A DNA stretch of 64,000 nt from Octopus vulgaris (Eukaryota). The notes below the pieces were generated by a model. The model saw nothing but the letters and a program-made list of their open reading frames with translations, had not been told where the DNA came from and ran no database searches. Below are positions 1 through 64,000 of this stretch, piece after piece (positions within the stretch are counted from its first letter, which is position 1; every line of letters starts with the position of its first letter). The translations under genes and the position numbers were made by a program. Location of the stretch: contig OX597816.1 of assembly GCA_951406725.2 (NCBI GenBank), positions 140,182,001 through 140,246,000 on the forward strand, written 5' to 3'.

Positions 1-400
1 TATGAGCAGTTCCCATGAGCACTATCTTTTGAATTTCTGCCATTTTGAGGTTTCCTGGTATCTGAGTTAGGTAGCAATTAGTCCCTTTCGCTATCATTCC
101 CAGGGCACCTATGACAACAGGTATTGTTTTAGTCTTCAGCTTCCACATTTTGCTGATTTCTATTTCAAGATCTTTATATTTGCTCAGTTTTTGGTAGGTC
201 TTGACAGATACATTTATATCGAGTGGGACAGTCATATCAATGAGGAGGCATGTTCTTTGTCTGAAGTCTTTCAATATGATGTCTGGCCTATTTGCATCTA
301 TCTTCCTGTCAGTTTGAATGGTGAAGTTCCAGAGGAGTGAGATGTGGTCATTTTCAAGCACTGGAGGTGGATTGTGTTCCCACCAGTTTTTTTCATGGGG
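1..400 (-). mobile_element. 3' (RLE endonuclease) fragment of an R4/Dong-like non-LTR retrotransposon
   Basis: Minus strand reads ..ANRPDIILKDFRQRTCLLIDMTVP..KLSKYKDLEIEISKMWKLKTKTIPVVIGALG (PD-(D/E)xK RLE tail). Near (TTA)n at 507-650; same family as 8085-8560. Confidence 0.75.
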
Positions 401-506
401 CAAATCCAGGTTTTTGCAAAACATCATTGTACAGTTATGTTAGCAGTTCATGGCTCTCTGGGAAGGCATTCAGCCAGAAGTTAGGAATTTTATCCCTTCC
501 TGGAGT

Positions 507-649
<143 letters not shown>

Positions 650-650
<1 letters not shown>

Positions 651-888
651 TTGCCTTTGCACAGCTTCTAACGCTGGAGATGTATTACAGTGTCAGCTGT
701 TCACTACCAGTGAACTAAGGTAACACCTCTTATTTTTCGAGCACCTTCAGGAGTATTCGAGCGGTTACAAGCAGTGCTGTTTTCTGCAAGTGCCTCACCC
801 TTATATCAGCTCCTATTTGTTCCACGTACTTCTCGAGATTTTTGCTCACTGTTCCCAGGGCTCCGACAATTATTGGTACTACCACTAA
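650..888 (-). mobile_element. Short 5'-truncated R4/Dong-like retrotransposon end
   Basis: VVVPIIVGALGTVSKNLEKY..LQKTALL..ARIL..VLEK plus 3' UTR, flanked by (TTA)n on both sides. Same family as 43230-43911. Confidence 0.75.
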
Positions 889-2864
889 CATTATTATTAT
901 TATTATTATTATTGACGGAATCATTATAGCACGTTGGACAAAAGACTGAGTTTCATGTCGTACGTCTTTACGTTCCGAGTTCAAATGCCGCCGAGGTCGA
1001 CTGTGCCCTTCATCTTTCGGAGTCGATAAAATGAGTACCATCTGAGCACTGGGGTCTCTCTGGGCCCAGTGCTCAGCTGGCACTTATTTCTACCTGACCT
1101 ATCGGTAGGTTATTCTAGGCAGTTACCCAAGCTTTAGCAAACTACTCCTTAAAAGGAAGTAACTAGTTTTGTTTTGGAAATGGAAGTTATAATTTGAAAT
1201 ACACTTTGTTATTTTCGATGAATGACGCAATGCACAAAGAGAAAATGTTGTATTTACAATAGTGAAATTGCACATGCTTGTACATGTGCTTCTATTGCAA
1301 AGATTACGAAGGTAGAAAGCTATTGAATAAAGTATGTGAACTGAGAATAATAACATTTTCTGATGTTACAATATGACAATCTAACTGGTCTGAGAAAAAG
1401 AAAAGTTGGAAAATACCATGAGAAAAACAATGACTAGGTGTGATCACTTCTTAACTATGCAAACCAAAAATAAAGAAAAAGAAAATAGAATTTTTGTGTT
1501 ATGTTTTCGTATAACAACACAAGTCACAAGGTAATGAACGTGCTTCCTAAACACTTTCTTATCGCACTAAACCTGCAAAGAATAATTACAAATGGTTTCA
1601 AATTTCGGCACAAGGCTAACAAGTTTTTAAGTTGATCACATTGACCTGAATGTTCAACTGGTACTGATCTTATTGAGCATGGAAGGATGGGAGACAAAAC
1701 TGACCCCGGCAGTATTTGAATGCATAATATAAAGAGACAGAAAAAATACCGTTAGGCAATTTTCTCATTGCCGAGGCCAAATTTGTCTTTCATCCTTTCA
1801 GGGTCGATAAAATACGTACCAGGGCTCAACTGGTACTTATTTTATTGACCTCGAAAGAATGAAGGGAAAATTCAACCACGTCAGTATTTGAACGTAGAAC
1901 GTAAAAAACGGAAGAAATGCCGTTACACATCTTTTGCTACATACTAAAGATTCTGCCAGCTCACCGCTTTTATAAGATTATTATAATTCTTTCTACTATA
2001 GGCAGTGGGTCTGAAATTTTGGTGCTAGAGACTAATCGATTACATCAGTCTCAGTGTTGAACTGGTACTTATTTTATCGATTCATAAAAGATGAAATGCA
2101 AAGTCGACTTCGGCATATTTTGAACTCAGAACGTAAAACTAGAACAAATGCTGCTAAGCGATTTTCTCCGGCGTGATAATGATTATCATCATAATGTCGA
2201 AAGTTAATATGTATTTCGTCATTCAGGGGAACATTTTAATGTTTATTTTTATCGCTTTCATTCGAAACAGAATCCATATCGCACTTGATTTTCGCCTTAA
2301 TTGAGTCAGTGTTATAAATGTGTGACCTTTCTTTCGAATCATATTCAAAATGTCAGTTATACGCAAGTTCCACAACTTGGGAGTAATGTCCAACGCTTTT
2401 TCAATCTCTAAGCCACAAAAACATGTCAATTTAAATAATTATCATGGAACAAGGACAGAATAAAAATTATGAAGTGTAACAATTTCCCATTTTCTCGGCC
2501 CGTAAAATACAGGATTCCACTAATAAAATTAATTTAGATACAAAAAGTAAACAAGTGACAAATAAAGTGTTCGGAAAAGTGAGAACTAATATTCTAATAT
2601 TTGCACAAGGCTACAATTAAATCAATAGAATAGATAACTAGTATTACCTAAGAAAGATTAATGTTATAGGCATTACAAGAGGTATTTGAACTGAGACTGT
2701 AAATAGACTATAAAGAGTTGTAATAGGCGAGCATTTTACTCGCCTCTAACCATTTTACTATCTATCCCCACTTTATTATTACCTTGTGATGCTCGCATTG
2801 GAGTAAGCTATCGTCCCGAGACGCTTTTAATTCCTGCAAGGAGGCATTTTACCTCGTTCTAACA

Positions 2865-3113
2865 CAGTGGTTCTCAGCCGGGGCTCATATGACCCTTGAG
2901 GGTCCATATAAGATTTTGCTGTTAAAGATTATGAGCAATAAATTGCTTATATTTATTCTACAATGCACAAAACATTTTAACAATGGTTTTATACAATTCC
3001 AAATAACATTTACTTATAACAATATAATAGATTTTTTTTTCTAGCACGGAGGTCCAATAGAGTAAAATAAGAATCAAAGGGATCAATAAGCAAAAAATGG
3101 TTGGGAACCACTG
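2865..3113. mobile_element. hAT-type MITE
   Basis: Terminal inverted repeats CAGTGGTTCTCAGCC / GGTTGGGAACCACTG; 8-bp flanks ttctaaca (2857-2864) and ctctaaca (3114-3121) match 7/8, as expected for a hAT TSD. Confidence 0.8.
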
Positions 3114-3577
3114 CTCTAACAGCTAACGACTGTTGAAATGAGAACGTTTACTAAGCTTCCGTATTCTTGGGATATGTCAAAAATAAAAGAAGAAAAAAAA
3201 AACAGTATTTTCGTTTTATAAGCATAGAATTGTACACTGAATAATTAATCTTAAAAACAGGTCGCTGAAGCAATCACTGGTTCGCTGTACCTAATAATAA
3301 ATAATCTTTTCATTAGATATAGTTATACATTCTAAAGGTTTCAAATTTTGGCACAAGGTCAAAAATTTAGAGGGACGAAGTAAGTTGATTACATCGACTC
3401 CAGTACTCAGCTGGTGCTTATTTTATCGAGTCCGAAAGAATGAACAACAAAATCGACATCTGCGGAATTTGAACTTAAAATGTAAAGACGAGCGATACGC
3501 CACTAAGTGACATGCTAACAATTTTGCCTGCTCACCGCCTTCAATTTCAATATTATAATTATTATTTTCATTTCTAG

Positions 3578-3607
3578 TTGTAGTACCCGACAGCGAGCCA
3601 GATGAAG
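3578..3607 (+). other. Candidate 30-nt microexon, copy 1 (GC donor, possibly decayed)
   Basis: ttttcatttctag|ttgtagtacccgacagcgagccagatgaag|gcaatt; near-identical to 8680-8709; phase-1 reading xVVPDSEPDE. Confidence 0.35.
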
Positions 3608-3755
3608 GCAATTTGTTAGTTTTTTAGGGCAGAAAACTTCGGACTATTAGAGCAATTCCAGACACTAGTATTTTAAAAATTGTTTCAATTTTACACAATG
3701 CATTTTTGTATGTGTGTACTCATTTCATTCACTTGGCAACACCGTATGTATATAC

Positions 3756-4480
3756 AGGTGCAGGAATGGATGAATAGTTAAGAAGATTGCTTCTCTATCG
3801 TGTGGTCTTGAGTTCAGTCCCACTCCATGTTACTTAGGGCATGTGTCTTCCACTATAGCCCCGGGTAAGGCGGCGAGCTGGCAGAAACGTTAGCAGGCCG
3901 GGCGAAATGCTTAGCGGTATTTCGTCTGTCGCTACGTTCTGAGTTCATATTCCACCGAGGTCGACTTTGCCTTTCATCCCTTTCGGGGTCGATTAAATAA
4001 GTACCAGTTACGCACTGGGGTCGATATAATCGACTTAATCCGTTTGTCTGTCCCTGTTTGTCCTCTCTGTGTTTAGCCCCTTGTGGGTAGTAAAGAAATA
4101 GGTATTTCGTCTGCCACTACGTTCTGAGTTCAAATTCCGCCGAGGTCGACTTTGCCTTTCATCCTTTCGGGGTCGATAAATTAAGTACCAGTTACGCACT
4201 GGGGTCGATGTAATCGACTTAATCCGTTTGTCTGTCCTTGTTTGTCCCCTCTGTGTTTAGCCCCTTGTGGGTTGTAAAGAAATAGGTATTTCGTCTGTCT
4301 TTACGTTCAGAGTTCAAATTCCACCGCGGTCGACTTTGTCTTTCATCCTTTCGGAGTCGATAAATTAAGTACTAGTTGCGTATGGGAGTCGATCTAATCG
4401 ACTGCCCGCCCCCTCCCAAAATTTCCTTGTGAGTGCATCTGGTTGATGGAAACTGAAAGAAGCCGGTCGAATATATGTGC
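3756..4480 (+). mobile_element. Nested SINEs: a tRNA-derived SINE with an internally triplicated ~184-bp unit inserted into a second SINE family
   Basis: Inner SINE starts aaggcggcgagctggcagaa (~3867); unit ggtatttcgtctg.. recurs at 3917, 4101, 4285. Outer SINE is interrupted after ctatagccccggg and resumes at ccttgtgagtg (~4425). Confidence 0.75.
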
Positions 4481-4529
4481 GCGCGCGCGTGCGTGTATGT
4501 GGTGTGTGTATGTGTGTATATATATAACC

Positions 4530-4830
4530 AGCACACCATTGGTTACGACGACGAGGGTTCCAGTCGATCCGATCATTGGAACTGCACGCTCGTAAAATTA
4601 ACGTACAAGTGACTCAACGCTCCGCAAACAAGCGTAGCTTTCACGTAGTTCTCAGAGAGATTCAGTGTAACACAGAATATGATAAGGCTAGTGCTTTGAA
4701 TTACTGGTACAACTCATTTTTGCCTGCTGAGTGGACTGGAGTAACGTAAAAGAAAGCGTTTTGCTCAAGGACACAACACACTGCCAGAACTAGAGCTCAC
4801 AACCCTATAATCGGAAGTTGAATACCCTAG
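4530..4830 (-). mobile_element. SINE (minus strand)
   Basis: Reverse complement of 4540-4620 resembles the 3' end of the SINE at 37434-37815 (aatttcacgagc..gatc..ggaaccctc.tcgtcgtaacc). Confidence 0.6.
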
Positions 4831-5178
4831 AATCAAGGTATTTTCATATTCAGTACTCCAGCAAAGTGTAGCACGTACGTATACGTACCACATACATACA
4901 TATCCCCATATATACATATATAAACACTCATGTTGGTTCACGATTCAGTGTAAATTTTAGATCCAACATATGGAAAGTTCCTGGTATGGCGGTTTCATAA
5001 AGGAACACAAATCGATTTAAAGGTTCAATACACCTGTCTCAGTCGCAATTTTATATTGAAGCTCGCTGACAACGATTACATCATATAAAACCCGTTTTCA
5101 TCAGGTGATTAAAATTTAGTTAGGAAAAGGTATATATGATGTAGAACGACTCTCCTTGTTAGCCATCATCAATTTCAA

Positions 5179-8560
<3,382 letters not shown>

Positions 8561-8583
8561 ATTATTATTATTATTATCATTAC

Positions 8584-8668
<85 letters not shown>

Positions 8669-8679
8669 TTAATTTCTAG

Positions 8680-8709
8680 TTGTAGTACCCGATAGCAAAC
8701 CAGATGAAG
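8680..8709 (+). other. Candidate 30-nt microexon, copy 2 (GT donor)
   Basis: attttaatttctag|ttgtagtacccgatagcaaaccagatgaag|gtaatt; AG/GT boundaries, length a multiple of 3, phase-1 reading xVVPDSKPDE. Confidence 0.45.
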
Positions 8710-9473
8710 GTAATTTGAGAAATTTTGAAATTTAACTGGCTGAGATGTATGTATGTATGTATGTATGTATGTATGTATGTATGTATGTATGTATATAAAT
8801 ATATGTATATATGAATATATATGTATATATGTATGTATGTATTCAACTGCTTACATGTGTATAAATAATATTTCCTCAATATTTCACGTTTGTGTAAATA
8901 CTTTCTCAACTGTTCACAACCATCTACGCACTTCATCTATTTTGTATATTTATAGGTATTTCTTCAACCAATTATCTCCATCATTTAACTAAGACATAAT
9001 ATTTTAGCCAATTCTCCAACAATTTCAATCGATTTTACCTTGTACCATCCGCTCTTTCAAACAACAGATACTAGATTCTGCCTTTTCCATTTCTCTTATT
9101 TTATCATTTACACTCTGAATAATTTGTAACTGATTTTCCGGGTTATTTTCTAAAGACAATTCTAACGAATTTATCTATGTTATATACAAAACCTCAACGG
9201 TTTTTTCTTATTCTCCATTTAGTTGCTTTTATACAAGGCAAAATGAGGTTGTTTTTCAACCAACTCCTCATAATTTATCAAAGATTCTGCGAAGACTAAC
9301 AACACCTTAATTCCATTAATATAATCATTCCAAATGCTCACATAGGGGCAGGAGATTGTGTTGTGAGAAATTAAAACAGCTCTTATAACAGCTGTGTCTC
9401 GAATTTCTCTGACAGAATTTTCCTGCCCAAAAGAGCTAACAAACTCCAATGTCATCATTTAGGTCACTACGGC

Positions 9474-9559
<86 letters not shown>
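9474..9559. repeat. (CTA)n microsatellite
   Basis: Direct tract. Confidence 0.95.
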
Positions 9560-9560
<1 letters not shown>

Positions 9561-10249
9561 TACATTTGGCACATTAACCGATTCTGCCATGAGAATGATA
9601 ACACTACTACTTTACATTTAGACAAGAGATAAATGAATGGACTAATTATTAATTGAATACATAAGGTAGCCAGTTAGCAGAATCGTTATCGATCCCGAAA
9701 AAAAGCTTAACGGCATTTCTTCCGGTTTTACATTCTGGGTTCAAATACCGACAATATCGGCGTTTCATCCTTTAAATAAAATAAGGTACCAGTGAAGTAC
9801 TGCGGTCGATGTAATCGACTACCTACAAAATTTCAGGCCTTGTGCTTATAGTAGAAAGCATTATTAATTGGAGACATTCATATGTTGTTATGAGATAGAA
9901 ACGAAGGAAACTTTCCTAAGAAGAAAAACAAGATCTCATATTTAGAAACTAGGGAGATTGTGAGTGTATCATATTCATGCTTTTTCTTTTAAAGATGTTA
10001 GCGACGATCGTAAAGTAAATATTTAGCAGCAGGAATTGAACTCGATTTTGTTTTGACAATTACACTGTTTGTATTAATTAATTATTTTTTTTAATTTTGA
10101 GGCATGTTTAATGTACCTGCTTCTTATTACAGCTTATGTTTCTGGTCTTACAAACATACATACATACATACATACATACATACATACATACATACATACA
10201 TACATACATACATACATGCATACATGCTTCGAAACATACATACATTATG

Positions 10250-10875
10250 GCTGCCCCCTCGTTAACGAGTATGGCCTTTGCACGAAGCTTAACTGTTACT
10301 GGTGCTGTGATCGAATGTGACTTTTTAGCCCAGCTAAAGATCTACAATGTCTTGTACATAATTGGCAACTAATACCTTTACCAGTAATAGCCCGCCCGGC
10401 TGTGGTTGTAACTGGGCTTCATGTACCTTTGCATGTCGTTTAAGTCCTCCTGCCGAATTACACTTTCTTCCACATGCCCGACAGATATGATTAGTATGGT
10501 GTGCTACACCACCACCAGTGGCCAGGTTGTCACTCATCTGTCTCGCTTTATGGCTACGAAGATGACTCTTGAGTCCAGCTTTACTGAGGCAGGGTCTTGC
10601 ACAGACATTGCATGTCAGCATCAAAGGAAGACTCTTCCCATCTGGAAGTGTAACAGCGATGCCCTTCCTGACATCCCTCCTTACTTTCTCAAGTGCAATT
10701 CGAGATTTCTCAAAAGTGGCTGTCCCCTCGTGCACAATCCTCCACCTGCTACGATCAATAGCTATGCCTTCCCATGTGTCAGGAGAGATGCAAGCATCCC
10801 TTAAGGATGCCTTCAGCAAGTCCTTATACCTCTTTTTTGGTTTATGTGGAGGTCGTTCTCCTTTAGCTAACTCAC
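10250..10875 (-). mobile_element. 3' fragment of an RTE-clade LINE with C2H2 zinc-finger tail
   Basis: GELAKGERPPHKPKKRYKDLLK..WE..A.DRSRWR (RTE C-terminus), then CNVC..HLRSH, CRAC..HAKVH and, after a frameshift, CQLC..HIRSQH. Confidence 0.8.
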
Positions 10876-10949
10876 CATACATACATACATACATACATAC
10901 ATACATACATACATACATACATACATACATACAAACACCATAGCTGCAC

Positions 10950-13900
10950 CCTCGTTAGAATAGAAAAGCCATTGCCAAAAAGACTTACTGAAATGATACA
11001 TTATTGATGCCATGTGATGCCCGTATATGACTTTTAAGCCCAGCCAAACTTTTATAGATTTTATTACATACTGCACAACTGTGCTGGCTAGCAGGAGAAA
11101 CAGGTGCCACGATATGCACTCTCTTACCATGTATTTTCACATTTTACATATATTCTGTTGTGAATTTTAATAGCCACATCACTGTTTATCATGGGTCGAT
11201 TCCTGTGAGATTTTTGATGGCTCACCAGGCCTGCATGACTCAAACACCTCCTCCCACAAACCACACACAAAAAAAGCAACACTCTCTCTTTCCACAGGTT
11301 TCCCTCTTTCTAATCCCCCTCCTTATTTTCTCATAATTCACTCTCTTCCCCTCAAACCATGAACCACCATCATGCACTATCTTCCTCCATCCATCACGGT
11401 CTTGTGCCTCTCTCTCCCAATCACCAGCTGCAATTCCTGTCTGTAATAGAGCATTTTTAAGGCAATTCTTAAACCTTAGTTTAGGCTTATGCGCTGGGGT
11501 CCTGCCATCTTCCAGCTCGCCATGCAATAGCTCCTTGGGCAGTCGCGCATTACTCATCCTTACCAAATGTCCCCCAACACCTCAAACAACTTTACAAAAT
11601 CATTGACACTATACTTCCACTGCCACTCCTCTCAAGCACCTCCACATTACTAATGGCCATTTTCCAGTTTATCCCCCAGATTTTTCTCAGACAGTATTGA
11701 TGTTATCGTTCCAATTGCCTTATATGTTTACGGTAAACAACCCATGCCTCACTCCCATATAGCAAAGATGGGAGGATGCACGTGTTATATACCTTAACTT
11801 AAATTTGTGAAGATATATTATGTTGTTTCCACAGACGCCTATCAAGCATACCAAAAGCACTACTAGCCCTGCTGATTCTATATGAAATTTCATCATCAAG
11901 ACCAGCAGTGCTCAAAGTACTTCCTAAATAAATAAATCTAGGCACAGTCTCCAACCTTTGACCGTTATAAAAGGTTCTACATATTTCTTGGAGGGAGCGG
12001 GCTGGTACATTATAGCAGTTTTTTTCAGTTTGATCGTTAGACCCAATGCCGCACATGCTGCAGAAATTGCATTCAGCATGTGCTGCATATCTTTCTGGGA
12101 ATGTGCCAATAGGTCACAATCATCTGCATACAGGAACTCAACGAGGTGAGAATGCAGAACTTCCGTTTTTGGCGCAGAGTCTTTTGAAATTGAACAGTTT
12201 TCCAGCTGTCCTATATCTTATATAGATCCCTTCAGTGCAATCTTTAAAAGCTATTTGAAGGACTATTGCAAAATACATAGCAAACAATGTAGGAGCAGGA
12301 ATATCACCTTGTTTTACACCATTTTCTACAGAAATTGGATCTGATAAGGAACCTCCAACATTAACTCTTACTTCCATCTTGTCATGAAATTGTCTAAGCA
12401 TTCTCACAAATTTTTCAGGGCATCCTAGCTTTTTAGGATCTCCCAAAGTGCAATTCTATTGACAGAATCAAACGCTTTTGTTAGGTCAATAAAAACCTGC
12501 TATAAGTTCATATCCTGTTCTATGCACCTCTCTTGCAACTGTCTAGCTGAAAATATATCCATAGTACTCCTACTATCCCCAAACCCACATTGCGATTCTG
12601 GTAGAACACCATCAGCAATGTGCAGAAGTAATCTGTGCAGCATTACCCTACAGAGGACCTTTCCAGCAACAGCTAACAGACAGATGCCACAATAATTACC
12701 ACAGACTTCCTTTCCACCTTTAGATTTATATAGTATCTCCATAATTGCATCATGTCAATCCGGAGGAACCTCTTCACTATGCCAAACCCTCTGAATCACA
12801 TCCGTCAACATTGTTCGGAGATGATCACCACCATATTTATATATCTCTGCACCTAGTCCATCCACACCAGGGCCTTTCCATTGTTCAATTTCCTGATTGC
12901 TGCTGTTTATTTCAGCGAGGTTTGGAATTTCTGCTATAAGATATATATTGGTCTCTCAGGTATATTATCAAAAAAAGAGAGTTCAACTTCTTTCCATCTC
13001 CAAACAATATCTTTAGGACTTGTTAATAATTCTGTGCCATCCTTGCTCTGAAGCGGCGCAAACTTTGGTGAAACAGGTTCATAAACTTTTTCAAGAGAGA
13101 GTAAAAAAGTTTGGAATTGTTAGCATTTGAAGCTTCTTAGTTTTCATCGCATTTATCACTTCACCAATTTTCCTGCATCATCCTCAGCTTCCTCTGCACT
13201 GTTGCTTTTACTGCCTTGAAATATGTAGCCACTGTCCTGTTTGCTGACATGTCAACATTTTGCAACATATTAAATGCCTTCTCCTCTGAGATAAGACGAA
13301 CTTCATTATCGTCAAACCAATCTTGATGTATTTTTACAAAACCAAAAATGTTACTTCAAACCTCGTATACTCTTTCTTTGAATGACTTCCAGCTTCCATC
13401 ACAGGACAAATTATTTATCTCACTCACAAATTCATTACGTACTGGCGGAATCTTAAGTTTATCGACATCAATCCGTTTAGGTAACTTGTCAGTATTTGCT
13501 CTAACCTTAGGCTTGACAACAAAATTCACCTTGACACGCAAAAGCCTATGGTCAGTCCAGCACTCTGCACCACGCATTACTCGTACAATAGCAAAGTCCC
13601 TAGTATCTCGTATCCTGGTGAGGGTGTAATCTATGAAATACCATTTCTTAGAACCGGGGTGCATCCATGTCGTTTTATACTTATTCTTTACTTGAAACAT
13701 TGTATTCATGGCACACAAATCCATCTCTACGCACATTTGTAACAGCAGAAAACCATTACTGTTGGAACTCCTAATCCCATGCTTTCCTAAGACGCCCCAA
13801 GTCTCCCAATCTGCACCAACGCGAGCATTAAAATCACCTAAAATGACAACTTTGTCATCATGGGGCATAGTGCGTATAATCTCTGTAAGTGATAGATAGA

Positions 13901-14510
13901 AGGCAAGTTTCTCATGCTCTGATGAATTCATAGTTGCAGCATATGCACTTATGAGTGTTACATAGTGATCTTTTCTTAATGGAAGTCTTAGAGATAGCAA
14001 ACGATCAGAATGACCACATGGTAGTTCCTCAAGTTTTGAAACAAGAATGGCTTTGGTTGCAAATCCCATTCCTGATTCTCTCTTATAGGCCCCCTCTCTA
14101 CCGCTCCAAAAGAAATGATATCCATCAGATTTCGCTATAAAATTCCCCTTTCCATGAATTCTTGTTTCGGCTAGCGCTACAACATCCATATCATATCGCT
14201 GTAACTCTTTTGCAACAAGCGCGGATCATCTCTCCGAATGAGATTTCAGACAATCATTGTCTTATAACTTTCGAACATTCCAACATCCTACATTCATAGG
14301 CTTGCATCTTAACCTCAGTTTACTCGCAGTTGCAGTATGACGACCGATTCCAGGCTGTGGTGCTGTGGGACACCTGACAGGCCAGACCACAGAACAAAAT
14401 GTTCCAGAGCCCCTTTTGCTATTTGCTTCAGTATCAATATCAACTTTCATTGTTTAGTTGTGCCTTTTTAAGCTTCGGCCAGCCATGTACATACAAGATG
14501 TTCGTTTCTT
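10950..14510 (-). mobile_element. Near full-length degenerate RTE-clade LINE (APE + RT + C2H2 tail)
   Basis: WNVR, LAETR, GDFNARVG, TWMHP, DY, WTDH (APE; ORF 13356-14189); NY.GICLL, ESQCGF, GVKQGD, YADD, F.YLGS (RT); C-terminal CVVC..HQKSH and CAVC..HIRASH. Many stops and frameshifts. Confidence 0.9.
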
Positions 14511-14512
14511 CT

Positions 14513-14544
<32 letters not shown>

Positions 14545-15104
14545 CATACATACATACATACATACATACATACATACATCTCAGCCAGTTAAATTTCAAA
14601 GGTTCTTAATGTTTTCCCACTCTCTTTGATGATGGCTGAACTCAGTGAAAAGCCCTCTGACAAGCAGTCTATGCTCTTACTCTTCTTTCTACCCAGTCTT
14701 CAATTATCCCTTTGTTAAGTGCTTATTGACATTTACATTTCTATGACACTGTAATATCCATTTTGCCTTCTTCAAATGAGATGTAGTTTTCAGGTTAGCA
14801 TTTATCACCGGCGATATTATTCCAGTTAAGCCTGTTTTATACTATATGCAGGAATGTAATGAACCTGTGGGTTTTACTCGTTCCACGTGGCAGATTAAAA
14901 TCGTTTTATCTCGATAAGCCATTTTGTTATTACTTCTAAATTATAAATATTTTTACTATGACTTTGTACGTACATGTTTCATATTTTAGCCACGAAATTG
15001 GATCTTTATTATTTTTCTTATTCAAGGCTACTACGTGCTGTTACTGCTTTCCACCATTACTGAGGTTTTTTTTTTATTTCATATGAAAATTGACTACGGC
15101 GTGA

Positions 15105-15227
15105 CTGTGTACTGGATTCAGTGCCACTGCGTGGCACCTTGAGCAAGTGTCTTCTACTATAGCCTCGGGCCGATTAAAGCCTTGTGAGTGGATTTGGCAG
15201 ACAGAAACTGAAAGAAGTCTGTCTTAC

Positions 15228-15305
<78 letters not shown>

Positions 15306-15480
15306 TTGTGACTGTATTTGCCCCTCCCATTACCGCTTGATAACCGGTGTTGATGTGTTTATATTCCCCTAACTTAGCGGTTCCACAATAGGGAACGATA
15401 GAATAAGTACTAGCCTTGAAAAATAAGTCCTGGGGTCGATTTATTCGACTAAAACCCTTCAAGGCGGTGCTCCAGCATTC
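15105..15480 (+). mobile_element. SINE with internal TA/TG/TCTG microsatellite
   Basis: Matches the SINE at 26356-26760 (ccactgcgtggca..aagtgtcttct.ctatagcc..ggaaactgaaagaag..aaggcggtgctccagcat). Confidence 0.7.
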
Positions 15481-16153
15481 TTCCATTTGAGACTATTTAT
15501 TGAGTCTATTCACGTGTAGAAGAGAAATTTGGAACGGAAATAGTAAGTATTAAAATAAAATTCTATGATATGGTGTGATGTATATTTGGATTTGATGAAT
15601 TGCATATATTTTCTTATTGAGAATAATTCAATTTATTTGAATCCCTGTGACGCCGGAATTTTTATTCCCTAATTAATAAATAAATAAAATAATATAATGC
15701 AATAGTCTAACTTTATTGTTTAGCTTCAAACTAAACAATTAAGCATGGCATACACAGGAAAGATAGTACCCCTGGAGTGGAATTCATCACTGAAAGACAT
15801 ACCTATCCCACCAAAAAAAAAAAAAAATTCAAGATTAAACTGATTAATAATATAAAGAATTTCATAAATAGACTCAAATGGAGGAATAGTTATAGAATTA
15901 AAGTTATGAAGAGTCCTGGTGATTGGGGTCGCAGTTAAGACATATTTCTGGAAAAGACTGCGGGTCTCGGGAACGTTAAACGCACCTCATGAAACACGTG
16001 TAGAGGAGAAATTTGGAACTGAAATCATCTGTATCAATTTTACAAGTGCTTCACCATTAAAAATACTTCTAAGTCTCTGAATTCACCATCAACGTGTTAT
16101 TTGTCTCATTTTGAATTAAGCTTTGGCATATTTGCTTGATATCACATACCCAC

Positions 16154-16220
<67 letters not shown>

Positions 16221-17011
16221 ATAATTCTATGAACGGGTTTTGCATTTACTCCAGCTGGGTGGTATCTTTTGTATAGAGTTTAATCATCCCTTTATGAAAG
16301 AGAGTGTATAGTTTGTCCACATTTGTAACAAAACTGTTTTGTGAAATTAAAGCCAGATAAAACATTAGTGGCCATAAGGAGACTCGTTGGAAAAATTCCT
16401 CTCATGACAATAAGACAGCTGTTTTACTCTACACTTTCTCTTGCTATATTATTGATTTCCTAATTTTAACGTGATATGGTTAATATATTGAAATCTTTTC
16501 TATATCAATTCATAACATTTCTTTCCGACTAACTTCAATAATTGCTTGACCTAACAATAGCTGTTCTTTACCTCTTCTGACACCGTTAATGTCACTTTCA
16601 TAAGATACTGTTATTTTCTTGATGAGCTATGTTAGTTGATAAATATGTTATCAGTCGGTAAGCTCGGGCATGTTTGGTATTTTTATTTTAATATCGATAT
16701 TGGTTTCCATCCCTTTAATCAGTTAGACCTTGACTGTAGTCAATTCCTTGAATATTATCGCTATACTTTCATATGATGGATTCCAGCGTTATGTAATCAC
16801 ATTTTGAAGTATTCGTACTTTATGAATTTATTAACTCAAGCTAGGGCAAACATTTATTCAACCGATGAATTGAAAGAGATAACATCACCTAATCATACAT
16901 TTTTGCCAAGCTTTTCAAGGAACCGAAAAAATTCGCTGCTTCCTGTGGTTTTGTTGTTTGTCATGAAAACAAAAATTGCTTTTACAATATGAAAATAACA
17001 TCAGTAGATTA

Positions 17012-18131
17012 TCAGGCTGAGTAAAAAGTAAGCAACGTTTTGAAACATGAAATTCATCATAATATATTTCAACGATGCGGAAATTTTGTTCATCAAAGTG
17101 AGCACCATTACAATCAACACATTTTTGTCAACGAGTAACAAGTCTGTTTATTCCGATAACATAAAAATCTGGAGTTCTGGAGCTGATGAACTCCTTGAAA
17201 GCACTTTCGGCATCGGCTTGATTTTTGAACTCCTTCTTTCGCAGGAAACCATCAAGTTGCTTGAAAAAGTGATAGTCAGTAGGAGAAAAGTCTGGGGAAT
17301 AAGCTGGGGTGGGGAGAGAACTTCGTAGCCAAGTTCCCTCAACTTCTCGAGCATCATTAGTGAAACGCGTGGTCACCATAACCTTCTTTTTGAAGAGCTC
17401 GGGTTTAGGGGAGGTTTTCGGTGCTTCATTCTGGTCCAACAAATGCGAAGAATGTTTTTTTATTATTGTACAAAATCCAAACTACGACACCGTCGAGAAA
17501 TGGATCGGCCTGCTTACGGAGAAGAAGCAACGGGCAAATTCCATATCTGCGCATTTTCTGATTTTCATATTTTCATTCAAATCGTATGGTACCCATTTAT
17601 CGAGCTTTTTTTTTTGATTTTCTCATCGTATACAAATAGTTACAGACAGTTTTCTAGCTAACTTGAAGTTCTTTTGCTAGTTCTCGAGTGATTTTACGTG
17701 GATCTTTCTCAATGACGGTCTTTAATTGACCATCATCGATGACAGATCTTCAAGGCTCAGGTCACGATCTTCAAGGATGCGGTCTCCACTGCGAAATCGT
17801 TTAAACCATTTTTGAGCTGGCTATTCACTGGTCATTTCCTCATCAAAAGTTTCGTTGATACTGCGATCAGTTTCAGCTGCTTTACGTCCTTTTTGAAGTT
17901 GAATAGCAAAATTACTCGAATATCGCGCTTTGACAGTTCCATTTCAGACGATTGTAACAACGGCGAAACAAATTTTGATAATATCTATTTGCAGACAATT
18001 GCATCAGATAATATTTATTTTCAGACAATTACAAAAAAATAAAAAAACGTTAAAAAAAATTCAAAACTCTCCAAAAGTCCGGTACAAATTTTTCATGGTT
18101 CAACACGTTGCTTACTTTTTACTCAACCTGA
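17012..18131 (-). mobile_element. Mariner DNA transposon relic with both TIRs
   Basis: TIRs TCAGGCTGAGTAAAAAGTAAGCAACGT / ACGTTGCTTACTTTTTACTCAACCTGA flanked by TA (17010-11, 18132-33). Transposase remnants include YSPDFSPTDYHFF (mariner YSPDLAPxD motif). Confidence 0.92.
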
Positions 18132-20049
18132 TATTTTATGATTGATTTTATAGAAGACACTCTAAATAGGCTAAAAAACTGTGAACAAAAAGTTGTTGTT
18201 ATGTAATCACTTTAACTTGGTTACGTAGTCACTTTTCTAAAGCTACAAACACGGATGTACATATGCGAAAAGACAAAAAAGCGGCTTTTGTCCGTTTGAT
18301 TCATGTCTAGAACTTTCAATAAAAGAACAAAGGAATTTCATGATTTTATAGCTAAAATAAACTCTCACTGAAGTAATAGCTTTATACAGAAATGTCAATC
18401 CTAGAGAAAATAAGTTTAGTGTTATTACATGAAATACCCGTTTCATTAAAAAGAGCTGTGTAGAATAAAAGAGATGTGCTTCTGATTGTTTAAATATGTA
18501 TTTGAAAACTTGATGAGTGCTCTTTCCTGTCTGCCAAATGCTGATATCCTTAACTTTTTCTCTAATACACTACCACTAATTTCAAGTTTTCCTAAATTTT
18601 CCAATTTTTTCTTTTCTTTTCTTTTTTTAGCTTAGAATGACCTCAGACAAAAAAAATTACTAGAAAGCCCCAAAATAACTTTTTGAAATGTAATTTCACA
18701 TTTCTAAGAGAAATTGACATCAGAGTTAGTTTTACGGAAAATTTTGGCACAAGGCCAGCAAATTCGGAAGGAGAGGTTAAGTCGACTAGAGTGCTCAATC
18801 AATATTGATTTTATCGATCCCTTAAGAATGAGAGGCAAAGTTTGCCTCGGTGGAATTTGAACTCAGAGCGTAAGAACGTACGGAATGCCGTTAAGCATTT
18901 TCCGGCGCGGTAACGATTCTGCCAGCTCGTGCCGCCTTAGTTTTACGGACAATACTGATTTTACTGCCAAAGTTGACGGCCAATGGAATTCATGATATTT
19001 ATTGACTTAGTATTTTAGCCTGAAATTAGGAATTGTGTATTTGTTTATTAGTTTTTTGAAGCTGCTTGCTGATTAATTTATTTTGATAATTTCATTTATG
19101 TTTTTACTGATTCTTCTACATTTCCCTCATTATTTATTTTTTATTTTCATTATATTTTTGTTATTATTGTCAAAAAGGCGACAAGCTAGCAGATTATTGG
19201 AACATCAAATAAGGTGCTTAACAGTATTGGTTCTGGGTTTTACCATCTAAGTTCAAATCCCGCCGAAGTCCACTTTGCCTTTCATTCCCTTGGGGTGATG
19301 AAATAGAGTGCCATTCATCTTATTTGATGGGTCCTAGGATTAATCGAATGTAAGAGGTTAATCAAAGGTATTGTTTAACCCCCTACTATCGAAATTTCTG
19401 GCTTTGTGCCTAAATTAGAAACCGAAGGATCGACTGTGTGTTTCATCTTTTCGGGGGTCAATAAAATAAAGTACCAGTCAAATGGAGGCGATATAAACGA
19501 CTGTACACCTCCCCTGAAAACTGATGGCCTTGTATCAAAGTAGAAAGTTAATATTGTAGTTAGCGTATTTAGTATATTTTAGTAAGTATATTTTTGTTCG
19601 GAATTGATACTTGAAGCGTTATTTCTCCGAGACTTGCATTTTTTAACCCTTGATCTACTCTTCGTTTGCCTTTTCAATTTTCTTTCTATATTCCTTTTTA
19701 AATAATCAACAAGGCAAATTTTATCGTGTTATTTTCCTTCCACTGTGAGAGTTCATCCACTAACTATTATTGCGCTTTATTCTTTGTGTTCTAAAACCTA
19801 AAGTGTTTCGCGCATGCAACATTCTATTGCTTTGCTTACATTGGTCTGTGAGAGCTAAATATTTCTCTCTCTCTGATAGTTTCTTTTGTTTTATTTGTAA
19901 TGAATATTTTTTGAAAGTTGTTCTAATCTAGTTTCTTAGATGTTTAATGTTTTTATTGTTTGTCATAAAATTCCTTGTACCCGGGTAACTATTTGAGTTT
20001 AATCGTTGTTATATAAGATTGTTTCCTTAAAAAAGAGAACTCATGTTTC

Positions 20050-21660
20050 TTTTCTGGACCTAATGTCTGTTTAGGTAGAGTTTGGTTCTGATGAGCTAAG
20101 TAGCACAATGTCGTCTACAGATATCAGCCGAACCATGCTACTCACACCTATGGGGACATCATTTACGCAACAGTCGTGCATATCGCTCCAGTGCAAAATT
20201 ATTATGAAAAGAAGAGGTGACAGTACATATCGCTACTGAAGTTCAATATCTACATTGAAAGGTTCCGATTTAACACCATCTGTGCATTCGTACAGAGACT
20301 TCATGGCAACCAGAACTTGCCCATTAATCCAAACCCACTGCAAACTCTATACAGCATGTCCCGCAGCATGAGGTCCTATGCTTTTTCGAGGTCTATAAAA
20401 CAAGCGTGCATCTTTTGTCAATGTTCCTACGACTTCTTGAATACCTCCCACAGAATGAATATCTTGTCGGTTGTGCTGTAGCCAGGATGAAAGCCACACT
20501 GGGGTTCAACAGTCTCCCAAAAACTCTTTTCCAGACACCTATCGCAAACTACCAGGGAAGTTCAACAAGAAGATTCTTCTATAATTAAATCACTCTCTCT
20601 TGTCGTTCTTTTTAAAAATTGGGATTATATACAAGTCATCCAGAGAATACCCTCTCCATTTAAGGCTCTTACATCTGAGGCCCGAACTTCATCCCCTCCA
20701 GTGACCTTGCCACATTTGAGTGCTTTAATCGCTTGTGTTACTTCAGCCTGTGTTAGATTAGTCTTTGCCACTAGGTACACAACATGTCAACACAAGGATT
20801 TTATCGAAACTGGATGTAGGAGATCAGCAAAGTAGTCTCTTTATCTCCCAAGGATGCTCTTATCTATAGAGAGAAGAACCCTAGCTAAGTTCTAAACGGC
20901 AGGTGTAGAAGAGGGCTTGTTACAAAGCTAGAGGATGGCTAGCCAGAATGCTTTATTGGCCAATCTAAAGTTAGAGTCCATCTTAACTCCAAAGCACTCC
21001 CCTGACGTTGTAACTGTCTTTGCAGCAACTTTTCGCGTCTCAATGTAACGCCTGTGCAGAGGAGAAGACTTGTTTCCAAAACAAGCTTTTTTCTCTGCTC
21101 GGGAGGCATTTTTAACTTCCTGCTTAAACTAGAGGATTCTTTTGTCACCTGGCTCCACATCCAGTCACATACGTCCACTGCATTGTACAGCCGAAGAAAA
21201 AATCTACCGAACAAAATAATCTCCCCTACGTTTCGACATCTTCAGTGTGTTCAGGAGGGGCTCTGGATTTGGATGCAATAGCACGCACATATTTGTTTCG
21301 GTTCCTTCATCTGCCAGGACTTCTCACTTTATCCAGTTAGTCGCACAGTTTTGTGAATTCTCCTTGCTGTGAATAGTCAAAGGTTGCAGACAACTAAGTA
21401 GAAATCAGCTGATATCTTCGTCCTTCTCTTTACACAAATGTCCAGCACAGAATCTATCAGTGACCTTTGTCCCAAAGTATCACAGTGCTAGAAGAATGTG
21501 TTCATAATGGAGATCTCGTTCTCAGTAAAGGAATCTAGTAAGTCTTCTTCATTTGTATTAAGTTCAGAGTCACAATCCAATTTCCATTTCCACAATCGCT
21601 TCTTTCCACGACAGTGATAGGTGCCAGCATGTGCATTGAAGTCTCCTTGTCAGGGCAAAT
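20050..21660 (-). mobile_element. Old, degenerate APE-RT LINE (RTE-like)
   Basis: Minus-strand remnants GDFNAH (~21630-21650), EQCGF-like and CFIDLEKA(Y)D (~20375-20410); many stops. Confidence 0.6.
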
Positions 21661-22400
21661 GACTTGGTCTTAACTACATCTAAAGCTACAGTAACCTTGT
21701 TTGGCATGAATTTCGTTACTAACCGCTCCTAATACCGCAGTTGCTGGAAACTCAGTGTGCATCACTCCGAGGACAGCAGAAGGACCTGCACATAACCATC
21801 TGTCATTTTTCCGGCAAGACTTGAGGTTTTGGTCGAAGTTTTCCTCATTAAAGAACCGAAGCATGGCATGTCCACCACATCTTTAAACTTGTTAAGTAAC
21901 TACTTGGCACAGACCAAACGGCTTTCCCTGTTTCAGAAGTGAATTAACCACTCATTTGTACATATGACTCATATAACTTCTCCCCTTGCCCCACAATTCT
22001 GATAGCCCACTCCGATGCCCGAAGCTCTTTGGTGATGGCTTTCATTTATTTCCAGAATCATTAGTAATGTTTTGAACCCGTTAGATGAATTACGATGTTC
22101 CTATGAGAATATCCGAACGTTTAGAATGTTTTTTTCACTTTGATGCAGTATAAAAATTCCAGAGTTTCCAATCCCATCTGAATTTTGAGTACAAAAGAAT
22201 TTGCAACATTTAGAAAGTTGACAATTTCTAAATCGCTGTGTTCCGCGCATATGGCAACAATAACTATTGCATACTTTTTTTTATTTCTTGAGTTAGCATT
22301 TTATCTGCCATGGGGATCGGAAAGATATTAAATACTTTTTATGTGGTTTGAGAAGAGCATTATTCTGATTATCAAATATCCTCAAATACCCTTCGCACTC

Positions 22401-22403
<3 letters not shown>
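21661..22403 (-). mobile_element. Tc1/mariner-superfamily (DD37D/maT-like) transposase fragment
   Basis: RFFNEENFDQ..NDRWLC..P..V..VMHT.FPA..VLG.VS.E resembles the FSDEK..NDRWL..TKFPA.VMV.G.VS segment of DD37D-type transposases. Confidence 0.6.
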
Positions 22404-22476
<73 letters not shown>

Positions 22477-22634
22477 TGTGTGTGTATATGTTTGTGTTTG
22501 CTTGTATATGTATATATTGACAGATGGATGAATCGATCGAGCGATCAACCGATCAGTCGAGCGATGTATGTGTGTGAAAGTTTGTGCGTTCTTGTGTATG
22601 TGTGTGTATGTGTGTGTGTATGTATCTATGTATG

Positions 22635-22668
<34 letters not shown>

Positions 22669-22692
22669 TGTATGCACGCACATTGATATGTA

Positions 22693-22750
<58 letters not shown>

Positions 22751-23280
22751 TGTGTGTATATGTGTAATACATGTATTATTACTAGGTTAAGAAGTACACA
22801 CACGGTCACATATGCACACAAACATAAACACACACTCAAGCTCACGTACAAACATATGTGATTAGTATGTATTTAGCAGCTAGATTGTACTGAGTACCTT
22901 CAAATGACACTCCTCTTCTCTTAAAAGAAAATAAAGGATACATTGACCAATGTAACCCTAATATATGCAAAAAGACCGCCTCGCTATGGCTAGACACCTT
23001 TCATCGCAGGTATACACTATCTGGGGGTTGTAAAACAAAAACCTGTCCAACATGTTGCAACAGATATTACAATGCATTTCCTGAGTTAAACTGAGAGTTC
23101 CGGAATCGGTAGTATTGTAAAATTACAGCACGTGTTATATCGAGTGATGCCAACTATTGTAGAAATGAAATTTAAAAAACTGCAGTCAAACAAAGACGTA
23201 AAATGTGAATTGTAGGATGGGCAATGTGTGTGGGAGAGAAGAAATCATATGTAATTAGGAAGACACCTTTAATGTGCTAC

Positions 23281-23431
23281 GATTGGTATTGTATGAGCTA
23301 AATTTGACTTACAGTATACGCCCCACCTATCATTTCAAAATTTTTCTATATATATATATACTTCAGCCAAGAGAATTACATACGACTTTGACCAAGCCAA
23401 ATCTTCTGGAAGTATACAGAAACAAGCTAAG
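23281..23431 (+). promoter_or_regulatory. Putative promoter and non-coding first exon of tyrosinase copy 1
   Basis: Reverse CCAAT (gattgg, 23281), GC/CACCC-like gccccacc (~23320), TATA tract (23347-23360), then a perfect donor aag|gtaagt at 23431/23432. The ATG exon begins with an acceptor only 2 nt before the ATG, implying an upstream exon. Confidence 0.45.
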
Positions 23432-24408
23432 GTAAGTGTCTTCCTGTATTATGACATTTCGGTACAGCACTAATACTGAAGATCTGATTTATCAACTGTT
23501 TCCCAGTCTCATGTAAAAGACAGAACTTTTGCGACGTTTGCAATGACACTAAATGACTTGATTAGAGAGTTTACACTAAATTCCTCCATTTTTTTCTTTG
23601 GTTATCTTTACTCTAGGATCGATTAAATTGACACCTCTAATATTCTGCGATCGATTCAAACTTTGAAACCAATGCTCTTTATTCTTCTGAAGAGCGCTAG
23701 CTTAGAAAATAGAGTCAGAGAAATTACCTAATTCTCAAGAGCGAATTCAAAAATCGTAAATCGCACCGCAGCAGAGAAAACCTAAGAAAACCTGCTTAAT
23801 AACTTTGGAACATTGTTGTAAAGGTATTACATTTTGATAATGCCTATACTGCCAATAAATGCATGAAAGTTATACGATTGTATCTCCTTTCTCCCGCACT
23901 GAAAGTCTCCAGAAAAATTCAAATAAGCTTGACAAGCAAAAATATAATAGTCATACTGAATCACCGTTGAAGTCTGACAGTACGACTGAAAAGCATTTCT
24001 TCATAATTAATGTCTAAGCAGAATATTTTGAAACAATGTTTACAAGGTTAGCCCAATCTTTCACTAGGTAGAATACATATATACGCTATTTTCCCCATAG
24101 ATATATGAAATGTAAATACATAACATAAACATACGTCTCCTGAAAAGCTGTGTTATATTCGTGTCGCTGAATATAAGGTGAAATATTTATGATTAAACTT
24201 AGTCATAAGCTTGAGGACATGAAAAGCATGTATGGAAGAACAATTTTTTTTATTCTTAAATTTTTTTTTTATTTGTTCCTACATTTGAATTCTTTCGTTG
24301 TGTTTATGTGGCAACTATCAAATTGATTTGGCCTGAAAAGTAAATAAATTAATGAGTAAATGCATATTTGCAATATATAAAGTAAACTATACAGAGGTGT
24401 GTGTGTGT

Positions 24409-24491
<83 letters not shown>
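24409..24491. repeat. (GATA)n microsatellite
   Basis: Direct tract; also in copy 2 at ~57734-57817. Confidence 0.95.
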
Positions 24492-24492
<1 letters not shown>

Positions 24493-25255
24493 TTTTTCTC
24501 AAAATAACCACCAAAATTGCCAATACATTTCTGTTTCCTTGCCACAGAATAAAAAATGGACTTTTCGAAGAAATCTCAACCACATTTGCTGAAGAATTGC
24601 TCTACTAATTGCTTAAGCTCATTTTGATTTTTAAGAATATGTCCTTATAAATATTTCTTAAGATAGAAAAATATACTAAATTCGCTCAGAGTGAAATAAG
24701 GGCTCTAGGATAGATTTCAGAACGTAGCGAAACGAAGAAGCTTAAGTTGTTGAAAAACTGACAGCAGTAGTGTGTATTTTCTTGAAGATGCGAGAATAGA
24801 ATGTTATTTTCCTTCCTGATACTGCCTACCATTTGACTTTATAATCTGATAGATTTGTTAGCAAAATCCCATAAGATTAGGCCAAGGTGCTCTCCAAAAT
24901 AAAACTCAGAAAATTCTATTGATCTTTAGTGAATGGTTATATTATTGATCTTCATTGATGGCTTTTGTTCGCTAGATGATATCTTAGTTTCTGAGAAGCA
25001 AAAGTAGACTGGTGCTTTGTCATGTATTTTACCTTTTACTTGTTTCAGTCATTAGACTTCGGTCATGCTGGGAGGTTTTTTGAAGAAGTTTTTGGCTGAA
25101 TAAATTGACCCCAGTACTTAATAATATTTTCTTTTTTTGCTAAGCCTGGTGCTTATTCTACCGGCCTAGTTTGCTGAACCGCTAAGCTACGAGGATGTAA
25201 ATACAGCAACACCGATTGCCAGTGGTGGTACGGGACAAACACAGACACAAAGACA

Positions 25256-25309
<54 letters not shown>

Positions 25310-25331
25310 CATATATTCATACATATATACA

Positions 25332-25417
<86 letters not shown>

Positions 25418-25423
25418 ACATAC

Positions 25424-25683
25424 ATATAGTGTACATTTAAACACATAAGGAATCCACTCGTGGAATTCAACACGCTAGAAAGAACACCTAGGTTCTATAA
25501 CCACAAAAATTAGGTATAAAATTCGACAGGAACGAAATGAAACTTGATGGTAAGATGTTTTTATTTTTCATTTCGTTCCTGTCGAATCTTATCCCTAATT
25601 TTGTGGTTATAGAACCTATGTGTTCTTTCTAGCGTGTTGAATTCCACGAGTGGATTCCTTATGTGTTTAAACGAACACTATAT
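25424..25683. mobile_element. Foldback MITE / long hairpin (~118-bp arms, ~23-bp spacer)
   Basis: 25424-25542 is the near-perfect reverse complement of 25566-25683; TA-rich flanks. Confidence 0.8.
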
Positions 25684-26021
25684 ATTATGACTAATTCATG
25701 GTCTTTTGGGACTAAATTTTTACACGTTAGGCCACTGGAAGTGAAAATTTTAATTAATTTTCCATTTCCCTTTGATATGTTTAAGTATATATATATATAT
25801 ATATATATACATGACGGGCTTCTTCCGGGTTCCGTCTACCAAATCGTTTTACAAGGCTTTGGTCAGACACTTGGCAAGGTGCCATGCAATGGGGCTGAAC
25901 CTGGAACAATGTGGTTCGGAAGCAAGTGTCTTCTACTATAACCTCGGGACGATCAAAGCCTTGTAAGAGGATTTGGTTGACGGAAACTGAAAGAAGCCTG
26001 CCGTATATATATATATGTATA

Positions 26022-26080
<59 letters not shown>

Positions 26081-26355
26081 ATGCCTGTAAGTATGTGTGT
26101 GTGAGTGTGTGTGTTTTTGTGTGTCTTTGTCCTCCACCACCGCTTGACAGCCGGCGTTGGTGTGTTTACGTCCCCGTAACCTAGCGGTTCGGCAGAAAAT
26201 CTTTGGTGCCAGGTTAAAAAGTAAGTAGTGGGGTCGATGTCGATTCATTCGACTAAAACTCTTCAAGGCGGTGCCCAGTACGGCAGTAGTCTAATGGTTG
26301 AAACAATTAAAAGATAAAAGTTAAAGATGAAAAATACATACATACATACATACAT

Positions 26356-26760
26356 AGGCGCAGGAGTGGCTGTGTGGTAAGTAGCTTGCTAACTAACCAC
26401 ATGGTTCCGGGTTCAGTTCCACTGCGTGGCATCTTGGGCAAGTGTCTTCTGCTATAGCCCCGGGCCGACCAATGCCTTGTGAGTGGATTTGGTAGACGGA
26501 AACTGAAAGAAGCCTGTCGTATATATGTATATATATATATATGTGTGTGTGTGTGTTTGTGTGTCTGTGTCTGTCCCCCTAGCATTGCTTGACAACCGAT
26601 GCTGGTGTGTTTACGTCCCCGTCACTTAGCGGTTCGGCAAAAAGAGACCGATAGAATAAGTACTGGGCTTACAAAGAATAAGTCCCGGGGTCGATTTGCT
26701 CAACTAAAGGCGGTGCTCCAGCATGGCCGCAGTCAAATGACTGAAACAAGTAAAAGAAAA
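26356..26760 (+). mobile_element. Intact tRNA-derived SINE with LINE-like 3' tail
   Basis: Head aggcgcaggagtggctgtgtggtaag (A-box-like) and gggttcagttcc (B-box-like); internal TA/TG tract; tail ggcggtgctccagcatggccgcagtcaaatgactgaaac followed by A-rich repeats. Confidence 0.8.
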
Positions 26761-27120
26761 AGAAAGAAAAGAAAAGAAAGAAAAATACATACATACATAC
26801 ATACATACATACATACATACATACATACAACATACATACATGTCTATGACACTGAAGCCTATTATAAAGTTCATTTATTCCATATTTTATACTGATTCAA
26901 TTTATTATATTCAAGGTTACTCTTTATTATTTATCAAGAAGATAGTTTTGTTTCAAAATATCGCAGTTTTGATGTCTAACTCTCTTTTCGCTTATTAATT
27001 TAATTTTAAATTTAAAAATGAAAAAATTTTTAAATGAGGGTGAGAAATTAGATATTAATTTAATTAACATCGATTTCACACCAGTGGTCTAGCATAAAAA
27101 AATTGAAGGTTCAGTAAAAT

Positions 27121-27164
<44 letters not shown>

Positions 27165-28380
27165 TAGTGGTTTCCCTCTAATATATATATATAATACAAT
27201 TTTACTGAACCTTCTCTTTTCGCTTATATACATGTTTATGTATGTGATTTATGTGAAAAGACATAAATATTCGTCCATCGATAAATCTTCTATCATACTA
27301 GATGAACGTAAAACTGCACTTTTGCAAAATTCGTATCATTTAAAATAAAATGCTATTTAGATACTAAGTAACGAGGATGGTAATGTAATATACTTTATAC
27401 TTTGAAAGATTACATTCTACATTGAAACTGCCTTTCTTCAAATTCACTTACGAGGCACATGTATTCAGTCCCATCATACAAGGTGCAAATTTTTACGTGC
27501 CTTAAACTGAGTACACGTGTGTTACCTATATTTCGGAATGTGTGATTGTGAACATTTTTTTTTATATACATATAAACATTTTGATGCTCGACATTTCATT
27601 TCTTCTTTACAATTCTTTTACTCGGCAGTGCAAAAAAAAAAAATCAACACACCGCAAAAAAAACAAAAACTCAAAATTTCCCAGTTCGCATCATCGAGCG
27701 AAATCACATTCACAAACCAGTCCTCACAAACCAATCCTCATAATGAAACAAAAATACTCACAATGAAAAGATCCCCTTTCCCCCACCTTACAAGTTAGAA
27801 ATATATACTGCTGCTCATAAGACCTCCATAAAACGTATGAAGTATAATTTTCAGCTGAGTGGAATCACGATATATCTGGAAAAACTCTCCAATAGTATCA
27901 CTGACTATTCATGTGTCATAGGTTTCATCTATCTTCCACATAACTATTGCAGCTATTTTAATAGCGAATCCTTGTCTACAAAGTTCTGTTATCTATTCTT
28001 TTCTCCATAATTGTGAGAATTGTAAAGCTAATATTTAACATTTCACTTGTAATTTTCTTATTTTCATTGTCTTTGGTGCATGTCATTGAAACGATTGAGA
28101 AAAAAGATTGTCGAAAATCGATAGTTATTATCACCGACAGTATTGTGTGTCTGTGACCCAACCATTGTAATTACATCAACCCCGTACACCTTGACATAAT
28201 CAGGTAGAGTGAGTATATAATTCACAATGCATTGATGTCGTTAATGATTGTTCGGTTGCGTGTGCCAAATCTACCATAGCATAACTGATCTTGTTTTATC
28301 ATTTCTTTTATCCTGATGTATTTTTTTTTAAATTGTCAACACATGATGTTTTCCATTTTTTTTTTTTTCATTTTCCAGAA

Positions 28381-28704
28381 ATGAATCGTCTCTACTTTGC
28401 TTTCGTCATATTGCTGAGTTTTGTTTATGTGAGTTCATATATTCAAGAAGACATTGAGCAATGCTATCGTCAACTGGGCTCTACTACAAGCGATGCTGAC
28501 ACCCAGTTGCAGTTCTGTATAGAGCAGGTACAAATGAACTGCTCTTCCTTTAAGTGGAGCCCAATGAATGTTGTTTATGAATCACCGAAACAATCAGGAG
28601 CAAATAATTTGATTATACCTCGAACGAGGAAGGAATATAGATTGCTTAGTAACCAAGAAAGATACGATTTCCTTCGTAGCTTATATCTTTTAAAGCAAGA
28701 TACG
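28381..28704 (+). CDS. Tyrosinase-like gene copy 1, coding exon 1 (signal peptide and N-terminal region, 108 aa)
   Basis: Acceptor ttttccag|aaATG; hydrophobic signal MNRLYFAFVILLSFVYVSS; RTRKEYRLLS..ER..F..L..LK motif typical of tyrosinase domain starts; donor acg|gtaaga, phase 0. Confidence 0.88.
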
Positions 28705-28740
28705 GTAAGAATGATTTATTATTTCTATATAAACATATAC

Positions 28741-28945
28741 GGAGAGCTGGCAGAATCGTTAGCACGCCTGGCAAAATGCTTAGCGGCATTTCGTCCGCCA
28801 TTACGTTCTGTGTTCAAATTCCACCGTGGTCGACTTTACCTTTCATCCTTTCGGAGTCGATGAAATAAGTACCAGTTACGAACTGGGGTCGATGTAATCG
28901 ACTAGCTTCCTCCCCCAATATTTCAAGCCTTATGTCTATAGGAGA
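28741..28945 (+). mobile_element. tRNA-derived SINE in tyrosinase intron
   Basis: gagctggcagaatcgttagc..gttcaaattcc..ggtcgacttt.cctttcatcctttcgg.gtcgat..aagtaccag; same family as 3867 and 33063. Confidence 0.75.
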
Positions 28946-29495
28946 ATGAATTATTTCTATACAAACAACTATCAAGGAGACACTTGTTAATATTATTTCA
29001 GATAAACTTATATACTTACACAATACTATTGGTTACAGTGTTTACAACAAGGGTCATGAAATTCTTTTTATGATAGCCCACTTTTAAGTTTTCTCCACAT
29101 TTTCACATGGCACCACATATGTATATGTCATACATACATAAAAATATGCTCATGAGTTCCCAACCATATCCATTGCTAGTAATGTTTAAATAAGCAAAAG
29201 TTAAAGTAATCGGCAGGCAAAAAGATATCAACCAACTGTTCAATGGTCCACAGAGAACATGCCAGGAAACACCTGTGTGTGTGTATACGAGTCTGTGTGT
29301 GTGTGTGTGTGCGTGTTGTGTATGTGTTTGAGTGTGTGTGTGTGTGTGCGTGTGTGTGTGTGAGTGTGTGTGCGCGCTATGCATATATACATACATTCAT
29401 TCATACATACATACATACATACATACATACATACATACATGCCTACATGCATACATACATACATACATACATACATACATACATACATACATACA

Positions 29496-29526
<31 letters not shown>

Positions 29527-32500
29527 GTCAGGTCACTTATGAGGCTCTCATAAGTGCTACTGGTAACATGGAATCCAGTACAACCTATTGCATGCAACTA
29601 AACTGGCACCTCCACCAGGCTATCCTTGTGAGTGGGGTTGCTAGAAATCCAGCAGGATTAAAAACAAGACCTCTTGAAAGGTCGGATGAACCTAGTGCAG
29701 GCTCAACGGCTATCTAACAATAGCACGGGTACGCAGAAATTCCGGGATGGTGGCCGGCGTGCTGAAAGACCACTGGGAGTGAGGCACCCCTCAGATTTTG
29801 TTAAAGCATGTCTCTCGGAGAAGGTCACTCTAATATAAAACCAGATATGCAAGGGATGACATTGAACATTTTGGGGATCTTTGGTTTGTGCTAGAGATCA
29901 TGGCGCTCCCACATCCCTGAGCCTGCAACTCATATTGGCACCAGGCATCTTGTTCCGGCTTGTCTCTGGAGAATGTCAATAAATTTGAGAGGGTATGTGA
30001 GGTGACGTGCAAGCCTTATTGCTCAATATGTGTCTTTCCCCCACCCTCTATATATTTATTTATGTGGCGATGGGAAGGTGGTGAAGCATGCAGACCTGAC
30101 GGGCTGGAAGCATGTAGTCAACGACCTGCACGTAGGCGGCCCATGCTAGATATAAAGTCGTCTCCTTGTAGCCCAAGACAGCGGTAGGATTCGGTTGCTG
30201 CATGGGTGTCTGAGCAGCTCCATTTGGAGAGGACACTGCTCACTCGAAGACCGGGGAGTTTCTTGAAAAGGTGAACCAAAAAATTGTCTGTCTTTCTATA
30301 TCTGGTCAGTTTAGCACAAATGATGGATGTCCACCCTGCGCTTGAGAAACAAAGAGACTTTTATTTACAAAATCTGGATGGAACTTGAACATTTCATGTT
30401 AGAATGTGCGCACTCTGTTGGATAACAAAAGTGATTGTAGGCATGAAAGACGCACTACACTTGCTTCTCGCGAGTTGAACTGTTATAACATTGATATAGC
30501 TGCACCTTCAGAGACTCGTATAGAATGTGATTGTCAGATTGAGGAAGTAGGAAGTGGATACACTTTTTTTTGAAGGGGAGGCAGAAGAGGGAGCAGAGAG
30601 AGGTTGGTGTTGGCTTTGCAGTTCGATCTGATACCCTTAAGAAGTTGGAGGAGCTTCCTGTTCCTATAAACGAACGTCTAATGACTCTAAGATTGCACCT
30701 GAAAGGTGAGCGGTTTCCTACTCTAATAAGTGCCTATGCACCCATTCTGACTAGCTGTGGTGAAGATAAAACTATATTTTATACCCAGCTGAGAGCCATA
30801 CTTAGGAAAATCCCAAATTCTGATAAAGTCATTCTAGTGGGGGATATCAATGCCAGGGTTAGAACAGACTGGCAAACATGGAACTCTCTAAGACGTTTTG
30901 GAGTAGGGAAAATGAATAGCAATGGTCTAATGCTGCTGGAGCTTTGCGATGAACATGGACTTTACATCGCAAGCACTCATTTTATGCACAAAGGTGACCA
31001 CACAACAACGTGGATGCATCCAAGGTCTAAAGTTTGGCACTTGCTGGATTATGTCATCATCTGCAAGCGTGACATCTATGACATTTGTAATGTCAAGTCC
31101 TTTCATGGATCAGAATGCTGGACAGATCACAGTCTGGTGCGAGCAAAGTTCCGGATGATGATTAAAGTGAAAGAGAGAAGATAGCCAGTCAGCACTCCTC
31201 GGTGTCTGAATATCTACAAGGTATATGAGGAAAGAGCTTCAGACTCGCTTGTCCAGCATTGAAAATACTGCAGCATGGGAAGATTTTTCGAGATCAGGTT
31301 CTTCAATGTGCTGCTGAAACACTGGCAAATGCTACTGCCAGACACAGAGACTGTTTTGAGGAAAATGATGCTGAAGTTCAGCGACTATTAGCTGTAAAGC
31401 GCCATGCCCATAATGTATTGCTACACAGAGGACTTTTTGCTGTGCAGCGAAATCTAGCACTTGCCCACTATAGCAGTGTAAAATCACTACCGCAGCGATC
31501 TCTCAGGAAGATGCAGAACACCTGATGGGAGGATCTTGCTCGTGATGTTCAGGCTGCTGCTGATGAAAATGACAGCAAGAAGCTTTACTATCTTATGAAG
31601 TAAGTTTATGGGCCTAAGAGCTCCACATCAGTTCCTTTGCTTTCCAAAGAGTCTTCCACTCTATTTACTAAATCAACAGAAATCACAGGTCGCTGGATAG
31701 AATTACTTCTTTGAAATCCCAAACCCCGAGCCAGTTGTGGATGAAACAGTGATTGATACTATGCAACAAAGACCTATCATTGGCTCCTTAAATTCGACGC
31801 CTTCAATAGATGAAGTAATGACATCAATAAGTAAATTGAATCTTGGTAGGGTTACCTGAAAGGATGGAATTTGTGCTGAGGTCTTACGATTTGGTGGTGA
31901 TTATAACATACAGTCCCTTCATGAACTTATTAGTGCAGTCTGGAGGGATGGTGCAATGCTTAAGGACTGGAAGGATGCAATTATTCTTCCTCTCTATAAA
32001 GGAAAAGGAGCCAGAACAATGTGTGGTAACTACAGAGGTATTGCTCTACTATCAGCTGCTGGCAAGGCTCGGGCAAATATTCTTCTTACCCGCCTAAATG
32101 GGTGTCTCGTAAATAACGTCCTATCTGAATCTCAATGTGGCTTCCGATCTGGCAGAGGGACAATGGATATGATTTTCACAGCAAGGCCGATGCAGGAGAA
32201 GTGCTATGAGCAGAATATGGATCTTGTGCAGGTATTCATTGATTTAATGAAGGCCTTTGATACTGTGAATAGGGCCTTGCTATGGAAAACACTTGGCAAA
32301 CTTAGATGTCCGGATCACTTTGTATCTATAATTAAATCATTTCATGATGTGATGGAGGCTTGGGTCAATGTTGGTGGTGGCATGGCGGGATCCATTCCTG
32401 TAGAGAATGGTATCAAGTAGAATGCCCCAACACTCTTTTCTTTGTACTTTTGCTGCTGCTTTTACTCATGCCTTTTCTAAGGTTAGCGCTCTGGGAACAT

Positions 32501-32628
32501 ATGTCAAATATCAACTTCTGGCCGCCTCTTTAATCTGCGCCGATTTGCTGCCAATTCAAAAGTTTTCCAGTCTCTTATTCGTGACGCCCTTTATGCAGAT
32601 GACTGTGACTTAGTCACTCATACAGGAA
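29527..32628 (+). mobile_element. Degenerate RTE-clade LINE (5' UTR + APE + RT, 3'-truncated) in tyrosinase intron
   Basis: SETR, GVGFAV, GDINARV, TWMHP, LDY, WTDH; NYRGIALLS, ESQCGFR, FIDLMKAFD, YADD (~32592). Stops and frameshifts; 5' boundary approximate. Confidence 0.88.
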
Positions 32629-33062
32629 AACACAGCTGTTGCAATAATAACACTGTACTTCCATGGGCCCACAGCTATGACATCAATATCAACATTAGCT
32701 TGTTAAAGGTCATCTATATTACGACATCTAATGATATTTAGTGCTAATCTCTGATTATTTTGTCGATATAATTTATCATCTCAAGTTAGAATATACAGAC
32801 ACTGCTCCTCAGACAGTTGTACTCTTTTAATTCTTTTTGAAGAGCATCTCTTCACCCTGAAGAAGGAGGCTTGATTTTTCCAGTGTTTGTTTTCTTCCAT
32901 TACTGGTTGCAGATGTTTGAGAAACTACATCTGCCAACATTATCAAGGAACTCCGAGCACCCAGAAACAGATGTTGGACTTGTAACATCATGCCTCCTCC
33001 CCTCAAATTCTCTGAGTCTATACTATCTAAATACGTTTGCTCTATTAGTATATAAATATATG

Positions 33063-33262
33063 AAGGCGGTGAGATGGCAGAACTGTTAGGACGCCGAGCA
33101 AAATGTATAGCATCATTTCGTCTGTCTATATGTTCTGAGTTCAAATTCCACTGAGGTCGACTTTGCCTTTCATCCTTTCGGGATCGATAAAATAAATACC
33201 AGCTGATGTAATCGACTATACCCCTCCGCCGAAATTGCTGGCTTTGTGCCAAAATTTGAAAC
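33063..33262 (+). mobile_element. tRNA-derived SINE
   Basis: aaggcggtgagatggcagaa..gagttcaaattcc..gaggtcgactttgcctttcatcc..tgtgccaaaatttgaa. Confidence 0.75.
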
Positions 33263-33502
33263 CCTTTCATAAATATACATATATTTATATTTGAATGTTA
33301 ATCATCTGAAAATTTTAATTCTTTGCCTTTTATTTATTTACATGTGTATATATTCAGTATATCAAACTCAAGGAGTTTTATGTGTTTGCATCATTGTCTA
33401 CATACACAGATATATCCATTCCTCCATCCATCCATCCATCCATCCATACATACATACATACATACATACATACATACATACATACATACATACATACATA
33501 CA

Positions 33503-33534
<32 letters not shown>

Positions 33535-33801
33535 CGCATGCATAAATACATATATACTAAGAAGGAGAGTAAAAATGTAAGACTGACATATAAAATGGAA
33601 ATTAATATTTTAAAAGACAACTTTCACAGAAGAAGGAAAAAAATATATTTGATATGAAAACAAATCTCCTGTTCTTTCCAGAATAATAGAAATCTTTCAT
33701 CGAAAACAGAAATCAAAATTAAAAGGCATAACTTCAGATAAAACTTATAAACGTTTGCTGTGTCCTAATCATTATGATTTTTAAAATTATTTCTTTTACA
33801 G

Positions 33802-33914
33802 AGACTCTCACCAAATGTATTCGATTCTATCGCCTTCCTGCACACTGGTGATACTGCAAGAAACGCCCATGCTGGTCCTACATTTCTTCTCTGGCACAGA
33901 ATCTATTTGAGAAT
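33802..33914 (+). CDS. Tyrosinase-like gene copy 1, coding exon 2 (CuA site); absent from the ORF track
   Basis: ttcttttacag|AGA..AGA AT|gtaagt encodes RLSPNVFDSIAFLHTGDTARNAHAGPTFLLWHRIYLR with three CuA His. Spliced to the next exon it completes H-x4-F-L-x-W-H-R-x2-L-x3-E. Confidence 0.93.
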
Positions 33915-34134
33915 GTAAGTCATGCAATCAAGTATTATTCTTCCAGGTTCCTTCTGCTCTTTTCCTGTTTCTTTATCTCTTTCTTTATTGATTTTTTTAA
34001 CTTTTGCCTCTTTCCCTTCCCATATTTCCGTTATCTTTTTGTGTTCTTATGTTCCTCCTCCCCTCTCCTCCTCCTCCTCCTCATCATCATCATCATATTA
34101 TTATTATTATTATTATGATTATTATTATTATTAT

Positions 34135-35065
34135 CTTTCGATTCTATTTACATTTCTTGCCGAGTGTCTTTCTGACATCTAGGGCAGGGAAACGTACTGT
34201 ATACATTGGTAGGCCATTAAAACAAACACATCAGACTGTTCATTTACAGAATCATGTGTTAGAGGAAAAGGAAAAAATAAAAAATAGAAAAGTAAACAAA
34301 TAAAATAAAGGTGTGGTGGGGGAGAAAATTCAAGCGACAATGCTCTTCTCAATACGTGTGACGTACCGGTTAAGACAATCTTTTGCACTTCCTGCATGTA
34401 TGGTAAGCCAGGGATCGTTCTTTAAAAAATTTCAGTTTCGTTTTTTTTATCATTTCAGGATGGTGCTTGTACCATTTGTCAGCAGTTTTGATTTTATAAT
34501 GCCCACACATTATCCATTGTAGATATTGGCCAACTCTGTCATGTCTTGATTTGTACTCTACAGGTGCTAAAACCTTACACCCAGAGATTAGATGGTCAAC
34601 TGTTTCTATCCCATCGTTGCAGTATCGGCACTTTGGGTCTACACCATTTTTCATCACATTGGCTTGATAGTACCAGGTCAATAAGCTCTGATCTTGGGCA
34701 ACCAAAATAAATCCTGTACTCTCTGACTTTAGCCCTGAGCTCCGTAGCCACTAAATGGGTATGCTTCTGATCTACATCAGCTTGTTTGCTACGGGCCATA
34801 TATTTGCCATGCTGAGGTTTTTGTTCCCACCTATCAGCCAATTGTTCAAGCGCAATTTGCTTTGCTATTGAGTTCAACTTCTTTGCAACTACAGCTGCTA
34901 CACTTTCCTCATGCTGTTCAACCTGGATATTATGTATAAACTCACTTGAAAATTTTTTGCTCTCCTTCATAACAGACTGAATCTTCTTACGTCTTTCATG
35001 GTTTTTAATTAGCTTTAGCATCCAGTTGTTAGATGTTTCAAGATATTTTTCCAGTTCAGTTGTGG
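34135..35065 (-). mobile_element. R4/Dong-like retrotransposon 3' fragment in tyrosinase intron
   Basis: AQDQSL, CRYC..ETVDHLISGC, RHD, VQKIVLTGTSHVLRRALS. The 3' UTR matches 41050-41115; flanked by TTA/TCA tracts. Confidence 0.85.
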
Positions 35066-35070
35066 TGGTT

Positions 35071-35141
<71 letters not shown>

Positions 35142-35713
35142 TATCGTCGTCGTCGTTATTATTATTATTATTATTATTATTATCAACTATGATATTGAAT
35201 AAACACCTATGCTTTAAATATATTAGTATATATAATATGAAGTAAACTACAAGATATTTATAAATTTCCATTTCAGATGCAATTTTTTACATTAATGAAT
35301 AGCGTGAAACCCATTTAGACTTCTTAATTTGTTAACATAAATCGAACGCAATAATAGACACCCCATATATCTCATTATTTATAGGAACTGTGAGTCATGT
35401 TGCTCCATCAATTTGTTTTTCAAAGTAAATGATATCTACAGTCGCTGTGCACACACATATTCTGCGATCACTGGGGCGTACACTCCCATCCGATCTTAAA
35501 AGTCTAAGATAAGTTTATAAATATACACTAACCTTTGCTGGCGAATTCTTGAGATATGCCAGTATACAAAAGATTAAAGCGTCTCTTGTACTAGAACAAT
35601 TTGTGCATAATATAATTTTCCCTTGATAAATGAAATTAGTTAATCGATAAAAAATATGTAAATATGTTTTCTACGTATTAAATAGGGTTTACATTTTTTT
35701 TTTTTCATTTTAG

Positions 35714-37317
35714 CTTGGAAGATGCTCTTCGTGAAAAAGTACCTGGTGTAACAATTCCATTTTGGGATCCAACTCTTGACAGTCATCTTCCTAATCCTCG
35801 AGATTCCATTATGTGGTCAGATGAGTTAATGGGAACTATCAATGGTTTCGTCACTAAAGGGCCGTTTGCTAACTGGAAAACACCAATTGGTTATCTAGTA
35901 AGGAACGGGGGTTTCAGTACAAGGTTACCGACAAGTAGTAACATCGAAGATGTTCTCACTCGAACGAAACTCGAAGAGATCTCTGAACCAAATGCAGAAG
36001 ATCGATATAACCTTGAATCCATGCATAATTCTATGCATGTTGCTATTGGAGGTCACATGGCTCGGGTACCATCATCGCCCATGGACCCAGTTTTCTGGCT
36101 ACTCCACAGTTACGTAGAACTTGTCCACACGCGTTTCACTGAAAACCAAAGGCGACACAACGTTAATCCCGCAACAGATTATCCTTCGAATTATGGTTTA
36201 AATGTTTACGCTCCCAATCAAAGTATTGGTCTTATGAATTTAACCGTTGCAGAAGCATTAAAAAATACTAGTTCTTACACTCATTTCTACAAATATGACT
36301 ATAGTTACTTGAAAAACTGTACTCTCGATCCAAAGGTATGTAATTCTCCATACCTAACCTGCAATAATGGTAGATGCGAGTCGAAATCTAGAAACTCAAC
36401 TCGTTGCAGTACTTTAATTCCCTATCAGAATATGTTTTGTATCAACCGTAGATGCGATGTAGATGAATGGGCATTTATTCCGGTTGAAGTTATTTACGAA
36501 CGACCTTTCGACACGATGAAATTTGGAAATTTTCCTATCAAAAACGGCGTGCCGAATTTGCTGAATGATCTGTATGATGATAATCGACTTCAAAATTCCT
36601 CCGGTAATTCTAACAGAAATAATTGTCAAATAAACAAGTGTTGTGGTCCTGCAGGAAGACTCAATGTTCGAGCTATTGGTTTAAATTATTTTGGAACCTA
36701 TGAAGAGATGGCGGTGATAGATCGCAGATTAGCTGTATCATCGGATATATCTTACTTGGGAATCAGAGACCCGCAGAAAAATAACAGTGTAGTATTTTTG
36801 TCAGCGTCAGAACAATGTGGAAGAATATGTCGTCCTTCTTGTTTAGTGCCGGGTTCAAATCCGCCGAGATACATACAATGTATAGGATTGTTGAACATAA
36901 CACGTTACAACGCTACTTTGTACGGTAAAACACTCGCAGACGCTTACATGAACGTGTGGGATTATGGAAACCAGATACGACCGAAACTGAGACATGAAAA
37001 TATTCCAATAGTGTTCCATTGTGATGACAGCCAGTGGCCATTTAACAACAACAATACATCTACAACAACGACGACGACGACGACAACAACAACAACCACC
37101 ACAACACTGCCGACAACAACAACACCACTACCAACAACAACTACAACATCAACGACGACAACAACAACACCAACTCCAACGACGACAACAACAACACCAA
37201 TTCCAACGACGACAACCACAACACCACTACCAACAACAACAACCACAACACCAACTCCAACGACGACAACAACAACACCAACTCCAACGACTACAACAGC
37301 GACAACTACATATCGAA
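35714..37317 (+). CDS. Tyrosinase-like gene copy 1, coding exon 3 (CuB site, Cys-rich domain, Thr/Pro stalk)
   Basis: Acceptor ttttcattttag|c (phase 2); LEDALR..IPFWDPTLD, GPFANW, LESMHNSMHVAIGGHM..SPMDPVFWLLH (CuB); donor cgaa|gtaagt at 37317/37318 (phase 1). Confidence 0.93.
37043..37310 (+). repeat. Coding Thr/Pro-rich (mucin-like) repeat
   Basis: ACA/ACG runs with recurring ccaactccaacgacgac / ccactaccaacaac units giving TTTTTPTP / TTTTPLP. Confidence 0.85.
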
Positions 37318-37433
37318 GTAAGTGGCCTTTTTTTATCATATCATATGTTCATATTACATCGTGTTTGTGTAAGAGAAGGCCTAGTAGTCTGGTGATCGTA
37401 GTAGTTTAATGTAGGTGGTGGTAGTCCCAGCTG

Positions 37434-37815
37434 GTGGAGGCGCAATGGCCCAGTGGTTAGGGCAGCGGACTCGCGGTCATAGGATCGCGGTTTCGATTCC
37501 CAGACCGGGCGTTGTGAGTGTTTATTGAGCGAAAACACCTAAAAGCTCCACGAGGCTCCGGCAGGGGATGGTGGTGATCCCTGTACTCTTTCACTATAAC
37601 TTTCTCTCACTCTTACTTCCTGTTTCTGTTGTACCTGTATTTCAAGGGGCCGGCCTTGTCACTCTCTGTGTCACGCTGAATATCCCCGAGAACTACGTTA
37701 TGGGTGCACGTGTCTGTGGAGTGCTCAGCCACTTACACGTTAATTTCACGAGCAGGCTGTTACGTTGATTCGGATCAACCGGAACCCTCATCGTCGTAAC
37801 CGACGGAGTGCTTCC
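37434..37815 (+). mobile_element. Young tRNA-derived SINE with 11-bp TSD in the last tyrosinase intron
   Basis: Head ggaggcgcaatggcccagtggttagggcagcggactcgcgg..ggtttcgattccc (A and B boxes); TSD agtcccagctg at 37423-37433 and 37816-37826. Confidence 0.88.
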
Positions 37816-38303
37816 AGTCCCAGCTGATTTAACTAACTGGAGTGAGGATGGGGATAGCTTTATTAGGATTAAAGTAATCAAAATGTGAGACAGTGCAGGG
37901 CAACGTAATCTAGGGTAGTAAAGAGTTTTACTGCAGGTAATGTTGAATCTTCTATGCAATGGATTGTCTAAATGGATAGACTTTGATTGTATGGATTCTG
38001 ACTTCATGTTTCGTCACGATTTGCAATACGTCCTTATACGAGGCAAAAAACAATTATATCCATCATAGTTACATAGGAACCAAATGTTATTGTTCAGTAC
38101 TAATTTCTAAGTTTTGTTGTGTTAAGCTGATTAAAATATATCAATAAAGGTATTTTTTAATTAACGGTGATTTGAATTCAGTTAGGCATGTCATTAACAT
38201 ATCGGACAATTCTACATTGCCGCCGCGTAGCAATAGGTTAACTTTATTATATGCACTACCTACTCATCTATATATATATGGTGTGTGTGTGTGTGTGTGC
38301 ATG

Positions 38304-38367
<64 letters not shown>

Positions 38368-38910
38368 TATGTGTGTGTGTGTGTATAGATGAAGTGTCTT
38401 GTCTACATATTAATTATTGAGAGTGACAATGGACACAAAGCCTCCCTTAATATTATTCAAACTGAAAGCGGCGAGCAAGCAGAACCGTTACCGCGCCGGG
38501 CGAAAGGTTTAGTGGCATTTCGTCTGTCTTTACGTTTTGAGGTTGTCTTTATCTTTCATCGATAAAATAAGTACCAGAAATAAGTACCAGAAATTTCTGA
38601 CTTTGTGCCAAAATGTGAAACCGGTATTACTCAAACTGCCAAATTCCATACTGGTTTTCTGGCATATACATTTATCAAAAAGAGAAAAATGCTAAGAGAC
38701 AATCAGAACCTTTTAAATTACTTGGTGAACCTGACAACCAATGCAAGTGCCATTTCTTTGTTGTTACATATTAAGGGTAAGCTCAGCCACATCAAGCTTG
38801 CAACTCTCAACTTTACAAACGCCAGGACAATTAGTCTGTAAAGAATTGCAAATACTAGGCATATTACTGAAATTGTATTCTTTCTAATGTTTCTCGTTTC
38901 TCTTTTGCAG

Positions 38911-39098
38911 ACTGCTACAATCCCAGGAGCTGTACCTCTAAGAAACGATGTCGATGTAAAGATGGAGATAAACAATCTTGCCGAAAAAGTTGTTCCCATT
39001 ATGCTATTTGTTACTTTGGTCGTTACTATAAGAGGTCTTGTGGCTACGGTCGAAGGTTTGAAAAGTCCATTGGAAAGTGTGTTTATGGATACTGCTAA
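38911..39098 (+). CDS. Tyrosinase-like gene copy 1, last coding exon (basic Cys-rich, CBM14/chitin-binding-like); absent from the ORF track in this frame
   Basis: Acceptor tctcttttgcag|ac, phase 1 matching the upstream donor. Encodes NCYNPRSCTSKKRCRCKDGDKQSCRKSCSHYAICYFGRYYKRSCGYGRRFEKSIGKCVYGYC*. Total CDS is 2229 nt (743 codons). Confidence 0.82.
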
Positions 39099-39237
39099 TA
39101 CTAAGCAATATTCCCATTGATGTTACAATTGAAATGTTTCTCAACTACAGACCTTTGCATAGTAATTTGAAGAGGACATAACCATCTAACACCCACCGCT
39201 GGATTGATTGACTGATGAATGGATGGATGATGAGTAG

Positions 39238-39243
39238 AATAAA
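39238..39243 (+). terminator. Candidate polyadenylation signal AATAAA
   Basis: First AATAAA about 140 nt after the stop; alternatives at ~39253 and ~39430. Confidence 0.35.
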
Positions 39244-40044
39244 TGAATGAATGAATAAATGAATGAATGAAGGAAGGAATGTATGAAATGAGAAAATGAA
39301 TTGTGATATGAAAATCTATATAGAATCCGGTACTAACTTTCAACCAAAAGGTGGATATTTGATTTGGTTAATATTTTTCAGTTAATTATTTATTCGTCGA
39401 AATTCTTATCTAATCTTACTATAAAGCTCAATAAATATATAATTAATTTAGATGTTCTGATGGTTTTTATTTTTTTACTCGGAAGTCCCTTGCGAAAATG
39501 GTAAACTATTTGGAATTAAATGAAGGGAGGAATGATTTTACCGAATTTGACGTCTAATTTCCTTATAGTGCACACCACTCGTTTCGGAAATGATGGAAAC
39601 AAGTTGATCAGAATCAAAGAGACAACATATTTACTTGTTATAAACATTTGATCGACGTATTGGGTTCTTTCCATCTCGTTCATACAGATCAATATTTGTA
39701 TGGTATGATGGCGATGACCTAAGAAAATTGCATAACATCGCATTTAATGCATTGAAGTATTTACTTATGTCCCTCAATTATCAAAGTCCCAAACCTGCCA
39801 AAATCGATTTTTTTTGTCTTCTTTCCTATTTTTGTTTTTAATAAAATATGAATCAATATTATTTGAGGATCGACAATATAACCTGCCTTATGCATAGCGA
39901 GAACGTTTCGACATCGTAAAGCAGTACCAATAAGAAGAGGAGGAGTGGAATGGAGGAAGATGAAGGAAAGGAAGGGAAGGAGGAAGTGGTGGAGGAAAAG
40001 AAAAACGGAGGAGGAGGAGATGCTCAAGAGGAGGAAGAGGAAGA

Positions 40045-40175
40045 GAAGAAGAAGAAGAAGAAGAAGAAGAAGAAGAAGAAGAAGAAGAAGAAGAAGAAGA
40101 AGAAGAAGAAGAAGAAGAAGAAGAAGAAGAAGAAGAAGAAGACAGATAGACAGATAGACAGACAGACAGACAGAC
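40045..40175. repeat. (GAA)n followed by (GACA)n
   Basis: Direct tracts. Confidence 0.95.
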
Positions 40176-40493
40176 ACGAATGTAGAGGGAAATTTTTTGT
40201 TTCATTGGGAAAAGGCCACAAATTTTGGAGAAAGTCTATTAAGCCACCGCCAACTTTCCACAGGTACAGTCTATCTGACTCGATCCAGTCAAGATTTGAA
40301 CTTAAGGCACAAAAGACCATAATTTATGATAAAAGACAATTTACTGCAGTTTTCTGCCATTCTTTTTCTTTCAGGCCTGAGCTTAAATTCGCCCAAGCCA
40401 GTATAGAAGGTACTTGCGCTAGACTATGCCCCTTTAAAACACTGTATATCAATGTTGACGATTTCAACATCTAGGACTACAGCTCGGTCAAAT

Positions 40494-41145
<652 letters not shown>

Positions 41146-41149
41146 AAAA

Positions 41150-41210
<61 letters not shown>

Positions 41211-41223
41211 TATTAATAATAAC

Positions 41224-41304
<81 letters not shown>

Positions 41305-41305
<1 letters not shown>

Positions 41306-41701
41306 TCAGAGATCATGAAGAAAAAAAATGCTTTCTAATTGATGTATCAATACCGGCTGATGACAACGTGTCTCTAAAAGAAATGGAGAAACTCTCAAAA
41401 TACAAAGACCTGGAAATAGAGGTAACTAGAATGTGGAATCTGAAAACAGAAACAATTCCTATCATAGTAGGTGCATTAGGCATGATAAAAAAATATTCAG
41501 ACAAATACATAACAAAAACACCAGGACTTACAAACACATATAACATACAGAAAATTGCACTACTAGGTACTGCACACATCCTACGCAGAACACTTTCCAT
41601 ACAATAACCATCAGAGCATCACAACAAATCACAGCACATACCCAAGGCACACAGAGCTGTGCTCGGTAGTGAAGTGAAAGCAAGCTATAAAAATAAAACT
41701 A

Positions 41702-41704
<3 letters not shown>
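41305..41704 (+). mobile_element. R4/Dong-like 3' fragment, near-identical to the 3' end of 5225-7938
   Basis: ORF 41368-41607 has the same translation as 5322-5561; ends aaaactactg then (AAT)n. Confidence 0.9.
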
Positions 41705-41764
<60 letters not shown>

Positions 41765-41768
41765 TGTA

Positions 41769-42895
<1,127 letters not shown>

Positions 42896-42896
42896 G

Positions 42897-43009
<113 letters not shown>

Positions 43010-43013
43010 AATG

Positions 43014-43099
<86 letters not shown>

Positions 43100-43103
43100 A
43101 ATG

Positions 43104-43195
<92 letters not shown>

Positions 43196-43229
43196 AAGAA
43201 GAAGAAGAAGAAGAAGAAGAAGAAGAAGA

Positions 43230-43911
43230 ATAGACAACACATCAGGAAGTGATAAGTGCAGAATTTCTGGACAAAATGGTGAAACCGTATGGCATATCAC
43301 CCTATTACCTGTCAATGTACGCCACTAGCTCAGAAGGAATATAAAAGACATCAGGACAATATAGCAACGCTTGTCCACTGGAGACTTAGCAATAAGTATG
43401 AACTTGACAGCAAAAATTTGGTACGACCGTAAAACCGAAGGCATCATCGGAAATGATAATGCAAAATTCCTGTGGGATTTTATGATTCAGTGCGACCCTG
43501 AGATAGAGAATATGAAACCGGACATAGTCTTAATTGAGAAAGAAAGCAAACTATGCTGGATCATACATATAGCATACCCAGCTGACAACAAGGTATGCGA
43601 TAAGGAAGAAAGAAAAGTCAATAGATATGACAGGTTAGTTTGGAAGGTTAAGAAGTTGTAGTCGATGAAAAAGGTGGTAGTAGGACCAATAATTGTCGGA
43701 GCCCTGGTAACAGTGACTAAAAATCTTCAGAAGTACATGGAACAAATAGGGACTGCAATAAGGGTGGAGCACTTGCAGAAAACAGCACTGCTTGGAACCG
43801 CACGAATACTCCGGAAGGTGCTCGAAAAATAAGGGGTGTTACCTTAGTTCACTGGTAGTGAACAGCTGACACCGTAGTACATCTTCAGCGTTAGAAGCTG
43901 TGCAAAGGCAA
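43230..43911 (+). mobile_element. R4/Dong-like 3' fragment
   Basis: FLWDFMIQCD..KPDIVLIEK..IIVGAL..LQKTALLGTARILRKVLEK; 3' UTR matches the reverse complement of 650-730. Confidence 0.82.
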
Positions 43912-44050
43912 TAATAATAACAGCAACAACAACAACAACAACAAAAACAACAACAGCAACAACAATAATAACAACAACAACAACTACTACAACAACAACA
44001 ACAACAGCAACAACAACAACAACAACAACAGCAACAACAACAACAACAAC

Positions 44051-44088
<38 letters not shown>

Positions 44089-44092
44089 TAAT

Positions 44093-44125
<33 letters not shown>

Positions 44126-44279
44126 AATAATAATAATAATAATAATAATGATAATAATAATAATAATAATAAATGCCCTGATGCAGTACCAGGCAGTGGC
44201 TCTCGTGACTCAGCAGATAGCTGGATCTGACCCACATGCGTCTGTAGATGTTTAACATAAACCCACATTGCTACGGTGA

Positions 44280-44650
44280 ACGAAAAGGAAAAACATGATA
44301 ATTGACATAGCATGTTCTATTGACAACAGGATCGAAGAAAAAGAAAAGAAAAAGCTAACAACTATGGTGAATTGAAGTGAGAAATACGCAGGTTGTTGGC
44401 AATGAAGCGATCAGACGTGTTACCAATAGTGATTGGCTCGCTTAGAAGTATCGGTTCTCAACTACCAGCGTGGTTCAAAAAGATTGGAACAAATGTAAAG
44501 ATAGAACGCCTACAAAAATCATTGCTTGGAACTACAATCGTACTTTGCAAGGTTCTTGAAGCATGGTCAGAAAACAAGTGTCACCTTAGTTAGGTGGCTT
44601 TGGACAGCTGACACTTTCCATCCTGTCCAACAAAATAAGCTGAGAGTTTT
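44280..44650 (+). mobile_element. Degenerate R4/Dong-like 3' fragment
   Basis: PIVIGSL..IERLQKSLLGT..VLE remnants. Confidence 0.6.
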
Positions 44651-45586
44651 CATGAAATAATTATAATAAATATTCTAAAGGCAAATAGCAATATATTAAT
44701 ATAACGCAAATAATATCAGCTTCAAATTTTGGCTCAAGGACACTAATTTGGGGGAAAGGATAAGTCAATTACATCCACTCGAGTACTAAACTAGTACTTA
44801 TTTTATTGACCACGGATGGATGAAAGGTAAAATCAACGTCGGCGGAATTTGAACTCAGAACGTAAAGACAAACGAAATGCCGCTAGACATTTTACCCGCT
44901 GTGCTAACGATTCTGCCAGCTCCCCACCTTTAAAGAATGACAGTGTGTACTTATATTTCACTTATACCCCCATGGCTCATTCCTCCCATTGTATAGTGCC
45001 GTTGGTGATCTAAAATTAGGAATCGAAATGAAGTCTTTGGTGAGCAGAGATATGGTCCGGGGCCAAGAACGTCGGAAGTCCCAACTGTCACAGGTGAGCG
45101 ACCGATACCTTAATAGTTTGCTTTTCTCAGCCTTATTAGCAATGAGGGGCCTACCGCCATGGAATGGGAAAATTGCCCATATTTCAATTATACCCCATAG
45201 CTCATTCTCCCCATTCAATAGGGTCATTAGCAATCTATAAGTAGGAGTCGTTATGAAGTCTTTGCAACGATGTAACAGATTGTAAGTTTCATTCAAATGT
45301 GTTCTGTGAAATGTATGCAAGTTTTGTGGTTGAGTGGGAATCTGTATATGGATGGCAGTATTTTACACACAACCTCATCGCTCCCTCCCCATTGTGTCAC
45401 TAGAGAGGTGTAATGTCAGTGTTTTAGAATACTGACGTTTTGATGAGTTATAAAAAAGCTCAAAGATCCCTCCCGACCTCATAAAGCCGGTTTCCCTGAT
45501 TCTGTGTCTTATATGCAAACGTGGATGGGCTGCATCTATTCAAACATGTATTTTGTTTTATTCCATTCTCCTCTCTACTCTTATGT

Positions 45587-45939
45587 TATTACCTCCGCCT
45601 TCGCTAACGCGGAGGTATTGTTTTCAGTCGTGTTTGTTTGTTTGTTCGTCCGTGGACAAGATATCTCAAAAACCGTTGGATGGAGTCGGTTGAAACTTTC
45701 AGGGATGTTTGGCTTCATGACCGGATTTTAGGATCGATCAGGTACCGGATAAAGATTCTGGATCATTTTTCCGGGATTTTTACTTAATTTTTTAGAAAGG
45801 TCGGGTTCATTGTTAGTATTCTCATTTGTGAGAGGAGTCGAATTTAAGATAGTATCATTTTAAAAATCATATCCAGTTAATCGTTGAGAGGATGTTGGTA
45901 TTCCCTTGACGGAAATTTGCGCTCTCTGAGAGCTCTTGT
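45587..45939 (+). mobile_element. Probable non-autonomous Helentron-associated (HINE/DINE-like) element
   Basis: 5' self-complementary acctccgc..gcggaggt, internal (TTTG)n, decayed 3' subterminal repeat gacggaaa followed by a short hairpin gctctc-t-gagagc. Confidence 0.5.
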
Positions 45940-46676
45940 GACAGTTATTTTTAAAATTCTCAAAAGACCTGGCTGTATAGTTGAGAAGCTTTCTTCCTAA
46001 CCAAATGGTCTTGGGTTCATTCCCATTTGGGCAAGCGCTTTCTACTGTAGCTCCGGGCCGCCGAAAACCTTGTCAGTGAATTTGGTAAGCAGAAACAAAA
46101 ACAAACAAACCCATCGTATATGAATGTATATGTGTGTACGTGCGCGCGCGTCTTTTTGTGTCTTTGTGTGTCAATTGTTTTTCTCCCTCACCACTCACTG
46201 CTTGACAATCGGTGTTGATTTATTTACCTCCCTGTAACTTAACGTTTCGGCAAAAGAAACTGACAGAATAAATACCAGACGGTAAAAAGTACTAGTGGCA
46301 ATTTGTTTTGGCATAGATCCTTTAAGGCGGTACCCCAGCATGGCTGCAGTGCAACCATCGAAACAAGTAAAAGATAAATATGAAAGTCTGAACCAGTCAA
46401 TGCTCAACAAACATTAGGTTCATCTAATATGAATCTATATACCAATGCTATACTCCACCGCTACTCATTAATGTTCTACTTTTAGAGGACGTTAGAATAA
46501 GTACCAGGCTTTAAGAAAATAAGTACTGGGGTCGATACATTTGACTAAAAATTCTTCAAGACGGTGCACCAGCATGGCCACAGTTCAATGACTGAAAAAA
46601 AGCAAATGATAAAAGATATATGCATGTATGTAGAAATATATGTATGTATGCATATATATATATATACAAATATTTA

Positions 46677-46713
<37 letters not shown>

Positions 46714-46821
46714 GGCGCTGCAGAGTTCCTGACTTTAAGAGTATCGCAAAAGACTTTGCTGCAGGCCCAACCTTCCAGGTTCTTTTACAGGATTTATAAA
46801 AAACGTTATATATATAAATAT

Positions 46822-46914
<93 letters not shown>

Positions 46915-46929
46915 TATATATATATACTC

Positions 46930-49932
<3,003 letters not shown>

Positions 49933-50349
49933 CCGCCGTAAGATAAGAATAAAGCCGTATGATAGATATTCAATGGAATACTGTCGGCATTTCCTCTTAG
50001 TCGGAGGGACAGAATTTTGGCTTAAGCATTCCATATAACCCACCCCATAATTTTTCTATTTTTTGGAATTTTCAGGAAAATGTCTGCGAATTTGTCTCCT
50101 ACACATGGACATTCATAAGATTATGCAAATACAATTTTTGTGTGTTTCAGGCAATTTAGCCGTTGTTTCCTCGTTTCTTTGTCACTATGAGGTATTGATA
50201 TTGTTCAAGAGTGGAATTTAAGCAAACAGTTCTGAGTGTCTGTATTTTAAACTCTGATTTAAAAAAAAGAGAAGTGGGAAATTTTAGTATTTATGGGGTT
50301 TAAAAAGAATTTTTAATCTTTTTTTTTTCCCTACAACAAACGTATGAAT

Positions 50350-51730
50350 TTCAGTGCATAGAACACATATTCGTAAAAATTTCTGAAAACTCCAAAAATG
50401 TTTCTGATATGTTCGCGAAAGTGATCCCTAAGGCGTCGTCCTGTTTTTCCAATGTAAAGAGCACCACAGAGTTTGAATGTAATTCGCCGAAGGGCAACAG
50501 AAGTAGTGTGTTATGTGATATTGCTTCTTGGGCCTTGTGATGGTGATAATATTGTTGATGTAGGGGCATGTGTTAAATCGTCGGTGAGAACATTTAAAAG
50601 TTCCTGGTTGTGTGGAGCTGGGAGGTGTGAAGCTTCAAACAAGAAGATTTCTAAGACTCCTATCATTTTTTAAAAGATTGGAGAGGTGGTGTGGGAAAGA
50701 TAACGGCAGTTGTTGGGTTAGAAAGAAGAATGCAAAAGTTGCGGGTGTGTGCATTTTAGAGGGAGGATGGACGGGTGGTAAGTGAGAGATATTGGAATAC
50801 AGTTGGCAGAAGTGCATAAAGGCGGTAGGAGAGCTGTGGTGCGGTTGATGTCTCGGGCTCGGTGGAGAGCCGGGTCGACAAATGATGGAAGATACCCTCG
50901 ATTCAGAGAAAAAACTGTCGCATCATTTTGCAATGGGATTCGAAAGCCGAATTGATGCTGCAAAGTCGTCGAAGGCGAAGAAATTGAGAGGAAGGTATGG
51001 TAGATTTAATGTGTTTAGGGTGAGAGGAAGAGTATTGGACATAGGAGTGGGAGTCAGTAGATTTATAGCAGACAGAGGCAGAGAGGTGGGTATTGTATAT
51101 TGTGACGGAGATGTCCAGAAAGCAAACAGAAGTATCAGATATTGTGTGGGAGAATTCCAAGGCTAGGTGAAAGGTACTAACGAAGGAAATAAAATCGTCG
51201 AGCTGTTTTCTGTTAAGGTTTGTGATGCCAATACAGTCATCGATGTAACAACCATACAGCTCTGGGATAGGTCCAGAGAAGTGAACAAAAATTTGCTCTT
51301 CTACATAACCTACAAAGAGTTTGGCATAATCGGGGCCTATCCTGGTGCCCATAGCAACACCGCTGGACTGCTTATAGAATTCACCAGAGAAGGGAAAATA
51401 ATTGAGTGTTAAAACGAGCTCGTCTAAGCGGAGGTGTGTAGTAGTGTTGGGTTCAGGTACAGAACGACGGTCTAAGAAGTGTTTCAGTGCTAGTAGACCG
51501 TCGTTGTGAGGGATGACTGTGTACGAAGATTTAATGTCCATGGTGAAGAGGAGTTTGAATTCATCAGGTGGGAAAGAGAATGCATTGAAGAGGTATAGTG
51601 CATTGTTACTGTCTTTGATATGCGAAGATAGGGCAGCGATGAGAGGGGATAAAAGTCTGTCGCGATAAGAAAATAAGAGTTCTGTGAAGCAAGTGAAAGC
51701 AGAGACAATAGAGCGGCCTACCCTGATTTA
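50350..51730 (-). mobile_element. Penelope-like retroelement relic (RT + GIY-YIG)
   Basis: MDIKSSYTVIPH, GVAMGTRIGP, YIDD, FLD, YKSTDSHSY..SSSHP, RLRRLCS; LYIGKTGRRL-like remnant near 50430-50462. Confidence 0.85.
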
Positions 51731-51933
51731 TGTTTGTAGTACTATGGTCTTCAATAAATATTCTCTGGGGAACAGTGAACCGTGTTCTTTGAGACCAATG
51801 CTAAGTATGTGTGTGTGTGCGCGCGGTGTGTCTATGTTTTCGTGATTAAGCACTTAGCCAACTGCTGTCGCCAGTCAATGTGTCTGGGACACTTTTGAAA
51901 GAACTGGCGTATGTGTGCGTGTTTGTGTGTGTG

Positions 51934-51967
<34 letters not shown>

Positions 51968-54900
51968 CACGCGTGTGTGTGTGTGTGTGTGTGTGTGCGC
52001 GTATGTGTGTGTGCGCGCGTGTGTGTGTGTGCGCGCGTGTGTGTGTGTATTTTTCCATCTTAAACTGAGTGTCAACAATACATTCACTGTGTTGTTTTTG
52101 TTTATATTTTTGACTTGCCCAAGGAATCTAATGCTCTTAGTTTAGTTATTTCTTGGGGCTGGCCAGATTGGAGCAATCTCGAGTATAACCAGCCGAAATT
52201 GCAAAGATAATCTGGAACTCGACTGAGGAAAGAAAACTGCGAATGACCCGTCCTTGTTTTCTTTGTATTGTCTATCTGGATGCTGATGGCCTTGTGTCAA
52301 AGTAGAAAGTTAATATTGTAGTTAGCGTATTTAGTATATTTTAGTAAGTATATTTTTGTTCGGAATTGATACTTGAAGCGTTATTTCTCCGAGACTTGCA
52401 TTTTTTCACCCTTGATCTACTCTTCGTTTGCCTTTTCAATTTTCTTTCTATATTCCTTTTTAAATAATCAACAAGGCAAATTTTATCGTGTTATTTTCCT
52501 TCCACTGTGAGAGTTCATCCACTAACTATTATTGCGCTTTATTCTTTGTGTTCTAAAACCTAAAGTGTTTCGCGCATGCAACATTCTATTGCTTTGCTTA
52601 CATTGGTCTGTGAGAGCTAAATATTTCTCTCTCTCTGATAGTTTCTTTTGTTTTATTTGTAATGAATATTTTTTGAAAGTTGTTCTAATCTAGTTTCTTA
52701 GATGTTTAATGTTTTTATTGTTTGTCATAAAATTCCTTGTACCCGGGTAACTATTTGAGTTTAATCGTTGTTATATAAGATTGTTTCCTTAAAAAGAGAA
52801 ACTCATGTTTCTTTTCTGGACCTAATGTCTGTTTAGGTAGAGTTTGGTTCTGATGAGCTAAGTAGCACAATGTCGTCTACAGATATCAGCCGAACCATGC
52901 TACTCACACCTATGGGGACATCATTTACGCAACAGTCGTGCATATCGCTCCAGTGCAAAATTATTATGAAAAGAAGAGGTGACAGTACATATCGCTACTG
53001 AAGTTCAATATCTACATTGAAAGGTTCCGATTTAACACCATCTGTGCATTCGTACAGAGACTTCATGGCAACCAGAACTTGCCCATTAATCCAAACCTAC
53101 TGCAAACTCTATACAGCATGTCCCGCAGCATGAGGTCCTATGCTTTTTCGAGGTCTATAAAACAAGCGTGCATCTTTTGTCAATGTTCCTACGACTTCTT
53201 GAATACCTCCCACAGAATGAATATCTTGTCGGTTGTGCTGTAGCCAGGATGAAAGCCACACTGGGGTTCAACAGTCTCCCAAAAACTCTTTTCCGGACAC
53301 CTATCGCAAACTACCAGGGAAGTTCAACAAGAAGATTCTTCTATAATTAAATCACTCTCTCTTGTCGTTCCTTTTAAAAATTGGGATTATATACAAGTCA
53401 TCCAGAGAATACCCTCTCCATTTAAGGCTCTTACATCTGAGGCCCGAACTTCATCCCCTCCAGTGACCTTGCCACATTTGAGTGCTTTAATCGCTTGTGT
53501 TACTTCAGCCTGTGTTAGATTAGTCTTTGCCACTAGGTACACAACATGTCAACACAAGGATTTTATCGAAACTGGATGTAGGAGATCAGCAAAGTAGTCT
53601 CTTTATCTCCCAAGGATGCTCTTATCTATAGAGAGAAGAACCCTAGCTAAGTTCTAAACGGCAGGTGTAGAAGAGGGCTTGTTACAAAGCTAGAGGATGG
53701 CTAGCCAGAATGCTTTATTGGCCAATCTAAAGTTAGAGTCCATCTTAACTCCAAAGCACTCCCCTGACGTTGTAACTGTCTTTGCAGCAACTTTTCGCGT
53801 CTCAATGTAACGCCTGTGCAGAGGAGAAGACTTGTTTCCAAAACAAGCTTTTTTCTCTGCTCGGGAGGCATTTTTAACTTCCTGCTTAAACTAGAGGATT
53901 CTTTTGTCACCTGGCTCCACATCTAGTCACATACGTCCACTGCATTGTACAGCCGAAGAAAAAATCTACCGAACAAAATAATCTCCCCTACGTTTCGACA
54001 TCTTCAGTGTGTTCAGGAGGGGCTCTGGATTTGGATGCAATAGCACGCACATATTTGTTTCGGTTCCTTCATCTGCCAGGACTTCTCACTTTATCCAGTT
54101 AGTCGCACAGTTTTGTGAATTCTCCTTGCTGTGAATAGTCAAAGGTTGCAGACAACTAAGTAGAAATCAGCTGATATCTTCGTCCTTCTCTTTACACAAA
54201 TGTCCAGCACAGAATCTATCAGTGACCTTTGTCCCAAAGTATCACAGTGCTAGAAGGATGTGTTCATAATGGAGATCTCGTTCTCAGTAAAGGAATCTAG
54301 TAAGTCTTCTTCATTTGTATTAAGTTCAGAGTCACAATCCAATTTCCATTTCCACAATCGCTTCTTTCCACGACAGTGATAGGTGCCAGCATGTGCATTG
54401 AAGTCTCCTTGTCAGGGCAAATGACTTGGTCTTAACTACATCTAAAGCTACAGTAACCTTGTTTGGCATGAATTTCGTTACTAACCGCTCCTAATACCGC
54501 AGTTGCTGGAAACTCAGTGTGCATCACTCCGAGGACAGCAGAAGGACCTGCACATAACCATCTGTCAATTTTCCGGCAAGACTTGAGGTTTTGGTCGAAG
54601 TTTTCCTCATTAAAGAACCGAAGCATGGCATGTCCACCACATCTTTAAACTTGTTAAGTAACTACTTGGCACAGACCAAACGGCTTTCCCTGTTTCAGAA
54701 GTGAATTAACCACTCATTAGTACATATGACTCATATAACTTCTCCCCTTGCCCCACAATTCTGATAGCCCTATCCAATGCCCGAAGCTCTTTGGTGATGG
54801 TTTTCATTTATTTCCAGAATCATTAGTAATGTTTTGAACCCGTTAGATGAATTACGATGTTCCTATGAGAATATCCGAACGTTTAGAATGTTTTTTCACT

Positions 54901-55161
54901 TTGATGCGGTATAAAAATTCCAGAGTTTCCAATCCCATCTGAATTTTGAGTACAAAAGAATTTGCAACATTTAGAAAGTTGACAATTTCTAAATCGCTGT
55001 GTTCCGCGCATATGGCAACAATAACTATTGCATACTTTTTTTTATTTCTTGAGTTAGCATTTTATCTGCCATGGGGATCGGAAAGATATTAAATACTTTT
55101 TATGTGGTTTGAGAAGAGCATTATTCTGATTATCAAATATCCTCAAATACCCTTCGCACTC

Positions 55162-55220
<59 letters not shown>

Positions 55221-55373
55221 TTGTGTTTGCTTGTATATGTATATATTGACAGATGGGTGAATCGATCGAGCGATCAACCGATCAGTCGAGCGATGTATGT
55301 GTGTGAAAGTTTGTGCGTTCCTGTGTATGTGTGTGTATGTGTGTGTATGTGTGTGTGTATGTATCTATGTATG

Positions 55374-55407
<34 letters not shown>

Positions 55408-55447
55408 TGTATGTATGTATGTATGTATGCACGCACATTGATATGTA

Positions 55448-55492
<45 letters not shown>

Positions 55493-55494
<2 letters not shown>

Positions 55495-56009
55495 CACATA
55501 AAGGTGTCTTCCTAATTACATATGATTTCTTCTCTCCCACACACAATGCCCATCCTACAATTCATTTTACGTCTTTGTTTGACTGCAGTTTTTTAAATTT
55601 CATTTCTACAATATTGGCATCACTCGATATAACAGTGCTGTAATTTTACAATACTACGATTCCGGAACTCTCAGTTTAACTCAGGAAATGCATTGTAATA
55701 TCTGTTGCAACATGTTGGACAGGTTTTGTTTTCAACCCCCAGATAGTGTATACCTGCGATGAAAGGTGTCTAGCATGGGAGGGTCTTTTTGCATATATTA
55801 GGGTTACATTGGTCAATGTATCCTTTATTTTCTTTTAAGAGAGAGGAGTGTCATTTGAAGGTACTCAGTACAATCTAGCTGCTAAATACATACTAATCAC
55901 ATATGTTTGTACGTGAGCTTGAGTGTGTGTTTATGTTTGTGTGCATATGTGACCGTGTGTGTACTTCTTAACCTAGTAATAATACATGTATTACACATAT
56001 ACACACACG

Positions 56010-56050
<41 letters not shown>

Positions 56051-56579
56051 TGTGTGTATATGTGTAATACATGTATTATTACTAGGTTAAGAAGTACACA
56101 CACGGTCACATATGCACACAAACATAAACACACACTCAAGCTCACGTACAAACATATGTGATTAGTATGTATTTAGCAGCTAGATTGTACTGAGTACCTT
56201 CAAATGACACTCCTCTTCTCTTAAAAGAAAATAAAGGATACATTGACCAATGTAACCCTAATATATGCAAAAAGACCGCCTCGCCATGGCTAGACACCTT
56301 TCATCGCAGGTATACACTATCTGGGGGTTGTAAAACAAAAACCTGTCCAACATGTTGCAACAGATATTACAATGCATTTCCTGAGTTAAACTGAGAGTTC
56401 CGGAATCGGTAGTATTGTAAAATTACAGCACGTGTTATATCGAGTGATGCCAACTATTGTAGAAATGAAATTTAAAAAACTGCAGTCAAACAAAGACGTA
56501 AAATGTGAATTGTAGGATGGGCAATGTGTGTGGGAGAGAAGAAATCATATGTAATTAGGAAGACACCTTTAATGTGCTA
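55493..56579. repeat. ~1.1 kb palindrome (inverted duplication) centred on (TA)n, present only in copy 2
   Basis: 55493-56010 is the reverse complement of ~56048-56579, with scattered 1-2 nt deletions; mirror-image ORFs 55897(-) and 55907(+). Confidence 0.9.
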
Positions 56580-56580
56580 C

Positions 56581-56731
56581 GATTGGTATTGTATGAGCTA
56601 AATTTGACTTACAGTATACGCCCCACCTATCATTTCAAAATTTTTCTATATATATATATACTTCAGCCAAGAGAATTACATACGACTTTGACCAAGCCAA
56701 ATCTTCTGGAAGTATACAGAAACAAGCTAAG
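56581..56731 (+). promoter_or_regulatory. Putative promoter and non-coding first exon of tyrosinase copy 2
   Basis: Same as 23281-23431; donor aag|gtaagt at 56731/56732. Confidence 0.45.
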
Positions 56732-57731
56732 GTAAGTGTCTTCCTGTATTATGACATTTCGGTACAGCACTAATACTGAAGATCTGATTTATCAACTGTT
56801 TCCCAGTCTCATGTAAAAGACAGAACTTTTGCGACGTTTGCAATGACACTAATGACTTGATTAGAGAGTTTACACTAAATTCCTCCATTTTTTTTATATA
56901 TGTATATTCTAGTAATCTTTGGTTATCTTTACTCTAGGATCGATTAAATTGACACCTCTAATATTCTGCGATCGATTCAAACTTTGAAACCAATGCTCTT
57001 TATTCTTCTGAAGAGCGCTAGCTTAGAAAATAGACTCAGAGAAATTACCTAATTCTCAAGAGCGAATTCAAAAATCGTAAATCGCACCGCAGCAGAGAAA
57101 ACCTAAGAAAACCTGCTTAATAACTTTGGAACATTGTTGTAAAGGTATTACATTTTGATAATGCCTATACTGCCAATAAATGCATGAAAGTTATACGATT
57201 GTATCTCCTTTCTCCCGCACTGAAAGTCTCCAGAAAAATTCAAATAAGCTTGACAAGCAAAAATATAATAGTCATACTGAATCACCGTTGAAGTCTGACA
57301 GTACGACTGAAAAGCATTTCTTCATAATTAATGTCTAAGCAGAATATTTTGAAACAATGTTTACAAGGTTAGCCCAATCTTTCACTAGGTAGAATACATA
57401 TATACGCTATTTTCCCCATAGATATATGAAATGTAAATACATAACATAAACATACGTCTCCTGAAAAGCTGTGTTATATTCGTGTCGCTGAATATAAGGT
57501 GAAATATTTATGATTAAACTTAGTCATAAGCTTGAGGACATGAAAAGCATGTATGGAAGAACAATTTTTTTTATTCTTAAATTTTTTTTTTTATTTGTTC
57601 CTACATTTGAATTCTTTCGTTGTGTTTATGTGGCAACTATCAAATTGATTTGGCCTGAAAAGTAAATAAATTAATGAGTAAATGCATATTTGCAATATAT
57701 AAAGTAAACTATACAGAGGTGTGTGTGTGTG

Positions 57732-57817
<86 letters not shown>

Positions 57818-58587
57818 TTTTTCTCAAAATAACCACCAAAATTGCCAATACATTTCTGTTTCCTTGCCACAGAATAAAAAATGGACTTTTCGAAGAAATC
57901 TCAACCACATTTGCTGAAGAATTGCTCTACTAATTGCTTAAGCTCATTTTGATTTTTAAGAATATGTCCTTATAAATATTTCTTAAGATAGAAAGATATA
58001 CTAAATTCGCTCAGAGTGAAATAAGGGCTCTAGGATAGATTTCAGAACGTAGCGAAACGAAGAAGCTTAAGTTGTTGAAAAACTGACAGCAGTAGTGTGT
58101 ATTGTCTTGAAGATGCGAGAATAGAATGTTATTTTCCTTCCTGATACTGCCTACCATTTGACTTTATAATCTGATAGATTTGTTAGCAAAATCCCATAAG
58201 ATTAGGCCAAGGTGCTCTCCAAAATAAAACTCAGAAAATTCTATTGATCTTTAGTGAATGGTTATATTATTGATCTTCATTGATGGCTTTTGTTCGCTAG
58301 ATGATATCTTAGTTTCTGAGAAGCAAAAGTAGACTGGTGCTTTGTCATGTATTTTACCTTTTACTTGTTTCAGTCATTAGACTTCGGTCATGCTGGGAGG
58401 TTTTTTGAAGAAGTTTTTGGCTGAATAAATTGACCCCAGTACTTAATAATATTTTCTTTTTTTGCTAAGCCTGGTGCTTATTCTACCGGCCTAGTTTACT
58501 GAACCGCTAAGCTACGAGGATGTAAATACAGCAACACCGATTGCCAGTGGTGGTACGGGACAAACACAGACACAAAGACACACACAT

Positions 58588-58636
<49 letters not shown>

Positions 58637-58647
58637 TTCATACATAT

Positions 58648-58744
<97 letters not shown>

Positions 58745-58745
58745 C

Positions 58746-59005
58746 ATATAGTGTACATTTAAACACATAAGGAATCCACTCGTGGAATTCAACACGCTAG
58801 AAAGAACACCTAGGTTCTATAACCACAAAAATTAGGTATAAATTTCGACAGGAACGAAATGAAACTTGATGGTAAGATGTTTTTATTTTTCATTTCGTTC
58901 CTGTCGAATCTTATCCCTAATTTTGTGGTTATAGAACCTATGTGTTCTTTCTAGCGTGTTGAATTCCACGAGTGGATTCCTTATGTGTTTAAACGTACAC
59001 TATAT
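58746..59005. mobile_element. Foldback MITE, copy 2
   Basis: Duplicate of 25424-25683. Confidence 0.8.
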
Positions 59006-59106
59006 ATTATGACTAATTCATGGTCTTTTGGGACTAAAGTTTTACACGTTAGGCCACTGGAAGTGAAAATTTTAATTAATTTTCCATTTCCCTTTGATAT
59101 GTTTAA

Positions 59107-59144
<38 letters not shown>

Positions 59145-59355
59145 GACGGGCTTCTTCCGGGTTCCGTCTACCAAATCGTTTTACAAGGCTTTGGTCAGAC
59201 ACTTGGCAAGGTGCCATGCAATGGGGCTGAACCTGGAACAATGTGGTTCGGAAGCAAGTGTCTTCTACTATAACCTCGGGACGATCAAAGCCTTGTAAGA
59301 GGATTTGGTTGACGGAAACTGAAAGAAGCCTGTCGTATATATATATATATGTATA

Positions 59356-59394
<39 letters not shown>

Positions 59395-60499
59395 ATGCCT
59401 GTAAGTATGTGCGTGTGAGTGTGTGTGTTTTTGTGTGTCTTTGTCCTCCACCACCGCTTGACAGCCGGCGTTGGTGTGTTTACGTCCCCGTAACCTAGCG
59501 GTTCGGCAGAAAATCTTTGGTGCCAGGTTTCAAAAAGTAAGTAGTGGGGTCGATGTCGATTCATTCGACTAAAACTCTTCAAGGCGGTGCCCAGTACGGC
59601 AGTAGTCTAATGGTTGAAACAATTAAAAGATAAAAGTTAAAGATGAAAAATACATACATACATACATACATACATACATACATACATACATACATACATA
59701 CATACATACATACATACATACATACATAGGCGCAGGAGTGGCTGTGTGGTAAGTAGCTTGCTAACTAACCACATGGTTCCGGGTTCAGTTCCACTGCGTG
59801 GCATCTTGGGCAAGTGTCTTCTGCTATAGCCCCGGGCCGACCAATGCCTTGTGAGTGGATTTGGTAGACGGAAACTGAAAGAAGCCTGTCGTATATATGT
59901 ATATATATATATGTGTGTGTGTGTGTTTGTGTGTCTGTGTCTGTCCCCCTAGCATTGCTTGACAACCGATGCTGGTGTGTTTACGTCCCCGTCACTTAGC
60001 GGTTCGGCAAAAAGAGACCGATAGAATAAGTACTGGGCTTACAAAGAATAAGTCCCGGGGTCGATTTGCTCAACTAAAGGCGGTGCTCCAGCATGGCCGC
60101 AGTCAAATGACTGAAACAAGTAAAAGAAAAAGAAAGAAAAGAAAAGAAAGAAAAATACATACATACATACATACATACATACATACATACATACATACAT
60201 ACATACATACATACATACATGTCTATGACACTGAAGCCTATTATAAAGTTCATTTATTCCATATTTTATACTGATTCAATTTATTATATTCAAGGTTACT
60301 CTTTATTATTTATCAAGAAGATAGTTTTGTTTCAAAATATCGCAGTTTTGATGTCTAACTCTCTTTTCGCTTATTAATTTAATTTTAAATTTAAAAATGA
60401 AAAACTTTTTAAATGAGGGTGAGAAATTAGATATTAATTTAATTAACATCGATTTCACACCAGTGGTCTAGCATAAAAAAACTGAAGGTTCAGTAAAAT

Positions 60500-60555
<56 letters not shown>

Positions 60556-61771
60556 TGGTTTCCCTCTAATATATATATATAATACAATTTTACTGAACCT
60601 TCTCTTTTCGCTTATATACATGTTTATGTATGTGATTTATGTGAAAAGACATAAATATTCGTCCATCGATAAATCTTCTATCATACTAGATGAACGTAAA
60701 ACTGCACTTTTGCAAAATTCGTATCATTTAAAATAAAATGCTATTTAGATACTAAGTAACGAGGATGGTAATGTAATATACTTTATACTTTGAAAGATTA
60801 CATTCTACATTGAAACTGCCTTTCTTCAAATTCACTTACGAGGCACATGTATTCAGTCCCATCATACAAGGTGCAAATTTTTACGTGCCTTAAACTGAGT
60901 ACACGTGTGTTACCTATATTTCGGAATGTGTGATTGTGAACATTTTTTTTATATACATATAAACATTTTGATGCTCGACATTTCATTTCTTCTTTACAAT
61001 TCTTTTACTCGGCAGTGCAAAAAAAAAAAAATCAACACACCGCAAAAAAAACAAAAACTCAAAATTTCCCAGTTCGCATCATCGAGCGAAATCACATTCA
61101 CAAACCAGTCCTCACAAACCAATCCTCATAATGAAACAAAAATACTCACAATGAAAAGATCCCCTTTCCCCCACCTTACAAGTTAGAAATATATACTGCT
61201 GCTCATAAGACCTCCATAAAACGTATGAAGTATAATTTTCAGCTGAGTGGAATCACGATATTTCTGGAAAAACTCTCCAATAGTATCACTGACTATTCAT
61301 GTGTCATAGGTTTCATCTATCTTCCACATAACTATTGCAGCTATTTTAATAGCGAATCCTTGTCTACAAAGTTCTGTTATCTATTCTTTTCTCCATAATT
61401 GTGAGAATTGTAAAGCTAATATTTAACATTTCACTTGTAATTTTCTTATTTTCATTGTCTTTGGTGCATGTCATTGAAACGATTGAGAAAAAAGATTGTC
61501 GAAAATCGATAGTTATTATCACCGACAGTATTGTGTGTCTGTGACCCAACCATTGTAATTACACCAACCCCGTACACCTTGACATAATCAGGTAGAGTGA
61601 GTATATAATTCACAATGCATTGATGTCGTTAATGATTGTTCGGTTGCGTGTGCCAAATCTACCATAGCATAACTGATCTTGTTTTATCATTTCTTTTATC
61701 CTGATGTATTTTTTTTTAAATTGTCAACACATGATGTTTTCCATTTTTTTTTTTTTTGTCATTTTCCAGAA

Positions 61772-62092
61772 ATGAATCGTCTCTACTTTGCTTTCGTCAT
61801 ATTGCTGAGTTTTGTTTATGTGAGTTCATATATTCAAGAAGACATTAAGGAATGCTATTCTCAACTGAACATTGGAGGCGATGCTGACACCCAGTTGCAG
61901 TTCTGTATAGAGCAGGTACAAATGAACTGCTCTTCCTTTAAGTGGAGCCCAATTAATGTTGTTTATAAATCACCGAAACAATCAGGAGCAAATAATTTGA
62001 TTATACCTCGAACGAGGAAGGAATATAGATTGCTTAGTAACCAAGAAAGATACGATTTCCTTCGTAGCTTATATCTTTTAAAGCAAGATACG
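61772..62092 (+). CDS. Tyrosinase-like gene copy 2, coding exon 1 (107 aa; remaining exons expected beyond the window)
   Basis: Intact acceptor, ATG, frame and donor acg|gtaaga; paralog of 28381-28704. Confidence 0.87.
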
Positions 62093-62807
62093 GTAAGAAT
62101 GATTTATTATTTCTATATAAACATATACGGAGAGCTGGCAGAATCGTTAGCACGCCTGGCAAATGCTTAGCGGCATTTCGTCCGCCATTACGTTCTGTGT
62201 TCAAATTCCACCGTGGTCGACTTTACCTTTCATCCTTTCGGAGTCGATGAAATAAGTACCAGTTACGAACTGGGGTCGATGTAATCGACTAGCTTCCTCC
62301 CCCAATATTTCAAGCCTTATGTCTATAGGAGAATGAATTATTTCTATACAAACAACTATCAAGGAGACACTTGTTAATATTATTTCAGATAAACTTATAT
62401 ACTTACACAATACTATTGGTTACAGTGTTTACAACAAGGGTCATGAAATTCTTTTTATGATAGCCCACTTTTAAGTTTTCTCCACATTTTCACATGGCAC
62501 CACATATGTATATGTCATACATACATAAAAATATGCTCATGAGTTCCCAACCATATCCATTGCTAGTAATGTTTAAATAAGCAAAAGTTAAAGTAATCGG
62601 CAGGCAAAAAGATATCAACCAACTGTTCAATGGTCCACAGAGAACATGCCAGGAAACACCTGTGTGTGTGTATACGAGTCTGTGTGTGTGTGTGTGTGTG
62701 CGTGTGTGTGTGAGTGTGTGTGCACGCTATGCATATATATACATACATTCATTCATACATACATACATACATACATACATACATACATACATACATACAT
62801 ACATACA

Positions 62808-62838
<31 letters not shown>

Positions 62839-64000
62839 GTCAGGTCACTTATGAGGCTCTCATAAGTGCTACTGGTAACATGGAATCCAGTACAACCTAT
62901 TGCATGCAACTAAACTGGCACCTCCACCAGGCTATCCTTGTGAGTGGGGTTGCTAGAAATCCAGCAGGATTAAAAACAAGACCTCTTGAAAGGTCGGATG
63001 AACCTAGTGCAGGCTCAACGGCTATCTAACAATAGCACGGGTACGCAGAAATTCCGGGATGGTGGCCGGCGTGCTGAAAGACCACTGGGAGTGAGGCACC
63101 CCTCAGCTTTTGTTAAAGCATGTCTCTCGGAGAAGGTCACTCTAATATAAAACCAGATATGCAAGGGATGACATTGAACATTTTGGGGATCTTTGGTTTG
63201 TGCTAGAGATCATGGCGCTCCCACATCCCTGAGCCTGCAACTCATATTGGCACCAGGCATCTTGTTCCGGCTTGTCTCTGGAGAATGTCAATAAATTTGA
63301 GAGGGTATGTGAGGTGACGTGCAAGCCTTATTGCTCAATATGTGTCTTTCCCCCCACCCTCTATATATTTATTTATGTGGCGATGGGAAGGTGGTGAAGC
63401 ATGCAGACCTGACGGGCTGGAAGCATGTAGTCAACGACCTGCACGTAGGCGGCCCATGCTAGATATAAAGTCGTCTCCTTGTAGCCCAAGACAGCGGTAG
63501 GATTCGGTTGCTGCATGGGTGTCTGAGCAGCTCCATTTGGAGAGGGCACTGCTCACTCGAAGACCGGGGAGTTTCTTGAAAAGGTGAACCAAAAAATTGT
63601 CTGTCTTTCTATATCTGGTCAGTTTAGCACAAATGATGGATGTCCACCCTGCGCTTGAGAAACAAAGAGACTTTTATTTACAAAATCTGGATGGAACTTG
63701 AACATTTCATGTTAGAATGTGCGCACTCTGTTGGATAACAAAAGTGATTGTAGGCATGAAAGACGCACTACACTTGCTTCTCGCGAGTTGAACTGTTATA
63801 ACATTGATATAGCTGCACCTTCAGAGACTCGTATAGAATGTGATGGTCAGATTGAGGAAGTAGGAAGTGGATACACTTTTTTTTAAGGGGAGGCAGAAGA
63901 GGGAGCAGAGAGAGGTTGGTGTTGGCTTTGCAGTTCGATCTGATACCCTTAAGAAGTTGGAGGAGCTTCCTGTTCCTATAAACGAACGTCTAATGACTCT
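62839..64000 (+). mobile_element. 5' part of the intronic RTE LINE, copy 2
   Basis: Duplicate of 29527-30688. Confidence 0.85.

Follow-up and report, generated by a model that had tools for sequence, protein, structure and literature searches.

The window analyzed herein, a 64,000-nt stretch of the Octopus vulgaris genome (contig OX597816.1), carries on its forward strand a tyrosinase gene of 4 GT-AG exons, joined in phases 0, 2, and 1 into an open coding sequence of 2229 nt that specifies 742 aa with zero internal stops. Coding exon 1 (28381-28704, 324 nt; aa 1-108) encodes a signal peptide (aa 1-20), a two-Cys helical hairpin (C28, C46), a linker, and the start of the tyrosinase fold, and coding exon 2 (33802-33914, 113 nt; aa 109-146) holds the whole CuA site (H122, H131, H140; PF00264 E = 7.4e-6). 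Exon 3 (35714-37317, 1604 nt) comprises the remaining catalytic domain (35714-36311, aa 147-345), with the CuB histidines H250, H254, and H277 as well as E247, N251, and F273; a 15-Cys region (36312-37046, aa 346-590) modeled as a small hairpin module followed by an Ig-like beta-sandwich; and a Thr/Pro stalk (37056-37313, aa 594-679) encoded by a 3-nt + 27-nt repeat array. Coding exon 4 (38911-39098, 188 nt; aa 681-742, stop TAA) encodes a basic 10-Cys domain with a predicted CBM14/peritrophin-A fold. A decayed LINE with endonuclease and RT pieces (30543-32420, forward strand) resides within intron 1 and lies outside the gene product. Just 2 nt separate the ATG from a strong upstream 3' splice acceptor (28355-28378, a T tract and CAG, with the AG at 28377-28378), recognized from the sequence and also present in a second copy of the region described below, so that at least 1 non-coding exon is expected upstream of exon 1.

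The four-exon, 742-aa reconstruction offered in the preliminary description held up, and we consider it almost certainly correct on sequence grounds. Every intron of the gene carries a pyrimidine tract, exons 2 and 3 align with successive stretches of the PF00264 profile (2-38, then 42-212), and 4 octopod proteins align colinearly to all 4 exons. The acceptor at 38911 is the first of 17 strong candidates in 37400-52000 and the sole one opening a Cys-rich phase-1 frame; AATAAA signals follow exon 4 at 39238 and 39254. The stop reached by reading through intron 3 was found at 37409, as had been noted, and was rejected as the true C-terminus. Similar read-through-like ends are seen, by inspection, in P0006 and several further relatives.

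The 6 copper-binding histidines are complete, with H131-x8-H140 within CuA, and a Pfam run, as previously suggested, placed exons 2 and 3 both above the PF00264 cut-off (26.9 and 68.5 bits versus 22.6). For the fold, we used the structure model of the close relative P0003, an O. sinensis isoform 93-100% identical to the window protein in exons 1-2 and 85% in exon 3. The model matched bacterial tyrosinases, including that of Bacillus (Z 28, rmsd 2.3-2.5 Å over ~250 residues), and has the predicted tyrosinase four-helix fold, bearing out the earlier reading of a secreted type-3 copper tyrosinase. Judged by hydropathy only, the protein has a signal peptide and no transmembrane helix (KD 2.3 for aa 4-18; next best stretch, 0.93). 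The waterkeeper E247 and the first activity controller N251 are both present; a Glu waterkeeper and an Asn/Asp first controller have both been linked to monophenolase activity (PMC11803259, section 10). Glu281 occupies the position, +4 from the last CuB His, where 92 of 97 rows have the usual Asp. Several features coincide with those defining type a PPOs, or the alpha subclass among type-3 copper proteins: an H122-x8-H131 spacing (allowed 7-9), F136, R141, E148, and F273 four residues before the last His. With that group (PMC11803259; PMC3658974) the octopus protein shares the signal peptide, the short distance between the first and second CuA histidines, and the absence of a thioether Cys and a transmembrane helix, whereas it differs by the extra C-terminal CBM14-fold domain. 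A molluscan hemocyanin unit or type 2 PPO was rejected, as there is 1 catalytic unit rather than 7-8, residue 129 is Asn, and no thioether Cys occurs; the gamma subclass (TYR/TYRP) was likewise rejected, as the C-terminal transmembrane helix and the long CuA spacing are both absent. Cys is missing altogether from aa 81-345. By these sequence features, we place the product, as a secreted enzyme, among the alpha-subclass (type a) tyrosinases of molluscs and within an octopod tandem cluster, and it is very probably an active phenoloxidase. Experimental characterization is reported for none of the type a-e proteins (PMC11803259).

In the P0003 model, the N-terminal hairpin, a putative pro-domain, forms 2 helices (2-32 and 37-51). 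Its cysteines are kept in 61 and 63 of the 68 relatives with an N-terminus, and an R-x-K/R-R site precedes the catalytic domain in 34 of 50 scorable relatives; snail P0033 has a basic cleavage site. Because this site is missing from the 4 octopod relatives, latency of the octopus enzyme can be no more than probable. A complex prediction for the P0003 hairpin (21-60) on the P0003 catalytic domain (76-370) scored 0.02, deciding neither for nor against such a lid. Residues 346-590 retrieved generic beta-sandwich matches only (Z 5-6, P0003 model), with no match in Pfam, among PDB sequences, or in the Atlas; this region is possibly a shielding domain. The stalk (76% Thr, 15% Pro) conforms to its earlier description, and the matching part of P0003 (592-637, pLDDT <50) is disordered in the model. 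The whole protein has 12 N-X-S/T sites. The hairpin, the 245-aa Cys-rich/beta-sandwich region, and the 33-kb tandem copy had been overlooked in the preliminary description.

The C-terminal tail contains 10 cysteines, spaced C708-x5-C714-x9-C724-x12-C737-x4-C742 and preceded by C682, C688, C694, C696, and C704. All 10 are invariant in the 4 other octopod proteins, which favors the exon 4 frame chosen earlier. Relative to the spacing of EHEP, C-x15-C-x5-C-x9-C-x12-C-x5-9-C, the x5, x9, and x12 intervals are exact, whereas the last gap is x4, the first is x11 or x13, and 4 cysteines are extra. The suggested CBM14 likeness is sustained by the fold; the PF01607 score (18.8 bits, E = 0.0018) falls below the gathering score of 22.1, which is reached by 6 of the 26 tail-bearing proteins and missed by the other 20. 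In the tail model (pLDDT 80), 5 strands form 2 sheets (3 + 2), the CBM14-like arrangement on which the earlier reading had been staked. The top 8 of 15 VIA structural matches are CBM14-fold proteins (Z up to 6.3, rmsd 2.0 Å, 48 residues), as are Foldseek ranks 1-12 (E 0.039-2.1). With a best Z of 6.3 and a best Foldseek E of 0.039, the fold scores are modest. A profile built from 17 tail sequences matched 11 PDB sequences, whose names are those of chitinases, allergens of the peritrophin type, EHEP (E = 1e-8), and a chitin-binding protein from squid beak. The Atlas search with the tail gave CBM_14 leads, all of them <0.9. We accordingly assign the modeled tail to the CBM14/peritrophin-A fold.

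The predicted tail probably acts as a matrix anchor; that chitin is its ligand falls slightly short of an even chance. Human chitotriosidase, a GH18 chitinase with CBM14, has the common layout of catalytic domain, flexible linker, and CBM14 fold, and the octopus protein may work like such chitinases. The 2 proteins differ in that their catalytic domains are unrelated, the octopus tail has 10 cysteines, and its binding is only predicted. Furthermore, the equivalent of chitotriosidase Trp465 (for its role, see PMC4844120) is not conserved across the family: the presumed counterpart, 2 residues after the matching Cys, is Y739 in the window tail and is aromatic in 2 of 17 aligned tails. This lack of conservation would suit a tail whose ligand is not chitin but polyphenols, tanned proteins, or a partner protein, or whose task is oligomerization; the enzyme would then adhere to matrix proteins or to what it has itself produced. 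Aplysia EHEP (PDB 8IN3), a mollusc protein of peritrophin-A domains, is the closest solved match (Z 6.2, rmsd 2.7 Å, 53 residues), being the best PDB sequence match and among the top 2 fold matches, with the same x5/x9/x12 spacing, and it binds tannins, not chitin (PMC10619976). EHEP and Der p 23, the 2 best structural matches, are both reported without chitin binding (PMC10619976), and the tail is basic (pI 9.6). However, EHEP has 3 domains and no enzyme and holds tannins in a pocket between the domains, whereas the octopus tail is a single domain; chitin-binding residues are not conserved even among genuine binders (PMC10619976), and the window tail retains, besides the Tyr at the Trp465-equivalent position, 8 aromatics in 61 aa. 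We give a non-chitin ligand of this kind roughly a 1-in-4 standing.

The same tail ends the tyrosinases of 5 named snail species (Bradybaena P0033, Bulinus P0160, Candidula P0161, Biomphalaria P0162 and P0163, and Cepaea P0164) and 15 of 147 further relatives. Among 23 newly found proteins, all outside the profile, 6 have the tail. P0033, P0160, and P0161 exceed the Pfam CBM_14 cut-off, in a run covering 70 of the 147 representatives. The pulmonate proteins combine a catalytic domain, a Cys-rich region, a linker, and the same 10-Cys tail; P0033 is about 30% identical to octopus exon 3, the linker is a short Pro/Val segment in place of the long Thr stalk, and the first tail loop has an insertion. 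The layout, previously presented as a fusion protein, is shared with snail tyrosinases; that it is a special fusion is not supported, and an octopus-specific one was rejected. In a tree of 72 rows, each having ≥225 aligned catalytic residues (P0001, P0045, and P0139 excluded by name, shorter matches by the filter), the 20 tail bearers were scattered and their unity as a single clade was rejected (p-AU 2e-47); tail losses are overcounted, because truncated entries count as tail-less. Given this scatter and the occurrence in snails, the tail is probably ancestral in this subfamily of mollusc tyrosinases; many paralogs have lost it, and in most cases Pfam does not recognize it. It is dispensable for the family, as 58 of the 147 relatives end directly after the beta-sandwich. 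Sequence comparison thus portrays the design as old and little noticed in molluscs rather than as a new fusion, and 2 snail entries in the databases already bear both Pfam labels.

In the argonaut cluster paper (PMC9635652), the Argonauta argo cluster genes, relatives and at best putative orthologs of the window copy, are strongly expressed in arms and mantle, and in its companion preprint (bioRxiv 2021.07.10.451900), 1 tyrosinase contig has a TPM >1000 in arms and zero in eyes and hearts. The Cepaea tyrosinase is equally expressed in foot and mantle (PMC7016172), and bivalve alpha tyrosinases have been linked to periostracum cross-linking (PMC5105077). A literature search for expression data from beak, radula, and salivary gland found none. 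We lean toward a tyrosinase that is secreted, probably in latent form, and fastened to the extracellular matrix of epithelium in arm or mantle, where it would tan locally by way of quinones. After signal peptide removal and glycosylation, with the Thr stalk probably O-glycosylated, the enzyme would leave the cell in latent form, the two-Cys hairpin, the beta-sandwich, or both lying over the active site, until proteolysis or a change of conformation opened it extracellularly. It would then use Glu247 and Asn251 to hydroxylate Tyr to DOPA and oxidize catechols to quinones. The tail on its flexible stalk would meanwhile hold it on insoluble extracellular matrix, with chitin as the likeliest single ligand, and quinones would harden and cross-link this material locally. 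In papers on shell and matrix, tyrosinase and chitin-binding domains figure as distinct items of the mollusc toolkit; with both on a single chain, quinone tanning could be restricted to a chitin scaffold in a direct and testable manner, in snails and shell-less octopuses alike.

The upstream region, exon 1, and the start of intron 1 belong to a block (19521-30688) that blastn finds again, on the same strand ~33 kb downstream (52283-64000), where it runs off the window edge; a third copy upstream was looked for within the window and was not found. The second copy contains exon 1 (61772-62092, forward strand; 107 aa, 91% identical to the first), and its exons 2-4 lie beyond the window, since they appear in the second half of P0001, the Octopus vulgaris entry matching the window, whose annotation fuses the 2 tandem copies. 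Exon 1 differs between copies by 12 nonsynonymous and 0 synonymous changes, against a non-coding divergence of 0.38%, and has diverged ten times faster than the non-coding DNA of the 2 window copies. A hypervariable patch (28456-28489, forward strand; aa 26-37) accounts for 10 of the 12 substitutions and a one-codon indel, all amino-acid changing, and offers a short segment for selection testing.

Such a pattern, together with the recent duplication, the epithelial expression of the argonaut relatives, and the occurrence of the tail's fold in the defense proteins tachycitin and chitotriosidase, would suit a skin or mucus enzyme of defense or wound repair, whose tail recognizes fungal or crustacean-parasite chitin before melanization follows and whose hairpin evolves against parasite proteases or inhibitors. 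We consider this role improbable: the all-nonsynonymous pattern alone has a P of about 0.05, gene conversion over a short tract, with a diverged paralog as donor, could be the source of the exon-1 cluster, induction or hemocyte data were not found in the literature, and published work ties mollusc alpha tyrosinases to shell and periostracum.

The window protein and the 4 octopod proteins form 1 supported group in the tree. P0004 and P0005 are identical at 85 of 88 positions in part of the beta-sandwich versus 119 of 200 in the catalytic part, a signature of gene conversion. In the isoform P0003, exons 1-2 are of the window type (138 of 144 identical) and exons 3-4 of the P0002 type (507 of 508), the change falling at the CuA/CuB intron. 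The Argonauta argo cluster Aargo001559-62 (Yoshida et al. 2022, PMC9635652), as described in the excerpted text, likewise consists of tandem alpha-type tyrosinases that are secreted and undergo gene conversion; the tail goes unmentioned there, and the preprint excerpt (bioRxiv 2021.07.10.451900) calls tyrosinase a single-domain enzyme. By comparison, the window pair, with its hypervariable exon 1, is far younger (0.38% non-coding divergence). Conceivably, at about the same low probability as the defense role, the octopod cluster diversifies in modular fashion: read-through splicing, or recombination across tandem copies, would swap 5' cassettes (exons 1-2, with the signal peptide, the hypervariable lid, and CuA) onto common 3' parts (CuB, the beta-sandwich, and the chitin anchor), with the lid under positive selection; this would yield matrix-tethered tyrosinases with tunable activation. 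The same pattern would result if a chimeric annotation were combined with gene conversion over a short tract.

A salivary enzyme acting on prey cuticle, an option of the preliminary description, is very improbable: octopuses eat crustaceans and the protein is secreted with a chitin-type tail, but pulmonate snails have the same architecture, and the relatives' expression points to arms and mantle, with no salivary data found in the literature.

P0001 also reads exon 4 in another frame, through a cryptic donor (AAG/GTATGT, 36333-36341, forward strand) that cuts after 36335 and is used in both of its copies. Taken at face value, this consensus-like donor would give a short tyrosinase whose hydrophobic tail might anchor it in a membrane, and would make exon 4 dual-coding; in frame 0, 69 codons indeed run without a stop and include a hydrophobic stretch, and the frame stays open and as hydrophobic in only 345 of 20000 synonymous recodings. 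However, it remains open in 12896 of the 20000, a Met-Ile pair in P0005 forces a frame-0 stop, and P0002-P0004 and P0006 lack the donor at the corresponding site, which leaves such a second product barely credible. P0001 is unreliable at exon 4, because it also fuses 2 genes, and our analysis corrects this public gene model. Frame 0 was rejected as the main product, the 10 invariant cysteines of the octopod proteins supporting the other frame.

The four-exon model of the preliminary description, a tyrosinase of 742 aa, was reproduced in full: coding exons at 28381-28704, 33802-33914, 35714-37317, and 38911-39098 are joined across GT-AG introns in phases 0, 2, and 1 into a spliced CDS of 2229 nt. 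The exon frames held as well, with four octopod relatives (P0002 from O. vulgaris, P0003 from O. sinensis, and P0004 and P0005 from Argonauta hians) aligning to all four exons in the same frames. An acceptor ends 2 nt upstream of the ATG, and a non-coding exon must therefore lie upstream. The acceptor at 38911 comes first among the 17 strong candidates between 37400 and 52000, and it alone opens a Cys-rich phase-1 frame; AATAAA signals follow at 39238 and 39254. Across the C-terminal tail encoded by exon 4 and three different octopod tails, identity is 38% to 48% and all 10 Cys are invariant; the junction of the tail with the preceding Thr/Pro stalk is covered by the O. bimaculoides model P0011.

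P0003 was folded as a stand-in for the window protein (97-row alignment, pLDDT 86.5), yielding, in order, a signal helix, a two-Cys helical hairpin, the catalytic domain, a small Cys module, a beta-sandwich, a disordered stalk, and a folded tail. The modeled catalytic domain matches Bacillus tyrosinase with a Z of 28, and the beta-sandwich (approximately residues 390-585) gives generic structural matches (Z 5-6). The middle region (aa 346-590), comprising 245 aa with 15 Cys, was missing from the preliminary description. E247 and N251 of the window protein occupy the waterkeeper and first activity controller positions, residues tied to tyrosinase activity (PMC11803259). The enzyme is probably latent, as hinted at, indirectly, by a cleavage site in relatives and by superposition ranges: an R-x-K/R-R site precedes the catalytic domain in 34 of 50 scorable relatives and in none of the four octopod ones, and, as end points of ranges, superpositions on latent mushroom, Burkholderia, and hemocyanin chains reach model residues 464-510, while those on arthropod prophenoloxidases begin at residues 40-44.

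Consecutive stretches of the PF00264 profile are covered by exons 2 and 3; exon 4 scored 18.8 bits against CBM_14 (E = 0.0018), short of the gathering cut-off of 22.1. The tail is thus not filed under PF01607; its predicted fold is nonetheless that of CBM14. In a model of the isolated tail (17 rows, pLDDT 80), CBM14-fold domains took the first 8 places among 15 VIA rows (highest Z 6.3) and Foldseek ranks 1-12, none of the latter below E 0.001. The tail profile matched 11 PDB sequences, EHEP best (E = 1e-8). The fold proposed earlier is therefore upheld by structure searches, but the chitin-binding role attached to it is not, since EHEP and Der p 23 are described as lacking chitin binding in the accessible text of PMC10619976. 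The same text reports that EHEP binds tannins, in line with polyphenols or protein as the tail ligand, a possible if doubtful alternative. Chitotriosidase requires Trp465, according to the accessible part of PMC4844120; the position inferred to be equivalent is Tyr in the window tail but aromatic in only 2 of 17 tails.

We lean toward a tyrosinase that would be secreted, probably in latent form, and held by its CBM14-fold tail on the extracellular matrix of arm or mantle epithelium, where quinones made on the spot would harden the matrix locally. Chitinases resemble this layout of catalytic domain plus tether and may work alike. A defence enzyme seems unlikely, and a salivary one highly improbable.

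The present work corrects the public gene model, P0001 (O. vulgaris, 764 aa), which is the best match: it is identical to exon 1 at 108 of 108 residues and has a further match in the second copy, at 61772. It exits exon 3 via a cryptic donor after 36335, translates exon 4 in frame 0, and continues into the next tandem copy. Although the hydrophobicity of frame 0 is equalled in only 345 of 20000 synonymous recodings, as a short membrane isoform might predict, its openness is to be expected (12896 of 20000) and the frame is forced shut in P0005, so that we give such an isoform very little credence.

An octopod-only tail profile detected 14 of the 147 family representatives (E < 0.01). A deeper profile matched 15 of the 147, 12 of them being part of the profile itself, as well as 6 of 23 new proteins from a separate search, five being named snail entries (Bulinus, Candidula, two from Biomphalaria, and Cepaea); the Bradybaena tail bearer P0033 was already among the 147. 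The Pfam cut-off was reached by 6 of 26 tails. Among the other representatives, 58 stop directly after the beta-sandwich, 24 extend further without the tail, and 50 were unscorable. On an arbitrarily rooted tree of the catalytic domain with 72 rows, the 20 tail bearers require 9 changes, a single clade of them is rejected (p-AU 2e-47), and the unnamed ones cluster near bivalve sequences. The tails are homologous and occupy the same position, from which we infer that the tail arose once, long ago, and was then lost repeatedly. This probably ancient tail had been overlooked. Other C-terminal partners in the family include fn3 domains (P0123, Bulinus) and an ShK domain (P0092 and P0181); the Bulinus tyrosinases P0160, P0177, and P0108 are labeled "prephenate dehydrogenase" in the database, which is evidently wrong.

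The window protein belongs to the mollusc alpha (type a) tyrosinases, in the family classified in PMC3658974 and PMC11803259 as far as their accessible text goes, and to the already known octopod cluster. The available text of PMC9635652 reports that Argonauta has four alpha tyrosinases in tandem, which show gene conversion and are expressed in arm and mantle; that text and the accessible part of its supplement do not mention a tail, the alignment figures being images. In its accessible portion, bioRxiv 2021.07.10.451900 describes tyrosinase as single-domain and high in arms, and an eggcase proteome without it. No description of a tyrosinase-CBM14 chain was found in the accessible literature, including the available text of PMC6368272, PMC5379566, PMC13425148, PMC7016172, PMC8700984, PMC6641155, PMC5105077, PMC6359903, and bioRxiv 2026.03.09.710468; the domain-architecture figure of PMC11803259 might show CBM_14.

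The block 19521-30688 is repeated at 52283-64000. Non-coding sequence differs between the copies at 34 of 9029 sites (0.38%, microsatellites excluded), and at 16 of 6517 in the nearer block, versus 12 of 321 in exon 1 (Fisher p = 3e-8); the densest non-coding window of exon-1 size holds 6 differences. Under the best gap placement, all 12 exon-1 changes are nonsynonymous and 10 fall in aa 26-37: compared with the matching part of the second exon 1 (61772-62092), the 34 nt at 28456-28489 differ by a codon indel and by ten substitutions, each of them nonsynonymous, whereas the copies are otherwise 99.6% identical. The all-nonsynonymous pattern alone has P ~0.05, as does the cluster treated as one event. 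At several of the variable sites, P0003 has a state found in neither copy. Over aa 109-353, the two halves of P0001 are the same at all but 1 of 245 residues. Relaxed constraint cannot outpace the neutral rate; therefore, to judge from these comparisons, selection or a short gene-conversion tract is needed. The two copies may be alleles set in tandem by assembly.

In P0003 (isoform X3), window-type exons 1-2 are followed by P0002-type exons 3-4; the changeover in this mosaic lies between CuA and CuB, where exon 2 meets exon 3. P0004 and P0005 are identical at 85 of 88 residues in part of the beta-sandwich and approximately 60% identical in the catalytic domain, a gene-conversion signature of the kind described in A. 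argo. The second copy alone contains a 1.1-kb inverted repeat (55492-56579, 97%), centered near a (TA)n run, which is either a genuine fold-back duplication or an artefact of assembly. By inspection, the left block edge (19521, 52283) appears to lie within the tail of a short interspersed repeat.

Ordinary mobile-element debris in the window (5880-7715, 13356-14225, 30543-32420, 46739-49495, 50903-51727, and 17128-17481) consists of retroelement ORFs for endonuclease and reverse transcriptase, one of which spans 611 aa, and a fragment of a DDE transposase. Near-identical dispersed retroelement ends pair 5179-5622 with 41307-41750, 1-256 with 8312-8560, and 579-885 with 43677-43983, at up to 98.9% identity.

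Follow-up and report, generated by a model that had tools for sequence, protein, structure and literature searches.

A 64,000-nucleotide stretch of the Octopus vulgaris genome (the window; G000:C3:140182001-140246000) carries two near-identical tyrosinase copies, A1 and A2, whose first coding exons differ in a short patch close to the N terminus, raising the question of what has made this patch change. The 464 kb around the window, free of N, hold eight tyrosinase genes, all on one strand and falling into four types (A1, A2, B1, B2, D and C1-C3), an octopod tandem tyrosinase cluster with homogenised 3′ exons. A1 lies in a tandem unit of 32.8 kb (19521..52282, plus strand). A2 lies in a second plus-strand unit, which begins at 52283, fills the remainder of the window (to 64000) and extends past it to about G000:C3:140271800. 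The two units are a head-to-tail duplication: the junction at 52282/52283 is sharp, with no N and no homology, and both units end in matching sequence, as expected of a true tandem duplication. Divergence between the units climbs distally within 44521-52282, from 0.3% to 1.6-3.2%; the distal part of unit 2 has insertions and lacks a counterpart of 46561-50011. Open frames resembling LINE-type reverse transcriptase/endonuclease were recognised by eye at 5883-7715, 13359-14225 and 50906-51727 (minus strand) and at 30543-32417 and 46739-49492 (plus strand).

A1 comprises 742 codons in four coding exons, all on the plus strand. Exon 1 (28381..28704; 108 codons; acceptor AG at 28377-28378, donor GT at 28705) encodes a likely signal peptide (28381..28437), read by inspection from hydrophobic codons 1-19 and the same in all six versions of the exon described below, followed by a head domain and the start of the catalytic domain. 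Exon 2 (33802..33914) holds the CuA site with three His, exon 3 (35714..37317) the CuB site, a Cys-rich beta-sandwich region and a Thr-rich stalk, and exon 4 (38911..39098) a CBM14-like chitin-binding domain and the stop codon. In the product, the hydrophobic leader and the 60-residue head precede a six-His tyrosinase core, which is followed by the beta-sandwich, the Thr-rich stalk and the CBM14-like end. It matches PF00264 above the cut-off, its predicted structure has the type-3 copper fold (Z 27-29, rmsd 2.6-3.0 against bacterial tyrosinases), all six copper-binding His of type-3 copper proteins in the alpha subclass are present, and by inspection the C terminus is Cys-rich and soluble. Exon 4 scored under the cut-off against PF01607 (E 0.0013; 19.3 bits, cut-off 22.1), and its predicted fold resembles those of Der p 23, Avr4 and Blo t 12 (Z 5-6). 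A1 is likely to be a secreted tyrosinase, predicted to bind chitin. Secreted type-3 copper proteins of the alpha subclass (PF00264), as described in the available part of PMC3658974, have CuA and CuB with six His and the bacterial tyrosinase fold in common with A1, and the hydrophobic leader and missing membrane anchor that characterise them are also suggested for A1 by inspection of its sequence; A1 goes beyond them in having a head, a beta-sandwich, a Thr-rich stalk and a CBM14-like domain in addition, and its head is without the furin-like motif that is common among its relatives. In the tail of A2 exon 3 (G000:C3, about 140252600) the Thr-rich repeat lacks 1 nt, which shifts the frame and, if real and not a consensus error, would remove the chitin-binding domain.

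A sequence-only reading of the window had reported 10 substitutions and a 3-nt in-frame indel between the two copies, with two more changes a little downstream. Alignment of 19521-30688 with 52283-64000 bore this out, placing the ten substitutions within 34 bp (28456-28489; at 28456, 28459, 28468, 28469, 28477, 28478, 28484, 28486, 28487 and 28489), the gap at 28480-28482 and the downstream changes at 28566 (M62I; the codon starts at 28564) and 28579 (E67K). Patch 1 covers codons 26-37 (28456..28491, plus strand) and patch 2 codons 60-67 (28558..28581, plus strand); the A2 version of patch 1 (61847..61879, plus strand), unique in the assembly, lies in a first coding exon of 107 codons (61772..62092, plus strand), with exons 2-4 of A2 outside the window. 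All ten substitutions of patch 1 fall at codon positions 1 or 2 and, as had been stated, all 12 change an amino acid in the nucleotide alignment. That the exon lacks any synonymous difference holds in this alignment, but a protein-based alignment shifts the gap by one codon and yields one apparent synonymous step. A1 and A2 indeed agree in the signal peptide, the Cys codons and the AG/GT dinucleotides at the splice sites; the poly-T tract preceding the acceptor has a 3-nt insertion in A2.

Non-coding divergence between the copies is low, as first noted, although the count for 19521-22400 had to be corrected from about 16 changes to 18 substitutions and one indel. After repeat masking, the divergence was 48/14,776 sites (0.32%) over 19521-40467 and 89/6,569 (1.35%) beyond 40467. 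At this divergence, the probability of finding at least 10 changes in a 34-bp stretch anywhere, corrected for scanning, lies between 2e-13 and 1e-7; non-coding 36-bp windows reach 6 changes at most. With none of 12 substitutions synonymous, the A1/A2 pair alone gives P 0.02-0.06. In this pair, the density of changes is the strong part of the evidence and the absence of synonymous change the weak one. The following 480 codons carry one synonymous and one non-synonymous difference between A1 and A2. At 33807, the site of a synonymous change, A2 bears the B-type codon; around exon 2 (32521-34520) the divergence is locally raised to 0.8%, and intron 1 contains a high-copy SINE-like element (28740-28930 and 62128-62317).

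Public sequencing runs hold further versions of exon 1. Four of the 20 runs holding the exon were taken, from four studies under three organism labels; each (X1, X10, X12 and X13) gave one contig across exon 1, and each contig was different. With A1 and A2 these make six versions, in which the three labels are mixed. X1 has A1's patch 1 together with S60N, P61K, M62N and E67K; its piece of a 1,962-nt contig (depth 3.19) spans exactly 28377-28704, and the contig is likely spliced, judged from the piece ends alone, since none of the runs with the exon is recorded as RNA. X10 has Q27E and S34Y, and X12 has Q27E, T35G, S37N, M62K, E67K and probably L98H, which was read from depth sums and may stem from a paralog. 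X13 has Q27K, a 6-nt deletion, S37N, E48G, M62K, E67K and Q106K. The O. sinensis protein P0003 shows a third patch, two residues shorter, and equals X13 except at residue 106; it possibly has the same source as X13 and was therefore counted once. Among further exon 1 proteins, neither of two candidates of short length qualified, P0001 and P0003 were the only ones of long length, and no A-type head was found from O. bimaculoides.

Two different in-frame deletions occur among the six versions, and codon 62 takes four states (M, I, K and N). At codons 27 (Q/E) and 67 (E/K) all four combinations were found, indicating recombination of the patches or repeated mutation in them. A2 stands furthest apart, differing from every other version at 9-11 residues. 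Its E27 and K67 also occur in other runs; its own patch appeared in 0/4 runs, each represented by one contig, and since contigs drop alternative alleles such data speak to presence only. Six differences in the X10, X12 and X13 contigs (two each) are missing from the listed set and probably sit in the poly-T tract or the SINE, where other contigs pile up. RNA editing as a source of the variants was rejected, because three of the four runs are genome-sized and the changes are not A-to-G.

The six versions carry 24 distinct listed substitutions at 22 sites, none of them synonymous, distributed 11/12/1 over the three codon positions. The probability of 24 non-synonymous against 0 synonymous changes is 6e-4 (kappa 2.8) to 3e-3 (kappa 1); it is 0.01 with A2 left out (15 against 0) and about 0.0015 with X1, error-prone at its low depth, left out (21/21 non-synonymous). 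A codon model placed omega at its upper bound of 50 (2dL 15.3 against omega 1, P 9e-5; P 0.003-0.01 without A2). On the listed differences, dN/dS appears to exceed 1 at recurrent sites, a result that might be weaker once the six unlisted differences are counted: were all of them exonic and synonymous, no excess would remain (P 0.2-0.5), and with two such differences P becomes 0.02-0.06. Variable sites make up 19/324 exon 1 bases versus 4/641 clean flanking bases (P 1e-6). Exon 1 differs by 1.9-2.2% in three of the four runs, X10 by itself being unremarkable (2 changes, P 0.26); in exon 3 the same runs share 0.88-0.98 of 31-mers, which corresponds to a difference of at most 0.07-0.4%. The excess over the flanks and the near-constant exon 3 indicate that the head changes faster than neutral DNA, and therefore that relaxed constraint alone is insufficient. 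Five of the 10 codons changed in A2 (27, 34, 35, 37 and 62) take a third state in other runs (P 0.0016, computed within the head). This count replaces an earlier overlap statistic (6/10 codons, P 4e-5), which was dropped as inflated by shared ancestral states. Five adjacent double changes among the exon 1 substitutions fit multi-nucleotide mutation, which inflates selection tests of this kind. Diversifying selection, the first of two readings originally offered for the patch, thus gained support from four further versions of the exon and from the codon model, and we consider it probable that selection acts on the head.

In the predicted structure of P0003 (mean pLDDT 85) the head blocks scored 58-81, and a head-only model scored 57; both models show helix, loop, helix and then coil. 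Mapping on a predicted structure, proposed as a check in the sequence-only reading, puts patch 1 at the end of helix 1 and in the loop between the head Cys C28 and C46, and patch 2 in the linker preceding the catalytic domain, which is modelled with low confidence. Across 115 aligned homologs, the head positions that are invariant here form the family core: I25 (0.98), C28 (78/86), Y29 (0.99), L32, the second Cys (86/91) and a Trp (58/74). The variable codons are polar throughout the family (hydrophobic share 0.08-0.34) and lie about 140 degrees from the invariant positions on the helix, i.e. on its opposite face. The changes are predicted to sit at surface positions, sparing the Cys pair and the hydrophobic core. 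Six of the substitutions introduce a Lys and would thereby affect charge or trypsin-type sites. A Pfam search of the head found no domain, the best score in an ESM Atlas search with the head (0.78) was at chance level, and a head-to-body complex prediction, run without an alignment, scored 0.00.

A head is present in 95 of 165 proteins compared, with the Cys pair in 82/95. It ends in R-x-K/R-R, presumably a furin site, in 59/83 non-octopod proteins, and this motif precedes the catalytic domain in 0/12 octopod rows. The pattern suggests that the head is a pro-domain cleaved in relatives and kept, or processed outside the cell, in octopods. The variable patch had been assigned to the mature N terminus; it is N-terminal, but the motif survey and the homolog alignment point to a pro-domain-like head and not to a plain mature N terminus. 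The head domain is common to lophotrochozoan secreted tyrosinases and has been overlooked so far.

We favour, with modest confidence, diversifying selection on predicted surface residues of the type A head; the most likely partner is an inhibitor or protease of microbes or parasites, encountered in secretions of the skin or arms. The enzyme would be secreted and anchored to chitin, carrying an exposed head derived from the ancestral pro-domain, with two helices tied by a disulfide and then a flexible linker. Loss of the furin-like cut site in octopods would have left the head on the secreted enzyme, or to be cut extracellularly, and in either case exposed; a fast-changing external protein would then chase the outer face of the head and the activation linker. 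Recombination or short conversion between alleles would reshuffle the two patches, and the tandem duplication would have set two head versions side by side. The protein-changing head differences between copies and animals likely reflect an arms race with an outside partner; that a pathogen is the cause of the selection is a tentative proposal, to which we give somewhat less than an even chance. Our guess at the order of causes is a pathogen inhibitor or protease first, a reproductive or matrix partner second, and a hotspot with relaxed constraint third. A more speculative version, which we regard as doubtful, makes the enzyme a polymorphic sensor: the retained pro-domain, with patchwork alleles like those of MHC, would serve as a variable module for recognition or as bait, linking contact with a microbial or parasite protein to local melanisation where surfaces bear chitin; the duplication would fix two alleles on a single chromosome.

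The same selection on the head could be exerted by a partner of the animal's own or its mate's, in the tanning of egg coats, cement or spermatophores or in the matching of a matrix substrate. All of the selection evidence applies equally to such a partner, the predicted chitin-binding domain and the Thr-rich stalk suit matrix cross-linking, and reproductive proteins often evolve by selection of this kind. We nevertheless think it unlikely, since the orthologous Argonauta cluster is described as highly expressed in arms and mantle in the available part of PMC9635652. Arm-specific tyrosinase expression is also reported in the accessible part of 10.1101/2021.07.10.451900. Expression or proteome data for the type A gene in O. 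vulgaris skin or glands were not found in the supplements of PMC10138644 (partial file), PMC7693380 and PMC12961712; the first 'tyrosinase' match in the PMC10138644 supplement was a hemocyanin.

More doubtful still is an origin without positive selection, in which a relaxed, disposable pro-peptide coincides with a local mutation hotspot through multi-nucleotide mutation or template switching at a hairpin. The head does resemble a cleaved pro-domain, adjacent changes occur not only as the five doubles in exon 1 but also as 6 pairs among the non-coding changes, and the six unlisted differences would suit a hotspot as well. A1 also has a perfect 8-bp inverted repeat (28471-28478 with 28502-28509, spanning 28471..28509), which two of A2's changes cut to 6 bp; however, chance would be expected to produce an 8-mer match, and the repeat accounts for just 2/10 changes. 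A hotspot should, moreover, strike third positions, where only 1/24 changes falls, and that one is non-synonymous. Core residues within the patch are spared, both deletions are in frame, and 1/22 sites starts a CpG.

Gene conversion, the other reading originally offered, does act in the cluster, on the catalytic exons between paralogs, but was not shown to be the source of the patch. The proportion of synonymous differences (pS) between A1 and B1 is 0.65 in the head versus 0.11 in the catalytic part, and between C1 and D 0.64 versus 0.11. In a tree of the catalytic part the sequences cluster by genus; B heads from Octopus and Argonauta, by contrast, fall together (94/93). From these comparisons, the heads appear to stay distinct between paralogs and the catalytic exons to be homogenised by conversion. 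In the orthologous tandem cluster of Argonauta the 3′ part is homogenised too, which the available part of PMC9635652 ascribes to gene conversion. How common conversion is, here and in that report, would suit the copying of A2's patch from an older paralog or pseudogene, as would A2's position as the outlier and the K26, E27, an Ile and G37 that it shares with the Argonauta A-like head; the A2 patch may be an old lineage. Such copying is nonetheless improbable. A donor search of the assembly (3 mismatches over 39 nt; protein search) returned only the patch itself, and no 12-mer of it occurs elsewhere in the 464 kb. A2's patch has the same third positions as A1; between paralog heads, 0.64-0.65 of synonymous sites differ. 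Since the assembly yielded no donor and the tract shows no synonymous divergence of the normal kind, the proposed import from a third paralog is not supported; the other four versions of exon 1 would in any case be left unexplained.

Nor is the cluster the array of variable heads that had been envisaged: the variation is at the level of alleles and in type A alone. Heads of duplicates are identical (B1/B2; C1/C2/C3), and between O. vulgaris and O. sinensis B differs at 2/67 head and 1/507 body residues, one of the differences being at the site aligned with A codon 62. The identical B and C heads and the low divergence of B between species indicate that the extreme variability is specific to type A. 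The B (two copies, G000:C3:140320437-140356669) and C (three copies, 140416006-140459193) repeats have 0 and 1 coding differences, and by their near-identity are taken to be either very recent or collapsed-haplotype artefacts.

Least probable of all is a mere matter of assembly, in which alleles were joined in tandem or A2's patch is a consensus error: this would fit the patch's absence from the four runs (whose contigs lose alternative alleles), an A1/A2 divergence (0.3-1.4%) that by our reckoning falls inside the heterozygosity of 1.22% given in the available part of 10.1101/2023.05.16.540928, a 1-nt frameshift in the A2 repeat that resembles long-read error, and the adjoining near-identical B and C repeats, but the 464 kb are without N, the junction is sharp and without homology, and A2's changes are in frame, on codons that vary in other animals, with E27 and K67 common to other runs. 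Judged from the contig sequence, A1 and A2 are quite probably a real tandem duplication. Mis-joined alleles, on their own, are rather unlikely and would leave the selection result standing; only an error would remove part of it. Whether paralogs or alleles, A1 and A2 represent the same hypervariable exon in two versions.

The cluster of Argonauta argo (Aargo001559-62) is like that of Octopus in its tandem secreted tyrosinases, there in two pairs, and its homogenised 3′ part, and two members in the tree of that paper are labelled XP_029634080, which is P0014 of the Octopus cluster; Octopus differs in having eight copies and four head types, and the available part of the paper (PMC9635652) describes homogenisation, not allele-level hypervariation or a head dN/dS above 1. 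Selection on this head, or its cleavage as a pro-domain, was not found in the literature searched, which included the accessible parts of PMC4052311, PMC9839350 and PMC10142993 and excluded subscription papers. The cluster and its conversion are already known; the allele-level hypervariation of the head appears to be new. MHC, snail FREPs and conotoxins combine a non-synonymous excess at exposed sites, recurrent change and reshuffled patches with a conserved scaffold, and the type A head appears to share these features of patchwork polymorphism. Unlike in those systems, the variable part is a pro-domain-like head of an enzyme, of unrelated sequence and known here from sequence alone, and hypervariability is seen in only one of the four head types.

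Hardly any cephalopod genes are known to take part in molecular arms races, and the usual view of tyrosinases is of conserved pigment or matrix enzymes. Six samplings gave six versions of the 324-bp exon, which would allow balancing selection to be tested inexpensively by amplicon sequencing in a species that is both fished and farmed. The head also points to a control point for activation or inhibition in lophotrochozoan secreted tyrosinases. Were relaxed constraint and a hotspot the true cause, the exon would be a mere curiosity.

Public gene models P0001, P0003, P0015 and P0018 fuse adjacent copies or put an A head on a B body, and one O. vulgaris protein model merges A1 and A2; these fused and chimeric models hide the type A gene in databases. 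At G000:C3:140373824-140374012 a B-type exon 4 stands alone, with no exons 1-3 in its neighbourhood; it bears a small deletion and corresponds to the alternative C-terminus found in O. sinensis P0011. Elsewhere in the assembly, hemocyanin-like multi-unit genes, three in tandem and two inverted, lie at G000:C5:96.83-96.92 Mb and C27:16.19-16.25 Mb.
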